From: Macrostomum hystrix | Lineage: Eukaryota; Animalia; Platyhelminthes | Direction of reading: 5' to 3' | Assembly: GCA_950097015.1 (NCBI GenBank) | Contig: CATNEN010000001.1 | Location: 19,964,001-20,028,000 of the forward strand | DNA length: 64,000 bases | Part shown: positions 1-64,000 of the stretch, piece by piece | How the letters are laid out: every line of letters starts with the position of its first letter | How positions within the stretch are numbered: position 1 is the first letter of the stretch | Notes under the pieces: generated by a model | What the model saw: only the letters and a program-made list of their open reading frames with translations | What the model was told of the DNA's origin: nothing | Database searches by the model: none | Position numbers and translations under genes: made by a program

Positions 1-1499
1 ACAGTTCATACCAGCCCTGTATAATTACCTCAATTGTGGTCCTATTTAACCTAATATAGCTAACAATCCTTTATAAGCTCTTATCAGCCTTCTGCCCCTT
101 CTTGCCTAGCTATAGATCTAAATACAAACAGCAAACCAACTGTCTCACCTCTCACACCTAACAGGACAAGGAGAGCCTATCTAACAGGACAAGGAGTCCC
201 AAGAATCCTAATCTAGTGTTGAAGCTGAATGGCCAACAATCAACAACAGCCTGTTGAGTGCCAACCAAAAAGACATGGTTGACTAACTGTGAATAAACTA
301 ATCTTGTTCTGAATGCCTTTATGAATATTGATTAAACTGAGGCCCTCTTTTTATCCCTAGTTGACATTTCAAAATTTGCTAATATAGATAAACACAGAAC
401 TTGAGCTGCTATAAGAGACTTAAAGGTAAAATGGTAAAAATGTGCCTTCTGTAAAAACTGTAGCTACAGTGCATAAATATTTCAGAACCTATACACAAAC
501 TTCATAAGAACACACTTTGCTTCTGTATTCATATAACATACTCTAAATACAAATGCCAACTCAAATAATTATGACATGGCTGAAATTCCTAGCAATTAAA
601 TGCTTGAAATAATAATTAGCTTTGCAAAATAAACTTTCCCTATGTTTCGTGAAGAAATGGCAGGAAAAAATCTCATGAGTCTTTGTATTTATTTCGTCTT
701 GTCTAATTAATTTCAGTGTCAACGGAGAAGTGAAAGTGAAAACAAAGGTTTGCAGTGCATTGCAGCTTAAAAAGTGATTTGCTCAAGCCAAAATAAATGT
801 GAATTCTCAAGTTCTACGTTTGAGAAATATGTGATATATGAAATATGTTTATGATTTTCTAACTATTGCTGTGTGACTGGCTTTTTGAAGGATAAAAACA
901 CTTTTTCACTGGCTGTTGTTAAGCCAAAGTGGCGTCAAGACTGACAATGCCGTAGGAAATTAGCGCTGTACATTATGAAAATTCTAACTACAACTGTGTA
1001 ATGCTGCTGCAGTTCTAAATATCAATTCGGTTTTGGTTTTTTCGCTTTTTAATTTTATAAAACAAAATATTTTTACGAAGATCAAGCTGCTGGCTGCAGA
1101 AGTGTTCAGTCCATGGACTGGGTTACGCCATGCTGACCCTTATCTAAAAATTCTGAAGTTTGCTTTCTCAAAGGGAGCAACGGTTCAGAGAACTTAAAGC
1201 CCGTCAGAACTTCAGAATAAGCCGCCTGTCCACCTGTGTTGACAGTCATTTTTTAATTCACACGCTCGTTGCAACGAAGATGATCTATCTTGTTTGCTTA
1301 TGAGGTTTGTTTTTAGATAAGGCACATTTGGGAGAATCTAGGCTGAACATGACAGCTAAAACTGCAGAACATTCTAGAACATTCTGGAACAGAATTCATT
1401 TCACGAGTGAAGCGGGGATAGAGGAAAGGAAACAGGGGGTTGGCGGTGCAGGGGGTACTTATAAAATTATAAACTCGGCCGGTCGATTTCGAAATTTCG

Positions 1500-1868
1500 A
1501 TGGAGCTCCGAATTAAAAAAACACGAACCACGCGCCCAGTAGAGTTGATGGAGCATAGGAGAATCAGCAAGCAGGTGATGGAGCAGCAGCGCAGAGCCAG
1601 AATTAATGCCAGCTTGGACAGACTCAAAGAGCTGCTGCAGGCCAACAAGGTGATAAAACCGTACCGGATTAAGCGCCTAGAGAAAGCCGACATCCTGGAG
1701 CTGACAGTGGAGCTGCTGCTGAATGGCTCAGCCAAGACTCAATCTACGGCCATGAGCTTCTGCTGCAAGTCTTCGGCCTCATCAACGGTGTCGGCTTTGT
1801 CTACTGACGAAGAATCTAGCCAGTCGATGGACCAGGAGGGAGCCCAGCCTGTGTGGCGTCCTTGGTAA
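1500..1868 (+). CDS. Hairy/Enhancer-of-split (HES)-like bHLH repressor, intronless, no obvious Orange domain
   Basis: HES-type bHLH (RRISKQVMEQQRRARINASLDRLKELL...KRLEKADILELTV) and C-terminal WRPW Groucho-binding tetrapeptide; TATA-like TATAAAATTATAAA ~30-40 bp upstream. Confidence 0.85.
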   Translation: MELRIKKTRTTRPVELMEHRRISKQVMEQQRRARINASLDRLKELLQANKVIKPYRIKRLEKADILELTVELLLNGSAKTQSTAMSFCCKSSASSTVSALSTDEESSQSMDQEGAQPVWRPW

Positions 1869-1955
1869 CCGGCCCCTGGCAACAGCATCCGGCATTCCAG
1901 CATAAGTCAACTTAGTGAATTAGTTTCGTCGTTTTTTATTTAGTTGTCATGGACT

Positions 1956-2830
1956 GATTGTCCCCAAACTGAGGATCTGGGATTGTGACGAAACTGAGGA
2001 TCTGGGATTGTCACGAAACTGAGAATCTGGGATTGTCACCAAACTGAGGATCTGGGATAATTGTCATTTAACTGAGGATCTAGGATTGTCACGAAACTGA
2101 GGATCTGGGGTTGTCACGAAACTGAGAATCTGGGGTTGTCACCAAACTGAGGATCTGGGATTGTCACCAAACTGAGGATCTGGGATTGTCACCAAACTGA
2201 GGATCTGGGATAATTGTCACGAAACTGAGGATCTGGGGTTGTCACGAAACTGAGAATCTGGGGTTGTCACCAAACTGAGGATCTGGGATTGTCACCAAAC
2301 TGAGGATCTGGGATAATTGTCATTAAACTGAGGATCTGGGATTGTCACCAAACTGAGGATCTGGGATTGTCACGAAACTGAGAATCTGGGATTGTCACCA
2401 AACTGAGGATCTGGGATTGTCACCAAACTGAGGATCTGGGATAATTGTCATTAAACTGAGGATCTGGGATTGTCCCAAACTGAGGATCTGGGATTGTCAC
2501 CAAACTGAGGATCTGGGATTGTCACAAACAGAGGATCTGGGATTGTCACCAAACAGAGGTTCTGGGATTGTCACCAAACTGAGGATCTGGGATAATTGTC
2601 ATTAAACTGAGCTTTAAATGTTTATATATTGTTGTATCATTGTATCGTTGTATCGTATCAATGTTGTATCATTGTTGTTGTGTTGTATCAGTGTTGTATC
2701 AAGGCTTAGTTCATTTCATTGTTTAAAACTTTTTATCTGGGGGATTATCACCAATCTGGGATTGTCCCAAACTGAGGATCTGCGATTGTCACCAAACTGA
2801 GGATCTGGGATAATTGTCATTAAACTGAGC
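1956..2830. repeat. 25-bp minisatellite (AAACTGAGGATCTGGGATTGTCACC) with 28-bp variant units
   Basis: Tandem units visible at 1956-2611 and again at ~2740-2830; the adjacent (TTGTATC)-rich block is also duplicated (2612-2725 / 2831-2945). Confidence 0.95.
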
Positions 2831-3146
2831 TTTAAATTTTTATATATCGTTGTATCATTGTATCGTTGTATCGTATCAATGTTGTATCATTGTTGTTGTG
2901 TTGTATCAGTGTTGTATCAAGACTTAGTTCATTTCATTGCTTAAATTTTTTAATTTACTAATACAAATCATTAAAGAAATAAATAATTAAATCAATGTAT
3001 GCTCTTGACTTACTTGACTTAGCGGCAGGGAGCCTCCATGACGGACGCAGCGAGGAGGCGGCCGGTGCCGCCCATATCGGAAGCTTAGACTTAGAAGCTT
3101 ACTGGAATATATGCTCAGTTAAAGAGTGACTATAAGCATGCCAAAC

Positions 3147-3268
3147 TTTATCGGGTCGGATCCAATTGAAAATCTATCTAGAAATGATTTCCTACACGAC
3201 TGAGTTGGTTTCATGATTTCAAATGATTTCCACTCGAACTTATTAACCTGGAAAGTCACCTAGAAAAT
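3147..3268 (+). repeat. Dispersed ~170-bp repeat, copy A (5'-truncated)
   Basis: TTTATCG.GTCGGAT.CAATTGAAAATC.ATCTAGAAATGATTTCCTACACGACTGAGTTGG shared with 17834-17959 and 26794-26963. Confidence 0.85.
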
Positions 3269-3278
3269 ATTATCTTGA

Positions 3279-4012
3279 AGTAGTAGGGCGAATTATGACA
3301 CTGCCGCATTAGCACTGGGGAGATAGGAAAGCAATGTAAAAGGATAGGAGCGGGGCTTACACAGTGGAGATATGCAGGCCAATCAGGTGGGTTTGTGCAG
3401 GAGCCCATTACTGTGCTTATGACACTGCCGCATTAGCACTGGGGAGATAGGAAAGCAATGTAAAAGGATAGGAGCGGGGCCTACACAGTGGAGATATGCA
3501 GGCCAATCAGGTGGGTTTGTGCAGGAGCCCATTACTGTGCTTATGACACTGCCGCATTAGCACTGGGGAGATAGGAAAGCAATGTAAAATGATAGGAAGG
3601 AAACGAATGCACTGCAGAGATAAGAGAAATGGCTGGCCTATCTCTGTGCATTAGGGATGGATTAACACTGCAGGGATAGGAAGAGAGGCCGGCCTATCTC
3701 TTTGCGCTGGGTGATTAACACAGCAGAGATAGGAGTAGAGGGGGTGTGGGGGTGTGGGGGCGAAGCCCCCACATTTTAATTAGCCTTTAATTTTCTTGGT
3801 CACTCTGCCTCTGACAAACGGAACTCGCTGGCGCTGGCCCATTTAACCTCCAAGCAGCTGCACTGAGAGAACGTTAAATGCTACCTTGATGTCTGTGATG
3901 CAGGTCATTGCAAGGTCCTGCCTTGCTGGTCTATCTCTCTCTTTGCATTGGGGGTGGGTTAACACTGCAGGGATAGGAAGAGAGGGTCCGCCTATCATTT
4001 GGCACTGCAAAT
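3279..4012 (+). repeat. Polinton left TIR, containing ~2.4 copies of a 124-bp internal repeat
   Basis: Reverse complement of 17085-17818 with only a few mismatches, mostly at the inner end; internal units start at ~3293, 3417, 3541. Confidence 0.95.
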
Positions 4013-4289
4013 AGTCCTCGGAAATTCCGTGGGGTCCTAGTGTGTGAACAAACGCCTATGTGTTTGCATAGTGGACTCTGTCGCAGGTAAATCTGTCTGA
4101 GAGGGAGAAAACAGTGAAACCACCATCTGTTTGCAGTGGGTATGGGCAACACTGTAGAGATAGGACAGTGGATGCGTAGCATAGATACATAAATTCAGCC
4201 TAATGTTATTATAAGTTTTCTTAGTATTACAAGTGTATGCGCCCACAGTCTCACCCACCCCATTACGTTAACCCACCCCACTCCGCTGG

Positions 4290-4297
4290 TATATAAG
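4290..4297 (+). promoter_or_regulatory. TATA box upstream of the PC4-like gene
   Basis: TATATAAG ~85 bp upstream of an ATG in strong Kozak context (ACCATGG, 4378-4384). Confidence 0.5.
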
Positions 4298-4380
4298 GGT
4301 GGGGATTTTTTATTATCGTTAAGAGAGGATTTCTGTTAAACTAATAGCCATTTCGTCACGGAAGTTTGATCCATGCTACC

Positions 4381-4974
4381 ATGGATCTTAGCGACGGCTT
4401 CAAAGTTCAAGTACAGGAGTATGAAGGCAATAGATTCATCGCTATCCGACGCTTCTACTCTTCTGACGGGGAGCTGAAGCCTGGAATCCCTGGATTCAAC
4501 TTGAACGTACTCCAATGGGAGAAGCTGAAGCAGCTAAGGCGCCAACTCGTGCAGGCTGCAGTCAACCGACGAAACGTCACTGCCAAGCTGGGCTCCGACA
4601 AGCTCGTAGAAGTCAAGCGAGGAGTCATCTGGCTCAAGCGACTGCCGGAGGACTGCACGGAGGATTTCCTGAGACGGAATTCGATCGAGATGACTCCCCG
4701 TCTGTGGCGAGCGCTGTGGTGCCATGTCGACCGGATCAGTAGTGAGCTGAGAGGAAAGTCACCGGAGTGCGAGTACGAGCTGGACCCTCAGGACATCAAG
4801 ACCGAGCCGGACATCGAGAATCGGGCGGGCCAACACTCTAGTGAGGATGCGGACGACGAGAAGACGCTGCTGATTTCCGAGTCAGACAACCTCCGAACCG
4901 CTTCCAGCTGCAGCCCAACTGTCGACGCCCAAAGCATTCGGCTGCATCCCACAGCAGGACAGCGACCTGTCTAA
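4381..4974 (+). CDS. PC4/Sub1-like ssDNA-binding / transcription coactivator protein, two PC4-like units; C-terminus probably frameshifted (alternative frame open to 5134)
   Basis: KVQVQEYEGNRFIAIRRFYSSDGELKPGIPGFNLNVLQWEKLKQ matches the PC4 core (VSVRDFKGKVLIDIREYW...[22 protein letters not shown]). Confidence 0.85.
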   Translation: MDLSDGFKVQVQEYEGNRFIAIRRFYSSDGELKPGIPGFNLNVLQWEKLKQLRRQLVQAAVNRRNVTAKLGSDKLVEVKRGVIWLKRLPEDCTEDFLRRNSIEMTPRLWRALWCHVDRISSELRGKSPECEYELDPQDIKTEPDIENRAGQHSSEDADDEKTLLISESDNLRTASSCSPTVDAQSIRLHPTAGQRPV

Positions 4975-5415
4975 GGATCCTTACTGGTATCAGGCCCGTG
5001 CGGCTGCGGGTCTCAGTGTCAACTGCTTGATTGGAAGCCGCAAGCGCAAACAGCCATGGCCTCTGCGTAGGAGTGATGCGATCAAGTTTCCGAAGCTGAC
5101 GGATGACTCAGATGAAAACAAGGACAACGAGTGAATTTCCAAGTGACAGTACATGCATCAAATAATTTCTAACTTCATTCATTTGGTCAAATGCGCACTC
5201 AGCTTATTATCTATCCAGCCATATTTCAGCAATATAGGCTACAGAGTAATTTTGCTCTGTGCTTCTCGCAATAGCTAATTTAACTGTCTTTTTTGGCTTT
5301 ATTTCTCGGTATATGTATCAAGACATTTTATAAACTACATTGTGTCAATACAACTTAAGAAAGTTGCTAAAGACAAAAAATAATATTGATTCTGACATCC
5401 TCTTCATGTTGGAAA

Positions 5416-6483
5416 ATGGAAAAGCTTTACTACAACCCCGCTCAGCCGGCCAGTTTCTCAGGTGCATCAAAGTTGCAGCAGCAACTAGGGAAAAATAATG
5501 AGGTGAAATCTAGAAAATACATTGAGCTGTGGTTAACTGAACAGCCCGTGCACACACTGCACAGGTCGGCTAGAAGGCGCTATCCCAGAGCACCAATCAT
5601 AGTGCGATCCATTGACGATCAATGGGAGCTTGACTTGATTGAGATGATTCCATTCGCAAAGTACAATAATGGCTACAAGTACATTCTCACATGCATTGAT
5701 GTGCTGTCTAAATGTGCATGGGCCAGGCCATTGAAAAATAAATCAGCTGCAGAAGTGCAGTCCGCATTCGAGAGCATTCTGAAATACTCAAAACGCCAGC
5801 CTCGCACAGTCCGCACAGATCAGGGGAAAGAGTTTCTTAACACTACTTTTCGCCAATTCTGCATAGAGCGGGGGATTCTGGCTTTCCCAACCAATAGTGA
5901 GCAGAAAGCAGCCATCATTGAGCGATGGAACAGAACTCTGAAGAGCAAAATTTGGCGGTATTTCACGTACAAAAGCACCCTGCACTGGGTTGACGTGCTG
6001 TCCAAGCTAGTGAAGTCCTACAACAGCACTTACCATAGAAGCATAAAAATGGCGCCAACAAGCGTCTGCAAAGAGAATGAATCTGAGGTCTGGATGAACC
6101 TGTACGATGGGAAAGCAATTGAGACAATAGAGAAGCTGAAGAAACCGAAATTCTGCGACAATCAGTTAGTGAGAATTTCCAATGCACCCAGGGTGTTCCG
6201 AAAGGGCTACAAGGCCAACTGGAGCGAGGAAGTGTACACTGTGGTGGCCAGGGCCCCGAAGCACTACCCGTACATGTACAAGATTAGAGACATGAAGGGG
6301 GAAGAGATTCGAGGCCTCTTCCATGAGCATGAGCTGCAGGCTGTTCCGGACTCACAGCGGTTGTATGTGATTGAAAAGATTTTGAAGACTGAGAAACGTC
6401 ATGGAAAAATCCGATATCTTGTGAAGTGGGCCGGCTACAACTCCACCGGGTGGGTGGATGAAAAGGACTTAAGAAAAGTCTAG
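5416..6483 (+). CDS. Polinton retroviral-like (rve) integrase with C-terminal chromodomain
   Basis: DDE triad (WELDL, RTDQGKEF, AAIIERWNRTLK); Polinton-type N-terminus YYNP..PASFSG; chromodomain YVIEKIL...RYLVKWAGY; intact ORF. Confidence 0.95.
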   Translation: MEKLYYNPAQPASFSGASKLQQQLGKNNEVKSRKYIELWLTEQPVHTLHRSARRRYPRAPIIVRSIDDQWELDLIEMIPFAKYNNGYKYILTCIDVLSKCAWARPLKNKSAAEVQSAFESILKYSKRQPRTVRTDQGKEFLNTTFRQFCIERGILAFPTNSEQKAAIIERWNRTLKSKIWRYFTYKSTLHWVDVLSKLVKSYNSTYHRSIKMAPTSVCKENESEVWMNLYDGKAIETIEKLKKPKFCDNQLVRISNAPRVFRKGYKANWSEEVYTVVARAPKHYPYMYKIRDMKGEEIRGLFHEHELQAVPDSQRLYVIEKILKTEKRHGKIRYLVKWAGYNSTGWVDEKDLRKV

Positions 6484-6520
6484 TAGTAAACCTATTTCGG
6501 TGATAAAGGTATTTTCTATT

Positions 6521-7350
6521 ATGAGAAACATTGTTATCAACAGTGAACATGCTGAAGGTACTTCTAGTGACTTTCATTTTCACCTGCCTTCACCTATTTA
6601 CTTGGATCGAAATGTGGACTATGAGGCTGGTCTGGTTGAAATCCATCTGCCTGTTGCATGGTTCAATCTTGACGAACCTTACTGCATCACTGTCTCAGTT
6701 GGAAGAGAGCACGAGGCCCTGGTTCTTCAACCTGGACGCTTTGCTAGAGTGGAGGAGCTGGTGGAGTGCCTGAATGAGCTGCTGACCAACTCTGAGTCTC
6801 TGTTCTTTGATGCGAGAAGCGACAGAGATGCTGAAATGGAGGCAGACAAATCGGGTCTGCTGGGGCGGCGTGGTAGTGCAAGAGAGTTCGCTATAAAATT
6901 TGAAATATGCAACTCAAGAACTGTTGTGCAAAACAGTACCGCGGAAGCAGAGCTGTTTCTTCCTCCTAACAAAATTCTGCAGTGGCTTGGATTCGGAAGT
7001 CAAGCAGTTACGATCCGACCTGGTCGCTTTGTGTCAAAGCATTACATTGGCTGCCCACGCACCAGCTAAATAATGTCCACTGCAGCATTGTTGAATCAAC
7101 TAACTGCAACTGCAGCTCCCTGCTGAGAACTGTTAGCATGAATTCTGAAATTGAATGGGGTTACTATCTGAGCAAAGTGTTTAAGAAAACGACATTCTTT
7201 CCGATTCAGAGAGTCAATTTCCTACAAAGTATTCGAATTCAACTGCGAGACATTTTTGACTGCACATTTATCGCGCAGACTTGCAGTCCTGTTTTGCTGA
7301 CCGTTCAGATTCGCGAAAAAAAATTCAATGAATTATCAGCAGCTGATTAG
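6521..7350 (+). pseudogene. Minor capsid (penton, PX-like), frameshifted at ~7063
   Basis: SDFHFHLPSPIYL...YEAGLVEIHLP..WFN motif; a single ORF in the second copy (56881-57690), split by a 1-nt deletion here. Confidence 0.8.
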
Positions 7351-7640
7351 GCAATACTCGGGAGCTCAAACAGGAGCTCAAAAGTCAGTACTTTATGGCT
7401 GCGGGAGTTCTCCAGGGCTTATGACGTACCAGCCTCCACCAGATGCTTCATCATCATCATTAACAGGGCTGATCAATAGCAGCCGTGGCAAAACAAAAAG
7501 TCCTAAGAAATCGAAACGAAAGCAGAAAAAAAATGAAAGAAGAATCAACTAGCCGGAACACTAGTCGCAAGAGAGGAAGGAAGACAAAGACTGGCAAGAA
7601 AAAGCTTAAGAAAAGGACTGACAAGAAAAGGAAAGCAACC
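7328..7640 (+). pseudogene. Basic Lys/Arg-rich core-like protein; frameshift in an A-run and 3' end deleted
   Basis: MNYQQLIRQYSGAQT...LYGCG plus K/R-rich tail; homologous to intact 57687-58070. Confidence 0.65.
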
Positions 7641-8587
7641 AGCGAATCGTCTCTGGGGGTGACCAGCTGTACCCGTACCATGCCTACTTCAAAGCACTGA
7701 TGGGCTCATCCGATGCCCAGCAACTCAAATTTCACCCTGCCGGTTTCTTGGAACCCGACTCAGCTGATGAGGACCACACTGAGAACCACAGGACCTCCCA
7801 ATGGAGGGAATATGTGGGACCACTCCTTAGCGACATTTTCCAGTGCCCTGTGTTTCTGCTGAACAATTTGCACCTGCACATCAAACTGGTGCCCAGTGAC
7901 GGAGCATTTGGAATCAGAGCTCCAGCCGCCAACAACACCGCCTACAGGATGGAAATATCGCACTGCATCCTCTATCTCCGCCGAGTCAAAGTTCTGCCCC
8001 ACATCAGCTTGGCTCACGAGCAGGGGCTGGCTAATCAGAATGCGCTCTACCCAATTGAGCGAACTGAAATGCAAAACTTCATCCTGCCCCAGGGAATTCA
8101 GTCAAAAAATATTGAAGGATTCACGCACGGAAAGCTCCCGAAATTCATCATGCTGGCCTTCGTCAACCACCGAGCCTTCAATGGGCACCATCATTCCAGC
8201 CCGTTCCAGTTCCAAAACTTCAACCTGAGTCAGCTTGCTCTCAAGAAAGGGGGTGAATCCATGTGCCACGGGGCATTTACACCTGAGAACAATTCGTTTG
8301 TCAGAGAATATTTGCACTACCTGAAAAGCTGTCAATCTGCGAGCCACACCAACTCGGTTCCATCGATTCCCTACCAGCTCTTCTCGAACGAGAACACTGT
8401 GTTCGCATTCGATCTGACACCCGAGGGAGCGGCTCTGTGGTACGGGCAGAAGGAGGGAAACCTGCGGCTGGAGATTCGGTTCCGACAGGCCTTGGATGAA
8501 GCCGTGTCCCTGATTGTCATGTGTGTGTATGACTCACTGATTGAGGTCACCAAGCACAGGGAGCTATTGCTGGACTATTCATCTTAA
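7641..8587 (+). pseudogene. Major capsid protein (double jelly-roll, PY), N-terminally deleted
   Basis: Near-identical to the C-terminal part of 58074-59357 (GKLPKFIMLAFV..AFNG...SPFQFQNFNLS, VFAFDLTP, GNLRLEIRF); first ~110 codons missing. Confidence 0.9.
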
Positions 8588-9132
8588 TGAAAGTTGATAT
8601 GGATGCCCTTCAGCTGCGTTCTCTTGCTAGATCCTTCCTGCCCAGCAATCGAATCTTGATAATCACCCTTTGCTTAAAGCAAAAGACCTGGATAATAAAC
8701 TGGGATGAAGGAAGAATGCGTGAGAAAATTCCCAATCACAACAGAATCAGCAGCTTCTTCTTGATAAAACACAGCGTCTCGTTTGGACACTGGGTTGCAT
8801 GTTTTGTTGGCAATGGAAATGTAGTTGAATTATTTGATTCTCTCGGTTGGAATGCACAGACTCTGAGTGCCATCCACCATTTTTTTGCTAATAAATTCAA
8901 GTTTCCTTTCCGCATGCTTTGCAATGTTAACCGAATCCAATGCAGTCAGTCGGACAAGTGCGGACTTTTCTGTCTCTATTTTGCATATCAAAGATTTCTT
9001 TTGAAGCGATCATTCGAATGGATTCTGCGAAATCTACACGTGAAAGAAAACTGCCCGTTGAATGACAGAATGCTTTGTCAGTTTGAAGCCAGCTTAAGAA
9101 AAAGAGGTTTATGGCGAAAAAGAAATAGTTGA
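8587..9132 (+). CDS. Adenain-like cysteine maturation protease
   Basis: Catalytic H/D/Q/C motifs GHWVA, ELFDSLG, RIQCSQSDKCGLFCLYF; position between capsid and ATPase. Confidence 0.92.
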   Translation: MKVDMDALQLRSLARSFLPSNRILIITLCLKQKTWIINWDEGRMREKIPNHNRISSFFLIKHSVSFGHWVACFVGNGNVVELFDSLGWNAQTLSAIHHFFANKFKFPFRMLCNVNRIQCSQSDKCGLFCLYFAYQRFLLKRSFEWILRNLHVKENCPLNDRMLCQFEASLRKRGLWRKRNS

Positions 9133-9149
9133 AATAAAGCCTAAGTGAG

Positions 9150-9803
9150 ATGGAGTCAGAAAGAGTGTACTATGATGTCCGCCTGCGACAGGGCAGCTGC
9201 ATGATGGTCTGCGGACCCACCAATGCTGGAAAGACAACCTTCGTGAAGCATCTAATACAGTACAGGGATGTATTATTCGACATCCAGCCTGGGAGAGTGC
9301 TCTGGTACTATGGAATCGCACAGCCAGCGCATGCTGAGTTGAGCAGTCTTGGTGTGCAATTGTATCAGGGATTACCCACTAACTTTGAGAGCTCATTGAT
9401 GAGCAATGCTCTGGTCATTTTTGATGACATGATTGATGAAACTTCTAACTCTGCCTCAATGCGAAATATTTTCACTGGACTCGCCCATCACCTGCCATGC
9501 TTTCTTGTAATGCTCACTCAGAATATGTTTTTCAAGGGCAAGGAGTTGCGGACCATGAGCTTGAACGCGATGTACTATGTGATCCTAAAAAACCCCAGAG
9601 ACCAGCTGCAGATCGCTGCATTGGGCAGGCAGTGCTTTCCAGAGAAGCCTGGCTTCCTGCTTGAGGTCTTCAAGCATGTCACAGCGCAGGGCAGGGGGAG
9701 CTACCTGTTTCTGGACTTTCACCCTTGCACTCCCGATGAGCTGCGAGTGCGAGCCAGAATTCTGCCCAATCAGGCCACATCTGGTTTATGCTTAAGAATA
9801 TAG
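9150..9803 (+). CDS. A32/FtsK-like DNA packaging ATPase
   Basis: Walker A GPTNAGKT, Walker B LVIFDD, LTQNMF, RTMSLNAMY...KNPRD, YLFLD; last few codons shifted versus copy 2. Confidence 0.95.
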   Translation: MESERVYYDVRLRQGSCMMVCGPTNAGKTTFVKHLIQYRDVLFDIQPGRVLWYYGIAQPAHAELSSLGVQLYQGLPTNFESSLMSNALVIFDDMIDETSNSASMRNIFTGLAHHLPCFLVMLTQNMFFKGKELRTMSLNAMYYVILKNPRDQLQIAALGRQCFPEKPGFLLEVFKHVTAQGRGSYLFLDFHPCTPDELRVRARILPNQATSGLCLRI

Positions 9804-9838
9804 GTTGAGAAATGCTATTAGCCTGAATTATTGCGACT

Positions 9839-10162
9839 ATGGAAGTGTTCGAAGCTCATCAAAGTTTATTTGAAGTCCTTGCCTCACACAAATATACAAT
9901 TAGCCTCAAGCGCACAATAATACAGCTGAGTCCGAAAGAAGCTTGCACTTTTCTTGTCGAGGCCTGCCACAACCTATTGGAAGAGAATTTGCCATTTTCT
10001 CTTGTTGAAAAGACAGCGCTATTGAAATCTAAAAATATAATCCGCAAGATTGCCCGGCAAAGAAAACAGAGTGACTTACTCAAAGCTTCTTTTATCAGAA
10101 TCCTCCCCATTCTGCTGAAACTTGTGAAAAAGAAGAGGAAAAGAGATGCACAAATTCAATGA
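9839..10162 (+). CDS. Conserved small Polinton/Maverick protein
   Basis: LVEACHNLLEENLPFS...K..IIRKIA motif recalled from Maverick conserved ORFs; homolog at 60606-60911. Confidence 0.65.
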   Translation: MEVFEAHQSLFEVLASHKYTISLKRTIIQLSPKEACTFLVEACHNLLEENLPFSLVEKTALLKSKNIIRKIARQRKQSDLLKASFIRILPILLKLVKKKRKRDAQIQ

Positions 10163-10823
10163 GATGGTTCTGATCTCAAGGTCCGAGTATGAAATGCTGA
10201 GGAGGAGTGCCAAGCCCATTGAGTCTGTGAGTGACACGGCCATAAAGCAGGCACAGATGAAATGCGATGATATCCTGTTGGCCCAAGACTGCCCAGATGA
10301 TTTGAAGACAGCCCTGTACCAGAGTGCAATGCAAAGCTTGCTGGCAAAGCGAAAGCAGACAGGAAAGGAAGCTGCATCAGAAGAGAAGAAAGCGAAGTTG
10401 ATGAAGGCTGAGATGCCTCAAAGAAGCTGGGAGGAAAAGATCTGCCAGTCAGTGCCACAGAAGCTCAAACCGAGGGCTCGGAGTCTATGGGCCATCCTAT
10501 CTGACAGCCAGTCTGCTATCCGGGTGTCCGATAATGGAGAGGTGAACATTTCTGGGAACTCGATTCCTAACTCAAACATTGTCGATTTGATTCTGCACAC
10601 AGTGAAGGACTCAAAAAGTTCTGGTCAGCCTGTTGGATGGCCCGCTTTCAGTGACTTGCTTCGCCAAAAAAATCTCAATGTGCCTATGTCAGCTGTTGGA
10701 AAATCTGTACATCAAGAAATTTTTGATACAATTGAAGATGCACAGCCTTCACTCAAAGGATTGGGCAACAGGTCTGCATGGCTGAGGTTGAACAGGGGGA
10801 GAAAACAGTATTTAAGAAAGTAA
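10146..10823 (+). CDS. Conserved Polinton/Maverick protein of unknown function
   Basis: GEV.ISG..IPNSNIVDLI...P.GW..F...L...NVP motif; C-terminal LKGLG putative protease site; homolog at 60913-61601. Confidence 0.7.
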   Translation: MHKFNEMVLISRSEYEMLRRSAKPIESVSDTAIKQAQMKCDDILLAQDCPDDLKTALYQSAMQSLLAKRKQTGKEAASEEKKAKLMKAEMPQRSWEEKICQSVPQKLKPRARSLWAILSDSQSAIRVSDNGEVNISGNSIPNSNIVDLILHTVKDSKSSGQPVGWPAFSDLLRQKNLNVPMSAVGKSVHQEIFDTIEDAQPSLKGLGNRSAWLRLNRGRKQYLRK

Positions 10824-10864
10824 CGATCATCGAATTATGCCGGTTTCGAGGCACTCGCTTGAGC

Positions 10865-11716
10865 ATGAACTACATAGACATTCAGGGCTTCCCGTGCGAT
10901 GGAGAGAAGGATGACTTCATCGTGAAGGAGTTGGCGATCCTTGAAGTCAGGAAAGGAAGCTATCACCTTTCACACCACGTGTACGCTCCACCGTATGATT
11001 GGCAGAGAGTTTCACCTGACATGCGAATGTACTACAAACAGCTTTCGAAAAATCTACATAAATTCAAGTGGACCGATGGAACCCGGCCATATTTGCAATT
11101 AGCTGACGACATTGTGAGCATTGGTAGCGGCGTCAACTGGACAAGCGGAGAGAAAAAATCGATTTTTCTAACTGAGTTGTTGGGCAGACTGGTCTACAAC
11201 TTAGACGATTTGGTCTCACATTCTAACAAAGACTCTGATACCGCATGTGCAGTGAGCAACTCATTGCTGTACTACAGCTGGCTGAAACCAACAGCTTGCA
11301 TCAACTTAAGAAGCGACAAGTGCTCATGGCATAGAAGCTCAAGCAATTGCAGTAGCAGCAGCAGCCAGACTTGCAATCAGAATGATGATCAAAGGCGCTG
11401 CAACCTTGAGAATCACCAACCTGGTTGGTGGAGTGGATCTGAGACTGACTGGAGGCAGAGGCGCCCAGCTTCCTCTAAGGGAGCTGGCTCTCAGCATGGC
11501 TTATGTGATCTACCGACCCGTGTGGCCCAGAGAGCTCATCAAGCAGATGCGGAATCCCAGAGTTACCCTACTGCTCTACCCTACTGGGCAACTGAGCATC
11601 TGTGGCGCAAAGAGCTACGCCGACTCGGTCAGGGCTGCCCGGCGCTTCGTCGCTATGCTGCATCGCCGAGTGCCGGCTCAGCTGCTGCCTCGTCAAGCTT
11701 TCGGTGTGAGGATTAA
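10865..11716 (+). CDS. DEDD/DnaQ-like nuclease-fold protein; C-terminal extension overlaps the TBP-like gene
   Basis: YIDIQGF...FIVKELAI...APPY....H...W..G..PY pattern typical of Maverick DEDD-like ORFs; ExoI motif reads DxQ rather than DxE. Confidence 0.65.
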   Translation: MNYIDIQGFPCDGEKDDFIVKELAILEVRKGSYHLSHHVYAPPYDWQRVSPDMRMYYKQLSKNLHKFKWTDGTRPYLQLADDIVSIGSGVNWTSGEKKSIFLTELLGRLVYNLDDLVSHSNKDSDTACAVSNSLLYYSWLKPTACINLRSDKCSWHRSSSNCSSSSSQTCNQNDDQRRCNLENHQPGWWSGSETDWRQRRPASSKGAGSQHGLCDLPTRVAQRAHQADAESQSYPTALPYWATEHLWRKELRRLGQGCPALRRYAASPSAGSAAASSSFRCED

Positions 11717-11957
11717 GACTATCACTGCGCATGGAAAACTTGCAATTCAAAATGTGCTAAATCTAACAAGTTTGTCACATCTGCTACCAAATGCTGAATA
11801 TGAACCCGAATCATTTTCTGCTTTAATTTTCAAATTACGATTTTGCAAGTGTCTGCTTTTTCACAGTGGCTCATTTGTTCTAAGCGGTGCTCGATCTTTG
11901 AATCAGCTACGAACCGACAGCATCCGTCTGCGCGAATTAGTTTTTTCTCTATTATAA
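11382..11957 (+). CDS. TATA-binding protein (TBP)-like protein encoded by the Polinton
   Basis: Two TBP repeats: ITNLVGGVDL...MRNPRVTLLLYPTGQLSICGAKS..DSVRAARRF and NAEYEPESFSALIFKL...LLFHSGSFVLSGARS (cf. TBP [34 protein letters not shown] / YEPELFPGLIY...LLIFVSGKVVLTGAK). Confidence 0.9.
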   Translation: MMIKGAATLRITNLVGGVDLRLTGGRGAQLPLRELALSMAYVIYRPVWPRELIKQMRNPRVTLLLYPTGQLSICGAKSYADSVRAARRFVAMLHRRVPAQLLPRQAFGVRIKTITAHGKLAIQNVLNLTSLSHLLPNAEYEPESFSALIFKLRFCKCLLFHSGSFVLSGARSLNQLRTDSIRLRELVFSLL

Positions 11958-12636
11958 AATATAATCGGAAAATAATTTATCACGCACTTTGTTTGTCGCC
12001 ATACGGTTGACAAAAACAACGTTAACTGGAGCTCAAACTTCTTCAAGATGTATTTATTACATTTATTATCCTCAACAAGTTGAATATGAAACAAAAAGAT
12101 TGAAAACCCAACCGTAATGTAACCGAACATGAAATTAATAAAAAAACATTTTAATACACAATTAAAGAAGCAAATGACGTTGAAAATGAGAAACCCCGGA
12201 TGCAAACATTTAGCCCATACTGAAAAAAAAACTGCCTATGACAACGCAGATAAAAAAAGCAACTAATTTGCATCCTTATCGAGATGAGGAAGGATGATCA
12301 CTAAGTTGATTTTACTTTAACGAGAGAATTAAAATTGTTACAGAGAAACGAGATTTTAATTAAAAAAATTAAAAATTAAAAAATAAGTTCAATTTATTTG
12401 TATCACGCGTTCTTCAAATGGAAACATTTGAAACAATTACTATTCAGATGCAACGCTGGCATGAATGAAAAAAGTAGTATTAGTAGTCTCCGAAACAAGA
12501 TCCAACATACTGAGCATGCTAGCAAATCTGAGCATTCCAGAAACAGAAAACTGTTTAAAATTTAAAAGTAAAAACGACAATTAAAAAAGCAACAATTGTC
12601 CACGACAACTTCTAGCCGTCACTACTTTTTATGAAG

Positions 12637-15600
12637 TTAACCAAACCTGATGCGCTTCTGCTGGCCATGGAAATCCTGGGTCAGAGCATAGTGGCCATAG
12701 GGAAGACTTCGATTGCTGCTCAGCCATACTCGCTTGTCTTCCCAAACTGAGAGGCTTCGCTTCTCCAATACTGATGTGTAAACGCTGTGCTTCTTTGAGA
12801 CAATTGTGGTCATGGCAACCGTCTGCTCCTGTTTCGAATTGAGCGCGGCAGCGTAGTCCGCATGAGTGATTTGAAGCTTCACAACAGATTGTTTCACGCC
12901 CTTGGCAGTTTTTTTGGCTTTCGCAGTTGAACTCTCAGCGGGAAGAAATGAATACAGCTTTGGCCGCAGCAGGACCCATTCTTGGTAGGTACCACCGCAG
13001 GATTCATCTTTGACGCAGCCAAGCTTGCCTTTCAGTTCCTCGGAGTAGTGCGGATGGTCTCGGGGATAGTTCGACGAATCAAGGATATTTTCCTCTCTGA
13101 GCTTCGGGATCACATGCGATGTGAGCTCGTGATTTCTGAAGGCGAGAAAAACGAGTCCGTGTCGCCACCGCATACCATCATGTCCTTGGAGCCGTCTGGT
13201 TCACAGAAAAGCGGCCGGAGCTTATCATACAGCAGGCTGTACATGCACATCTTCGACAAGTCGAGCACTGCCTGGCCGACGAAAATGGCCTTGTCAAGCT
13301 TTACTTTGTCTTTCCTGAACTGAAAGATGGATAGATTTTCATTTACAATAAAAAATCCGGTGCAATTTGGTCGAGAGGAATAAGTTTCAACTTGAGTAGC
13401 GCTTGTGTAGATGCGCACATCACACCGCTTGCGCACGTTCTCCATCGTCTTTCCGAACAAAGAATTGTTCTTTAGTTTGTAGAAATCCTTGCTAAAATCG
13501 GATGTTGCAAGTGCCCTCTTGCTATTATTGCTTGCAATGTACGAAGCAAATATTTTCTTCTGGTTGAATTCAATCATCTTGAGAATTGACTTGATCTTCA
13601 TTCCGTGCTGCAGGTAGAAGCGCAAGATGGTGCTGTGGACAATATAGCCATCCTTGTCCGAACAGGTCAGCAGAAGTTTCTCTGTTGCAGAGAACTTAAA
13701 ATCGACATTGCCTGAGCGCTGCTCCGCGATTTGCTTCCACAATTCCAGCATAAACGGTGAAAACTGGTCAACCTGCGGCTTAGATTTCCTTGGCGCAAAA
13801 GGTAATTCCTCTGTCACATCATGAATATCGGCTGGATATTCAAGGTCAACCTGCACGAGATAGGCTACTTCAGCTTCAGGATCGAGAGATATGAACTTTT
13901 TGGCGTCCCAAGACTGCAGTTCCTTTTCTGTCACCCACCTGAATCCGCTGCATGGAAGCGATTGAGAAAGTGCGTGTCCGTACAAGTTGTTCATGTCAAT
14001 CGGCATGAGACTCACGCAGTCCTGCTGCTCATCATAGTCAGGCAAACTTTGGTTGTTTGCTTTAACATGGTGCACATTAACGAAAGACATGCCACCTCTA
14101 ATGCCTTGTTCGAATAAATGGTACATGTCAGGGTCTGTTAGCTGTTCGAGCACAACACCAGTTGATTTGAGAGCAGAGTCGTAAGACAGACCAGGTGTAG
14201 TTAGATAGTGCACTGGATCGAGCCCATCTTCAGATAGACTGGCGTGACGAAATGCCTCAAAAATGTCTGCTAACTGGCGCACATCCATTTCCAGGTAGGC
14301 TAGCATGTAGTCTCGCAGACTACGACATTCGAATGCGGCCCATGCTGCCTTTGCTCGATGGTATTCCTCATCAGAAATCGCACAGTCGGTAAGACGGTTG
14401 AAAAATGCATTTTTCGGTGGCAGACTAGTCTGTTCAAGAATGTTGAACTCGGTCAGGAAATCATACGGAAAGACTCCCTTTTGGCGAATAATGTCTTTTG
14501 AAAGCAGAGGCCTAGACTCTAGCAGCTGCAGAGTCAGTTTACAGTCGTTCTCTGAAAGATTGGAAAACAAATTTGCCAAACTTCCCTTTAGAAAGCAGAG
14601 AATCGATGAACTGAATGGTAAACATTAGTGGCAGTGTCTTCCCGTTTTTTGTGTAGGTGCCAACAGGAAACTCCACCCGAAGTGATAGATAGCGCTCCGA
14701 AGTCTGTGGGACAACATTGAGTTTCCAATTTGGCATGCTACCAAGTGCGGTAGAAAGAAGAAGATGCAAATCGTAACCGCCCAAATTGTGAAAAATGACA
14801 GGCAAAAACCTGCGACGAAGCTGAGCCCGCATGTTGCACTCCTGGCACGCGGCTCCTTTGAACTGCCCCGTCAGGTGATCATGGTCAAAATGTTTGTCAG
14901 CGGAACTGCTGAACTCAGATTGACAGTTGTGGCATGATGTGGCGTCATTGAAATCTTTCATGTCCGTTAGAGAAGATTTATCCGCTGCTTGGTGACTGTG
15001 CACCCGGTTCCACTGAAAGATTTCCCTGGAAAGCTTTTCAAGGGAACTGAGAAAAGCAAGGATGCACTCCTTGGGATCAGCATTGCAAAATGATTGGTAC
15101 ATGTCTGCTTTAGGACGAAGTTCAGGCCCCTTCATGTACGCTCTGGAAACCACTAAGTAGGCTGCTGCACATGGCTCATGTTGAGCGATCAGATCGGCAG
15201 AGTCTGGTTTTTGTTTCAAAATGGCTTCCAGGTCGGCATAGGTCACAAATGGTGGACTGATTGTCTTCTGAAATTCCTTGAACTTGATTTCGTTTGCTCC
15301 AGGAACAGGAAGGACTTCCTTGATGGGATTTTCAGAAGCGATTTGGCATTCTCTGCTGTGCTCTAGAAGTCTCTCGCTGCAGTAGAATGAGGTCAAGCAT
15401 CTGGTGCACCACTTTCTCATGGCAAGGCCGGCGCGGCTGTTCATCAGCCTGTCAAAGTTATTAATTGCACACCAGTGCTCTAATCCATAGCTGCCGCTGA
15501 CCAACAGAAGCATTAGATGAGTTCGACCTCCTGGCTCATGCTTGAGACGACGGAGCAAGCTCACGTTACCTCGCTGCCATAGAAATGCAGAAATGCAAAT

Positions 15601-16326
15601 TCCTGGATTGCTAGACTCAACGAGATCAATGTCAGCGACACTGACGGGCATGGAGATTCCAGCGAAGTCAAGCTCGTTCAATCATTCATCGTAAGACGAC
15701 AGTCTGCCAGGCGATTTTTTTATCTTTGGATCGGCACTGTGCAATGCGGCAAGACAGGCGTACATGAAGCAGTCGTTGCCGGTACTTGGCGGATTGACGA
15801 CAGCTTTCTTGTTTTTCAGACTGGCTGGGAGGTTAAATCTGGATGTTCTACCCTGGCGGAATCGAATCGGATTGTACCTAGCTAGATGTATATCCAGGAA
15901 GTTTATCTGAGTTAGTGTCCAACCACTACCATTCGTGTTCAACATGCTAACACTCTCACTTCTGGGTGCCCTTGGTCTAATAATGCCATTGATCACCTGA
16001 CTCAGTACATTGGACCGTTGCTTAGCAGCGACCACCTCAGTAGCCTGTTGCTTTGCCGCAGCCATAACTAATCGGCGGAAAGAGCGCGCTGCTTCTTCGT
16101 TGCCAGGCAGCAGCTGATGCCCGCGGTGCCGATTGATCTTGGAGTTTTTTGAGCATTTGCCAAGTCCACGGAAAGGATCTATTTCGGAGCACTGCCAGCA
16201 GACTGTCCATCTTGAAAGATTGGTGCATCTTGAATGCCGGTCGGCCTGCAGTCCTCCTTGCTTGCACTTCTTGCAGTCAGTGCACACCTCATAGTGCCAA
16301 GTGGATGCCATTATATTTATTTTCAA
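12637..16326 (-). pseudogene. Protein-primed family B DNA polymerase (pPolB) with vOTU-like and HNH/EndoVII-like domains; one in-frame stop (15682-15684) and two frameshifts (~14580, ~13145)
   Basis: GSGW, AVVNP...NDCF, DHDHLTGQFKGAACQECN, VIFHNLGGYD, FIDS, KGVFPY, GIRGGMS, DMNNLYG, KLKNNSLFGKTMENVRKR, GDTDS, LRPKLYS, AKGV, DKR, LPYGH. Confidence 0.95.
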
Positions 16327-16914
16327 AAATTAATTTTTGCTTGTTAAACTAGACTAATAAATCGCAGCAGAAGCGTTGGATTTGGGTGCTTATGTACCCA
16401 GACCACTGCCCTGGTTTGCAATACAGACCCATTTCCCATGCAGCATTTTGATCAACGGTCAGCGTTATCTATTCCCGGCTTCCATATTATTGAGCGGTCA
16501 GTGTGAGCATGGGGTTTGTGGATTTTATGACTGTCTCGCGCAGACCTCGACCACTAATTCAGTTTACAACTTAATTGGGGCGCACAAGCAGGTAGGCAAC
16601 CACGGCTGAACCTAGCAACAGCTCCTTAACTTGGAGGTGTGGGCTTATTGTTCAGTTTCCTTTTCACAAATAGCAGGCCTTGTTTTCAATTAGGCTAAAT
16701 AGATCCAACCTTATGCAGAAGCGTAGCAAATGCTATTTGTTAAGAATTCGCGAACAAATGCATAATAGAGATTAGTAAAAACTTTGCAGCACTATTTCCA
16801 ATAGCTTTTGTGAGCATATTCTACCCACTCTGTTCACTTTTTCTCTGAATACGACCCATATATTCCCAGTGACAATAAGTTATGTTAGTCTGCCTCCCTT
16901 CACTCTTTAATATC

Positions 16915-17035
16915 TCTGCAAGTGCGGCAGTGTCATAGGCACAGCAATGGGCTCCTGCACTTTCTGTGCAAGTGCGGCAGTGTCATAGGCAAAGCAATGG
17001 GCTCCTGCACTTTCTGTGCAAGTGCGGCAGTGTCG
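16915..17035. repeat. 50-bp subterminal tandem repeat related to the TIR-internal repeat
   Basis: AGTGCGGCAGTGTC recurs at 16921, 16971, 17021; shares GCGGCAGTGTCATA..CACAG.AATGGGCTCCTGCAC with the TIR units. Confidence 0.8.
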
Positions 17036-17084
17036 TAACATCCCATACATCTGATTATGATTCGGTAAGCCTTAACCATTTAGC

Positions 17085-17818
17085 ATTTGCTGTGCCAAGT
17101 GATAGGCGGAACCTCTCTTCCTATCCCTGCAGTGTTAACCCACCCCCAATGCAAAGAGAGAGATAGACCAGCAAGGCAGGACCTTGCAATGACCTGTATC
17201 ACAGACATCAAGGTAGCATTTAACGTTCTCTCAGTGCAGCTGCTTGGAGGTTAAATGGGCCAGCGCCAGCGAGTTCCGTTTGTCAGAGGCAGAGTGACCA
17301 AGAAAATTAAAGGCTAATTAAAATGTGGGGGCTTCGCCCCCACACCCCCACACCCCCTCTACTCCTATCTCTGCTGTGTTAATCACCCAGCGCAAAGAGA
17401 TAGGCCGGCCTCTCTTCCTATCCCTGCAGTGTTAATCCATCCCTAATGCACAGAGATAGGCCAGCCATTTCTCTTATCTCTGCAGTGCATTCGTTTCCTT
17501 CCTATCATTTTACATTGCTTTCCTATCTCCCCAGTGCTAATGCGGCAGTGTCATAAGCACAGTAATGGGCTCCTGCACAAACCCACCTGATTGGCCTGCA
17601 TATCTCCACTGTGTAGGCCCCGCTCCTATCCTTTTACATTGCTTTCCTATCTCCCCAGTGCTAATGCGGCAGTGTCATAAGCACAGTAATGGGCTCCTGC
17701 ACAAACCCACCTGATTGGCCTGCATATCTCCACTGTGTAAGCCCCGCTCCTATCCTTTTACATTGCTTTCCTATCTCCCCAGTGCTAATGCGGCAGTGTC
17801 ATAATTCGCCCTACTACT
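17085..17818 (-). repeat. Polinton right TIR
   Basis: Reverse complement of 3279-4012, ends CTACTACT followed by TSD TCTTGA. Confidence 0.95.
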
Positions 17819-17833
17819 TCTTGACTCTGACTA

Positions 17834-17959
17834 TGTCAGTACTATATGGCTGTCGTCGGTGTCCCAATAGATTTGAGCACAGTTTATCGAGTCGGATTCA
17901 ATTGAAAATCAATCTAGAAATGATTTCCTACACGACTGAGTTGGCTTCATGATTTCAAA
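17834..17959 (+). repeat. Dispersed ~170-bp repeat, copy B
   Basis: Matches 26794-26920 and 3147-3225. Confidence 0.85.
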
Positions 17960-19414
17960 CTAACATTTCTGCTAACAGTAGACTTTGAGGATATGCCCCG
18001 AATTTTATTTACCTCCCGTCGACCCCCCACCCCAACCCGCGCCCCACACTGGTGGGCCACCAGTGCGCCGCCTGGCCAAACTATACGCCCTCCCACCAGT
18101 GACCGGTGGGTGGGCGTATAGTGGGGCGTACAGCGGGGCGCTGGTGGGAGGGCGCGGGTTGGGCGCGGTTGTCCCACCGGGGGGCCTCGTTTGAACCGCT
18201 GCTGCTGCTGCTGGCCAGTGGTCTCCTCACTTGCGTGCCCGCCTCTGTGGTGTCAGGCACCGCCTGTATAGCTGCACATCGCCTTTTTTCGAAGGTCCGC
18301 GCGTACTTACGGCAGGACGCTTAGCGGGCTGCTGTAAAAGGGTTAACGAGGGCATAAAATGTCGGTGCCAATTCGGCGAGTGCTGACCCAATGAAAAGGT
18401 CGCACTTTGACCAAATTGGCTCCTCAAGATTTCAATTCGCCTGCTTACCTCTGTCGGCTCCTTAAGCTTCCGTACGACGCCCATTATGCGTGGGCGTCGC
18501 CTTAATTTGTTCCTCTGGCATTATGTTTCCTTGTTATTCATTCTCTTCCTTTATTCTTAATCGTTATGAGATCAATTCTTAGTACTTTAATGTAACTCCC
18601 CAGTTGGGTCGTTACGGCCATAAACTTATTTTACGTTACAGTTCTTTCCTCGAAGATTCTTAAGGACCCCACGCAGACCCATTCTTTCTTTTCAAGCCTC
18701 GAGAAATAAAGTGACTAAGAAAGGAACTGACTAATTCATAGTTCGCTACATCGTATTCTCTTTGGGGGTCTTCTAGCCCTATTCGGAGAGGAGGAATCAT
18801 TGAAACATTGCAGGTAGTGATGTGGAGTGTGCTGCGGGAATCGAGTGGGAATGTGAGCCAGCGGAATTTTTCAAATTTTTAGGCAATCATTAATCGTGAC
18901 CCACCTAGCAGCTGGCCACAAACAAGGTCATTAATCTTAGGGCCGGGTTTTGGGCGGCGGTGAATTAAGTAGCCGTCGAATCCCTTTTCCCTGGATCTGT
19001 CTAGACCCCTGTAGGAATGACTGATTGCGGCCATAGCTTTTATTGTATGAGTAGTTTAGGTCATAATTCCCCTCCAAACCGCGATCAGATATTGGGAATC
19101 ACTCGGGCATTATGAGTGATCATTAATTCTTCATGTCCCCACTTCTTTACAGTCTTCGAGCCCAGCTCGACTTTATGACCTCCTCTCTTAAATACATGCA
19201 AATGTCACTGTAGGCAGGTCGGCGCCTGCGCTTCCCATTGTCCTGGCGGAGTAACAATTATTGGCCGACTGTCGGTGGCTGCTCGTGAAGGAGCATCTGA
19301 CGTTTCTCGCCGCTGGTTCATTGGGTAATCGGGGTGGCCATCGCCGCTTCGATTCCTCGATGACAGGCTGGCGCGAATGTGGGTTATTTTGATGAATTTC
19401 GAGGTTGGCGTGCT

Positions 19415-20702
19415 CACCCGTGTTTACAGCCTTAGAGCCTTTACGATCATGACAGTAACGCCGCCTATTTGGCTCAGCGAACATGATCGATGATCAAAGA
19501 TCATGTTCGCTATAGCCAATTAGGCTTTATAATGTATTTAGATACAGCACTTCCGATGGCTCAAGATATGGCAGCGTTTTAAATAGGGAATTTTTTATAT
19601 AATGGGAAATAGGAACGGAATTTTTCCAGTTAAAGCTAGGTAGTATTAGTAAAAAGGGACGAATTAGAGCTTTGAAAGAATTGTTCTAATAATTTGCTAA
19701 TCATGTTCTAATCATGCAGTAGAAGATGGCAGCTTTTTAAATAGAATATTTAGCTATAAAGTTGATTGCCAATTGCCAAGTATTTGACAGGTTGCTAAAT
19801 GGGTAGATGCATGCCTATCAGTAAAATTGTCTACACACTCTATGAAGAAAGTTATCAGCTATTTTGATAAAAAACACTAAATAGCCTTTGCAATTGATTC
19901 TTTTTTATAATTCAAATATACAACCCATTTAACTGGAATGTTCCATAAATAAGTTTTGAATTGTGGTTTCATTAGGCCTACCATTTACCAAATTTTCCAT
20001 GTGCTACAATTGCTAGGACAGGACACTCGATTAGCTAAAAGTAGTAGGCCTAGCTAAAAAGTTTCAAACTTCTTAGGCATTTGATATAGAAATGCAAGTT
20101 TTATGGAACTTTTTTAATTCAAAAATATCATACTTGCTTTTTAGCTATTAAAGTAACCAAGCATTTCATTTTTAGTATATAAGAAGATGCTATAGTATAG
20201 GCCTATTGTTTTTCCCCACAAAAAATCTTAGCCTTATGATTTTATGCAAATGTATATAAATATATATTCAATGTATTAATTAGCCATGTTGTTTCTTATT
20301 GATACAAAAGTTTATTTAATAGCTAGGCCTAAGTACATAATTATTACTAATTAAGTAATTATTGACTTATTTAATTTTCAAGATTAGAAATTTTTATAAG
20401 CTCAGGTTTATAAAGTAGTTATAAAGTAGCAGGTTTATAAAGTTTTTATACTAGCTATTCCTACTGTTTTTCATTCTTAAAAATATTTAATATATTAGTT
20501 TTGTATAATGCTCTTTTCTTTTATTAATTAGCTACTTAGTAAGAGCTTTAGCCGCCCATTTGAGCCCTTTTAAGTTTAGGGATCAATAGCAAAGCTTTAG
20601 TTTAGAAAAGGCAGTGAAGCTTAAAAAAATAGGGACTTTTTGTGTAAAGCAGCATGGCTTCAGGGCATGCAGCGGAGCTTCAGAGCGGAGCTTCAGGGCA
20701 GG
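19415..20702 (+). repeat. KDZ element left TIR
   Basis: Reverse complement of 32970-34257, colinear with no net indel (19415 pairs with 34257; 20641 pairs with 33031). Confidence 0.95.
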
Positions 20703-20855
20703 TGGCGGAGCTTCATGGTAGGCAGCCGAGCTTCAGGGCAGGTGGCGGAGCTTTAGGGCAGGTGGCGGAGCTTCATGGTAGGCAGCCGAGCTTCAGGGCA
20801 GGCAGCAGAGCTACAGGGCAGGCAGTGGAGCTTCAGGGTAGGCAGCCGAGCTACA
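20655..20855 (+). repeat. 21-bp subterminal tandem repeat (GGCAGGCAGCGGAGCTTCAG-like), short array
   Basis: About 9 units, inverted relative to 32050-33020. Confidence 0.9.
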
Positions 20856-20983
20856 TATTGGAAAAGCTGGTACTTTATGTTTAATATTCTTTTTTAACAA
20901 ATTCCTTGTTCTATGGAGATTTAATCCTAGGCCTCATGTTAATTTCAAGTAATTTTTGTTTCTGTATATTCTAACTTTAGAAA

Positions 20984-23900
20984 ATGCCAAAACGATATCA
21001 TCTGACAAGGAAGTTAGAAGTGCACCAGGCAAGAAAAAGAACTGTTCTAGTGCCTTGGACAGATTCTCTCCAAGTGCCAAGGTATGTAGTAATTAAGTAT
21101 TTTTTATCACACATGTAGATAAGTTTTCTTTGTGCACAAGTTTCTTCTAGCACAATCACACACAACTATGATTATATCACTGTTACAATAATTTTCTTTC
21201 TAGAAATTTTATTTGTGCATTTACGAGGGCAAGCATTTTTAAATTTTCAACTACTGGATTACTTGACTTTTTCAGTTCTTCGGGTGCTGTTGATTCGCAT
21301 GTGGCAGATGGATCTTCTATGACCCCAGAGGACATCAGCGAACCAGAGCCCAGTAGATACGACATCCGTCGCGACAAGGAGGAGGCAGGATGGTTAGGCT
21401 TGTCGAGGGAACTTGAGAACGGTTTTGCAAGCTATTTCTCTCACTTATCTCCTGCCTGCTCCATCTGTGGGAAAACAACGGAAGTGTTCCGCTGCGAGAA
21501 ATGTCATCTTCTGGAGGTCTGCGATAATTGTCTGAAGACAGCTCATTCCCACAATCCACCGCATGTAGTGCGGAAGTGGACCGTAAGTTGCTTTTGTGTC
21601 TGTTTCAAATGTACATGATGTGTCGAGCAATTTTACTTTTATTGGGCTCCTTACTACTCTAGGGTCATCGTTTTGAGACAATTATTGCTCCCGTGCGTCT
21701 GTCCAGGCGCAAGCTATGTACTTGCTCAATTGTTACTGTCCAACCTGTAACTGCAGTGAATGAAGAAGGTATGGGACTTTTCAATGTTTATTTTTCCTAC
21801 GAAATGGCTTTCTCCTACTATTTTGCTAATTATGTGTAGCAGAAAAAACATGTATATTGGCGCAACCTTGGGAATCACCTAGGTTGTGATTAGGTAACTA
21901 TTATGTAGGTAATAATCATCTAATTGGTTACGCAAGTTAATGTCGCTATTCGTCGCTATTGGACGAAATAGCATCACGCGATGCCTCTGAATCGATAGCG
22001 ATGTACCATTTTCAAGGTCGGTCAGGTGGATCCAAAAGTTACGCATCTAAAAGACAGATGAATAAACTTAACTAAAGGGTACTACCAAGAACTAAAAGCG
22101 ATGTATCCAGTTACGTTTTTTAGGCAATCTTTCAATGATCGGTACATTTTTCAGGTGAAGATATTCCGCTTACAGTTGAGGAATGCGCTTGCATTAGCTT
22201 TGTCGACAATCTGCTGTCCCATGGCTTTTGGCCAACAAAGCCATTCTCGGATAACTCCAGAGAAGTCGTTGCGATACACTTCAACGTTATTCTCGCCCTG
22301 GACAGCATTTCATCTCGATGCACTGCGTCTCTTTCGTCGCTGTGCAGTGCCATGAGGCACACCAAGAGTTCTATCTGGCTCGGCTCACCGACACGAGTAA
22401 TCACTTGTTTTTAATGAGAAATCAATATAGATGGTTACTTTATATTAATATATATATATATTTGACTGGCGTTACAGAAAAGAAAAAAAGTATTATAATT
22501 TCGCATACTTTAGATCTCTTAATTTTAAGTTACTGTAGATTATATTAGATAGACTGTACAATTTTTTTGTATTTCAGATTAATTTATTCCGCGCGTTGAA
22601 TACATCTGGAAGCTTTCGCGCATTCCGACGAATGTTGCAGCAGATTCGCTGGGACAAATATGCCTCATGTCCATCCTGTTACACGGTATGTGCGTTTAAA
22701 AAAGTTGCTTGTATACGTTTCTTTTTTCAGCTCCTAAAGTTATGATCATGTTCTCTCTTGTTATCACAGGAGCCGCTGACAGTTTCGGCGCCAGTAGCAG
22801 CAGTCACAGCTAAGTCCACGAGCGTCGAAATGTTAGAAGCCCCAACATTTTTAATGCTTGACGCCTGCTTTGGGTTTCGACACCGCAGCCTGGCTGGCAA
22901 AGCGTCTCCTCCTCCTGCCTCAGGGTTTTTCGTTGACGTCGACCTTGGCACTCCACAGGAGCCGAGCGAGTCGCATTGCCCGAACTGGAAGGCGGGGGGT
23001 CGCGGTCAGGATCTCGCTACCGCATCAGACAGGCGAAAGTTGGATGTGTTTGGGCTATTCTGCGGCTCCTGTAGACACTCATCGGTCGTCTATTTGGCTG
23101 ACGTGACTACACCTGGAGAAAGGTCTTGTTTTTCCTTTGTGCAAATTATTTATGTAAATAATGGTCATGTTTAAGATAAATTAGTGTCGAAATAATCCGA
23201 GTGAGAGTCTCGAGTAAGTAACAAATCCAAGAGATGCAGCTGGGATATTTAAAAGTATGCTACTTTAAGTAATTCAATTAATTTTTCCATATGCGTAAAC
23301 ACTAACTCGTCAATTAGACGACTAATGAAATTTAAAGTTTTACCTTTTTATCTAGACTCGCTTACTCGAAGGCTATGGTGACGAAAGCCTTGGAAAAGAC
23401 TCACCCGGATCAAAAACTCGTTGTTTCATACGACATCGGGTGCAAGCTGGCCGGCCACTTCAGCGATCCTCGGGTCAGCTTTGTTATTCCGGCCTTCCAC
23501 GCCTATGGTCATCAGGAGGCCTGCCAGACAAAGTTCGGGATTCGAAATAAAACTGGAGTTGGTCTCACTGACGGGGAAAGCTGCGAGCGTCTTTGGTCCA
23601 TGTCTCGTCGCTTTGGCCCACAGCTCAAGGAGATGACTCATGTGAACAGACGCGAATTTCTAAACAATTGGGCGAATTCAGTCAACTTCGACGTTATTAT
23701 CACTATAAGTAAATCGGTTATATTTAATAATACGTACACCTTGCCTTTTAAGCATTTTCTGGGCAGATTAGGTCATTTTTAATCCAATTTCTTCTGCCTG
23801 CTTACGAGTGTATAGCGATATAATAATATTTTAGATTACCAGCTAGTTGTTAAAGGGAAAGTATTTTCTTTCGATTTTTATCCTGACATGGTTTAAGATA

Positions 23901-25939
23901 GCACCAGATAATTTTTTGTATGTAATCCACTTTGCCTGTTTGTCGTGTCTATCTCGCTTGTGTTAAGCTAGCTTAGTTACTCTGTATTATACATACTCAG
24001 AAAAGACAGTCTTATTGCGACCGTTAAAAAGACTGATTAATACGCTGAGAAGAGATCCGTTGGGCTCATAGGACTCACAGGCCGTGGATTTCATGCCCAA
24101 TATTTCTGTATCATTGTCGCATAATTTTCTGAGATATTTTATCTAGATATCTGGATAACACCCCTAATTTCGTCTCTCCCGTATTTTCGAATAGCGTAGT
24201 TTCCATTATCAGAACTGCACCAGTTCAGTACAGCAGTCGTCTGAATTTCATGAATCCCACTAGTAAGTTCCTCGCATTCTACGATAGACACAGATAGCGG
24301 TCAACCAAGGCATGGACCGTTCGCGCTTCAATCAGGTCAAGTGTCTAGTAACCGTCACGATATGTGAGATGCTTAATAATGAAAGTTTTTTGCTTGAAAA
24401 CCCGCATTAGAAAAAAATGAAATATGTCGTGCCTACGCTTATAACGCTGAGGCGTTGGTTAGAGAATTTTCGAGATGATTAACTCGTCTACTCTAACCAC
24501 TATATATCCTATCCCCCAGGTTCCTGGCTGCATCATCGTAGCAAGGTCGAGACGAAAAGCTTGCATCGCTTTCAATCAGAAGTCCGCCGATTCTGCTTGG
24601 CTACGGGCATGACCTGTGGGTTTTCCGTTAGACTATGTTACATTGTGTGATTATCGCTTTTCACCCACTGGGGCTCGAGTCCTCTACGGTATCTATAAAT
24701 GCTCTTATACCGACTCAAAATTAGTTATTGAAATTCAAAATTCAAATTAGTATTTAACTGTAGGAGTGCCAAACCTTTTTAGAGCCGTTTCGACCTTCTG
24801 TCAGAACTCTAGCTAATTAGTAGGTGGTGGATAGGTGAATATTCAGCAGCTCATTTTTTATTTCAGGTGATACTTCCGAGTTTCTAGCAATATGCCGAAC
24901 TTGGCAGCAGGAGCTGTCAAATTTATCTCTAAAAGACGATACTATCAAGCTGACTAGAAGGTCGCCAACCGAGGATGTCCGCTTTAAGCTGCAGCAGTTG
25001 GCCAGTGAGCGGGCATTTCTTATTCGGCATGCAGCAGCAGAAACTGGCCAGAAGCTTAATCGGCTTCTCAATAGAACCCTGAGCAAGTTGACGGCAAAGG
25101 CTCAAGCACTTGTCCGACAGCACAACGCAAGCTCCCCACCAAATGCTGCGATTGATCTGGCATCTATCTGGTCCAACAGCCTAGAAGGCAGTCACCCGGA
25201 TTATGCGCAAAAGCGGCAGGCTGTAAAGCTTCTGCAGCTTCATCTGAGGATTAGCGAGGAGGCAGCTCTGGTGCGCAAGGAAGTGAGGCGCGCGTCCTTT
25301 TTTTTCGCCAACGCGTTGCTTCGAACGCGCACTGAGTTGGATTGCCAAGTTGGCGGCCCCAAGACAACACTACTCCATCTCCGAGCGAGCGGTATCGAAC
25401 AGTTAATTAGACGCCACGCTGCTATGTTTTCCTCTGAGAAGGTTATTTTTACGTCACTGCTGTCCTTGCAGCTTTCTACAGGTAAATCAGGCTGTTTTTT
25501 ATTCATCCGTCAAATTTTGCGTGTCCATTTTCAGCGCCTAGGTCAGCAAGTTAATGTGCGGGTCGCTAATGACAGCAGTCATATATTTTTTATTTGCTCT
25601 GATTCAGTTACGTCGTATCTAAACATATAAAAATTAAAACTGTATCTCCGTGTGTTGTCCCAAATTTATGTATGTATATGTATTTAGAATATCTAATTCT
25701 GCGGAAGAATGGATATGCTGTAGAAGAGATTTTGAATCCCAGAATAATTACAATAATTTCTTTTCTGTGGGTATCAATTCCATAGATTTTAACAGCTAGT
25801 AACCTCAACCTCCTTAACCTCCTTAACGTTCGTACCAATCTTGAATGCTCCATCAGAGACTTCGCGATCGCAACCCGAGGAGTCTTCTGACGAGGATTCC
25901 ATTAATACTACCGACGAAGATGACGAGGAAGATGTGTGA
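20984..25939 (+). CDS. Multi-exon CxC-KDZ transposase (exons ~20984-21081, 21276-21582, 21663-21768, 22156-22396, 22578-22685, 22770-23121, 23356-23708, 24520-24616, 24867-25481; 3' exons to 25939 uncertain)
   Basis: Manual GT-AG splicing keeps frame; Cys cluster CSIC...RCEKC...VCDNC..AH..NPPH...W, GFWP, CPSC, MLDACF, GLFCGSCRH...GER, SYDIGC, IPAFHAYGHQ.ACQ, GLTDGESCERLWS. Confidence 0.88.
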
Positions 25940-26300
25940 CGCATGAAACAGTTACAGGCGCTTTGTCTTCCATGAACACTGCCACTAACTTTTACTGTGT
26001 CCCAACGTATTTCCTGTATTTACTGTATTTCCTCTTCCGTAATGCTTGCTTTAACACTGTTAGCCTCTTTGTTATTAGACAAAATAGCATTGCTGAGAGA
26101 TTAATAGCTTGGACAAGAAGAATAATACTGAGAAGAAACTAGTTGGAGCGTTGCATTTTGTTTTTAATGTAAAAACATGCAGTTTTCTACGGTTTACTCG
26201 TCAATATGTGCTGGTTTTGGTTCGGAAACTTTTTTTATTTCATCGTTTGATAAGTTCATACAAAAGCTAGAGATGCGGTAAGCAGGGATTCTGAAAGTAG

Positions 26301-26427
26301 AGCAGGGATTGAGAGAGTATAGTAGACCTGGGGAAAGCAGGGATTCAGAGAGTATAGTAGACCTGGGGAAAGCAGGGATTCAGAGAGTATAGTAGACCTG
26401 GGGAAAGCAGGGATTCAGAGAGTATAG
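26301..26427. repeat. 35-bp tandem repeat, ~3.6 copies
   Basis: AGCAGGGATTCAGAGAGTATAGTAGACCTGGGGAA at 26301, 26336, 26371, 26406. Confidence 0.9.
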
Positions 26428-26793
26428 ATACTGCCTTAGGCTCAACTAACTTTAACTCAACTAACTAACTCAATTAACTTTAGGCTCAACAACTAACAAT
26501 TAAGGTAGTTATTAGAATGTAGATAGTGCTTTCAGTGAAAAGAGACCAAGATTTGCAAGCAAATAGTCCTTTTGTTGTTCTGGAGGTGATTCGGAAACAA
26601 AATAAACGCTACACACAATAGTTAGCAAATGATGCATTTTACGATTTTGTTCTGAAAAAACGTTTCTGGCAATTTTAACCCAGTGGGATGACTTTTAACA
26701 TGATGCATGTATTATGTTTCTACATATACAGTATAACAAGCTGTACTCATGCACATATATATTCAAATCTTAAACGGTATCCATTCGTACTAC

Positions 26794-26963
26794 TGTCAGT
26801 AGTATATGGCTGTCGTCGGTGTCCCAATAGATTTGAGCACAGTTTATCGAGTCGGATTCGATTGGAAATCAATCTAGAAACAATTTCCTACACGACTGAG
26901 TTGGTTTCATGATTTCAAATGATCTCAACTCGAACTTATTAACCTGGAATGTCACCTAGAAAA
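26794..26963 (+). repeat. Dispersed ~170-bp repeat, copy C (longest)
   Basis: Spans the sequence of both copy A and copy B. Confidence 0.85.
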
Positions 26964-27274
26964 ATTGACGAAATAGATAGGAAATATACACTACAATTGC
27001 GGAAACATTCTTGACGCCGCAGGCTTACTTATTGACCCCGGATTTCGACAGGGATCACTTGTACGTCTATCCCAGAGTACGGGAAATTAAGTCAAGTACA
27101 CCTAATCCGATGTATTTCGACGCGTAAAGTCGAATTTCGACGTCCCTAAGCTTGTTCGAGTCGAAATAAAAGAGTTACAGGCAAATATGTCTGCCTTTTC
27201 CCTCCTAGGCCGTAGTAGACTGGCATTCAATTTTTTATGTTCCAGGAGTAATGTACAGCATCATCCATGCGGAA

Positions 27275-27705
27275 CAGTGGCGGATCCAGGAATTCTGTTT
27301 GGGGGGCGGACTGTCGGGGTACCAATGACATCGCAGATGGGGGGCGCCAATGACATCGCAGATGGGGGGCACCAATGATATCGCAGATGGGGGGCGCCAA
27401 TGACATCGCAGATGGGGGGCGCCAATGACATCGCAGATGGGGGCACCAATGACATCGCAGATGGGGGGCGCCAATGACATCGCAGATGGGGGCACCAATG
27501 ACATCGCAGATGGGGGCACCAATGACATCGCAGATGGGGGCACCAATGACATCGCAGATGGGGGCGCCAATGGCGGGGTAGGCTTTGTCAGGCTTTGGGG
27601 ACCTAGTTGAATCCTTTCCGTAAGGTCGGTGTGGGCGTCGGTGGGGACGCCATAAAGCCCTGACCGAAATTTTAGGGGGCGGCTGCCCCCTCAATCCACC
27701 CTCTG
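27275..27705. mobile_element. Putative hAT-type MITE containing a 24-25 bp tandem array (CCAATGACATCGCAGATGGGGG(G)C(A/G))
   Basis: Ends CAGTGGCGGATCCAGG / CCTCAATCCACCCTCTG resemble imperfect hAT TIRs; ~10 tandem units at 27322-27571; no clean 8-bp TSD. Confidence 0.5.
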
Positions 27706-30169
27706 ATGCTCACGTACAGATCCTTATTACTCGTATAAGTTGGACTGAGCAAAAGATGTGACTGCGGCTGCATCAGTAGGAAGCAGTGCAACTATACAGA
27801 AGATAAAAGTTTGCTTGCTGTCAAAGCCAAACCGCCAAACAATTAAAACGAAGCCCTAAAAATAGTGCAGCGATCCGTTTCAGCGAAAGAAACCATTCAA
27901 CCCATAGAGCCAGAAGATTTACCATTACAGGGCCCGCTCAGCAACGAGGCTTGCGAAGTGCGTGATGCACAGAGGCCATCAGTATAAGGAGCTTCGGCGC
28001 GCCCCAAACTTGATGACACCGGCAGAAAAAATTTCCGCAGGCAAACGATCGCCACAGCCTGCTGAAGTCAACCCCGATCAACGTACATTTACCTGTAGCC
28101 ACTGAAGTTATACATTTGAATCAGACATAGCGAGATGACAGGGACTGCTGGCTGCAGGAAAGTCACTATAACTAAAAATCGGATTTTTTTCTATCCTCAG
28201 TAGCTTTGATATAAATAATATATATAATGCATGCTTTTGACGGTTTATAAAGTTGAGTCAGTCCAAAAGCATGCTTTAACTTAAGTAAATGCATTATTTT
28301 CTTACCGCCTGGAAAGTCCCATTGTCTACTTCGTACGAGCGTATGACTATTTCTCACTTAGATTTGGGAGCAATGTAGTAAAGAACGGCTACAAGTGCAC
28401 CAATGTTTTGACCGAGGGCACTTTTACGATTGGTGAACCATTGACCATTAATTGTCATTACTCCTTTTTAGCGTATTATATAACCCCCCTAAAGGCGGGC
28501 GCCATCACTGCGAGACATTAGTCAGAAGAGAAACACTGCAAGCACATGTTAAAGCGAGCCTCGACCGACAGGCGCCTGGTGATGGAAGTTGGTCAGAGTG
28601 TATACCGATACTGCTCGACGTATATTGATCTGATCACTGAGTATCGCGTCATTGTTTGCACGAAAACAAAAAATATGCGTATTAATCTGTGAGAAACTGA
28701 CGCTAAAATTTCAGCTATTTCCCTGGTTACTTGTTCTAGTGTGGTATTTCGCAATGCAGTTTTTTAACCCTAAGAGACAGATATGCTAGTATAGTGTCTA
28801 GTATAGTGCCTTTAATTTCTTGCTACATTTTGAAGAGAAACCAAATGCTGCAAGTCACATAATAGGTTCATTGGCTAAAACGTTATGATGCAGATATGCA
28901 CCCGCCACGCCGGATTTCCGATCCACGGCGAGCCATTACACAAATACTCTTATATAGACCCATTACGCTTAAAATATTGCATGCAATTTATTATGCAATT
29001 TACATTCAGTGTGCGATGACTTTATATGCCGCTGCCGGTATTAGGAAGTGGCTTCTATCCAGCCGTGTGTATTGTAAGGCTTATTTGCGCGAATTTGGGT
29101 CTCATTAGGCTAACTACATCTACATGTAACCCCTTGCAGCACTGCAGCTCCAGTGCCGTTGACTGCAGCTCAGGCCACATTAGTCGCTAGTCACCTCTTC
29201 AGCTACATGTACATGCACCACCATACAAGTATCTCAACATGGGGTTAGGCGAGAAGAAAAGTATTTTGTCTTCGAATCCAGCAGCTCAGGCATCAATGAC
29301 GCCAGTGTCATGTTACGTGTACATCAGATGCAAAATTAAGTATCCAGACTTGGGAAGTAATTCGTATGCATCCGACACAGTAATTCGGCTAGCCAGGCTC
29401 CATAGTAGCAGTTTTATACATGTATTTTTACTGGCTGCGCCATGTTAGCAGACGACAGGGAGAGTCAGACAACGGAAAGCTAAGAGAGCCGACGGCTGAG
29501 AGGAAGGGCTGACATCTCCGCGCAGCCATTAACTTGCGTTTACAGTAGACAACCCTTTCTAATTACCAACAAGCTGATATAATAAGTCAGCCAGAAATGA
29601 ATGGCCGATGAAAATTTAACATTCATAGATTACCGACGCTTTAAATGTATGTACAGACGTGTACACGGGCATGAAGAGTAAAGCTTTGCGACATAGTTCA
29701 ATACGTTCATAGTTCAATTAGAACTATGCGACAGCATGATGCTCCCGATGTCTATAACATATAATATAGCTATCACAGCCCCTACCCCATAGTCAGCACA
29801 GTGGCAGTCAGCGCTAAAATAAAAGATCAAAACGGACCATTTCAGTTGTAAGACCATAATTTTTATCAAAGGGCGGCTTAGGGAAAAAAATTGCGCCTCC
29901 ATAGTCATCTGACTCAACGCTGGGTATCTATGCAATTCCGGAAGTACTAGTGTGTAATGAATCCACTACAGTGTAGTCTGTGAAGGGCGTATATTTAAAA
30001 TGATGACAATATTTTGTAAACTGATTTACAAATGCGAATGCAGTTTGCACACCTTAAAACAGATGGAACATAAAAACGTTGTTCATTGATTGGTTTACAA
30101 AAGACCCAATAAAAGGCGCATTGGCGTCTTCTTCGTACCTAGCTCAGCGAATTAGCCCCACAACCATTT

Positions 30170-31906
30170 TTAACAAACATACTTGCTGTCACTGCAGCCA
30201 ATACGCACGATCAGACCGCCGCTGCTACCCCCACGACCAACGCGAATAATTTGGCCGCTGCTGCCAACGCGGACTGGCTGGACAACGCCACCGCCATTGC
30301 TGCCGCTGCCCACGCGGACTGGCTGGACAACGCCACCGCCATTGCTGCCGCTGCCCACGCGGACTGGCTGGACAACGCCACCGCCATTGCTGCCGCTGCC
30401 CACGCGGACTGGCTGGACAACGCCACCGCCATTGCTGCCGCTGCCCACGCGGACTGGCTGGACAACGCCACCGCCATTGCTGCCGCTGCCCACGCGGACT
30501 GGCTGGACAAAGCCACTGCCGCTGGGGCCGTGATTGTCATTGGATTGTTCAATTGGATTTATTGAGAACTGTATATTTCTTATACACTCCCAAATGGCTT
30601 GGAGCTGTTCGGCACTTAGCTTCTTAGGGGGTCGGTCGGTCGGTATGCCAGCTGGCCAGTTAATCCAATGCTTCGCATACTTTTGGTACGTGAGCTTTCC
30701 GGCGCCGCCACCTTTAACTAAAAAGGATACAGCGAAAAGTCATGACTCATGAGCAATACTGTCATACTGTGCCATAGCATAATAGACTACTAAAGCTTTA
30801 AGGCTTATAGGCTTATGCTTTTTAAAAATGACGACGGAAAAAATATTTCTACAGAGCACACATTAGAAAATATATTATACTACAACCAAAACATTTTTGT
30901 GCGATGATTGAGTGCACTTACGTAAATTCATGACAAAATTTGCTTAATAATAACCTAATTACGCTACCTCTCAGATTAAAGACAACACTTAATCGTTTGC
31001 AGAACTATTTTTTGTTACACCGTACACCGTGACCGTATGAAATATTTTTGTCCTAATTCTCATCATATTTCTAATTTTATAAATCATTCCGGATGCTTTT
31101 TTAAAAAAAAACTTACCAAAAGCTTTCAAAAGGCTGAAGCTGACCTTTTTTCGGAGGGCGATAGCCGAAAACCGCGTTGTCGAATTTGTTTTTTCAAATA
31201 TTTTCTGTAAGAAAGAAACAAATACTCAGTAAACTTTGTAATTATGCCCACAGAACAAATATTTAAGTGTTTTTGCTAAATGTCACATCTCACTTCAACA
31301 AGCCCAGATTTAATTAGCTCGCCGGCTACATTTGACGTTTCGTACGAAAGAAGTTTGCCGGAAGGCAAACGAATGCAAGCTGACAGGGCGGCGTTTTCAG
31401 TTTCGCAAACTCGCATCTGCGAAAAAAATAATTCACGTATGAAACAGAAAATTTCATGCAATTGGTAACTAGGTGTGGAAATGAATAGATTAATATGCAT
31501 CAATTCTTCAATGATTTACAAATACATGTAACACCAAAGCATAAGGCACTCAGAAAAACTTTCCTACAGTAAATTAGCACCAAGAAAATGAAAATAAGAT
31601 TTCATACAAGCTGCCTGGCCATAAGCTTTATCTGAGTCTGCGAGCATTCGGACACTAAACCATCAGAACGAAGCAGCGCTTTACGCTTCAATTCGACCAA
31701 CTGGTCTGGCCTTAATTGCTTGAAGGCCGTTTTCAGATAATTGATGCGGTCTAAAGATTTTAAGAAAAGCTATTAATTAATAAGCAACTTGCAAATTTAG
31801 CGTCCGACAGTTAAGTACGCATAAAATCACCTGGAAACGAGCCTCTAGTATTTTTATAATTTTCGGCAATGAAAACATTCCACTTCGATGCTTTCCTGAA
31901 GCGCAT
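30170..31906 (-). CDS. Spliced accessory gene of the KDZ element: HMG-box-like N-terminus, WINWPAGIP domain, Gly-rich 15-aa repeats (exons ~31906-31831, 31750-31608, 31416-31294, 31204-31117, 30717-~30183)
   Basis: Canonical GT-AG splicing gives a continuous frame MRFRKASKWNVFIAENYKNTRGSFPDRINYLKTAFKQLRPDQLVELKRKA...KLTYQKYAKHWINWPAGIPTDRPPKKLSAEQLQAIW...(VQPVRVGSGSNGGGV)n. Confidence 0.7.
30255..30525. repeat. 45-bp coding tandem repeat, ~6 copies
   Basis: GCCGCTGCCCACGCGGACTGGCTGGACAACGCCACCGCCATTGCT repeated essentially identically. Confidence 0.95.
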
Positions 31907-32049
31907 CTGAAATGCACATAAAATTGGATAAATATGAGTTGACATTGGTAAGCTTAATTGGTCATTAGAGAAGGTCATTAGGGTAGACAGTACAGAATTG
32001 GTCATTCTCTACGCACAGCTCCACTGTTTCCAAAAAAAACGTCTGACTC

Positions 32050-33020
32050 CCCTGAAGCTCTGCTGTCTTCCCCTGAAGCTCCACTGCCTGCCCTAAACCT
32101 CCGTAGCCTGCCCTGAAGCTCCGCTGTCTATTCCTTAATCTCCGCTGCCTGCCCTAAAGCTCCGTCACCTGCCCTGAAGCTCCGCTGCCTGCCCTGATTC
32201 TCGGCTGCCTACCCTGAAGCTCTGCTGCCTGCCCTGTAGCTCGGCTGCCTGCCATGAAACTCCGCTGTCTATTCCTTAATCTCCGCTGCCTGCCCTAAAG
32301 CTCCGTCGCCTGCCCTGAAGCTCCGCCGCCTGCCCTGAAGCTCTGCTGCCTGCCCTGAAGCTCTGCTGCCTGCCCTGTAGCTCGGCTGCCTGCCCTGAAG
32401 CTCCGCCACCTGCCCTGTAGCTCGGCTGCCTACCCTGAAGCTCCGCCACCTGCCCTGAAGCTCCGCTGCCTGCCCTGAAGCTCGGCTGCCTACCCTGAAG
32501 CTCCGCCACCTGCCCTGTAGCTCCGCTGCCTGCCCTGTAGCTCGGCTGCCTACCCTGAAGCTCTGCTGCCTGCCCTGTAGCTCGGCTGCCTGCCATGAAA
32601 CTCCGCTGTCTATTCCTTAATCTCCGCTGCCTGCCCTAAAGCTCCGTCGCCTGCCCTGAAGCTCCGCCGCCTGCCCTGTAGCTCCGCTGTCTGCCCTGTA
32701 GCTCGGCTGCCTACCCTGAAGCTCCACTGCCTACCCTATAGCTCTGCTGCCTGCCCTGATGCTTGGCTGCCTACCATGAAGCTCCGCCACCTGCCCTGAA
32801 GCTCCGCTGCCTGCCCTGTAGCTTGGCTGCTTACCATGAAGCTCTGCCACCTGCACTGAAGCTCCGCTGCCTGCCCTGTAGCTCTGCTGCCTGCCCTGTA
32901 GCTCGGCTGCCTGCCCTGAAGCTCTGCTGCCTGCCCTGTAGCTCCACTGCCTACCCTATAGCTCTGCTGCCTGCCCTGAAGCTCCGCTCTGAAGCTCCGC
33001 TGCATGCCCTGAAGCCCTGC
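32050..33020 (-). repeat. 21-bp subterminal tandem repeat, long array (~45 units)
   Basis: CTGAAGCTCCGCTGCCTGCC-like units, contiguous with the right TIR. Confidence 0.95.
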
Positions 33021-34257
33021 TGCTTTACACAAAAAGTCCCTATTTTTTTAAGCTTCACTGCCTTTTCTAAACTAAAGCTTTGCTATTGATCCCTAAACTT
33101 AAAAGGGCTCAAATGGGCGGCTAAAGCTCTTACTAAGTAGCTAATTAATAAAAGAAAAGAGCATTATACAAAACTAATATATTAAATATTTTTAAGAATG
33201 AAAAACAGTAGGAATAGCTAGTATAAAAACTTTATAAACCTGCTACTTTATAACTACTTTATAAACCTGAGCTTATAAAAATTTCTAATCTTGAAAATTA
33301 AATAAGTCAATAATTACTTAATTAGTAATAATTATGTACTTAGGCCTAGCTATTAAATAAACTTTTGTATCAATAAGAAACAACATGGCTAATTAATACA
33401 TTGAATATATATTTATATACATTTGCATAAAATCATAAGGCTAAGATTTTTTGTGGGGAAAAACAATAGGCCTATACTATAGCATCTTCTTATATACTAA
33501 AAATGAAATGCTTGGTTACTTTAATAGCTAAAAAGCAAGTATGATATTTTTGAATTAAAAAAGTTCCATAAAACTTGCATTTCTATATCAAATGCCTAAG
33601 AAGTTTGAAACTTTTTAGCTAGGCCTACTACTTTTAGCTAATCGAGTGTCCTGTCCTAGCAATTGTAGCACATGGAAAATTTGGTAAATGGTAGGCCTAA
33701 TGAAACCACAATTCAAAACTTATTTATGGAACATTCCAGTTAAATGGGTTGTATATTTGAATTATAAAAAAGAATCAATTGCAAAGGCTATTTAGTGTTT
33801 TTTATCAAAATAGCTGATAACTTTCTTCATAGAGTGTGTAGACAATTTTACTGATAGGCATGCATCTACCCATTTAGCAACCTGTCAAATACTTGGCAAT
33901 TGGCAATCAACTTTATAGCTAAATATTCTATTTAAAAAGCTGCCATCTTCTACTGCATGATTAGAACATGATTAGCAAATTATTAGAACAATTCTTTCAA
34001 AGCTCTAATTCGTCCCTTTTTACTAATACTACCTAGCTTTAACTGGAAAAATTCCGTTCCTATTTCCCATTATATAAAAAATTCCCTATTTAAAACGCTG
34101 CCATATCTTGAGCCATCGGAAGTGCTGTATCTAAATACATTATAAAGCCTAATTGGCTATAGCGAACATGATCTTTGATCATCGATCATGTTCGCTGAGC
34201 CAAATAGGCGGCGTTACTGTCATGATCGTAAAGGCTCTAAGGCTGTAAACACGGGTG
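32970..34257 (-). repeat. KDZ element right TIR
   Basis: Reverse complement of 19415-20702. Confidence 0.95.
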
Positions 34258-34670
34258 GCGTGCTGCAGGACTATTTAAGCAAGCGCGCTGCGCCGCTCCC
34301 TCTAGGACCCGTTTCCCGGACTTTAACCTCCACATTTACCCTCCCCGACGGACCGGATCTCTCCGTCCGGACCGGATCGACCTCCTTCCACTTAGGGCTT
34401 AGACACTAGAGCTATAAGCTCAGACAAGCGCTCACAGGCTCATTGCCTGCTCCCCATCCATTAGTAGCGCAAGCCACCTCTTTAGGTGAGCCCTCAAATT
34501 GTGCCTTAGAGCTCCACTGGTGTGTTGGCCCCTGCCAGCTCATTTTAGTTTATCCCTTCTCTGCCTCTGCTATTTTTGCCCTACCTGCCCCCGAGAACGA
34601 CGAGACTGCAGCCCGCGGCCAACCGGCACTCAGATAACTAACCCGCGCAGCGGCTCGTAATTATTACTCA

Positions 34671-34861
34671 TGTGGACTAAGGCAGAGAGACTGCGACTTA
34701 GAGTTGACGAAGATTTACAGCGATTTATTTATTGACTCACGAGTTAAATAGCAATCAGTGCCAAGGTGTAAAAGTGAGAGAGAAAGGCATGCACGCGGTT
34801 GATGTACATTAGACACCCAGAGAAGTGAACGCATATGTACGATGCATTGCCACACACTACA
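34671..34861 (-). repeat. Gypsy 3' LTR, preceded on the minus strand by PPT GCGTGGGAGGAT (34862-34873)
   Basis: Direct repeat of 39097-39287. Confidence 0.95.
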
Positions 34862-35003
34862 ATCCTCCCACGCAAAGAAAAGAGAAGACTCGAAGGAAAT
34901 AAATAAATTCAAAAAGAATAAAAACGCAGCAAGTGATTGGTGCAACTTAAGCAATATTAAGACAGTCCATGAATGAGTTCAGCGCAGCCATTTAATCAAA
35001 AGT

Positions 35004-38000
35004 TCAACCCGGCACATATCGATCAACCGGCATCCGCCTCCGCACCGGGTAGCGCCTCTGGGGCAGCTCGTCCGCAGCGTCTCCGCCGCCGTGCAGCTCG
35101 TGCGCGAAGGGCGGCTGCTCGAAACGCTCGACGTCGGGTGCCGGCAGGAACAGCGGCCGAAGGCGGTTTACGTTCACTCTGCGCGTCTTGCCATTCTTGC
35201 CGATCTCGACCACCAGATTGCGCTGGGACAGCACCCGCCAGCCGGGGTCCCAGTACGGCGCCAGCTTGGAGCCCCTCAGCTCGATGCGCAGCAGCACCTC
35301 GTCGCCCTGGCCGAATCTGCGCAGCTGCCCGGCTGACCTGCTGTAGTCGCTCTGCTGCTCGCCAGCCGCCTGCACCAGGTGCTCCTCGACAAACTCTCGA
35401 ATGCGCAGCAGGTCGGCCTCCAGCTTGTCTGCGTAGGTCCGCACGTCGTAGAACCGCCTGGGCTGCTGGCTGAGGACTGGCAGACAAGGGTCACGCCTGG
35501 TGAAGACCTTCAGCGGTGGCAGTCGCGTTGAGCAGTGCACTCGCGAGTTGTAGGACAGCAGGATCAGCGGCAGCTTGTCCTCCCACTCGCTCTCTCGCTC
35601 GGTGAAGCACCTGAGTAGTTGCAGCACGGACTTGTTTCCCGACTCGGCCAGTCCGTTTCCTTTCGGATTGTACGCTGTGGTTCTTGTCTTGGTGACTCCC
35701 AGACCGCGCAGAGTGTCTTGAAAGAGCTGGCTCTCGAAATTCGGGCCTTGGTCCGAGTGGATGACTCGAGGCAGTCCAGCCTGGGAGCAGATTGAAAGGA
35801 AGGCGCGAGCCGTAGTCTGGGCCGTCTGGTCTGGTAACGCCACAGCCGTCAGGTACTTGGAAAATTGGTCCTGAGCTACCAGCAGGTAATGGTTGCCGCG
35901 TGATGATGGTGCCACCTTGACGATGTCGATGGCCACCGAGTCCCATGGCGATCCGATAGGCAGCTCTCCGAGTGGCGCCTTGGGCTGCGAGCCTGCCTTC
36001 TTCTCCTGGCAGACGGCGCAGCTCTGGCAGTGCTGCAGGACATCCTCAGCCATGCCCGGCCAGTAGGCAGTCAGCTTGAGCGTGCGGTAGCATTTCTCGG
36101 CACCGAAGTGGCCTCCCAGATCTTCGTGAGTGTCTGCTAGGAACTGGTGTCGTAGAAATGCCGGCACCACTGGAACTTCCCTCAGTCCGTCCAGGTCGTT
36201 GAACTTGCGGGAGAGAACTCCGTCATCATTCAGCTTCAGCTTCCTCCAGATTCTGCTCAGCTGCTGCAGCGGTCCTGACCGCCATCTTGGAGGCACGTCT
36301 GGCTCGTTGACGATCGCTTGAATCACCTGACTAAGCTCTGGATCTTGCCGCTGAGCAGTTTTGAGCTCTTCCGAGCCGATTTCTGCTGTCAGTTGAGTCG
36401 CTGCAATTTCCGGGGCGTGCAGCCTGGACAGCGCGTCGGCATCAGAATTCTCCACACCTCTGCGGTACTTGAACTCTTGGAGCAGCAGCCGCCAGCGACC
36501 CAGCCTACCATAGCTATCGATTCTCTGGGAATCGATGTAGGTGAGCGGGCAGTGATCCGTGTGCACCGTGAAATGCTTGCCAAGCAAGTAATGCCGGAAG
36601 ACTTTGAAAGCGTGCAGGATGGCCAGACACTCCTTCTCTGTTGCTGAGTACTTTTTCTCCGCCGAGTTGAACGCCCTGCTCGAAAACTCGATCACTGCAT
36701 CGCCTTGCTTCAGGATTGCACCGACCCCACTGCCGCTGGCATCCGTGAAGACAGCGAACTCCTTGGAAAAGTCCGGGTTCACCAGGATCGGAGGACTCAT
36801 CAGGCAGATCTTGAGCTCGTCGAAGGCAGCTTGGCACTCTGCAGTCCACTCAAACGCCACGCCCTTGCCAGTCAGGTGGTGAAGTGGTGCAGCGATGGCA
36901 GCGAAGTTGGCAACATGGCGGCGGTACTGGTTGCACAGGCCGATAAACTGGCGGATCTCCTTGACTGACCTCGGCTCCTTCCACTGCTGAATCGCCTCCA
37001 GCTTCTCTTTGCTTGGCTGAGCTCCCTCCTTTGAATAGCGCATGCCGAGGAAAGTCACTTCAGGCACCGCGATCTTGCACTTGGAGCCTCTCAGTGTCAG
37101 TCCGGCTGCTCGGACACGCTGAAGTGCCTCTCGCAGTTGCAGCAGATGCTCCTTCCTGGTCTTTGAGAAGCACAGGCTGTCATCGAAAAACGTGAAGACG
37201 AAGTCACAGCCATTGAAAACTTTGGACATAAGCATGCAGAACGTGCTGGGGCCACCTGACAGGCCTTGAGGCATTCTCTTAAATTGGTATAGCGGCATCC
37301 CTGGTCCAGGGCTAAAGGCCGTCTTCTGTCTGTCTTCTTCAGCCAGAGGGATCTGGAAGTAACCTCCATTGAGATCCAGCACTGAGAACACCGTGCTGCC
37401 CGCTATTCGATCTCGTGCCTCCTCCATTAGCGGAATTCCTTGCGCCGACCGAATCGTCTTCTTGTTGAGCTCTCTGTAGTCGATGGTCAGCCGCAGACTG
37501 CCGTCCTTCTTGGTCACGTACACCGGTGGAGCCACGTACGGACTCTCGCTCAGTTCGATCACGTCGTTCTCCAGCAGCTCCTGAATCAGCAGCTCCGCCT
37601 TCTCCCGGTAGTGCACGGGCATTCGGCGCGGTGGGACACGAACTGGCACCTCATCAGCGAGAACAATTCGATGCTGCTGGAGATGCGTAAGTCCCGGCTT
37701 CTTCTTGAACACGTCCTTGAACTCCATCAGCAGTCGCTGAACTTCGGGGTCATCGGTGGTTGGCAGCTCAAAATCCACGCAGCTGAACTCGGGCACGAGA
37801 GCATCCTCGATGTCAACTTGGTCGTCCGTCTCACTCTGGAACCTTGCACTGCAGATACGACCAGCAGCTGCAGGGTTGGCCTTGAAGTCCAGCTGCAAAC
37901 GGTGCTTGCCGATGAAGTCGATCCCGACGATGACAGGACAAACCAAATCGGACACCACGTAGAACAAATGCAGCGCTGTCACTTTCCCGACTGTGAGCGG

Positions 38001-38321
38001 CAACTCGATCTGCCACTCGATGCTGATTGGCTGCTTGTTCACCGAGTGCAGCTGCACTCCGGCTGAAGTTGCGCGGCTGAGCTGCGATTTCGTCAGAATG
38101 CTGGAGTCGACCAGTGAGCACTGGCTGCCGGTGTCTAAAAGCGCCTTTACACTTCTACCATCAAGCTTGCACTCAAACTGCGAAAGTCGGTCGGGCGTAA
38201 CGCTGCATCCACTGAAGACCCTGCCGACTGCGAGCGCTGGCCCCGGAACCTGCGCTGGTGAACCCGCAGTTACTGCTGGCCGAGGTGGCGGGCCCGCCCA
38301 CCCCAGCCTCTGGCGTTTCCC
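35004..38321 (-). CDS. pol: Gypsy Pol (protease, RT, RNase H, integrase), expressed by -1 frameshift from gag
   Basis: ALLDTGS upstream of the listed ORF, LRLTIDYRELN, FFDD, FTDASG, YSATEKECLA, GHFG...C..C, IHSDQGPNF, GNGLAE. Confidence 0.95.
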   Translation of the reverse strand, partial: GKRQRLGWAGPPPRPAVTAGSPAQVPGPALAVGRVFSGCSVTPDRLSQFECKLDGRSVKALLDTGSQCSLVDSSILTKSQLSRATSAGVQLHSVNKQPISIEWQIELPLTVGKVTALHLFYVVSDLVCPVIVGIDFIGKHRLQLDFKANPAAAGRICSARFQSETDDQVDIEDALVPEFSCVDFELPTTDDPEVQRLLMEFKDVFKKKPGLTHLQQHRIVLADEVPVRVPPRRMPVHYREKAELLIQELLENDVIELSESPYVAPPVYVTKKDGSLRLTIDYRELNKKTIRSAQGIPLMEEARDRIAGSTVFSVLDLNGGYFQIPLAEEDRQKTAFSPGPGMPLYQFKRMPQGLSGGPSTFCMLMSKVFNGCDFVFTFFDDSLCFSKTRKEHLLQLREALQRVRAAGLTLRGSKCKIAVPEVTFLGMRYSKEGAQPSKEKLEAIQQWKEPRSVKEIRQFIGLCNQYRRHVANFAAIAAPLHHLTGKGVAFEWTAECQAAFDELKICLMSPPILVNPDFSKEFAVFTDASGSGVGAILKQGDAVIEFSSRAFNSAEKKYSATEKECLAILHAFKVFRHYLLGKHFTVHTDHCPLTYIDSQRIDSYGRLGRWRLLLQEFKYRRGVENSDADALSRLHAPEIAATQLTAEIGSEELKTAQRQDPELSQVIQAIVNEPDVPPRWRSGPLQQLSRIWRKLKLNDDGVLSRKFNDLDGLREVPVVPAFLRHQFLADTHEDLGGHFGAEKCYRTLKLTAYWPGMAEDVLQHCQSCAVCQEKKAGSQPKAPLGELPIGSPWDSVAIDIVKVAPSSRGNHYLLVAQDQFSKYLTAVALPDQTAQTTARAFLSICSQAGLPRVIHSDQGPNFESQLFQDTLRGLGVTKTRTTAYNPKGNGLAESGNKSVLQLLRCFTERESEWEDKLPLILLSYNSRVHCSTRLPPLKVFTRRDPCLPVLSQQPRRFYDVRTYADKLEADLLRIREFVEEHLVQAAGEQQSDYSRSAGQLRRFGQGDEVLLRIELRGSKLAPYWDPGWRVLSQRNLVVEIGKNGKTRRVNVNRLRPLFLPAPDVERFEQPPFAHELHGGGDAADELPQRRYPVRRRMPVDRYVPG

Positions 38322-39082
38322 GACTGCTGCCGCCGGCTGTAGCAGTCCTTGGCGATGTGGCCGGTTTTGTGGCAGTTGTAGCAGACGATATCGGATCTCG
38401 GTCGGTGTGGCCTTGCTGTACTGCTGCTTCTCACTTCACAGGCTGCCAGCTGCTCCAGCTGGGTGCTCAATGTACTCACTGAGGCCTGCAGACTCTGCAC
38501 TGTGTCCCGCAGCTCCTGTACTTCGCTGGACTGGCTCTGCCGAGGCTGTACCGCAGCTGCTTGCGTTGCTGCTGAATTGTGCTGCATCAGTAGCTGAGCC
38601 TTTTCAAGCGCTTGCACTGAGGTCTTGATGTTGGTGTCTGCTCGAATCTGCCAGCCCACGGAGTCTGGCAGGCCACAGATAAACTGATGAAACAGCAGGG
38701 CTTCTCGAGCATCCACATCGACCACGGCAGAGCTCTGCAGCAGTTTCTTCAACTCGTACAGGTACATGCGTGGAGTCTCACTTGCCAAAATTCTCCTCGC
38801 CTTGAACGCCTCCATGACGGCGAAGTGCTCTCGGTCCGGGTGGAAAGCATTCTCCAGTGCTCCAGTAACTTTACCGAATTCTGCCTGATCGGCTGCAGAC
38901 AGTTCCAAATAGACGACAAGGGCTTCGCCGTCTAGAAAAGTTGCCAGTCGCTCCGCCTTGCAAGCGTCCCACTTGTTCACTTTGGCACAAACTTCAAAAC
39001 GCTGCAGCCATTCTTTAAAGTTGCCTGCACTGAATACTCTGGGCAGCGCTGCACTAGCTTTCTCAGCCATTGTGGAAACCAC
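38270..39082 (-). CDS. gag: Gypsy Gag with CCHC zinc knuckle
   Basis: WLQRFE..A..NKW, FICGLP, CYNCHKTGHIAKDC. Confidence 0.92.
   Translation of the reverse strand: MVSTMAEKASAALPRVFSAGNFKEWLQRFEVCAKVNKWDACKAERLATFLDGEALVVYLELSAADQAEFGKVTGALENAFHPDREHFAVMEAFKARRILASETPRMYLYELKKLLQSSAVVDVDAREALLFHQFICGLPDSVGWQIRADTNIKTSVQALEKAQLLMQHNSAATQAAAVQPRQSQSSEVQELRDTVQSLQASVSTLSTQLEQLAACEVRSSSTARPHRPRSDIVCYNCHKTGHIAKDCYSRRQQSGNARGWGGRARHLGQQ
38315..38321 (-). promoter_or_regulatory. -1 ribosomal frameshift slippery heptamer G GGA AAC
   Basis: XXXYYYZ heptamer near the gag 3' end; pol is in the -1 frame; followed by a GC-rich stem (GCTGG...CCAGC). Confidence 0.8.
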
Positions 39083-39094
39083 GCTCTGCTACCA
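39075..39094 (-). promoter_or_regulatory. Primer-binding site complementary to initiator tRNA-Met
   Basis: Minus strand TGGTAGCAGAGCGTGGTTTC, 2 nt inside the 5' LTR. Confidence 0.88.
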
Positions 39095-39096
39095 CT

Positions 39097-39287
39097 TGTG
39101 GACTAAGGCAGAGAGACTGCGACTTAGAGTTGACGAAGATTTACAGCGATTTATTTATTGACTCACGAGTTAAATAGCAATCAGTGCCAAGGTGTAAAAG
39201 TGAGAGAGAAAGGTATGCACGCGGTTGATGTACATTAGACACCCAGAGAAGTGAACGCATATGTACGATGCATTGCCACACACTACA
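39097..39287 (-). repeat. Gypsy 5' LTR
   Basis: Direct repeat of 34671-34861, followed by TSD CTCA. Confidence 0.95.
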
Positions 39288-41199
39288 CTCATAAGGGACT
39301 AGCACTTTTAGTTAGGCGGCTAATTAGTGGGAGGGAAAACATAGGATTGGTGACTTAATATACAAACGATTTACTTGCCAATCACTAATTTACTAGGCCA
39401 ATTTTAATAACAATGAATCCTTTCACTATGCTGTTCTCCTATCTTTATTTTATCTTTAGACAGCCCTCGATCATGAGTGGCTAACTCATTAGGGGGTGGG
39501 CTCTGGTGATGCCGAGCTGAAGGCTGCGGCAGGAAGGCAACCGTAAGCGCGCATGCGAGTAATAAGGAGCTAGGGATTTGCGAGTAAAATGCGGAGTGTA
39601 GCATGTGTTTCTCTGCTAGGGGTGGGGAATTCCTTGGCGGGTTTTTCCTCTCTTCCTGGCGGATCAAGGAGTACGTGTCAAACTCCCCTGCCAATTGAGT
39701 TTCCCTTCTGTTCCCCGCCTTTCGCAACTGCCGTCACGGAAGCGAGGGCGATGATCAATTAATCTTTAGACTTTTAGCCGGTTTCGAGCATTGCTAGGGG
39801 TAGGCACGGCAGTCATGCCTGTGGCCTATGGGGCGAGTGGGACTGGCCAGCCTGAGGCCAATAGGACCACTCCCTGCATCCTTTGTACCGCCTCATCTCT
39901 CCCTTCATCTCTCCCTTCATCCCTTCCTTCGTCTCAGCCCTCTCCGCGACAACTCGCGGGCAGCTGCGCGATCGACCTTCGACTCTATCGCCTTTTGTCC
40001 ACACTCCTATCTTTCACCAGGGCGGTCATTGGCTTGCAAAAGACCTACCCATTTCAGTAGGCCATACATTGCTCTGACAAACTAGGATTTCTTACTAGGA
40101 TCAATTTGCAATCTCTCAGGCTCTCGCCTAACTCTCTGCAGCCTTTGCTGCTGTCTCCTCCGTTTTCTCTCCGTAAATCTAGACTTCGGGATCCGTTCCA
40201 TGATCGTGGCCTCCTCAACCCTAGCCTCATCGAGCTTAACATAGGATCGAATGAAATTAGCGAACGTTGAACCAACGTGACATTTCTGTTTAACAATTCC
40301 AAGCCAGCTTTCAATATGCGCATTAAAATAAAAAAATATTTCTAAGCTATTGGAGACCAAAAGAACATTGCCCTGAGCGGCAAAAGTGATAAATATTTAA
40401 GAAGAAAAGTTTCAAATAATATCGGAGAGTAAAATGGATTAGTAACTTCAATACTATTGCCACTTCCGGACTCAGAAACTTTCTTTAATCACTTAAAAAA
40501 TGGTGATGTTTTTAAAACACCTGCGTCACGTGACTCATCTTTGTCTTCCGAATCAAGTTTTTACATATCGCAATCGTCTTGAGCTATGATTTCATTAATC
40601 TCAGAAGCAAATCTCAGAAGAATCTGGCTTCCCTTCTCAATACAGCTGCAAACGCATTCGTGCTTCGCTAGATCGCCCCGATGATTTGGGCAGAAATATA
40701 TTCGCCATTGTTTTAACCTTAAAAATTAAAATAAAAACTATAGTTTTAAAAAAACCTCCTCAATCACAGATTGGGAAGCGCGATTATCTCTTTCCAAGAA
40801 ACCAGAAACAAATCTGGCAGAGTGTTATTTTATACGTCAATGATGAGTTAGAGTCTGCGTCTGCCACTGATGGTGGTGGTAGATGTAGACGTTGTGATTA
40901 GTTTTTCTTCAAAATTTGCTTTGAAGAGCTCTGAAGTCTAAAAGCGCAGCAGAAGTGGAATTAGCGTTTGAGAGCATGCTGAAGAGCTCAAAGCGGCAAC
41001 CACACTTCAGCCTCCTTTTTTCTGCTTATCTATTTTGACAAGCTCTAGCTCCTGCAGTTCAGAGCGTCGAGTAGCATCCTGAAATTTGTGTTGTGTAAGT
41101 AACTGCTTTCTTTTTTAGCAGTTCAGACAAAACTATTATCTGAAATTCACTCATAGTTATGTATAAATCAGTATTCTTAGCTGAAGAGCCTTTTCGCGA

Positions 41200-42265
41200 A
41201 TTTGTCGCTCCTGTTCGTCCGCCAGCCGCTGAAGCTCTTCAGCTTCAGAACTCTCTTTTGCTGAGCAATGAACGTCTTATATTCCGAATACGCTCGATGC
41301 CCTGCAGCGATTAGCGCATCCGAATCGGCAATGTGTCCGGTGTCAGTTTTCTGGAGGCCAGGTAGCTGCTTTCAAGAAGACCGTTAATTTTTGTCTTGTC
41401 AGACAGTCGATTGCGCTTTTCTTGTGAGTAAAAATCTGTCATTTTTCCAATGAAGCGCTCGCAGTCGGCGTTGCCATGGAAGAGCGTACAGCAGGTGATA
41501 CCGAGACGACCGAAAAGCATGAAATCGTTTGAGTTGCTTAGCTTCTGCCATCGTGCAACGACATTCTGATCACTGGAGTCAGCATTAACACTGTTCAGAT
41601 TAAACAGACGAACTTGAGTGATCAGTTAATCTAGCTCCCGTTCTGGGATAACGTTAGGTAACTGCTTGGCCTTCGATCTTGTTTCGTGCTTTTCTTCGAT
41701 CGGCATAGAGAGGCCAAGAAAGGACAGGCTTCATAAAGTCTTGGACCTAATAGGCAAATTTACTTGCAGATACGTTGCCATTTGCACATAGAACTGCTTG
41801 AATTGAAACACGATTAGCCTTTGATTTGCAAGAGGCAAGCCAGAAAGGTAGGAATTTGTCTAAACTCCGACTGAAAGTTGTTCGAGCGGAAGTTGGACCG
41901 CAGCACTGTCGAATTTGAACTTGGCCACTGCCAAACCGTCATCGGAGAGAGCAGACGGCTTTACAAATTGGACAGCGACGGACGTTAGCAGCTTGATCCC
42001 TTGCTCACGAATTTTATGGACAAGGACAGCCTCGCTAGTTTGAAAGAGCATCTCGTACTTCCGCAACAGGCTAAGAGCATGTTCTAGGAAGCAAAGGGAC
42101 GGCCTAGTAGCAGGATCTGCGAGAAGCTTGACAATGCGAAGAGCTCGTGCACTAGTGTCAGTGCGAGACTTCGGCTCTGTGTTTTTTTCGAAGTATAGGA
42201 TGAGAACATCCAACTGCTCCAGAATGCGTTCTACACAGGGCAACAATGCTTCCAGCGCCCAGCTT
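41200..42265 (-). pseudogene. Degenerate hAT-like transposase fragment
   Basis: RW..LLPCVERILEQ...L..YF and TLFHGNADCERF...RNRLS (hAT dimerisation-like region); broken frames. Confidence 0.7.
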
Positions 42266-42524
42266 TCTCTACGGGATCTAGCTGAAGTGATGCAGCTCTA
42301 TAATGAAAATTGCTAATTGAAAATAAAGTGGACATTAGATGATTATTGACAATAAAAACAGAAATAATTAGATTTTATATTCAGAAAACGGTTATAAAAT
42401 TCATTTGATTGTACTAGAATTATTCAAGAATCAGTTCAATAAAAAAGCTGACTAAAAAGTGTAAATGACACAGACACAAGTATTTCATAAGATCGTATTG
42501 AAATATACTATGCGTTTGTTGTAC

Positions 42525-43800
42525 CTGTGGTTCTTGTTGTTGCTGATGTCGTCAACATTCTTGTTTTTTACGCCTTCTTCACCACTCCCAGTACCACAGA
42601 GCTTCCGTGGGGTTCTCGCTAGCACTCACCATTCCTTCCATGTTAAGCTCTCTTTTTTCCTTTCTGCCGCAGGACACTCCCACAGGTATGTCATCGTCTC
42701 CTCCCACTCCTGTGAAATGTGATATTTTGACTTAGGTCTCTCTTTGCGTTGAGATCCCTAAATGAGGTCGGGTGTCCTACTCTTTGCGAGAGACTCTATT
42801 GCCGCAAATCGAAAATAACGAAGATAAGACGATTCAGGATTCCAAGCTAAACAGCTTATATTTAGGTGTTAATTAGTTAACAAGATAAAGTTATGAATGA
42901 TTAATTCCCCTGGCAGCGCTCTTTCCGTTCCCTGCCAGGTACTGTACTTGATTAAATATTAAACTCACAATTCGCACTGGTAAATTACTAACAAAATCTC
43001 GATAACCTCAACACAAGAACACGCGAACTCTACTCGAAAATGCTCTGGACATCAACAAGAACTCACGAAAATAACATGACAATTGACACAAATAACTCCT
43101 AGACAAACAGATAGTCCCTATGACAAAACAAGACAAATAACACGAAACCTAACCAAAAGTCCCTAGTCTGAAACCGAGGCGACCAGCAAGCACTTCCGCA
43201 CTATGGCACAACGATAGTTCTATCGTGCCACATCTAATGTCAATTTGACGGCGTCCCACCGATGATTGTCGGCGATATGGAGAGTACTTCCGTGCTTGCC
43301 AATCCCTATCTAACACTCCGTCAGCAGTTGGCCAGACGAGCTCAGCGCAAGCTACGAGTACTTACTGACGTGGGTTTGAGTGTGGGGTTTTCTTCGACTA
43401 GCTAGTTGGACCGGTTAACCTGTCCCGGTATCTATTACTAGGATGCGTAACAACGATTGCAACGAAAGACACACGAAAATACCAGGAACCCCAGCCCTCC
43501 GCCTCTGGCCTTCCATCCTCCTTCCTGCCTTTCTCTGTCTTGCCGAATCACCGCGTACCCAGGCACTGTTCTGAAATCATCCTCTTCTCTGAGTTTTGTT
43601 TCTTGTAGCATCGCCACATCCAACTGCTGTAAGAAGTCAGACAGCTCCGGCATTTTGGCTGCCAGGTGATCGCATTTCCATTGCAAAATCCTCCACTTCG
43701 CCGTTCCCCAGCTGCCATCTTCTCCTGTCTCAGCCTCCACCTCCTCCTGCTCCTCCTTATCCAGTGTAACGGCATCCGTTGGGTCACCGTTGAATGTGTC
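42525..43800 (-). pseudogene. Non-LTR (LINE) retrotransposon remnants: APE endonuclease N-terminus (~43480-43700) and 3' end (~42525-42710) separated by unrelated sequence
   Basis: RILQWKC...LDVAMLQETKL...PGYAVIRQDR...GGGLGFLV; EETMTYLWECPA followed by a CAA-rich tail. Confidence 0.7.
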
Positions 43801-44275
43801 CTGAAGGAAATCCGTTGTATCAACGTTGGCCTCCAACGAACATTTCTTCTCATTTTCTACGGTTTAACAACAGCAAAGTTTCTCTTAAAACGTCGACGTC
43901 GTAGCTACATATTAGTTTTTCCAATTGTCTCCCAGAGGTATCATTATGCCCGAAGGTATAAAAAATGATAAACGTGGACAAACAATTTCAGAGGTTCCTT
44001 TATGTTACACAATCGGGCTTGCTCTAGCTTTCACGAGCGTGATTTAGACTTTAAAATATAATTAAAATTTATTTCGCTACGAAATAGGAATACTTTTAAA
44101 TAACCAACAATACTTGCAAATTGCTTGTATCTGAACTACCATCATAAAGTACCAATACCATAATTAAAGTACAGCTACTGTACTTTTATTTTCTGGACTT
44201 TTCCAAATCTTGTATGGATGTAGCTTTGGGAGCTATGGTTTTGCAATCTGTTATAAACATTGATGGTCTGGCACT

Positions 44276-44521
44276 TTATAATAGCACCATTTTATCTTGT
44301 TGGCCAATGGCTAGACGCGTGGTTTCTGGCTGCTCGGACTCGACATATCGCTGCACGCAGTCGCTTGACCAGTCACCAAGCAGCTGAACGGCCTCAAGCG
44401 GAAGCCCAGAGTCGCGGGCGAAAGTCGCGCCTCCCCGTGGAAGGCTGTGGCCAGAAAAGTGGTTGCCTGGCAATCCCATGGACTGAATAGCCTTCTGAAG
44501 CATCTTGTCGAACTTCGTCAA
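44276..44521 (-). pseudogene. DIRS-like tyrosine recombinase C-terminal fragment
   Basis: FSGHSLPRGGATFA...GLP...VQLLGDWSSDCVQRYV (degenerate HxxR box, W and catalytic Y). Confidence 0.8.
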
Positions 44522-44703
44522 AAAAAAATAATAAATCCAGAAAACTGAACAAAGATTTGTAATTTTGGAGAAAAAAACATTCCATGAACAATTTAATGTT
44601 TGAATTAATCCACTTAATTGTCTGTAAGTCTGTTGTCTGCAAACAAAAAGAATTCAAAATATTGCAAAAAAGAAATGTCATTTGCCCATTTCGCAAACTA
44701 TAG

Positions 44704-45361
44704 TGTGACGATTAAATGACGAAGACAGAAGTCCGTGGCGGCGGCAATTAGAGTTCACTTCAGTCTAGACTCAGTTCAATGTAGCGGTAGCACTTTATTA
44801 ACGTGGTGCACTGGGATGCACGACAAGCAGAGCGAAGAAAGTAAGGTGCAGGAGCTCAATAATAGTAATAGCAATGACGCACGGCGAGGCGAAGTGGACA
44901 ACAAGTGGACAACGAGAAGATAAGGCGAGACAACTAGAACTAGAACCGGACAGGACAGGACAAGCACGAGAACCAGAACGAGAACCAGAACAGACTCAGA
45001 ACGAGAACCAGTGGGGCGCGAGCGGGCCTAAAGCCCTTAGTTAAATAAGCTTAGTAAACTGCAGAACAGGGCGATCGATAACTCTGGAAACTGGCTCCAG
45101 CCAATGAGCGTGTAAGTACACTGGTCTGGGCAGACGACAATTAAACATTAGCAAAACCAAGCTGTGGCAGCGCGATGTGCACTAACGCCTACTAACAGTA
45201 ACACTCTAATAATTACAGCTTAACCATACGAAACTGAGAAATGGATGAAAACGAGATGACATCAGTAAAACGGCCCTAGTTAGTACACACGTAAATTAGC
45301 TATGTAAATTAACGCGTAAATTAAATTGCTGGGGGCGCTCTCAACAAGTGCCAACGTCACA
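44704..45361 (-). mobile_element. Solo LTR
   Basis: TGTGACG...CGTCACA ends, 4-bp TSD ATAG (44700-44703, 45362-45365); homologous to 48329-49040. Confidence 0.85.
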
Positions 45362-47400
45362 ATAGTAAAATTCTTCGGTTGCGCATACTGCTGAATGTGT
45401 CGATTACTTTCTCAACATCAATAATCTGTCCTCGATGAATGAATAACATTGCCAGTCCAGTCAGTCTCTCCTCAGACATTGACGAGCGAAGGTAACTATT
45501 AAGAAGCCTTAGCTTTGAAAAGCTCCGTTCAGCAGTAGCTGTGGTGACTGGCAAAGTTGCAAAGAGGCGCAAAAGCTTTGCAACACTCGGAAATATGGAA
45601 GATGATGCCAACTTCACGCAAGTTGCAAAATCAGATTCAGTACAATCAGAGACAGAGACAGATAATCGCAGCCAGCTCTCAACTTCCACCTTAACTGCAT
45701 CCAATGGAGATTATAAGTCCTGCTCGTACAGCTGTGCAACTTTCATGATTAATTTACGCTGCAGCTATCAACGAAACTGGGCAGAAGTTTTTGCAAGGCA
45801 AGCTGAACTGGGGTTTCATCTGAAGCAGCACCAATATCAATATTATGCTTCTGAAGAGCTTTTGAAACTGGCAATGTGCGTGTCATAATACTTTTTGCGA
45901 TTATTAGGTTGACTAAAAAAGTTGCATCTTTAACAGCCTCAAATAGATTGCCAGCCTCAGAAGTCGAACGATCTTGATCTTGGATGTCTTGCAATGCAAT
46001 GCTGACGTATGGTAGAAGCTCTACGAAAGTGAGCACTGCATCATGACTGTCCACCCATCGAGTAGGACACAGTAAACGTAGTCGGCGCTTCTTATGATCT
46101 GATGCAGTATTTGGACCAGAGCTATCATTAAGCTCACTGTCTATAATCTTCTCCAGCAGGCGTTGTCGCTTGGACAACAAACTAATTAGCAGTTTGTATA
46201 GAGTTTATTTAGTGGCAGTGGAAGCAAAAGGGTAGAGAGAAGAATATTGGACGCGCTAGAGGGGAGCAAAGCTAAGAGCAATCTGTATCAGAGAGGAGGT
46301 CTTGCACATAGATATAAAGGTGGTAAACGCAAATGATGAGGTCATAGACAATAATAAGTTTAGCTGAAACTAAGGTGCTGAAGGGACTAAAAGTCCATTA
46401 GGAACGCAAGACTAAGAATTGGAGGTATATAATTCCGACAGGCTACTCTTTTAGGCGAAGCCAAAATAAAATAGCTCACTTTCCTAATTACACCTAATGC
46501 ATTCCGAATAGGAGCAACTGTGCTAGCCTTCATCAACACTAGATTTAGCCGGTGACTGAAGCAGTAAATGGCTGCACCTCTCTAATCAAAGCCTGACAAC
46601 CATTAGCGTGGCCGCGCATGGCTGCAGCCCCATCGTACCCTTGTCCTCGACATTGATCTAAAGAGAGTCCCCGATCAGCCAGAAACTTGGTTATTAGATC
46701 TGCCAGTCCTCGTCCAGTCGTATCCTCCGCTTCTACAAAACCCAAAAAAATCTTCCTCTATCTCACCATCATCGCTCACATATAGTGAAGTTTGCTCAAT
46801 TCTTCCTGAATCTGTAGTTTCATCACACAGAATGGTATAAAATCCAGCAGCTTTGACCTTGTGAATGATTGCTTCTGTAAGCACCTTACCAATTGATTCA
46901 ATTAGCTGATTTTGTGTAGTCTTGGAGGTGTACTGAGCATTGCTGGCTGATGTCTCCAACAGACTCTTCAATTCATTGTCTCCAGACTTTGCTTGAAACC
47001 TGATAAGGTTACGAAACACTCGTAACACAGCTGCTGACTTGTCAATCCCTATTCTGCCATCATCACGGTGCCCTCTGAAAGGCAAATTGTTCTGGCCGAG
47101 GAATATAATGGCACAATTGCTGCCAACTTCCGGCGATTAGCAGCAATGGCAGCAGAGTTGGCTTCATCCATCTGAGTTAAAATAAGGTGCTTTGATTCCA
47201 GCGATTTCAGAATTAAAGCACTTCGCTCAACGCAGGCCTTATGAGACTGTGATCTTGAATGCTCATTAATGTGCTCAATGGTCTTCTTAGAAGCAGCCAG
47301 TGGTTCTTTAACTAGTTTATTGAGGGGCTGCGGTCGACGACCCCCTTCTCTTCCACCACTTTCTGGAAAAAGCACACATTCAGACCGAAAGCGCCTGGTT
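45362..47400 (-). pseudogene. hAT transposase (ZMYM1/THAP12-like, DUF4371 + hATC), frameshifted
   Basis: PFRGHRDDG, YTSKTTQNQLI, FYTILCDETTD, CRGQGYDGAAAMRG, LCPTRWV, LPVTTATAERSFSKLR..YLRSSMSEERLTGLA. Confidence 0.92.
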
Positions 47401-48328
47401 GAATTTGCTGCAACAGAAAATTTTTAGTTCTTTGTGGCATCCATTTATCTTTCAATAAAGTTTCCTTAACTGAATCCAGAACTGATTGCTGTCCTAATGC
47501 TACAGCGATGTTATTGTTTACTACTGCACTTGAATTTGCAGCCTTATTTGAATGACTAGTTATTGCACACTGTAGCGGTACTTTGACTAAAGGATCAGAA
47601 GCCGAATCTTCTGCGTCCTGTAGCGGCTATACGTTCTCAACTTCCTTCGCCTTATCCAATGCTACATCTATCTGCAAGCCTGCCTGCTCAACGCGCTCAG
47701 AGTCATCCCTCCTGGCAACCTTTTCATTAGTTTTTTCTCCTGTACTGGCTGAGCATCTCGTAGAGCTGTGAAAAAATGAGTTATTTTACGATTGCTCATT
47801 GCATCGATGATTTAATGAATAATACTGTCCAATTTTACCCTGCTTCGTTTATCTGTGTCATGGGCAGTGCAGTAAGTATAGGAGTTCTGAATTCTGACTT
47901 CGTATATAGTAGAAATAGAGGTAGTTGTCAAACTGTCAACCGAAACTGGAAGTAAGAAAGTTGAAATTAGAACTATTAAAATGTAGCGAAAATAATTATT
48001 GAATAATTCATAGTTCATTATCGTAAATTAAATATTTAGATATTCTATTTCATTTCATAGTTCTGATTCACTGATGGCTAATTTCATTCGTCATACTCAT
48101 GCATATGTAAAAATACAAATGTATTTAATATAATATATGTTTGTTGAAAGTAAAAGTGTCCATATTTATTTTGTCAACTAACTAATGTTCAAGACAAACG
48201 TTTAATGAAAATGAAAAGTGTTTAATGAATATATGTTTGTTGAAAGTAAAAGTATCCATTATATCCATATTTATTTTGTCAACTAATTCTGATCGATCGT
48301 AAACTAAGTATCCATTTATCCATTATAT

Positions 48329-49040
48329 TGTGACGTTGTCACTTGTTGTAAGCGCCCCTAGCAATTTAATTTACGTGTTAATTCACATAGCTAATTTGCG
48401 TGCGTACTAGCTTGGGCCGTTTTAACTCATATCGTGTAATTTCATCCACTTCTGCTGTTTCATGTAATTAATTCAAATATTTAGAACACTACTGTTAACG
48501 CACAGTTACCGTTAACGCACATCGCGCCATTATAGCTTATTTCCTACGCGTGGTTCAATATATTTTCCCCCAGCCAATGAGCGTGCGAGCTCTGTCTGGC
48601 CAGAGTTATCGATCGCCCTGTCTTTAGACGGGCTAGTTTATTTTACTAAGGGCTTTAGGCCCGCTCGCGCTCCACTGCCTATTTTTCCTGGTCCTGAACC
48701 TGCGCTTGATCCTGCTTCTGATTCTGCCTATTTGTTCTGGTTCTGAGCCTGTCCTTCCTTACTCACCTGCCTTTCCTGTCTCCACTGTTCCTGTCCTATC
48801 GTGTCTTGCGTGTCCCGACCACTGTTATCACTTATACTCGTCACTCATATTGTTGTCCACGTCGAGCTCCTGCACCTGTCCTCTAATTAACTTACTATAT
48901 TGCTTGTCGCGTGTCCCAGTGGTTGTCGCAATAATAAACAAGAATTTAAGAGTGCTACCGCTACACTATACCGCACTGATTACTAACATTCAATTGGATT
49001 AAGCGTGCGCCGAAGCTTCCTGTCAATTCATTTCGTCACA
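48329..49040 (+). mobile_element. Solo LTR (same family as 44704-45361, opposite orientation) inserted in an AT-rich tandem repeat
   Basis: TGTGACG...CGTCACA ends, 4-bp TSD ATAT (48325-48328, 49041-49044); flanked by ~90-bp AT-rich units at 48130-48328 and 49045-49210. Confidence 0.85.
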
Positions 49041-52000
49041 ATATCCATATTTATTTTTTCAACTAGCTAATGTTCAAGACACGTTTCATGAAAAGTGTTT
49101 AATGAATACATGTTGAAAGTAAAAGTATCCATTATATCCATATTTAATTTGTCAACTAACTAATGTTCAAGACAAAGACAAACGTTTAATGAAAAGTGTT
49201 TAATGAAAAAACCTGAACTAAATTTATAGTGACTAACGATTTCTTATGCAACAAATTGAGTCCTCGCAGTAAGAGCCCGTTCATACGGCAGTGAGCCAAT
49301 TCGGGCCGAGAGTCAAATTATACTTAAGTTTAACAGAGCGATAAGGAAGGGGGTTGGTTAGATGGGTAACATGCGCGCGGACTGGCTAGAGGTAAGTGAT
49401 AAAACGCAGGGGAAGGAAAGAGAGACGAGGTGAGAGCCAATCAGAGCCGAGAGAGAAGATAAGGCTAATAAATAAATTGAACAGGCAGGGGGAGAGAGAA
49501 GAGAGTACATTAAGAGGGCGCGCGAAATGAGAAACCAGGGAGAAGTTAATGCAGTGACGATTGACGTCTGACGAACTAACTGTATCGTCTCGTCTACAGT
49601 CTACATGCCGAATGTCGATCGATCATGGCTATCAAGAATTTAAGCTGTAATATAATTATTGGCGAAAAGCCAGCTGAAAGCGGCATAGAAATGCTCGTGA
49701 ATTTTTTAGACGGAAAAGGCGTAAAATGATAAACCTAAATCTTAATCTGATATTATATATTTTTATAACCGACTCGCTACGCTACGCTTGCTTCAATAAG
49801 CCTGCCATTTTCTAAGAATAATCATAGTATTAGTCGTTATCGTAATCGTAGGGTACGTTCGGGTAGCTTAAAATGACTTAAAATGAACTTAAACTGCAGC
49901 TTAAGTTCATTTTAACCTCTTTACTAAAACAAAAGCTAAAGAGACTAAATGTCGAAGAAATGAAGAAAAATGTAAGCTAAATGAATAAATAGAATAAACG
50001 AATAATTAGTCTTTATATTCTGGTCTTGAAATTTTGTAGTTCTGATTGTTGTACTTGTGGTAGCGTGGCACACACAAATGGTGAAAATAACCAAGACAGG
50101 AACTAGATTCAGAGAGGAAAGTATCCGGCCTCACCACTGGTCCTTCGTCGCAGTGGAAGCAACCCGGTAGTCAGGCTCCGATTGTCCAATTTCCTCGTTA
50201 CTGGGCCTTACCCTCGTATATCGGAATTTCCCGAGCGTGGAAACTCCCTTAACTCAGCAAATAGCGTACCTTAGTCCTATAGGACCTTTAGGCACAAAGT
50301 AAAGTTAGAGTCCTTGCTTCAAATGCAGCTTCTAACTTATGATTCGTGAATGGACACGAAAGCGCAAACGCATGAAGAAATCGTTGTTGTTGTTATTAAG
50401 TTGGGGTAAAACACAGGGTTTTTACACCCTGCCCCCCGCGCATCAGCCGAAGCTCTTACGCTACATAAATAAATGGATATATTTGGTAATTATGATTAAA
50501 ACATATTACTTGTTCGTAAATTATTTAAAAGTAGCGAGTTTAGGTTTTAGAGTTTGGATAATTGGTAGTCATTTTGGACATTCACGTGAGCAATTTAAAA
50601 CATGCATGGTGAGTAATTTAAAACAAAGGTGCAACTCTAAAAATAAAACAAATAGGCCATGTGCAGTGTGCGAGGGAGAAAAAGGTGTGGGAAAACACCC
50701 CAGTGCGCGGGTTATCACAAAGTTAATCTTTAAATTGATTGGTATCTTTCAATAATTTTGATGATTGATAATTAGATATTTTAATTTGATAGTTCGATTG
50801 TTTGGATGGAACGAAGGTCTGGGGTGTGAAAAACCCACACCAAAAACCCCCGCCTGCACAGGACCTTTAAAATTATTTATTGTTAATTATTTATTTGTTG
50901 TCATCTTTTGATATGCTACTATTAGTAGACTCCACTAAAAGTAGGAATTAACCTTCTGGTGGTGAGTTTTTTGTGAGTATAAATACCAAGTTGTTTTAGA
51001 CTAGCATAACTAATTGGCATCTATGACCAATGAGACAAAGTTAAAGCCGAACTCTATTGGCCCAGTGTTTGTGGTTCACTGGTAACTTGTCGTAGCCTGT
51101 AATGGGCATTACAGATCCCCGATTTTGCTAAATTTTGCCGGTTTAAAACTGCAGGTCCATTTTTGCCATTTTTGACACTTTTTGAGCAAGGTTCAAAAAA
51201 CGGAGATAGGCAAAATACACTACACAATGTAAATGAATGGAAATCACGAAACTCATGAAAAATGTGAAGCTAAGTGACACTATAGGTGAAAATAAAAGCT
51301 TGTACTTTCTTTTCAGTATCTGTATTTTGGATAAATTGTAAAAACGAAGAATATAGCTTTAGCTAGCTTTTATGCAGCAGCACATGTATAGTATCATGTA
51401 CATTATTACCATCAATTATGGTTGTTTGCCGAAACAAAGACATAAATAGTACAGGAAATTATTAAAATACATCGTTCATATCCAGCAGAATTGCAATATG
51501 CTAAGCATGAGGCATCACTTAATTAAAATGCTTCGTGTTATAAAAAAACATTAATTACGAATAGAATAGCCACTCTTGAATCAATTTAGTGCAGTACGAA
51601 AATATGAAGCCTAATTGAGTCTGATTGCTTGTGACTGCTTGAACATGCAGATTTCAACACTTAAAGTGAGATAAAATCGTGTGCTCTTTTCAACGTGTTC
51701 TAAAAAGCACTTTTTAGACAAAATCAACGTGTTCTAAAAAGCAATTTTTAGACAAAACTGAAAAGTTATTGATTATATTATTCGAAAGTGCAATTTGAGT
51801 TGTTTCAAATAGCCAAAATGATGCAATATATAAACGAAATTTCATAGAAAGAGTTTGCAACTACTAAAATTCAACAGTTCTGCTGCACTGCTTACATCTT
51901 ATATGCCTAACAAAAATACACACTACTAGCAGGTTCTTTATAAAAACACTTGATTTTTATGACTTTTCTATATATACGCGAGTTGTACTGGACCATTATA

Positions 52001-55000
52001 TCGTGATCAGAAAATTGCGCGCAAGGTATAAAAGGGTAGGTGGAAAAATATTTTGGCTAATAATAATTTTCAAATAAAAATACGAAAATGCTGTTGCAAC
52101 ATTGGCACAAAAATTGGAGTACACAATGATACATTAAGTAGCAGAATTTGCCACAAACAAAAGCATAGCTTAAGTGTTCAAAAATAAGACTTAGCAGTTT
52201 TTCATCACCCAATTCTTGTGGCAAGGTGCTTTAGAAAATTCTAAGTGAGTGACATGTGTGATCAAACTGTGGAATCAGGCAGATCCATATATGATAGACG
52301 TTTGAGTGCAAACCCGTACAACAATCCGACGTGGGCCGACGTTTCTAACATCTCCGACGTCTACTATAATGTCGCTGTAGCAATATTTTCTTGTATATCC
52401 CGGCCTCCAACTGACCTTCAGAGGTTCAAACGTCCGCTAGATATCAGGAGATATAAAAATTGTCAGGAGATAAATAAAAAATCGTTATGTTACAGCGACA
52501 TCGGCCGATGTCGAAAAAGTCGCCGATGTCACCGTCATCAGTTTGTTGTATGGAGATCGAATCTTTACACTAATCACCTTGACTCAAGATAAATAATGAG
52601 GAAACGCCGATTACAGAAATGAAAATAGCGTCATTAAAAAGTCGTAACACAAAGCACAAAGAGTTATTTTTCAAAGAGACAGCAGCAAGAGACGGCATCT
52701 TCACGAGTTTCACGAGCTTCACTTCACCTCAGACGAGAATGATTCAGCTGTCCACAACACTATCCAGCACCGACTGAAGGCCAGTCAATGGTCCACGTAT
52801 TTTTCGCTGCTTCGAGGCGGGTGACTTGGCAGCGTCTCGGACATTCCTTCTCTTGCATTTCTTCGGTTGAACACGTGAGGCCTCACTGACTTGTTTCTGA
52901 GCCTCATCAGGACATGACAAAAGTTTTAAACTCCTTTGTGATGACTCAGGCTTCGCCAATCCAGGTTTCGGTGACTTAGGTTGCTGTTGCGATGCCTGGC
53001 TGCTACTGGCAGCAACAATGATTGCATTTTTCGGCAAAGGGTTAATTTTGGTGGTGCGCACCAGCGCACCAGCGAAACTAAGAGCATGCGGAGTGGCTTG
53101 GTAGGATTGGCGAGCAACAGCCACTTTATGCGCCATTCGGAGGCTAAGGGCCTCTTGCTGCTCAGGTGTCAAGTATAACTTTGCCTGCGTTTCGACGTAC
53201 TTCCGGTAGTCAGTGTGTCGCAGCTTATCCGGCAGCTTAGCTTTCTGTCGAGTGTCCGTCCAAACCGCGCTAAATCCACCGGAGCCGCTAGCACTCCGTG
53301 GGTAAGGAAACAAAGTTTCGATGGCATCCTTGGTAGCAGCACGATAGTCACCATACCTGCCAAACAATTCGAAAAAAGTTGGGTCGATCCGAACACGCAC
53401 AGCCCGTACAGATTCAAAGTTTTGTGCTTCAGCACATGCAATTCCGCGTCTTTTTTCTTTGCCAGCGCCTCCTTCCAATTGAGATATTCCTGCACAGTCA
53501 CGTTGCTTGGCACATCCGGCCGATTAGCGTTTCCAGGACCGAAGCTAATGAAAGTTGCCAAGCAGAGTGGCACAACTGGGTCCGCAACGTCTGCCACTTT
53601 TGCCCTGTCGAGTAACTCAATAAAAGTGAAAAGTGCTTGCACGTCGCTATCAGTAAGTAGGTCCGTATCAAGTTTATTTCGCAAAGCCGTATCATTCTGG
53701 CGCTTTACTTTGCGGTAACTTCGCACCCACATTGTGCACTGAGCTTGAAAGGAAGTGAGGTGAGCGGAAGTTCCGCGCTCTGAAATCACTGAGAATTTGC
53801 GCGTCAATAAAAAGAGGCCGAAATTGGATAGACCGTGAATAAGCGTCTTTGTTCCAGATGGAGCTTACGACTCTGATTTAAAAAATGTAGATATTTTGCC
53901 ACGCTGGTCTTCCAAAATAATGTCGAGCACATCATGCAAACCTACTGCAACTGCCACCTTCTGAACTCTAGAAGATTTGAACGGCTTGTACTGAACACCA
54001 GATCTCCTCCACCAAATTCAGCCAAATGCGCTTCAAACTCGTCCAACTCTGGATACTCGTACATAGGACGCTCTGAGGCAATCGCGGCCAATGCCGCCTC
54101 GATTCGTGGGGCTGCAATTATTAAATTGCTTTCTTCTTTACTGATTTTGTGTGTTCCCATCAGGTGAATGCCCAAGTTCTTCTTGCTGTACAGCAGACTA
54201 CAGACCGGACAAGCAACTTTATCCTGATCTAGCGCGCTGTCTACCTTGTCCTTCATTGCGACCTTCTGTGTGTGCTGCTTAATTTTTGTAACAAAACTCG
54301 TCAAGGGCTCATTTGACTCTGCGATCAGCTGCCGATGCGACTCTCTTAGATGTTGTGATATTTTTGAGTTTCTAATCACGTGCTTTGGGTAATAGCAGCA
54401 CAAATTCGTCTTGCCTTTGCCTTTCTTAGGTGGCTGCTGCTGATGGCTTGAAGCAGAAGTCACAGGCACAGCCGAGCTTTATGTGCTCTGGAAAGGCACA
54501 TCTTCGTCCAACTCTATGCTGCGAACTCCAACAATCTTGTCGTTAATCTTGCAGTAAAGCTTTTTGTCTGCATGCAGGTCAAAAACGACACCATCAATGC
54601 CACCTACTTTTCCGTCATCAGCCGCATTGGCAGTGGTCTGAATAAAAGCATCAATTAGATCGTCAACTTCACGGTTAGAAGCAGATGGCAGAGAGTTGGC
54701 TGCAAGCGCCACATTAATATCGTCCAATTCTACAGTGCCATGAACGTCAAATAAAATCTTCTCACAATAGACTTCAGTCCCAGATTGCAGCAGAGGCAAT
54801 GCTGAAGATGAATCGTTGCCCTGTTTGAAGAGAGTGGGTGAGGGAAAAGCTTATTTTCATTAGACAGCAAAATATTTAACATTTTTTTAAAAATCTCTAC
54901 CACAACAATGCTTGCTCGCCTCCGACAAAATACTTGTGAAAAATCTGCGAATAATGCTTTTCTATAACTGTCATTTTCTAATGCTAGAAATACTTCCAGC

Positions 55001-55019
55001 TGTTTTCAATCCTCTTTAT

Positions 55020-55352
55020 CGCAGGATTATTTTTACCGGTCTGTATATGGACAACACTATCAATTGAGTTCGACACTATTTATTGCAGGATAAAAATCGC
55101 AGGATAACAATCGCGGGACAATTTTTACCGGTCTGTAAGGACAACACTATCAATTGAGTTCGACACTATTTATTGCAGGATAAAAATCGCAGGATAACAA
55201 TCGCAGGATAATTTTTACCGGTCTGTAAGGACAACACTATCAATTGAGTTCGACACTATTTATTGCAGGATAAAAATCGCAGGATAACAATCGCAGGATA
55301 ATTTTTACCGGTCTGTAAGGACAACACTATCAATTGATTTCGACACTATTTA
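55020..55352. repeat. 90-bp tandem repeat (probably intronic)
   Basis: GGACAACACTATCAATTGAGTTCGACACTATTT at 55049, 55139, 55229, 55319. Confidence 0.92.
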
Positions 55353-55584
55353 CTCGGAATAATGTCGCTAGGACTTTTATGAAACCTTTAAAAATGTGTT
55401 GTTGCACAAAGTAGATTTCGAGAAAAACAGTGATGAAATTTAGTTCTTCCAATACATGAGTTTTTACAAGCATCACAATCCTGTTAAACCCTTTCATTTA
55501 CTTAAAATTATTTTTATGTCTTTAGAAACAACGAAAAAAGTATAATGAGACTTTCATAATAAGACAAAAGCTACCTGCAATTTA

Positions 55585-56080
55585 GGCGGCTCCAGGATGG
55601 ATGAAGGAAGCCCTTGAGGCGTGACCAACGCCGATTGCGGCGGCTCCGGTACAGACGAAGGCGGCCCTTCAGATGTGACTAACGCCGATTGCGGCGGCTC
55701 CGGTTCAGATGAAGGCGGCCCTTGAAGATTGACCAATGTCGATGGCAGCGGCTCCGGTACAGAAAGAGGCGGCCCTTCAGACGTGACTAACGCCGATTGC
55801 GGCGGCTCCGGTACAGACGAAGCGGCCCTTCAGACGTGACTAACGCCGATTGCGGCGGCTCCGGTTCAAACGTAGGCGGCCCTTGAAGCTTGACCGATGT
55901 CAATGGCGGCGGCTCCGGTACAGAAAGAGGCGGCCCTTCAAACGTGACTAACGCCGATTGCGGCAACTCCGGTACAGACGAAGGCGGCCCTTCAGATGTG
56001 ACTAACGCCGATTGCGGCGGCTCCGGTACAGACGAAGGCGGCCCTTCAGACGTGACTAACGCCGATTGCGGTGGCTCTGG
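55585..56080. repeat. 54-bp coding tandem repeat (PEPPQSALVTSEGPPSSV)n on the minus strand
   Basis: About 9 units of AACGCCGATTGCGGCGGCTCCGGTACAGACGAAGGCGGCCCTTCAGA.GTGACT. Confidence 0.92.
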
Positions 56081-56474
56081 GAGAGGTGTAGGCGTCACAT
56101 TGGGTGGCAATGGCTTCGGTAGTGATGCTTTATTCGCATTTGCTGATTTCTTTTGCGAACGCTTTCCCTGTCCTTTTCTGGATGGATAAGAAAATGAGCT
56201 TAGATTATTTCTAATGTTTCTAATGATTTACTTACTAAACTTTTGTTCATTTTTGGGGTTCAACAGGCTAATTATCAAAACAGTTATTCTCTACCAATTT
56301 TCAGCTTTACTGAGGAATTATTAGTTAATTCACAGGAAATTCCATAGATAATTTTAAATTTTGGTGATTCAAGAGTAATTCAAAGCAATCCAATATGAGA
56401 GTAAGCAAATTACTGGATAATTTCTACATATCTGGTAGGACAATACTACCACTAGTTTCGACCCCTTCGTGTAT

Positions 56475-56781
56475 CGCAGGATAACCTTTACCAGTATGTA
56501 AGGACAACACTGGCAATTGATTTTGACACTATTTATCACAGGATAAAAATCACAGAATAAAAATTGCAGGATAAAAACCACAGGATAAAAATCACAGGAT
56601 AGTCTCAACCTATCTGTAAGGATAACACTATCAATTGATTTCGACACTATTTATCACAGGATAAAAATCACAGAATAAAAATTGCAGGATAAAAATCACA
56701 GGATAGTCTCAACCTATCTGTAAGGATAACACTATCAATTGATTTCGACACTATTTATCACAGGATAAAGGATCACAGGAT
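56475..56781. repeat. Tandem repeat related to the 90-bp array, abutting the truncated integrase
   Basis: GGA.AACACT..CAATTGATTT.GACACTATTTATCACAGGATAAA at ~56501, 56620, 56723. Confidence 0.88.
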
Positions 56782-56847
56782 CTGGTCAAGTGGGCTGGCT
56801 ACAACTCCACTGGGTGGGTGGAGGAGAAAGACTTAAGAAAAGTGTAG
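56782..56847 (+). pseudogene. Integrase chromodomain C-terminal remnant
   Basis: LVKWAGYNSTGWVEEKDLRKV*, matching the end of 5416-6483 with mostly synonymous changes. Confidence 0.9.
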
Positions 56848-56880
56848 GTAAACTATGAATATTATATTATTATAAACTCT

Positions 56881-57690
56881 ATGATGAGATGTATTGTCAT
56901 CAGCAGCAGTCATGCCGAAGGTACTCCTACTGACTTTCATTTTTACCTTCCTTCACCTATTTATCTTGATCGAAATGTGGACTATGAGGTTGGTCTGGTG
57001 GAACTCCATCTGCCTGCTACATGGTTCAATGTTGACGAACCTTACTGCTTCACTGTCTCAGATGGAACAGAGCATGAAGCCCTGGTTCTTCAACCCGGAC
57101 GCTTTGGCAGAGTCGAGGAGCTGGTTGAGTCTCTGAATGATCTACTAGCTAATTCCGAGTTCTATGATGCCAGAAGCGAGCGAGATGCTGAGATGGAGGC
57201 TGACGAATCAGGTCTTCTGGGGCGTCGAGGTGATGCTAAATACACTGGAATAAGATTCGACATTCATAACTCGAGAGCCGTAGTGCAGAACAACACAGTG
57301 CAAGCAGAGCTGCATCTTCCACCTAGCAAGATTCTGCAGTGGCTTGGATTCGGCAACCAGGGAGCAAAGATTCGACCCGGGCGGCTTGTCTCAGAGCACT
57401 GCATTGGCTGCCCGCGCACCAATTTAATTAATGTGCACTGCAGCATCGTTGAGTCAAGCAATTGCAACGGCAATTCACTGTTGAGAACAGTTCGAATGAA
57501 ACCTGATGCTGAATGGGGAAACTATGTGAGCAAAGTTTTAAAGAAGGCAATCTACTTTCCGATCCCGAGGATCCATTCTTTACACAGCCTTCGAGTTCAA
57601 CTGCGAGACATTTTTGGCAGCCTTCTGATTGCCCATTCCTGCAGTCCCGTTCTGCTAACAGTTCAGATTCGGGAGAAAAGAATTCAATGA
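56881..57690 (+). CDS. Minor capsid protein (penton, PX-like)
   Basis: TDFHFYLPSPIYL...YEVGLVELHLP.TWFN...INVHCSIVE...SLLRTV...IYFPI...LRVQLRD. Confidence 0.82.
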   Translation: MMRCIVISSSHAEGTPTDFHFYLPSPIYLDRNVDYEVGLVELHLPATWFNVDEPYCFTVSDGTEHEALVLQPGRFGRVEELVESLNDLLANSEFYDARSERDAEMEADESGLLGRRGDAKYTGIRFDIHNSRAVVQNNTVQAELHLPPSKILQWLGFGNQGAKIRPGRLVSEHCIGCPRTNLINVHCSIVESSNCNGNSLLRTVRMKPDAEWGNYVSKVLKKAIYFPIPRIHSLHSLRVQLRDIFGSLLIAHSCSPVLLTVQIREKRIQ

Positions 57691-58070
57691 ATTACCAGCA
57701 GCTCATTCGGCAGTATTCGGGTGCGCAAACTACCAAACAACCTGCACTGTACGGCTGCGGGAGCTCACCGGGACTCATGACGTTCCAGCCTCCACCGGCT
57801 GTTTCATCAACGTTAGCTGCTGCTGATCTCATGAATGGCAACCTTGCCAAGAAGTCTTCTGTGAAATCAAAGCGAAAGATAAGAAAGTTGTCGAAAAGCA
57901 CTAGTAATCATAGTAACGGCAGTAAGAAAAAGAAGAGATCAAGAAGGAAGCAGGCAAGGTCAAGCAAGAAAGAGCTTAAGAAGAAGTCCGGGAAGACCAA
58001 GAAAGCAACCAAAAATAAACGAAAAGTCAGCAGGAAAACTGTGAAGCGCGTACTGGACTCTCTGTCATAG
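57687..58070 (+). CDS. Basic core-like protein with putative adenain cleavage site
   Basis: LYGCG motif and a very K/R/S-rich C-terminal half; located between penton and MCP. Confidence 0.7.
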   Translation: MNYQQLIRQYSGAQTTKQPALYGCGSSPGLMTFQPPPAVSSTLAAADLMNGNLAKKSSVKSKRKIRKLSKSTSNHSNGSKKKKRSRRKQARSSKKELKKKSGKTKKATKNKRKVSRKTVKRVLDSLS

Positions 58071-58073
58071 ACA

Positions 58074-59357
58074 ATGGCTTACGGATTCAACCCCAGGCTC
58101 GACTTGTTCAAGACACCCGTGCTGCAGACTTGCATTGCGAAATCCACCTATGTTGACATTCATCCCGTGAATTCCATTGTTGCAAACTCACCCATTGAAT
58201 TTGACTGCCACCAATCAGCTGACGAGTACACTGATTTAGTGAACTCATTTCTCTACATTCGTTGCCGCATTGTGAGGCTGAATGGAGCATTGATGAGGGA
58301 GGATGAGCTGGGTGAGGGTGGAGTTATCGCAGACAGCAGAGACAGCAATGTGCATCCGGAAAATTTTGTGTTGCCCACAGCCTTCTCAGATGTAATTGTT
58401 AGCATTAACCAGCGAATCGTCTCTGGGGGTGACCAGCTGTACCCGTACCATGCCTACTTCAAAGCACTGATGAGCTCATCAGATGCCCAGCAACTCAAAT
58501 TTCACCCTGCCGGTTTCCTGGAACCCGACTCAGCTGATGAGGACCACACTGAGAACCACAGGACCTCCCAATGGAGGGAATATGCGGGACCACTCCTTAG
58601 CGACATTTTCCAGTGCCCTGTGTTTCTGCTGAACAATTTGCACCTGCACATCAAACTGGTGCCCAGTGATGGAGCATTTGGAATCAGAGCTCCAGCCGCC
58701 AACAACACCGCCTACAGGATGGAAATATCGCACTGCATCCTCTATCTTCGCCGAGTCAAAGTTCTGCCCCACATCAGCTTGGCTCACGAGCAGGGGCTGG
58801 CTAATCAGAATGCGCTCTACCCAATTGAGCGAACTGAAATGCAAAACTTCATCCTGCCCCAGGGAATTCAGTCAAAGAATATTGAAGGATTCACACATGG
58901 AAAGCTCCCGAAATTCATCATGCTGGCCTTCGTCAACCACCGAGCCTTCAATGGGCACCATCATTCCAGCCCGTTCCAGTTCCAAAACTTCAACCTGAGT
59001 CAGCTTGCTCTCAAGAAAGGGGGTGAATCCATGTGCCATGGGGCATTTACACCGGAGAACAATTCGTTTGTGAGAGAGTATTTGCACTTCCTGAAAAGCT
59101 GTCAATCTGCGAGCCACACCAACTCGGTTCCGTGGATTCCCTACCAGCTCTTCTCGAACGAGAACACTGTGTTCGCATTCGATCTGACGCCCGAGGGAGC
59201 GGCTCTGTGGTACGGGCAGAAGGAGGGAAACCTGCGGCTGGAGATTCGGTTCCGACAGGCCTTGGGTGAAGCCGTGTCCTTGATTGTGATGTGCGTGTAT
59301 GACTCACTGATTGAGGTCACCAAGCATTGGGAGCTATTGCTGGTTTATTCGTCTTGA
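58074..59357 (+). CDS. Major capsid protein (double jelly-roll, PY)
   Basis: LDLF..P.LQT.I...YVDIHP....PIEF...YTDL.NSFLY, YPYHAYF, GKLPK, PFQFQNFNLS, FAFDLTP, GNLRLEIRF; intact 427 aa. Confidence 0.93.
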   Translation: MAYGFNPRLDLFKTPVLQTCIAKSTYVDIHPVNSIVANSPIEFDCHQSADEYTDLVNSFLYIRCRIVRLNGALMREDELGEGGVIADSRDSNVHPENFVLPTAFSDVIVSINQRIVSGGDQLYPYHAYFKALMSSSDAQQLKFHPAGFLEPDSADEDHTENHRTSQWREYAGPLLSDIFQCPVFLLNNLHLHIKLVPSDGAFGIRAPAANNTAYRMEISHCILYLRRVKVLPHISLAHEQGLANQNALYPIERTEMQNFILPQGIQSKNIEGFTHGKLPKFIMLAFVNHRAFNGHHHSSPFQFQNFNLSQLALKKGGESMCHGAFTPENNSFVREYLHFLKSCQSASHTNSVPWIPYQLFSNENTVFAFDLTPEGAALWYGQKEGNLRLEIRFRQALGEAVSLIVMCVYDSLIEVTKHWELLLVYSS

Positions 59358-59905
59358 TGAATATTGGCATGGATGCCCTTCAACTGTTTTCTCTTGCTAG
59401 ATCCTTCCTGCCCAGCAGTCAAATCCTGATAGTCACACTTTGCCCGAAGCAGAAGACCTGCACAATAAACCGAGGTGGCAGAACGCATGTGGAAATTCCC
59501 CATTACAACAAAATTACATTCTTCTTGATAAAGCACAGCGTCTCGTTTGGTCACTGGGTTGCTTGTTACTTTGGTAATGGAAATACAGTTGAATTATTTG
59601 ATTCTCTCGGTTGGAATGCACAAACTCTTAGTGCTATTCACAATTTTCTTGCAAATAAATTAAAGTTTCCATTCCGCAGGCTTTGTAATGTTAATCGAAT
59701 CCAATGCTGCCACTCAGACAAGTGCGGAATTTTCTGTCTCTATTTTGCTTATCAAAGATTGATTTCGAAAAGTTCATTTGAATTGGTTCTGCTAAGCCTA
59801 CACGTGAAGAAAAACTGTCCATTGAATGATAGAGTGCTTTGCCAGTTTGAAGCCAGCTTAAGAAAAAGAGTGTTTCGGAGCAAAAAAATAAAATTGTTGC
59901 AATAA
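59357..59905 (+). CDS. Adenain-like cysteine protease
   Basis: GHWVA, ELFDSLG, RIQ...SDKCGIFCLYF. Confidence 0.92.
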   Translation: MNIGMDALQLFSLARSFLPSSQILIVTLCPKQKTCTINRGGRTHVEIPHYNKITFFLIKHSVSFGHWVACYFGNGNTVELFDSLGWNAQTLSAIHNFLANKLKFPFRRLCNVNRIQCCHSDKCGIFCLYFAYQRLISKSSFELVLLSLHVKKNCPLNDRVLCQFEASLRKRVFRSKKIKLLQ

Positions 59906-59917
59906 AGCCTGAAAGAC

Positions 59918-60565
59918 ATGGAAGCAGAAAAAGTGTACTATGATGTGCGCCTGCGGCAGGGCAGCTGCATGATTGTCTGTGGACCCGCAAATGCTGGAAA
60001 GACAACCTTCGTGAAGCATCTAATCCAGTACAGGGATGTATTATTCGACGTCCAGCCTGGGAGAGTGCTCTGGTACTATGGGATCCCACAGCCAGCGCAT
60101 GCTGAGTTGAGCAGTCGTGGTGTGCAATTGCATCAGGGATTCCCAACCAACTTTGAGAGCTCATTGATGAGCAATGATTTGGTTATTTTTGATGATATAA
60201 TTGATGAAAGTTCTAATTCTGCTTCAATGCGAAATACTTTCACTGGATTCGCCCATTATCTGCCATGCTTTCTTGTAATGCTCACTCAGAATATGTTTTT
60301 CAAGGGCAAAGAGTCGCGGACCATGAGCTTGAACGCGATGTACTTTGTGATCCTAAAAAACCCCAGAGACCAGCAGCAGATCGCTGCATTGGGCAGGCAG
60401 TGTTTTCCAGAGAAGCCTGGCTTCCTGCTTGCTGTGTTTAAGCATGTCACAGCGCAGGGCAGGGGGACCTACCTATTTCTGGATTTTCACCCTTGCACTC
60501 CTGATGAGTTGCGAGTGCGAGCCAGAATTCTGCCCAATCAGAGGCCACATCTGGTTTATGCTTAA
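59918..60565 (+). CDS. Packaging ATPase
   Basis: GPANAGKT, LVIFDD, LTQNMF, KNPRD. Confidence 0.95.
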   Translation: MEAEKVYYDVRLRQGSCMIVCGPANAGKTTFVKHLIQYRDVLFDVQPGRVLWYYGIPQPAHAELSSRGVQLHQGFPTNFESSLMSNDLVIFDDIIDESSNSASMRNTFTGFAHYLPCFLVMLTQNMFFKGKESRTMSLNAMYFVILKNPRDQQQIAALGRQCFPEKPGFLLAVFKHVTAQGRGTYLFLDFHPCTPDELRVRARILPNQRPHLVYA

Positions 60566-60605
60566 GAATAGGTTGAAAATGTATCTTGCCCGAATTACTG
60601 CAACA

Positions 60606-60911
60606 ATGGAAGTGTTCGAAACTCATCAAAGCTTATTTGAAGTCCTTGCCTCACCCAAATATACAATTAGCCTCAAGCGCGCAATAATAAAGCTGGGTCC
60701 GACTGGAGTTTGCACTTTTCTTGTCGAGGCCTGTTACAACCTATTGAAAGACAATTTGCCATTTTCTCTTGTTGAAAAGACAGCGCTATTGAAATCTAAA
60801 AAAATAATCCGCGAAATTCCCCGGCAAAGAAAAAAGAGTGACTTACTTAAATATTATTTTATCAAAATCCTTCCAATTCTGCTGAAGCTGGTCAAAAGGA
60901 AGAGAAGATGA
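60606..60911 (+). CDS. Conserved small Polinton protein
   Basis: Homolog of 9839-10162. Confidence 0.65.
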   Translation: MEVFETHQSLFEVLASPKYTISLKRAIIKLGPTGVCTFLVEACYNLLKDNLPFSLVEKTALLKSKKIIREIPRQRKKSDLLKYYFIKILPILLKLVKRKRR

Positions 60912-60912
60912 G

Positions 60913-61601
60913 ATGCATAAATTCACTGAGATGGTTCTCATTTCAAGGTCCGAATATGAAATGCTAAAGAGGAGTGTCAAACCCATGGAGTCTGTGAGTG
61001 ACACGGCCACAAAGCAAGCACAATTGAAATGCGATGATATCTTGTTGACCGAAGACTATCCAGATGATATGAAGGCAGCACTGTACCAGAGTGCCATGAA
61101 GAACTTGCTGGCGAAGCGAAACAGGCAGGAAAGGAAACAGCATCAGAAGAGAAAAAAGCAAAGATTGTGAAACCCGAGATGCCTCTAAGAAGCTGGGAAG
61201 AAAAAATCTGCCAGTCAGTGCCACAGAAGTTCAAACCCAGGGCTCGCAGTCTATGGGCCACCCTATCTGGCAGCCAGTCTGCTATCCGGGTGTCCGATAA
61301 TGGGGAGGTGAATATTTCTGGGAACTCGATCCCTGCCTCAAACATAGTGGATTTAATTCTGCACACAGTGAAGGACTCAAAAAGTTCCAGTGAGCCTGTG
61401 GGATGGGCCGCTTTCAGTGAGTTGCTGCGCCAAAAGAATCTCAATGTGCCAATGTCAGCCGTAGGAAAATCTGTACAGAAAGAAATTTTGGACCCAATTT
61501 TGAGTGAAGAGGCACAGCCCTCACTCAAGGGACTGGGCAGCAAGTCTGCTTGGCTGAGGTTAAACAGGGAGAGAAAAAAGTATTTAAGAAAGGGAGGATA
61601 A
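60913..61601 (+). pseudogene. Conserved Polinton protein, 1-nt frameshift at ~61120
   Basis: Two ORFs (60913-61170, 61167-61601) correspond to the single ORF 10146-10823. Confidence 0.75.
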
Positions 61602-61638
61602 TCGAATTCTGCTGGTTTCAAGGCACGGTCGCTTGAGC

Positions 61639-62487
61639 ATGAACTACATAGACATTCAGGGCTTCCCGTGCGACGGAGAGAATGATGACTTCATCGTGAA
61701 GGAGTTGGCGATCCTTGAAGTCAGGAAAGGAAGCTATCACATTTCCCACCATGTGTACGCACCGCCATATGATTGGCAGAGAGTTTCACCTGACATACGA
61801 ACGTACTACAATCAGCTTTCCAAAAATCTACATAAGCTTAAGTGGACCGATGGAACTCGACCATATTTTCAATTAGCTGATGACATTGTGAGCATTGGTA
61901 GCGGCGTCAACTGGACAAGCGGAGAGAAGAAAACTATTTTTCTAACTGAGTTACTTGGCAGACTGGTCTACAATCTAGACGATTTGGGCCCGCCTTTGAG
62001 CGATGAGTCAGACACTGGCTGTGCAATGAAAAATGTTCTACTGTACTACAGCTGGCTGAAGCCAACATTTTGTGTCAACTTAAGAAGCGACAAGTGCTTG
62101 TGGCATAAGAGCTCAAGAGACTGTAGCAGCAGCAACAGCCATATCAACACTCAAAATGAGCAGAGGAGCTGCAACCCTGAGTGTCACCAACCTTGTTGGT
62201 GGAGTGGATCTGAGACTGAATGGAGGCAGGGGCGCCCAGCTTCCTCTAAGGGAGCTGGCTCTGAGCATGGCTCATGTGATTTACCGCCCCGTGTGGCCCA
62301 GAGTGCTCATCAAGCGGATGCGGAATCCCAGAGTCACCCTACTGCTCTATCCCACCGGCCAGCTCAGCATCTGTGGAGCAAAGAGCTACGCCGACTCGGT
62401 CAGGGCTGCCCGGCGCTTCATCGCTATGCTGCATCGCCGAGTGCCGGCTCAACTGCTGCCTCGTCAAGCTTTCTGTGTGAGAATTAA
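61639..62487 (+). CDS. DEDD/DnaQ-like nuclease-fold protein
   Basis: Homolog of 10865-11716. Confidence 0.65.
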   Translation: MNYIDIQGFPCDGENDDFIVKELAILEVRKGSYHISHHVYAPPYDWQRVSPDIRTYYNQLSKNLHKLKWTDGTRPYFQLADDIVSIGSGVNWTSGEKKTIFLTELLGRLVYNLDDLGPPLSDESDTGCAMKNVLLYYSWLKPTFCVNLRSDKCLWHKSSRDCSSSNSHINTQNEQRSCNPECHQPCWWSGSETEWRQGRPASSKGAGSEHGSCDLPPRVAQSAHQADAESQSHPTALSHRPAQHLWSKELRRLGQGCPALHRYAASPSAGSTAASSSFLCEN

Positions 62488-62722
62488 GACTATTACTGCT
62501 AGGGGAAACCTTGAATTATGCGGTGCTTTATCCCTGTCTACTTTAAACAGTATTCTACCCGCTGCGAACTATGAACCTGAATCCTTTTCTGCTTTGATTT
62601 GTAAACTCCGTTTTTGTAAGTGTTTGCTTTTCCATAACGGCTCGTTTGTTCTCAGCGGAGCTCGCTCTCTGAGTCAATTGCGCTCCGATGCTGAGTACCT
62701 TGCAACACTCATCCTTTCTTGA
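62156..62722 (+). CDS. TBP-like protein (second copy)
   Basis: Same two-repeat TBP fold: VTNLVGGVDL...RNPRVTLLLYPTGQLSICGAKS, NYEPESFSALI...LLFHNGSFVLSGARS. Confidence 0.9.
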   Translation: MSRGAATLSVTNLVGGVDLRLNGGRGAQLPLRELALSMAHVIYRPVWPRVLIKRMRNPRVTLLLYPTGQLSICGAKSYADSVRAARRFIAMLHRRVPAQLLPRQAFCVRIKTITARGNLELCGALSLSTLNSILPAANYEPESFSALICKLRFCKCLLFHNGSFVLSGARSLSQLRSDAEYLATLILS

Positions 62723-63617
62723 CTTTGAAAACAATTGCTTTAACGTGGATTGGAATGCTGGATTCTGACCCGGCTTGAGCGCAGAAAGCCAAATTGATGA
62801 AAAAAACGGAACATTAGCTTCGTGAAGGAAGATTTTGTTTATTTTTAATTGCTGTTCTTGTAAACGAATACAGGAAACTTACGCAAATGTAAAAAAATAA
62901 TAAATGTAAAAAAAATCAAAACCCACCACCGTATCGATTAAACAAGACAAAAAATCAAACAAAATCACCAGCTAAATTGACACCAGCAATATCAATATGT
63001 TAGTGAAGGTAGTTGAAAAATTGGCAACAGACAAATGCCGGGGCACTCCGTTCTTGCAAACAAATTCGATTTTTTTTGCTTTCATTGTTTTTCTAAGAAA
63101 ATCAGACACAGCTTTTTTCATTTTGATACAACAAAGGATTTATTAATACGAAAAAGAAAATTGAAAAAATAATTAGATCAAAAGTACATTTTATCAAGAG
63201 AAACCATACGAGCTATGAGCAAGACTTAAAACGAATGGCAACAAAAATACCTTCTACCAGGAGCTGAATAGTGAGATTAAAGCAGAGGCAGACAATCATT
63301 ACATGCACGATAAAATGTAATAGGAAAAGAAGCTTTAAAGTCAAATCATTGCAGACACATCGAGAACCGAAAAACAATGACGGAGAGTAAGGCAAATAAT
63401 GAGTTCAAACAAATAACTTGAAAAAAAACAATCACCATTGAAAATGTGCATTAGTACGACGTATGATTATGAAGCACAACGCAGAAAGCTCATGTTAAAG
63501 AATAGCTGCAGCTGCACCACCAGAAATTCACTGAACAAAATTGTCTTCTAGGCTTGATCACAGATACTATAATAACTGTGATCTGTGGGCTTGATTAATT
63601 ACCAGTTCATTGGATGA

Positions 63618-63620
<3 letters not shown>

Positions 63621-63658
<38 letters not shown>

Positions 63659-63676
63659 TGTGTGTGTTGTGTGTGA
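63621..63676. repeat. (GT)n microsatellite
   Basis: Direct observation. Confidence 0.95.
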
Positions 63677-64000
63677 GTCCTGTGTCAGTGCAAATTTTTT
63701 TGACACAAGTTATCCGAATTAAAAGTTCGGAAGTTCGGAAGTTCGAATTAAAGCTGCCATGAGCAAATCATTTTGTAAACAAGTGGAATTCACATCTGTT
63801 AGTTGCAGCACAGCTTTTTTTTTATGAAAAGCAATAGTTGCTCTTTCTGCTTATTTACAGCAGCACAGTTCCAAAAGACATTCATTTACAAAAACTAAAT
63901 AGAGAAACTGCATTCGAAAAGTTTTAGAACAACTCTTTGCATTCCAAGTCCATATTCAGTTCGAATTAGTCAAGAGAGCAAAAATAATCAATCTTCTTGC

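Follow-up and report, generated by a model that had tools for sequence, protein, structure and literature searches.

When DNA is copied from a protein primer, one entire strand is displaced. PRD1, phi29 and adenovirus, between which Polintons are the presumed link, each carry a single-stranded DNA (ssDNA)-binding protein. The ssDNA-binding proteins (SSBs) of PRD1, Bam35, phi29 and adenovirus are each system's own and structurally unrelated (PMC11886824; 10.1101/2021.03.25.437074). A literature search, thin on subscription journals, found no paper on a Polinton PC4 or SSB: PC4 goes unmentioned in the accessible parts of 10.64898/2026.06.19.733378 and of one supplement of PMC11131425, and neither an SSB nor TBP is mentioned in those of PMC11161782. 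The closest viral counterpart by predicted structure, MOSUB of a Branchiostoma lancelet adintovirus (UniProt A0A5H3CIS2), is one map label in Supplementary Fig. S2 of PMC8502044 with no occurrence in the main text, and the accessible text of that paper discusses neither its tandem architecture nor its function; TBP is named in the legend of Fig. 5 for MELD viruses (PMC8502044). Going by the title of PDB entry 4bg7, phage T5 has a viral PC4 homologue tied to replication. Among cellular proteins, human PC4 forms a type II homodimer, with one unit per chain, and contacts DNA through R70, R86, R100, K101, F77 and W89, with tyrosine as a natural substitute (PMC4350104), and Pur-alpha I-II is a type I PC4-like domain, an intramolecular dimer (PMC7549692).

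A Polinton of Macrostomum hystrix begins with a PC4-like gene

The window, a stretch of 64,000 nt from Macrostomum hystrix, holds a Maverick/Polinton of 14.5 kb at 3279-17818. Polintons are recognized here by TIRs, an (AGT)2 end motif and a 6-bp target-site duplication (PMC8097293), and the element has all three: its TIRs (3279-4012 and 17085-17818) have 736-nt arms that are 99% complementary, the left one starting with the (AGT)2 motif, and the same hexamer stands on either side at 3273-3278 and 17819-17824. One ~70-nt sequence stands in both flanks (3160-3240 and 17890-17960), each time in the same orientation, and the Polinton therefore seems to have inserted into a tandem repeat.

The gene content is also that of a Polinton. 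On the plus strand we found a retroviral-type integrase with a chromodomain (5416-6483; PF00665, E 5.9e-14), an adenain-like protease (8587-9132; PF00770, E 0.0013) and an A32-like packaging ATPase (9150-9803; PF04665, E 0.0045), the last two with scores under the curated Pfam cut-off, as well as a divergent TBP-like gene (11382-11957; PF00352 in two stretches, E 4.3e-24). The protein-primed DNA polymerase B (12637-16311, minus strand; PF03175, E 3.6e-11) points inward from the right end and is fragmented into four ORFs. The candidate ORFs for the jelly-roll major and minor capsid proteins had no Pfam, PHROGs or PDB sequence match. The PC4-like ORF (4381-4974, plus strand, 197 aa) is the first gene of the element. 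It is probably accessory: the gene set given for many Mavericks consists of eight core genes, and PC4 has no occurrence in the accessible text of that description (PMC8097293).

A partial second copy of the Polinton lies at 56780-62676. It is 78-89% identical and has neither termini, PC4-like gene nor polymerase; it does contain the TBP-like gene, but because it is truncated, the absence of PC4 there is uninformative. The TBP-like copies occupy 11382-11957 and 62156-62722, and in both copies the upstream ORF, in another frame (10778-11716 and 61639-62487), overlaps the TBP-like ORF by ~330 nt.

The gene encodes a PC4 unit followed by a divergent second unit

An earlier note on this DNA had proposed that the ORF holds a clear PC4 core followed by a second, degenerate unit. 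The first is borne out by unit 1 (4381-4566, plus strand, aa 1-62), which matches PF02229 at aa 3-51 with E 2.2e-10 and 40.3 bits against a cut-off of 25 and has human PC4 and MoSub1 as its PDB sequence matches. Unit 2 (4567-4758, plus strand, aa 63-126) is divergent and, searched alone in Pfam, matches no family, PF02229 included. A profile of unit 2 nevertheless matches a canonical PC4 profile, made of 312 units out of 131 other proteins, with probability 90.65 and E 1.3e-6 over 63 columns; none of 60 column shuffles scored as high (best 14.3, against 32.3), and the reversed alignment scored 7.6. The match between the unit-2 and unit-1 profiles is weak (probability 18.7, E 0.0013). In a quick tree, one branch sets the unit-1 rows apart with support 90 and another the unit-2 rows with support 99; with 91 rows, 70 columns, 60 of the 312 canonical units and an incomplete thorough search, this tree gives no order of events.

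The relatives behind these profiles come from a search among 1.84 billion representatives, which returned 186 matches; from the 150 that were listed, 17 were picked by eye for long coverage. Two of them, the algal four-repeat protein P0027 and the single-unit PC4 P0124, were left out of the counts, which with the window included rest on 16 rows (unit 1 in 15, unit 2 in all 16). A net basic core was found in 13 of 15 rows. Many of the proteins P0004-P0045, among the matches listed, have two to four canonical PC4 units, and the two that are named come from green algae.

Other searches added little. Word-seeded protein searches gave one and two matches, and the atlas matches, to PC4 clusters at 0.87-0.90, are leads only. 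Among viral contigs, queries with the PC4 protein or its alignment, and with the TBP-like and ATPase proteins, yielded no confirmed relative, and phage records gave no match. The one metagenome match (L001, E 2e-4) was rejected: it lies antisense to a 733-aa ORF that it overlaps, in a bacterial CRISPR-like locus.

The window copy is broken after the two units

The two units are followed by an acidic linker (4759-4884, plus strand), and the acidic tail noted before is real: aa 127-168 contain 14 D/E and 3 K/R. The linker also includes the sequence IKTE (4795-4806), which had been put forward as a SUMO site. We rejected this candidate as unconserved, because only 1 of 12 relatives has the psi-K-x-E consensus, which also turns up in 4.4% of shuffled tails.

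At ~4886 the window copy switches frame. Contigs of all four sequencing runs compared (X1-X4), which belong to one study and one of which may be the window's own source, show a short indel against the window at this point, within the interval (~4880-4910) that the earlier note had marked for a check of raw reads. Past the break, a tail continues in the shifted frame (4887-5134, plus strand), which is open from 4874 to 5134 and carries PQQD..L..DP.WY at 4949-4990 and RKRK...L.R from 5039, with RKRK itself at 5039-5050. The relative P0001 runs through without interruption (247 aa, 63% over the core); its homology to the window changes frame at the break, and its C-terminus matches the shifted frame with 48% identity over 67 aa (E 2e-13). 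Of the single-letter differences from the other copies, 3 of 4 upstream of the break are silent in the ATG frame; downstream, 6 of 7 are silent in the shifted frame and 0 of 7 in the ATG frame. The continuous P0001, the run contigs and the silent differences together show that the tail is genuine coding sequence and that the window copy is damaged. It is broken after the two units, by mutation or by assembly error, and the RKRK motif, first noticed in an alternative frame, belongs to the true C-terminus. Programmed frameshifting was rejected, because the other copies and P0001 differ at the break. As most of these differences are silent in the frames that code, the PC4-like gene is judged to be under constraint. 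Other genes of the element also have indels, near 7066, 7315, 7526, 13146 and 14596, the last two in the polymerase and relative to X1 contigs.

Both the PQQD..L..DP.WY motif and the basic cluster are found in P0001 and P0002. The former is absent, by the pattern used, from P0083 and P0020; the latter is kept in the tail of 10 of 12 relatives, a raw count without a chance control.

The product is predicted to fold as a single-chain pseudo-dimer

AlphaFold2 with an 18-row alignment gave a model of pLDDT 89.8 with two strand-strand-strand-strand-helix units, unit 1 opening with a strand that amounts to a single bridge. The canonical PC4 proteins P0027 and P0124 were part of this alignment, a possible bias of the model. 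Folded alone without an alignment, unit 2 came out all helix at pLDDT 57.8, which is uninformative. The unit 1 model superposes on human PC4 (6ycs) with an rmsd of 1.0 over 63 residues. Foldseek against the PDB matched PC4 over one unit only and gave nothing at E 0.001 or better. A VIA-align comparison with 48,161 chains ranked Pur-alpha I-II first (Z 10.3, rmsd 3.9, 117 aligned, residues 1-126), the sole chain with a Z of at least 8, followed by Whirly and MRP1/2. Human PURA I-II aligned with Z 11.3 and an rmsd of 3.2 over 119 positions, and Pur-alpha chains overall with Z 10.1-11.3 over 115-121 residues. In the predicted model, compared with 3k44 and 8cht, the two beta4-alpha repeats pack as in Pur-alpha I-II, that is, as type I. 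The proposal of a single-chain pseudo-dimer is backed by the unit-2 profile match and by the predicted fold, and we predict that the product of the PC4-like gene is such a pseudo-dimer of two PC4-type units.

This architecture sets the protein apart from canonical PC4 proteins. Unit 1 shares 30% identity with human PC4/Sub1/MoSub1 (1pcf, 6ycs, 4usg, 4bhm) and keeps R86 and the aromatic at W89. Human PC4, however, pairs two copies of one unit, whereas the window protein would pair two unlike units within one chain; it also has no N-terminal regulatory region, has R100/K101 replaced in unit 1 and carries a long acidic-then-basic tail. With Pur-alpha I-II, Whirly and MRP1/2 it shares the single-chain two-repeat fold. 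The best match among viral predicted structures was MOSUB (E 2.4e-4; TM 0.71 by query length over 167 columns, covering both units, at 16% identity), from the same kind of element. Our finding is thus only partly new, since MOSUB matches the whole fold.

The likeness to Pur-alpha brings up a different function, that of a nucleic-acid chaperone for RNA or host chromatin, which would act through RNA binding, silencing relief or competition with host PC4 and whose tail motif would bind a host factor. The proteins with the best structural matches (Pur-alpha I-II, Whirly and MRP1/2) bind both RNA and DNA, the closest full-length relatives, P0001 and P0002, retain the tail motif, and the adapter-marked contig described below suggests expression from integrated copies. 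On sequence grounds, however, the ancestry of the two-unit gene is PC4, not PUR: identity is 30% to PC4 (for unit 1) and 8-9% to Pur-alpha, and the protein has no PUR or Whirly Pfam match. Given this ancestry and the absence of the motif, by the pattern used, from P0083 and P0020, we regard the chaperone function as doubtful. Compared with Pur-alpha and Whirly, the window protein is probably an independent fusion that started from PC4.

Equivalents of the PC4 contact residues are split between the two units

We mapped the contact residues of PC4 through the PDB sequence alignment of unit 1. Unit 1 has the R86 equivalent in 15/15 rows, an aromatic (Y/F) at W89 in 15/15 and an aromatic at F77 in 8/15; a basic residue at the R70, R100 and K101 equivalents occurs in 0/15 rows each. 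Unit 2 has K/R at position 74 in 16/16 rows and R99 in 15/16, aligned to R70 and to R100/K101, and an aromatic at the W89 equivalent in 1/16, in a register that differs by one to two columns between alignments. The full PC4 contact set is thus found within neither unit and is split between the two. We infer from these alignments that residues of unit 1 and unit 2 could form a single composite ssDNA site. Because contact residues are missing from each unit, binding may be weaker than that of PC4 or unlike it.

The PC4-like gene and most other genes have different promoter boxes

The element contains one canonical TATA box, TATATAAG (4290-4297, plus strand), the sole TATAWAWR on either of its strands. 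It lies 91 nt 5' of the PC4-like ATG, as anticipated, and had been placed next to the TIR; at 278 nt from the inner TIR end it is near rather than adjacent. The other genes follow a different pattern, with TAAGAA 46-75 nt 5' of 6 of 9 other gene starts, that of the TBP-like gene included (background 10.7%, p ~1e-4). TTAAGAA boxes stand at 5355 (before the integrase gene), 6469, 7606, 9094, 9792, 10812 and 11306 (before the TBP-like gene), and in the second copy near 56834, 57977, 59859, 60563, 61585 and 62081, where 9/9 TAAGAA sites are on the plus strand. In both copies the box precedes the integrase gene, the structural and ATPase genes, 10865 and the TBP-like gene. Given this enrichment (p ~1e-4) and the return of the box in the second copy, the element likely has a transcription programme of its own, and the TTAAGAA box is a candidate site for the element's own TBP. 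The PC4-like gene (TATA) and the TBP-like and structural genes (TTAAGAA) belong to different promoter classes.

The TBP-like protein itself is 78% identical to a Macrostomum lignano protein; five relatives were found, and both named ones are from that species. Aligned to an archaeal TBP, it keeps both repeat-2 phenylalanines, the DNA-kinking residues of TBP, while in repeat 1 the corresponding positions are Pro and Tyr.

One contig hints at where transcription of the PC4-like gene begins. The loose start of an X4 contig (4327-5394) equals the 3' part of the Smart-seq2 start adapter (10.1101/2022.01.12.476004), which suggests a cDNA library and a likely mRNA 5' end at 4327 on the plus strand; this is a hint, as the runs were labelled DNA by guess and contigs cannot prove an mRNA start. 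The putative start lies 37 nt past the first T of the TATA box, with an indel between the two in other copies. The usual spacing is ~25-32 nt, so that 37 nt is slightly longer. Run X3 has the same adapter on another contig, as well as a contig covering 4376-5392. Reads cover 9 of 30 bins of the element in X3 and 7 of 30 in X4, where missing cover is no evidence.

These promoters bear on the suggestion of the earlier note that the protein and the TBP-like gene make up a viral transcription-initiation module. As such a cofactor, the protein would work with the TBP-like protein and host RNA polymerase II, and might, for instance, keep the DNA bubble open at TTAAGAA promoters. The two genes share one element, TTAAGAA before 6/9 other gene starts makes a private transcription programme likely, and run X4, which bears the adapter, has contigs that resemble each of the two genes. 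Adenovirus E1A is likewise a TATA-driven first gene, a likeness that we count in favor of a cofactor. Yeast Sub1 uses its ssDNA-binding domain in initiation and its C-terminal region in elongation (PMC9600219), and the viral protein, like Sub1, has a long tail after the domain. The ORF, on the other hand, begins at the PC4 domain and has neither the SEAC nor the lysine-rich region found at the N-terminus of human PC4 (PMC9600219); because yeast Sub1 acts via other regions, this is compatible with a coactivator role. The partner named for Sub1 in the accessible text is TFIIB, with TBP unmentioned (PMC9600219), and no TFIIB-like Pfam match was found in the element. The PC4-like and TBP-like genes lie 6.4 kb apart behind different promoter boxes, and the map text of the MOSUB-bearing adintovirus, which may miss labels drawn in the picture, has no TBP label. 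We consider the cofactor possible, though on the unlikely side.

The neighborhood of the gene could point instead to a helper of excision, end processing or integration, which would anneal or melt DNA at the TIR ends and have no part in elongation. The PC4-like gene adjoins the integrase gene near the TIR, and the T5 homologue is linked to recombination-dependent replication by the title of 4bg7. Adjacency is weak evidence by itself, however, and the integrase gene has the other promoter box (TTAAGAA), which leaves this role very unlikely in our estimate.

A possible early helper of protein-primed replication

At roughly even confidence, we favor the reading that the PC4-like protein is an early ssDNA-binding helper for the element's protein-primed replication. 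What speaks for it is the ssDNA-binding fold, the host-type promoter and the lack of any other SSB candidate, the Pfam scan of 14 element ORFs having given no other SSB match. The two PC4-type units are predicted to fold into one asymmetric single-chain pseudo-dimer, which would be likely to bind ssDNA. The gene would likely be made early, from a TATA promoter that the host can read, the basic tail would take the protein into the nucleus, and the protein would coat or melt the displaced strand during protein-primed replication. Fusion may have let the halves diverge, with the base-stacking aromatic in unit 1 and the backbone-binding basic residues in unit 2, and a self-paired chain would not need to pair with host PC4.

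The layout of the element is consistent with a replication helper, as the polymerase at the right end and the PC4-like gene at the left end both point inward. In PRD1, too, TP/pol and the SSBs P12/P19 occupy opposite ends and are read inward, a likeness that is positional only: P12 has an OB-like fold (PMC11886824). More broadly, the PC4-like protein would by analogy share its job with PRD1 P12/P19, the SSBs of phi29 and Bam35 and adenovirus DBP, all of unrelated folds, and with the T5 PC4 homologue. Against a role in replication, we count the X4 contigs ~90% like the TBP-like gene, which fit its joint expression with the PC4-like gene, and the fold alone is no proof of function, because Pur-alpha and Whirly also work in transcription and on RNA.

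A bolder scheme would join the two roles. Polintons would have recruited PC4 and fused it into an asymmetric dimer with split DNA-binding residues, which would act as the SSB in replication and would also hold the bubble open alongside the element's own TBP; host TATA recognition would switch on the PC4-like early gene and the viral TBP would then act on the TTAAGAA genes, a cascade within 14.5 kb. We think it improbable that this holds in full.

The single-chain PC4 is a concrete SSB candidate for Polintons, for which our literature search found none assigned, and would also be an independent case of the step from homodimer to fused dimer seen in Pur-alpha and Whirly. The protein is small and predicted to be well folded, and can be tested in vitro apart from the element. 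Its interest is tempered by the fact that the gene is already a map label in the adintovirus paper and that its function is deduced.

Other elements in the window and the samples

Runs X1 and X2 contain diverged paralogous PC4-like genes (contigs at 4625-4672 and 4742-4802), a sign of several element families within these samples. Elsewhere in the window, an LTR-retrotransposon gag-pol region with RT, RNase H, integrase and a zinc knuckle lies on the minus strand at 35004-39070. A pair of 1441-nt inverted repeats (19415-20855 and 32817-34257), 98% complementary, 12 kb apart and with internal tandem repeats, is another element.

Follow-up and report, generated by a model that had tools for sequence, protein, structure and literature searches.

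The TBP mimics of the beta- and gammaherpesviruses, EBV BcRF1, KSHV ORF24 and HCMV UL87, read TATT late promoters (PMC4893493). They are large multi-domain proteins that act in a six-protein complex, are about 10% identical to TBP and have proven binding. The window analysed here, a 64,000-nt stretch of Macrostomum hystrix DNA, contains a Polinton-borne TBP-like gene whose product can be compared with these mimics. Both are TBP-fold proteins used without a viral RNA polymerase, with structural genes behind a non-canonical TATA box (PMC4893493), the promoter role in the element being suggested by its motif. The DNA face is more polar in both (PMC12529657). KSHV ORF24, however, lacks the TFIIB-binding acidic residues (PMC12529657), whereas the element TBP, a core of 190 aa with nothing added, retains them, belongs to a 14.5-kb element and is predicted, not proven, to bind. 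By analogy, the element TBP appears to work like the herpesvirus vTBP late system without being a member of it.

Cellular TBP, TRF2 and archaeal TBP share the two-repeat saddle fold with the element TBP (Z 15-16, rmsd ~3 Å) at ~25-30% identity; unlike them, the element TBP is tail-less, sits on a mobile element and falls outside the cellular clades. Nucleocytoviruses and mirusviruses also have TBP-fold proteins, at 9-19% identity and in far larger viruses, and among the BFVD matches of the element TBP are proteins named as TBPs from Heterosigma akashiwo virus, Terrestrivirus and Marseillevirus. In nucleocytoviruses, TBP works alongside an RNA polymerase that the virus itself encodes. Starrett et al. 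listed a TBP gene in the legend to their Fig. 5 among MELD viruses with an adintovirus-like PolB (Starrett et al., 2021; PMC8502044); there too, the carrier of the TBP-like gene is a midsize dsDNA virus related to Polintons. It appears there once, as a legend abbreviation within a section on non-animal datasets, and no promoter box, mechanism or test for selection accompanies it. The earlier note had left open whether such a gene was already reported: the label was, in that legend, but a literature search covering few subscription papers or Repbase entries found no paper on TBP in animal Polintons and nothing beyond the legend. TBP, TATA and PC4 were not found as terms in the main texts of four Polinton papers.

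A defective Polinton and its TBP-like gene

Element 1 spans 3279-17818, with 734-nt terminal inverted repeats (TIRs) that differ at 4 mismatches (Table 1). It has in common with Polintons, Mavericks and adintoviruses TIRs beginning AGT, a 6-bp target-site duplication (TSD), a pPolB and an rve integrase, and also an ATPase, an adenain-like protease and a double-jelly-roll capsid (the last from a low-confidence model); a TBP, a PC4 and a shared promoter-like box set it apart from usual Polintons. The element is defective, with its pPolB split into four reading-frame pieces and its capsid gene truncated. The capsid gene of copy 2 (58074-59357) encodes 427 aa, and its low-confidence model (pLDDT 46.5) had only double-jelly-roll capsids among the matches listed, with a best E of 1.3e-11; a PDB sequence search with the capsid gene gave 0 matches. 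Pfam matches of the ATPase and protease are weak and below the cut-off, and tblastn links both to better-matching genes of locus L001, from a second TBP-bearing family. The L001 ATPase matches Pox_A32 at E 6.8e-6, and the element 1 ATPase is 26-31% identical to those of L001 and L005-L007.

From their position, ORF 6521 and its counterpart ORF 56881 are putative minor capsid genes, of the single-jelly-roll kind in Polintons, neither having a match in Pfam or PHROG, and the small basic ORF 7328 is presumably a core protein. A PHROGs search with six element ORFs gave nothing useful. Homologs of ORF 10146 are fused to TBP in two Macrostomum lignano gene models (P0008, P0011), and in three of six records from that species a TBP segment is joined to homologs of the genes that neighbour it in the element. 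The 3' 110 codons of ORF 10865 overlap the TBP gene out of frame and are unconstrained in their own frame, dN/dS being 2.6 there vs 0.19 in the TBP frame. ESM Atlas placed ORF 10865 near unnamed arthropod-rich clusters (0.95-0.96) and a Maelstrom cluster (0.88), the latter a lead only.

Table 1. Features of element 1 and of the second copy, in window positions
Feature	Position	Strand	Remarks
Left TSD TCTTGA	3273..3278		
Left TIR	3279..4012	+	734 nt, begins AGTAGT
Canonical TATA box TATATAA, 5' of PC4-like gene	4290..4296	+	putative promoter
PC4-like gene (general Pol II coactivator / ssDNA-binding)	4381..4974	+	Pfam PC4 E 2.2e-10
Box CTTAAGAA, 5' of integrase	5354..5361	+	intergenic
Retroviral-type integrase with chromodomain	5416..6483	+	Pfam rve E 5.9e-14, Chromo E 7.9e-5
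Box 5' of ORF 6521	6468..6475	+	exact in copy 2 (56832)
ORF 6521, putative minor capsid gene	6521..7069	+	frame shorter than copy 2 counterpart 56881-57690
Box TTTAAGAA, 5' of small basic ORF 7328	7180..7187	+	one mismatch in copy 2
Small basic ORF, putative core protein	7328..7552	+	broken in copy 1
Box 5' of major capsid gene	7605..7612	+	exact in copy 2 (57975)
Major capsid gene	7700..8587	+	tblastn; 5' part absent in copy 1
Adenain-like maturation protease	8587..9132	+	Pfam Peptidase_C5 E 0.0013, under curated cut-off
Box 5' of ATPase	9093..9100	+	exact in copy 2 (59857)
A32/FtsK-like packaging ATPase	9150..9803	+	Pfam Pox_A32 E 0.0045, weak
Box 5' of ORF 9839	9791..9798	+	exact in copy 2 (60561)
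ORF 9839, 107 aa	9839..10162	+	no family assigned
ORF 10146, 225 aa	10146..10823	+	no family assigned; overlaps ORF 9839; no own box
Box TTTAAGAA, 5' of ORF 10865	10811..10818	+	exact in copy 2 (61583)
ORF 10865	10865..11716	+	conserved N-terminal domain (dN/dS 0.2)
Box CTTAAGAA, 5' of TBP gene	11305..11312	+	exact in copy 2 (62079)
TBP-like gene, copy 1	11382..11957	+	191 aa; core saddle only, N-terminal tail absent
Protein-primed PolB with endonuclease VII domain	12637..16311	-	DNA_pol_B_2 E 3.6e-11, Endonuclease_7 E 4.4e-8
Right TIR	17085..17818	-	
Right TSD TCTTGA	17819..17824		
Second, truncated Polinton fragment, integrase end to TBP	56780..62722	+	~5.9 kb; six exact boxes
TBP-like gene, copy 2	62156..62722	+	188 aa; 81% identity with copy 1 (alignment)

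The TBP-like gene is real, has the TBP fold, is under purifying selection and is part of the Polinton. The earlier note had described an intronless ORF of ~190 aa with both TBP repeats inside a Polinton bounded by TIRs and TSDs, and the ORF, the Pfam matches and the element ends agree with that description. PF00352 (TBP) matched two stretches in each ORF, with E 4.3e-24 for copy 1 and 2.9e-23 for copy 2, and the two direct repeats are present at 84.6 bits vs a cut-off of 22.9. The AlphaFold/Foldseek check proposed beside the Pfam search recovered the fold as well as the family: the copy 1 AlphaFold2 model (pLDDT 77.8) matched TBPs in Foldseek with a best E of 1.9e-12 and TM 0.73-0.77, corresponding to the saddle, and VIA-align gave a best Z of 16.3 (rmsd 2.7 Å, 170 residues) with the first non-TBP row at Z 7.0. 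At the DNA level the two copies are 93% identical over a 240-column block containing the first repeat and 73% identical over the block with the second, yet YEPESFSALI and LLFH.GSFVLSGARS are present in both, as had been noticed from the letters. Purifying selection, which had been suggested on that ground, is borne out by a dN/dS of 0.26 overall and 0.16 across the 77 3' codons that lie outside the overlap (Fisher p 5e-9).

The second copy had been presented as an ortholog in a second Polinton; the ORF is there, but it lies in a fragment and not in a full second element. No matching TIR, TSD, pPolB or PC4 was found for the fragment within the window, nor a pPolB 3' of it in the last 1.3 kb. 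Identity to element 1 is uneven, between 71 and 99% depending on the part of the fragment, and dS between the copies rises from 0.10 in the capsid gene to 0.22 in the 5' half of the TBP gene and 1.9 in its 3' half. Such patchwork identity is best read as recombination, and the proposal of two cleanly diverged subfamilies was rejected on this variation in dS.

The shared box and the DNA-contact face

A box, YTTAAGAA, lies 47-147 nt 5' of eight gene starts, that of the TBP gene included. Between 4100 and 12000 it occurs 8 times on the plus strand and 0 times on the minus strand against a shuffle mean of 0.33, a count of 8 being reached in 0/300 shuffles; the figures are 6, 0 and 0.28 (0/300 shuffles) in copy 2, where 6 of the 7 sites match exactly. 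The windows before gene starts make up 15.5% of the block, the box having initially been spotted by eye, with the limits of 40-150 nt set once it had been seen. In an unbiased count CTTAAGAA was the top-ranked 8-mer, with 6 occurrences vs 0.11 expected in copy 1 and 5 vs 0.11 in copy 2. The pPolB strand (minus) has no box, and the protease, whose start adjoins the capsid stop codon, has none of its own. A near-variant of the box, GTTAAGAG, follows the canonical TATA box ~62 nt 5' of the ATG of the PC4-like gene. The box also occurs between genes, and its codon phase varies. In a script-based look at five coding sites, in-frame Leu-Arg-Lys/Ser codons near gene ends precede it at four, so that coding bias may contribute to it. 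The box and the TBP may also simply co-occur, the Polintons compared all carrying a TBP.

Residues of the element TBP were compared in yeast numbering, anchored on A100 and P191. E141 and E143 align to yeast E186 and E188 of the acidic TFIIB-binding stirrup and are kept in 6/6 window-family members; E186 and E188 are also kept in 7/7 members of the L001 family and in 31/33 and 33/33 mini-TBPs, respectively. These mini-TBPs are proteins without DNA, whose Polinton origin is assumed from size, shared residues and tree position. We take E186 to be the second TFIIB-binding acidic residue; a literature search on the role of E186/E188 found nothing. PMC12529657 names E188 for TFIIB binding and prints E184 for the other residue.

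Three of the four DNA-intercalating aromatics are retained in the element TBP, the phenylalanines F190 and F207 being kept and F116 being replaced by Y. F99 is P and a W directly precedes it, in a part of the model where pLDDT is <50; this leaves N-terminal intercalation uncertain. Among the base-reading asparagines N69 is kept, and N159 is T; N159T and V161T are found in 6/6 window-family TBPs vs N and V in 15/15 cellular TBPs, and N159T with V161S/T is common to the 33 distant mini-TBPs. P191, which limits TATA position 1 to T (PMC1636458), is S in 6/6, and position 1 of the box is C or T. In all, the changes relative to cellular TBP are F99P, A100R, V122S, T124C, N159T, V161T, P191S and V203K, and N69, V71, L114, E186, E188, F190, L205, F207 and V213 are retained. 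The DNA face thus looks re-tuned, not decayed.

Proposed transcription scheme and competing readings

Going by these sequence features, the element TBP probably, though by no means securely, reads its own TATA variant YTTAAGAA and recruits host TFIIB and Pol II. The tail-less protein would bind the box before eight element genes; the box would act as a core promoter, and the TBP bound to it would bring in host TFIIB and RNA polymerase II. In a first step, host factors would read the PC4 gene (canonical TATA) and pPolB (no box), and in a second the integrase, capsid, packaging and TBP genes would be read through the viral TBP. Because the TBP gene carries the box, this would create positive feedback, and its dependence on its own box needs a first trigger outside the proposed scheme. 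The boxless protease gene and ORF 10146 would be co-expressed with the gene that each abuts.

The earlier note had offered two roles, redirecting host Pol II to viral promoters or sequestering host initiation factors. Redirection is favoured, because a private box is common to the element's genes and because the protein has retained the glutamates that dock TFIIB despite changes at DNA-contact residues, and sequestration is the less favoured of the two. As a full alternative, the viral TBP would be a decoy that soaks up TFIIB or partners and dampens host transcription, with the box a weak promoter for host TBP or for another host or element factor (PC4, ORF 9839/10146). A decoy would equally require the invariant acidic TFIIB loop, and the changes at DNA contacts F99, V122, T124, N159, V161 and P191 would suit it. 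Crystal structures of wild-type cellular TBP are recorded for single TATA variants carrying T at position 2 or G at position 6 (PDB 1qna, 1qn5), and G at position 6 is tolerated (PMC1636458), so that host TBP, accepting such single changes, might read the box weakly. The box, however, combines two or three departures from canonical TATA, and the second TBP-bearing family seems to have another box. The DNA-face changes are also fixed in the family, with N159T and V161S/T recurring in the 33 mini-TBPs, and F190, F207, N69 and L205 are kept, all of which makes the decoy unlikely. Should the viral TBP instead read the box through another machine, this could be Pol III with a Brf-type factor, a viral complex with the ORFs and PC4, or a helper-virus polymerase. 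This is quite unlikely, since the targets are long protein-coding genes, which suit Pol II. A single TBP surface is reported to serve TFIIB and the Pol III relatives of TFIIB, the element encodes PC4 and three unassigned ORFs, and the herpesvirus TBP mimics require five partners (PMC4893493); but the element TBP keeps its acidic residues and has no extra domain, unlike KSHV ORF24 (PMC12529657).

The box might alternatively be an RNA-level signal (trans-splice acceptor, poly(A) or translation re-initiation) for a polycistronic transcript, the role of the TBP being unrelated. The genes lie head to tail on one strand, the box is often at the end of the upstream gene and contains AG and an AAGAAA-like run, and spliced-leader trans-splicing occurs in flatworms. 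No pyrimidine tract precedes the AG, however (2-11 pyrimidines in the 20 nt 5' of the box, 14 sites); boxes 9093 and 11305 lie well inside the upstream frame, where cleavage would precede the stop, and box 5354 is intergenic. Such a signal is very unlikely, and poly(A) or splice acceptor was rejected as the main explanation on the missing tract and the boxes inside upstream frames. That the gene is a host TBP paralogue or retrocopy riding as a passenger is extremely improbable: it is intronless and at the edge of the gene block, but it is under purifying selection, has the same neighbours in other copies and its own box, is 26-29% identical to canonical TBP and groups outside cellular TBP/TRF2 (AU p 0.035). 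The retrocopy was rejected as largely refuted by selection, tree position and conserved neighbours.

The finding bears on how Polinton/Maverick capsid genes are expressed and on whether such elements ever form particles in animals. A dedicated TBP and a defined 8-bp box make Polinton transcription testable with oligos and reporters, and the box would predict the late gene set and serve as a sequence tag for transcribed copies in RNA data. The scheme would stretch the viral-TBP strategy from viruses of 100 kb and more to 15-kb endogenous elements.

Relatives and a second TBP-bearing family

The window-family TBPs (P0001-P0004) are 26-29% identical to canonical eukaryotic TBP (P0013). In trees they group with the TBPs of other-family Polintons and with unnamed metagenomic mini-TBPs, outside cellular TBP/TRF2, on long branches and among rows that include no identified flatworm host TBP and no labelled nucleocytovirus or mirusvirus TBPs. 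The eukaryote TBP/TRF group forms its own side of a 54-row tree with support 97/90, this subset having been picked after a 163-row tree was seen, from which 19 redundant or fused rows had been removed beforehand. Unnamed rows were called "archaeal" or "eukaryotic" by their identity to anchor sequences and their place in the tree. An arrangement with the window family joined to the eukaryote group is rejected only modestly by the AU test (the p value given above). As the trees place element TBPs apart from cellular TBP, the element TBP is likely an old viral lineage and not a recent capture, and the earlier suggestion that this lineage had captured a host factor finds no support in that form. 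Viral contigs were scanned with four queries, namely the family alignment, P0019, P0012 and the alignment of the L001 family; none of the 18, 20, 13 and 17 pattern matches, respectively, was a relative.

The second Polinton family comprises four metagenome loci (L001, L005-L007), whose TBPs are 22-26% identical to the window TBP; three of seven loci were set aside, L002 and L003 because they look prokaryotic and L004 because it is too short. The YTTAAGAA box occurs 0 times in the four loci. ATAGGA, a box chosen post hoc in loci that are related, is enriched in L001 (8 vs 2.8; 3/300 shuffles) and L006 (8 vs 1.3; 0/300) and weak in L005 (14/300) and L007 (101/300). The L001 family therefore seems to use a different box. 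Tentatively, and with less than even confidence, we suggest that animal Polintons share an ancient viral clade of tail-less TBPs (N159T, V161S/T), each member co-evolved with a private TATA variant, YTTAAGAA here and YATAGGA in the L001 family, so that one 190-aa protein would be a 15-kb virus's orthogonal promoter code on host Pol II. This would be, if true, the smallest known viral early-to-late switch, and the clade would form a natural library of altered-specificity TBPs. If protein-box pairing holds across families, these would be natural altered-specificity TBPs with the TFIIB surface kept, useful for TATA read-out studies and as orthogonal promoter parts. The TBP of L002, one of the loci set aside, falls among archaeal-type rows.

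TBP genes, their host element and selection

Both TBP-like ORFs match the Pfam TBP profile twice (see the table), and their proteins are 81% identical in alignment. Sequence matches of the copy 1 protein in the PDB comprise 35 distinct sequences, every one named TBP or TBP fusion. Using an AlphaFold2 model built from six family members (pLDDT 77.8; residues 1-5 and 42-58 below 50), TBPs were retrieved by Foldseek (best E 1.9e-12) and by VIA-align (Z 16.3, rmsd 2.7 Å over 170 residues; first non-TBP row at Z 7.0). The two-repeat TBP fold proposed in the earlier note is thus borne out by profile matches in both ORFs and by a structure match for the copy 1 model.

Features of the sequenced stretch, with coordinates
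Feature	Position	Strand	Remarks
Polinton element 1	3279-17818		734-nt TIRs, 4 mismatches; TCTTGA duplicated either side
PC4-like general Pol II coactivator gene	4381-4974	+	Pfam E 2.2e-10
ORF 10865, conserved part	10865-11380	+	dN/dS 0.2; N-terminal DxQGF motif
TBP-like gene, copy 1, 191 aa	11382-11957	+	Pfam TBP matched twice, E 4.3e-24
TBP-like gene, copy 2, 188 aa	62156-62722	+	Pfam TBP matched twice, E 2.9e-23
Stop-free ORF 10865/TBP overlap, about 110 codons	11382-11716; 62156-62487		Both copies; selection in TBP frame only
Dispersed 126-nt repeat	3098-3223; 17834-17959; 26794-26919		First two flank the Polinton insertion
14.8-kb stretch	19415-34257		1441-nt inverted repeats (98%), internal 20-nt minisatellites, no long ORF; possibly a non-autonomous DNA element
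Gypsy-type LTR retrotransposon coding region	35004-39070	-	gag zinc knuckle, RT, RNase H, integrase
Three unassigned ORFs (130, 187, 104 aa) upstream of copy 2	52744-54256	-	No Pfam match in two scanned

The claim that the TBP lies inside a Polinton bounded by TIRs and a target-site duplication holds for copy 1 and not for copy 2, a 5.9-kb fragment in which no TIR, PC4 or pPolB was found within the window. By Pfam, element 1 encodes PC4, an rve integrase with chromodomain and pPolB, with weak adenain and A32 matches. This copy is defective because its pPolB is split into four pieces and its capsid gene lacks the 5' part. The capsid gene of copy 2 gave a poor model (pLDDT 46.5), with only double-jelly-roll capsids among the matches listed; the labels minor capsid and core protein are presumptive. 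The PC4-like gene is a second basal transcription factor within one Polinton. The insertion site of element 1 seems to lie within or beside another repeat.

Purifying selection on the TBP, suggested in the earlier note, was confirmed by one pairwise comparison of the copies, in which dS of the TBP 3' part is close to saturation. The dN/dS ratio is far below 1, at 0.26 over 188 codons (Fisher p 7e-11), 0.19 in the 111 codons overlapping the upstream ORF 10865 (p 4e-5) and 0.16 in the 77 free codons (p 5e-9). Read in the upstream ORF's own frame, the overlap gives a dN/dS of 2.6, which assigns its constraint to the TBP. In the ESM Atlas, ORF 10865 falls among unnamed arthropod-rich clusters, with a Maelstrom (piRNA pathway) cluster at 0.88 as a lead only; an anti-silencing role or a nuclease fold is possible for its product.

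Divergence between the copies is uneven, with dS of 0.10 in the capsid gene, 0.22 in the ATPase, 0.22 in the TBP 5' half and 1.9 in its 3' half. DNA identity between 7637-11957 and 58407-62722 forms a patchwork ranging over 71-99% (capsid gene 97-99%, protease 84-85%, TBP 5' half 93%, TBP 3' half 73%). This pattern suggests recombination with a breakpoint inside the TBP, and what had been described as two diverged subfamilies fits a recombinant mosaic better.

Relatives and origin of the TBP

A word-indexed search for the TBP returned 5 of 523 candidates: M. lignano PAA46374.1 (78%), a second record from that species and three Logan proteins without names (71-75%), which points to a Macrostomum-like flatworm as the probable host. 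When 1.84 billion representatives were searched exhaustively with a profile, five matches reached E <=1e-30 and general TBPs came after them. Among six M. lignano records, three gene models fuse the TBP segment to element-gene homologs (capsid, ATPase, ORF 10146 or ORF 10865), two hold the TBP alone and one is fused to unrelated sequence. A metagenome scan reduced 111 pattern matches to seven loci. Four of these (L001, L005-L007) represent another Polinton family, and each of the four has pPolB, ATPase and TBP; three extend into integrase, and L001 additionally holds capsid and protease. Their TBPs are 22-26% identical to the window TBP and lie between the ATPase block and integrase; the family also shows a long basic N-terminal frame. 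The other three loci were set aside, two being of prokaryotic look and one too short. No relative was found in four viral-contig scans. A large unnamed tail-less TBP family of about 170-200 aa (mini-TBPs; P0180-P0206, P0032, P0041, P0047, P0087, P0089, P0108) comes from metagenome and Logan assemblies, several members on 9-19 kb contigs.

Over full length, the window family (both TBPs and close relatives) is 26-29% identical to canonical eukaryotic TBP, and TRF2-like or archaeal anchors are no closer. A 163-row quick tree and a 54-row mixture-model tree, its rows picked after the first, both place the window family together with the L001-family TBPs and seven tail-less TBPs without names (95/89) and separately from eukaryotic TBP/TRF2 (97/90), in a set with long branches, with inferred labels on unnamed rows, and without flatworm TBP or labelled giant-virus TBP. 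P0012 and P0019 cluster with the window family there (support 100/97). Forcing the window family with eukaryotic rows was modestly rejected (AU p 0.035). N159 (yeast numbering) is T in 6/6 window-family members and 33/33 mini-TBPs and S, A or C in seven L001-family rows; V161 is replaced by S or T throughout the three groups, and cellular TBPs keep N159 and V161 in 15/15. Substitution at these positions of the central DNA-contact strand, common to the three groups, is an independent hint at origin. A recent capture from the host is unlikely given the tree, the AU result and the low identity, and descent from an old viral lineage accounts better for the data.

A shared octamer and the DNA-binding surface

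Within 4100-12000 the coding strand contains the octamer YTTAAGAA eight times and the opposite strand not once (shuffle mean 0.33; eight reached in 0/300); the counts in copy 2 are six and none (mean 0.28; 0/300). The pPolB strand has none, and the whole window has 19 against 8.8 expected. CTTAAGAA ranks top of all 8-mers in both copies. All eight sites lie 47-147 nt ahead of gene starts: integrase, putative minor capsid, small basic ORF, major capsid, ATPase, ORF 9839, ORF 10865 and TBP. Such upstream intervals make up 15.5% of the block, giving a chance of about 3e-7 for 8/8, the interval having been chosen afterwards. In copy 2, six of seven counterparts are exact and one has a single mismatch. 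Three of 11 plus-strand genes are without a box. Two of them, the protease and ORF 10146, adjoin the preceding gene or overlap with it; the third, PC4, has a box near-variant and a canonical TATATAA upstream. This TATA box, at 4290, is the sole canonical one upstream of any element gene.

PMC12529657 names four phenylalanines, two asparagines and an acidic TFIIB pair of TBP, E188 and one printed as E184, and describes KSHV ORF24 as without the acidic residues, whereas the window family keeps them. Numbering was anchored on A100 and P191 via plant TBP (spacing 91, as expected). In alignment the TBP retains N69, V71, L114, E186, E188, F190, L205, F207 and V213, with F116 replaced by Y; F99P, A100R, V122S, T124C, N159T, V161T, P191S and V203K occur in 6/6 members. 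We take the second acidic residue to be E186, from this alignment. According to PMC1636458, it is the C-terminal TBP repeat that recognises the box's 5' half, Pro191 bars all but T at position 1, and G fits positions 3 and 6. Relative to TATAAAAG, the element box has C/T at position 1, T at 2 and G at 6, and the C/T would fit the loss of Pro191. PDB titles with wild-type TBP on single variants T(-30) and G(-26), and the poorly modelled F99 loop, count against a box-specific fit.

Proposed mechanism, rivals and precedents

We conclude that the gene is a genuine TBP, carried by the element and under selection, and that a private box matches it. Its fold, its context, the selection on it, the statistics of the box and the residue pattern are established, and promoter function, binding, recruitment and timing are what we infer. 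On the reading we consider probable, element TBP would bind YTTAAGAA ahead of the integrase, capsid, packaging and TBP genes and there bring in TFIIB and Pol II from the host, with PC4 and pPolB read first by host factors; the box ahead of TBP would give positive feedback. A TBP acting as decoy, with the box read by the host, is unlikely, and use of another polymerase or a multi-protein complex is rather more so. Less probable again is an RNA-level signal. One of the box sites falls between genes; those in coding sequence occupy more than one codon phase, Leu-Arg being commonest, with TTA-AGA at 5 of 25 such pairs where codon counts predict fewer than one. Splice-acceptor and poly(A) readings are opposed by the failure to find a pyrimidine tract before the box AG and by several sites well within the upstream frame. 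That the TBP is a passenger is very improbable.

Functional precedent comes from herpesvirus mimics of TBP, which read TATT late promoters (PMC4893493); the element TBP would work alike, yet is no member of that system. TBP folds are present in giant viruses too. In the portions consulted, Starrett et al. 2021 (PMC8502044) make a single mention of TBP, in the legend of Fig. 5, for MELD viruses with adintovirus-like PolB, and the supplement text, including extra adintovirus maps, holds no TBP or TATA. TATA, TBP and PC4 are absent from the main texts of PMC10748475, PMC11161782, PMC11131425 and PMC8097293, and matches in PMC12220804 are confined to its reference list; what was seen of PMC13134418 and PMC4041446 is background only. 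The literature listings showed no publication describing TBP in Polintons of animals; subscription papers, Repbase or further supplements may contain one.

An ancient Polinton TBP clade with lineage-specific TATA variants co-evolving with TBP is a tentative possibility. The four L001-family loci hold no YTTAAGAA. ATAGGA is in excess in L001 (8 against 2.8; 3/300 shuffles) and L006 (8 against 1.3; 0/300), with 14/300 in L005 and 101/300 in L007; it is a post hoc lead for a box of that family. Five of the eight L001 ATAGGA sites lie 54-95 nt upstream of an ORF start.

Follow-up and report, generated by a model that had tools for sequence, protein, structure and literature searches.

A Maverick-encoded TBP with a remodelled DNA face, and a shared RYTTAAGAA box that it may read, in the flatworm Macrostomum hystrix

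The window analysed here is a stretch of 64,000 nucleotides (64 kb) of the Macrostomum hystrix genome, and it carries a Maverick/Polinton element that encodes a TBP-fold protein with a DNA face different from that of other TBPs. Most transcription units of this element, the TBP gene included, are preceded by one common box, RYTTAAGAA, which is unchanged between the two copies of the element in the window, and this is what is new here. In our opinion, the balance tips modestly towards a one-protein late-gene switch, in which the viral TBP would read the RYTTAAGAA box and recruit host TFIIB.

The element spans 3279-17818 and is recognised by its terminal inverted repeats and its gene set. Elements of the Maverick/Polinton kind are bounded by long inverted repeats with AGTAGT at the ends, stand between the two halves of a 6-bp target-site duplication, and carry genes for a double jelly-roll major capsid protein and a minor capsid protein. 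Here the repeats are about 735 bp long with AGTAGT ends, the left one (3279..4012) starting with AGTAGT and the right one (17085..17818) being 99.5% identical to it, and the 6-bp target-site copy TCTTGA is found on both sides, at 3273-3278 and 17819-17824. The element encodes the Maverick/Polinton set of integrase, protein-primed polymerase B, ATPase and protease. On the plus strand lie a retroviral-type integrase with a chromodomain (5416..6483; Pfam rve, E 6e-14), an adenovirus-type protease (8587-9132; Pfam E 0.0013, below the curated cut-off) and an A32-type packaging ATPase (9150-9803; Pfam E 0.0045, likewise below the cut-off). The protein-primed DNA polymerase region (12637..16311, minus strand) consists of several separate ORFs (DNA_pol_B_2, E 4e-11). 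A PC4-like coactivator gene (4381..4974, plus strand; Pfam PC4, E 2e-10), which stands behind a consensus TATA box, is a second transcription-related capture by the element. Two further genes are putatively those of the major and minor capsid proteins, a labelling that follows gene order; the capsid candidates had no match in Pfam, PHROG or PDB sequence searches. This element (element 1) has suffered damage: it lacks the start of the putative major capsid gene, its putative minor capsid gene is short, and its polymerase is in pieces. The second copy, at about 56780-62722, is partial.

Directly ahead of the TBP gene there is a conserved ORF, at 10865-11716 (+) and, in the second copy, 61639-62487 (+), without a Pfam or PHROG match. 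Its first 172 codons have a dN/dS of 0.23, and its start, with a DIQGF motif, may point to a DEDD-type nuclease. Its tail, which runs over the first 111 TBP codons, was considered as an overprinted gene and rejected, the frame being unconstrained (dN/dS 3.8).

Several other features of the window deserve a brief description. The flanks of the Maverick, 3147-3267 and 17830-17959, match 26789-26963, which would fit an insertion of the element into a dispersed repeat. About 1.4 kb from its left end a small ORF at 1500-1868 (+) matches Pfam HLH (E 2e-10) and is likely a host gene or exon. An inverted repeat of 1441 bp (98%), with arms 12 kb apart at 19415-20855 and 32817-34257 and ending in a 20-bp tandem array, is possibly another large element with terminal repeats. 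An LTR retrotransposon at 34671-39290 (minus strand) has 194-bp direct repeats at 99% and encodes a 907-aa RT-RNase H-integrase ORF and a zinc-knuckle ORF. Finally, the translations of broken ORFs at 53169-54256 (-) recall, as we assume, a tyrosine-recombinase element; one ORF scanned from this region had no Pfam match.

The TBP-fold gene itself (11382..11957, plus strand) encodes 191 amino acids, that is, the core only, with two repeats and no N-terminal extension. The protein is matched by two Pfam TBP stretches (PF00352, E 4e-24), and a second copy in the partial element (62156..62722, plus strand) has 188 amino acids and is 81% identical. An AlphaFold2 model has a pLDDT of 95.7 and resembles solved TBPs (Foldseek TM 0.76-0.84, Z up to 20.5, 1.7-2.0 A for the best rows). 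Because the model was built from a 103-row alignment consisting mostly of ordinary TBPs, this match is partly by construction, and the model speaks for compatibility with the TBP fold, not for side-chain detail. Compared with cellular TBP (PF00352; yeast 1ytb, human 1cdw and 1c9b), the Maverick protein has the same two-repeat saddle (Z about 20) and shares N69, V71, L114, F190, L205, F207, V213 and the E186/E188 stirrup, but it is only about 25% identical and F99, F116, N159, V161, V122, T124, P191, K120 and K211 are replaced. It is thus a member of the TBP-fold family in which the canonical set of Phe and Asn residues is incomplete.

To locate these changes we used profile alignments of the Maverick TBP to 22 eukaryote-like and 18 archaea-like TBPs, and a residue table of 7 family rows against 95 other TBP-family rows, from which P0039 was omitted as a member of the sister clade described below. 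Yeast numbers of base-contacting residues follow Table 1 of PMC12529657. All motifs quoted in the original prediction lie in the single ORF 11382-11957 (+). The repeat-1 stirrup, Y44-E51 (YRPVWPRE, 11511..11534, +), has Trp48-Pro49-Arg50 for a basic residue, the first Phe and a small residue. In the profile alignments this stirrup is ungapped, with Pro49 at the yeast F99 site, Tyr66 at the F116 site and the invariant Trp48 one residue ahead of Pro49; a shifted register that would put Trp48 on the first Phe was considered, and both profile alignments favour the ungapped one. The repeat-1 strands L63-C74 (11568..11603, +), which open with LLLYPTG (11568-11588), carry Tyr66 for the second Phe and Gln70, Ser72 and Cys74 for yeast K120, V122 and T124. 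In the first strand of repeat 2, IKTITA (11712-11729, +; KTITA at 11715..11729), Thr113 and Thr115 stand for N159 and V161. The repeat-2 stirrup YEPESF-S (11799..11819, +; YEPESF at 11799-11816) keeps Glu141, Glu143 and Phe145 and has Ser146 for P191, and LLFHSG (11853..11870, +) keeps Leu158 and Phe160 (yeast L205 and F207). Hence two of the four intercalating Phe are present (Phe145 and Phe160), while Pro49 and Tyr66 occupy the other two sites.

These replacements are those of a family, not of a single gene. In all seven family rows F99 is Pro (0/95 among the others), F116 is Tyr (4/95), V122 is Ser (1/95), T124 is Cys (2/95), N159 is Thr (3/95) and P191 is Ser (4/95). K120 is Gln or His in 7/7 rows (Gln in 0/95 others), V161 is Thr or Ser, K211 is Ser or Ala, and Q158 and T215 of repeat 2 are likewise substituted in all seven. 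Retained in 7/7 rows are N69 (here Asn13), V71, L114, F190, L205, F207, E186 and E188, so that the TFIIB-contact Glu pair of the C-lobe (Glu141, Glu143) is invariant together with Phe145 and Phe160. On the N-lobe basic patch that serves TFIIA, Mot1, TAF1 and Brf1, R137, K138 and K145 are basic and R90, N91, E93 and R141 are not, by our own mapping; by the same mapping, part of the N-lobe regulator surface of cellular TBP appears changed.

The original prediction, namely that repeat 2 retains both stirrup Glu and both Phe, and that the repeat-1 Phe pair and the second Asn strand are altered, therefore holds in every family row. The outcome that was to speak against it, Phe at the repeat-1 positions, was looked for in the profile alignments and was not found. 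Its description of the remodelling as asymmetric is right for the Phe pairs but too strong for the DNA face as a whole, where repeat 2 is also altered (P191 to Ser, V161 to Thr). Both copies in the window share the changes, as had been stated, except for the last letter of YRPVWPRE: VWPRV or VWPRI stands in copy 2 and in every relative, and Glu51 is a one-base change private to the copy at 11382-11957. Copy 2 also reads LLFHNG. Repeat 1 is 27% identical to other TBPs against 33% for repeat 2, and inside the family conservation is 74% for repeat 1 and 63% for repeat 2; judged by these values, repeat 1 is different from other TBPs yet fixed in the family.

In the collections searched the family is small: 5 matches were obtained with the single protein and 7 with a profile, and of 1.84 billion representatives 5 clusters fall under E 1e-30. 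Macrostomum lignano proteins, at 78-85% identity, are the nearest relatives that bear a name. Their Mlig-type names probably go back to an annotation for which transcript models from RNA-seq were used (PMC5730564), which is a weak hint that the sister copies are transcribed; the gene ids of the family are not mentioned in the supplements of PMC5730564 and PMC12896417. Rows as distant as 54% identity have identical substitutions, and some of these recur in a sister clade (P0039, P0160-P0162) at about 32% identity, which has the motifs YP-x-GQL and RIKT-x-TA in common and His-Pro in place of Trp-Pro. In this sister clade, a metagenome TBP clade that also takes in P0158 and P0163-P0169, the His-Pro at the first Phe site is followed by an arginine-rich insertion. 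In a quick tree (118 rows, SH-aLRT supports, long branches, no bootstrap) the Maverick family and the sister clade join at SH-aLRT 98, and both fall at SH-aLRT 90 among 11 short TBPs, apart from ordinary eukaryotic TBPs. Several of these short TBPs carry Thr at N159 and yet have all four Phe. Hence the replacement of Asn159 by Thr is older than the loss of Phe and is not tied to the RYTTAAGAA box. Viral contigs searched with 7 queries yielded no confirmed related locus, and metagenome scans for related loci found none, one match (L001) having been discarded as a chance match. The haloarchaeal viruses HJTV-2 and HRTV-9 (records MZ334513 and MZ334505) have annotated TBP genes at 27-31% identity in an unrelated setting.

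The TBP gene is under purifying selection. A comparison of the two copies in the window gives a dN/dS of 0.175 over codons 8-111 and of 0.154 over codons 112-176, within the range of other element genes (0.105-0.585, seven regions); the ATPase has 0.24 and the protease 0.29. The synonymous distance between the copies jumps near codon 116, from 0.21 to 1.5, about sevenfold (11715-11957 against 62486-62722). Such a jump suggests recombination inside the gene, through which the 3' part of one copy was probably acquired, with a breakpoint near the repeat junction. Glu141, Glu143, Phe145 and Phe160 persist across the synonymous distance of 1.5.

We turn now to the box. The 64-kb window has 19 matches to YTTAAGAA where 8.8 are expected, a number that none of 100 shuffles reached. 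The two element copies account for 14 of these matches, each of them on the coding strand, and a search of the terminal repeats found none. In element 1, six of eight boxes stand 48-77 nt ahead of a start codon, all on the plus strand. The sequence CTTAAGAA is found 62 nt before the integrase gene (5354..5361), 53 nt before the putative minor capsid gene (6468..6475), 57 nt before the packaging ATPase gene (9093..9100), 48 nt before a 107-aa ORF (9791..9798) and 77 nt before the TBP start codon (11305..11312), and TTTAAGAA stands 54 nt before the ORF at 10865 (10811..10818). A further CTTAAGAA box (7605..7612, +) belongs to the putative major capsid unit, whose gene start is missing in element 1, and the eighth box, at 7180, is 148 nt from a start and is not kept in copy 2. 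The six boxes of copy 2, at 56832, 57975, 59857, 60561, 61583 and 62079 (+), all lie 45-99 nt before a start, and that at 57975, the equivalent of 7605, is 99 nt ahead of the putative major capsid start.

The motif TTAAGAA is common to 7 of 10 upstream segments, or to 6 of 9 without the one segment that was placed by hand after the motif had been seen, and 2000 random draws of ten segments gave 5 at most. A purine directly precedes the box in 13/13 sites. When the six box pairs of the two copies are compared, all 48 bases agree, whereas 38 of 144 flanking bases do not. It should be kept in mind that these box statistics are drawn from two related copies in one window. The box falls in varying reading frames or in non-coding DNA, and among sites reading Leu-Arg-x 5/18 use the box against about 3% expected, all five being ahead of a gene start. 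The genes without a near box (the protease, a 225-aa ORF and the ORF after the minor capsid gene) overlap the stop of the preceding gene and may be second cistrons. A role as 3'-end signal was considered and rejected, as the next start is 45-99 nt away and the previous stop anywhere from -380 to +411.

A second class of candidate promoter is found in the same element. A consensus-type TATA box, GGTATATAAG (4288..4297, +), precedes the PC4 gene, with a TTAAGA variant 29 nt downstream at 4319; a TATA-type box, GGTACATAAG (16389..16398, minus strand), precedes the polymerase region; and TATAAA at 5329 (+) lies 26 nt upstream of the integrase CTTAAGAA box. The pattern GGTAYATAAG, which was spotted by eye, occurs exactly twice in 64 kb against 0.13 expected, before PC4 and the polymerase, and the TATA-type boxes of PC4, polymerase and integrase are all 85-91 nt ahead of the start.

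Based on these observations, the switch that we favour may be pictured as follows. Host TBP would first transcribe PC4, integrase and polymerase as early genes, and a little viral TBP would be made through leak or read-through. It would bind the box about 30 nt ahead of start sites; there repeat 2 would kink the 5' half as in ordinary TBPs, and repeat 1 would grip the 3' half by means of Tyr66 and perhaps Trp48. Together with host TFIIB and RNA polymerase II it would then turn on the particle-building genes, and the box ahead of its own gene would give positive feedback. The element ORFs scanned with Pfam had no TFIIB-like match, unlike most TBP-bearing viruses, which bring their own TFIIB (PMC7221094); no RNA polymerase match was found among the ORFs scanned. 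The two stirrup Glu are the residues by which TBP binds TFIIB (PMC7221094). That the whole would amount to an orthogonal one-protein promoter system, with an altered-specificity TBP, a single kinking Phe pair, self-feedback, partial escape from host N-lobe regulation and a direct TFIIB plug-in, is a bolder proposal, drawn from sequence, to which we would give somewhat less than an even chance.

How could such a protein read the box? Written as the octamer C1-T2-T3-A4-A5-G6-A7-A8, the box departs from TATA at C1 (11/13 sites) and G6. According to PMC1636458, it is the C-terminal repeat of TBP that faces the 5' half of the box and reads it, with Pro191 giving preference to T at position 1; yeast TBP can be retargeted by as few as three substitutions, as in TBPm3, which accepts a new base. 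In the Maverick protein C1 would face the Pro191 to Ser change, and G6 would face Val122 to Ser and Thr124 to Cys, a pairing inferred by two-fold symmetry with the position-3 pocket. That pocket consists of V161, V213, T215 and L205, and G/C is barred at positions 2, 4 and 5 by L205, V161 and V71 (PMC13566119, accessible part; numbers converted from Arabidopsis). A register with G at position 5 fails this structural rule, V71 being kept. However, CTTAAGAA conforms in both orientations to the rule for ordinary TBP (A/T at 2, 4 and 5, no G at 3; PMC13566119, same part), hence host TBP is structurally compatible with the box. Furthermore, the herpesvirus protein ORF24 requires all four Phe, so that a TBP with Pro in the place of the first one might bind DNA weakly or without specificity.

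This brings us to another explanation, that the box is an initiator or a host-factor site and the viral TBP a TRF2-like scaffold that recruits TFIIB with little sequence reading. The distance from TATA to TTAAGA, 29 nt at PC4 and 26 nt at integrase, is an initiator spacing, unlike that of a -30 box, and it counts against the late-gene switch; other box sites have no TATA match above 5/7 at that spacing. The loss of the first Phe, K120 and K211 is in keeping with a scaffold, and TRF2 binds TFIIA and TFIIB and sits near start sites, and it showed no sequence-specific binding (PMC4422821). On the other hand, counted from the box, ATG codons occupy 6/240 positions between +8 and +27 and 1/378 between +30 and the gene start (p 0.016), as would be expected if transcripts begin near +30; this test carries little weight, as the two copies are related and have none of these ATG codons in common. 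Moreover, the substitutions on the DNA face are invariant, not free. We consider this explanation unlikely.

The original prediction also offered a TFIIB decoy, a protein that would damp host transcription by tying up host TFIIB or blocking host TATA promoters, with the box served by host TBP. Indeed the acidic stirrup is invariant while the Phe pair is damaged, and the box is compatible with ordinary TBP. But the remodelled repeat 1 is the better conserved half (74% against 63%), which a pure decoy would not need, and the element, without an RNA polymerase match among its scanned ORFs, likely needs host TFIIB itself. A decoy therefore seems improbable to us.

We regard it as slightly less probable again that the box is a spliced-leader trans-splice acceptor, which would cut a long precursor into mRNAs and would be unrelated to TBP. 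The box is only one base off the host acceptor YTNCAG (PMC8629364, accessible part), and this counts against the switch. Nevertheless, A is fixed in 13/13 sites where the host prefers C, two more A are fixed after AG, and the 15 nt upstream are often purine-rich (pyrimidine share 0.07-0.60).

Very doubtful is the idea that the task of the protein is not transcription but to bend or mark the DNA of the element when it is replicated, integrated or packaged. The rebuilt DNA face would suit it, as would the description of TBP lobes as general nucleic-acid binders (PMC7221094, accessible part), but it leaves the invariant TFIIB-contact Glu pair unexplained, and YTTAAGAA is absent from the terminal repeats. 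As to a decaying passenger copy of a host TBP, several genes of the surrounding element are broken and Glu51 is a private change, but a dN/dS of 0.15-0.18, together with the same substitutions down to 54% identity and partly in the sister clade at about 32%, has already largely refuted it.

We return to the late-gene switch and to the interpretation of the original prediction. Its proposal that specificity has shifted away from TATA while TFIIB is still contacted is strengthened: the substitutions are constant throughout the family, purifying selection acts on the gene, and most genes of the element follow a fixed box that is not the consensus. The label TRF2-like is useful as an analogy only: in both cases there is an aromatic residue other than Phe at the second repeat-1 site, TATA binding is likely lost or changed and TFIIB contact presumably kept (PMC7221094 and PMC4422821). 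As for kinship, the TBPL1 signature is Trp at the second Phe (N.L5.1; PMC7221094, accessible part), whereas the Maverick TBP has Tyr66 in 7/7 rows with F190 kept, and in the quick tree the family stands apart from the sole TRF2-like row (P0019, recognised by its Trp).

From the sequences, the Maverick TBP would work most like the herpes late-gene TBP mimic, built the opposite way. As far as the accessible part of PMC12529657 goes, KSHV ORF24 is likewise a virus-encoded TBP fold, polar at V122 and V161, and it reads its own late non-consensus box with host RNA polymerase II, a likeness that on the Maverick side is one of sequence only. But ORF24 has 752 aa, keeps and needs all four Phe, has no acidic stirrup, makes its own contact with the polymerase and depends on five additional viral factors, whereas the Maverick TBP is a 191-aa core with two Phe and the stirrup kept; the ORF24-type layout of a polymerase-binding N-terminal domain and a DNA-binding C-terminal domain is not found in it. 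The TBPs of large DNA viruses are also viral genes with a diverged regulator surface, and according to PMC7221094 they mostly keep the L5.1 Phe (90%), vary at the stirrup Glu, one of which is kept in about 40%, and come with their own TFIIB. The Maverick TBP reverses this pattern, with the repeat-1 Phe pair lost, the stirrup kept and no TFIIB match among the element ORFs scanned. As for published accounts of a Maverick TBP with a promoter, we found only a TBP abbreviation in a figure legend for the MELD viruses, which have an adintovirus-like PolB and a TBP-labelled gene in a Polinton-type genome (Starrett 2021, PMC8502044 and its preprint; subscription journals were largely uncovered). The accessible MELD virus text (PMC8502044) contains no residue analysis or promoter for that gene.

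Why does this matter? A dedicated TBP with a matching box would make the timing of Maverick genes directly accessible, through a single small protein and a site of 8 bases. A further question is whether DNA can be read and bent by a TBP fold that has Pro and Tyr where a Phe pair should be, when the herpes mimic cannot do without any of its four Phe. A natural TBP-box pair that uses host TFIIB could also serve as an orthogonal transcription part. To our knowledge, little is known about gene timing in animal Mavericks or about whether they behave as viruses. If the bolder proposal above is true, this would be, among viral early-to-late switches that use TBP, the smallest, a mirror image of ORF24 and of the large-virus TBPs, and a sign of a timed virus programme in animal Mavericks.
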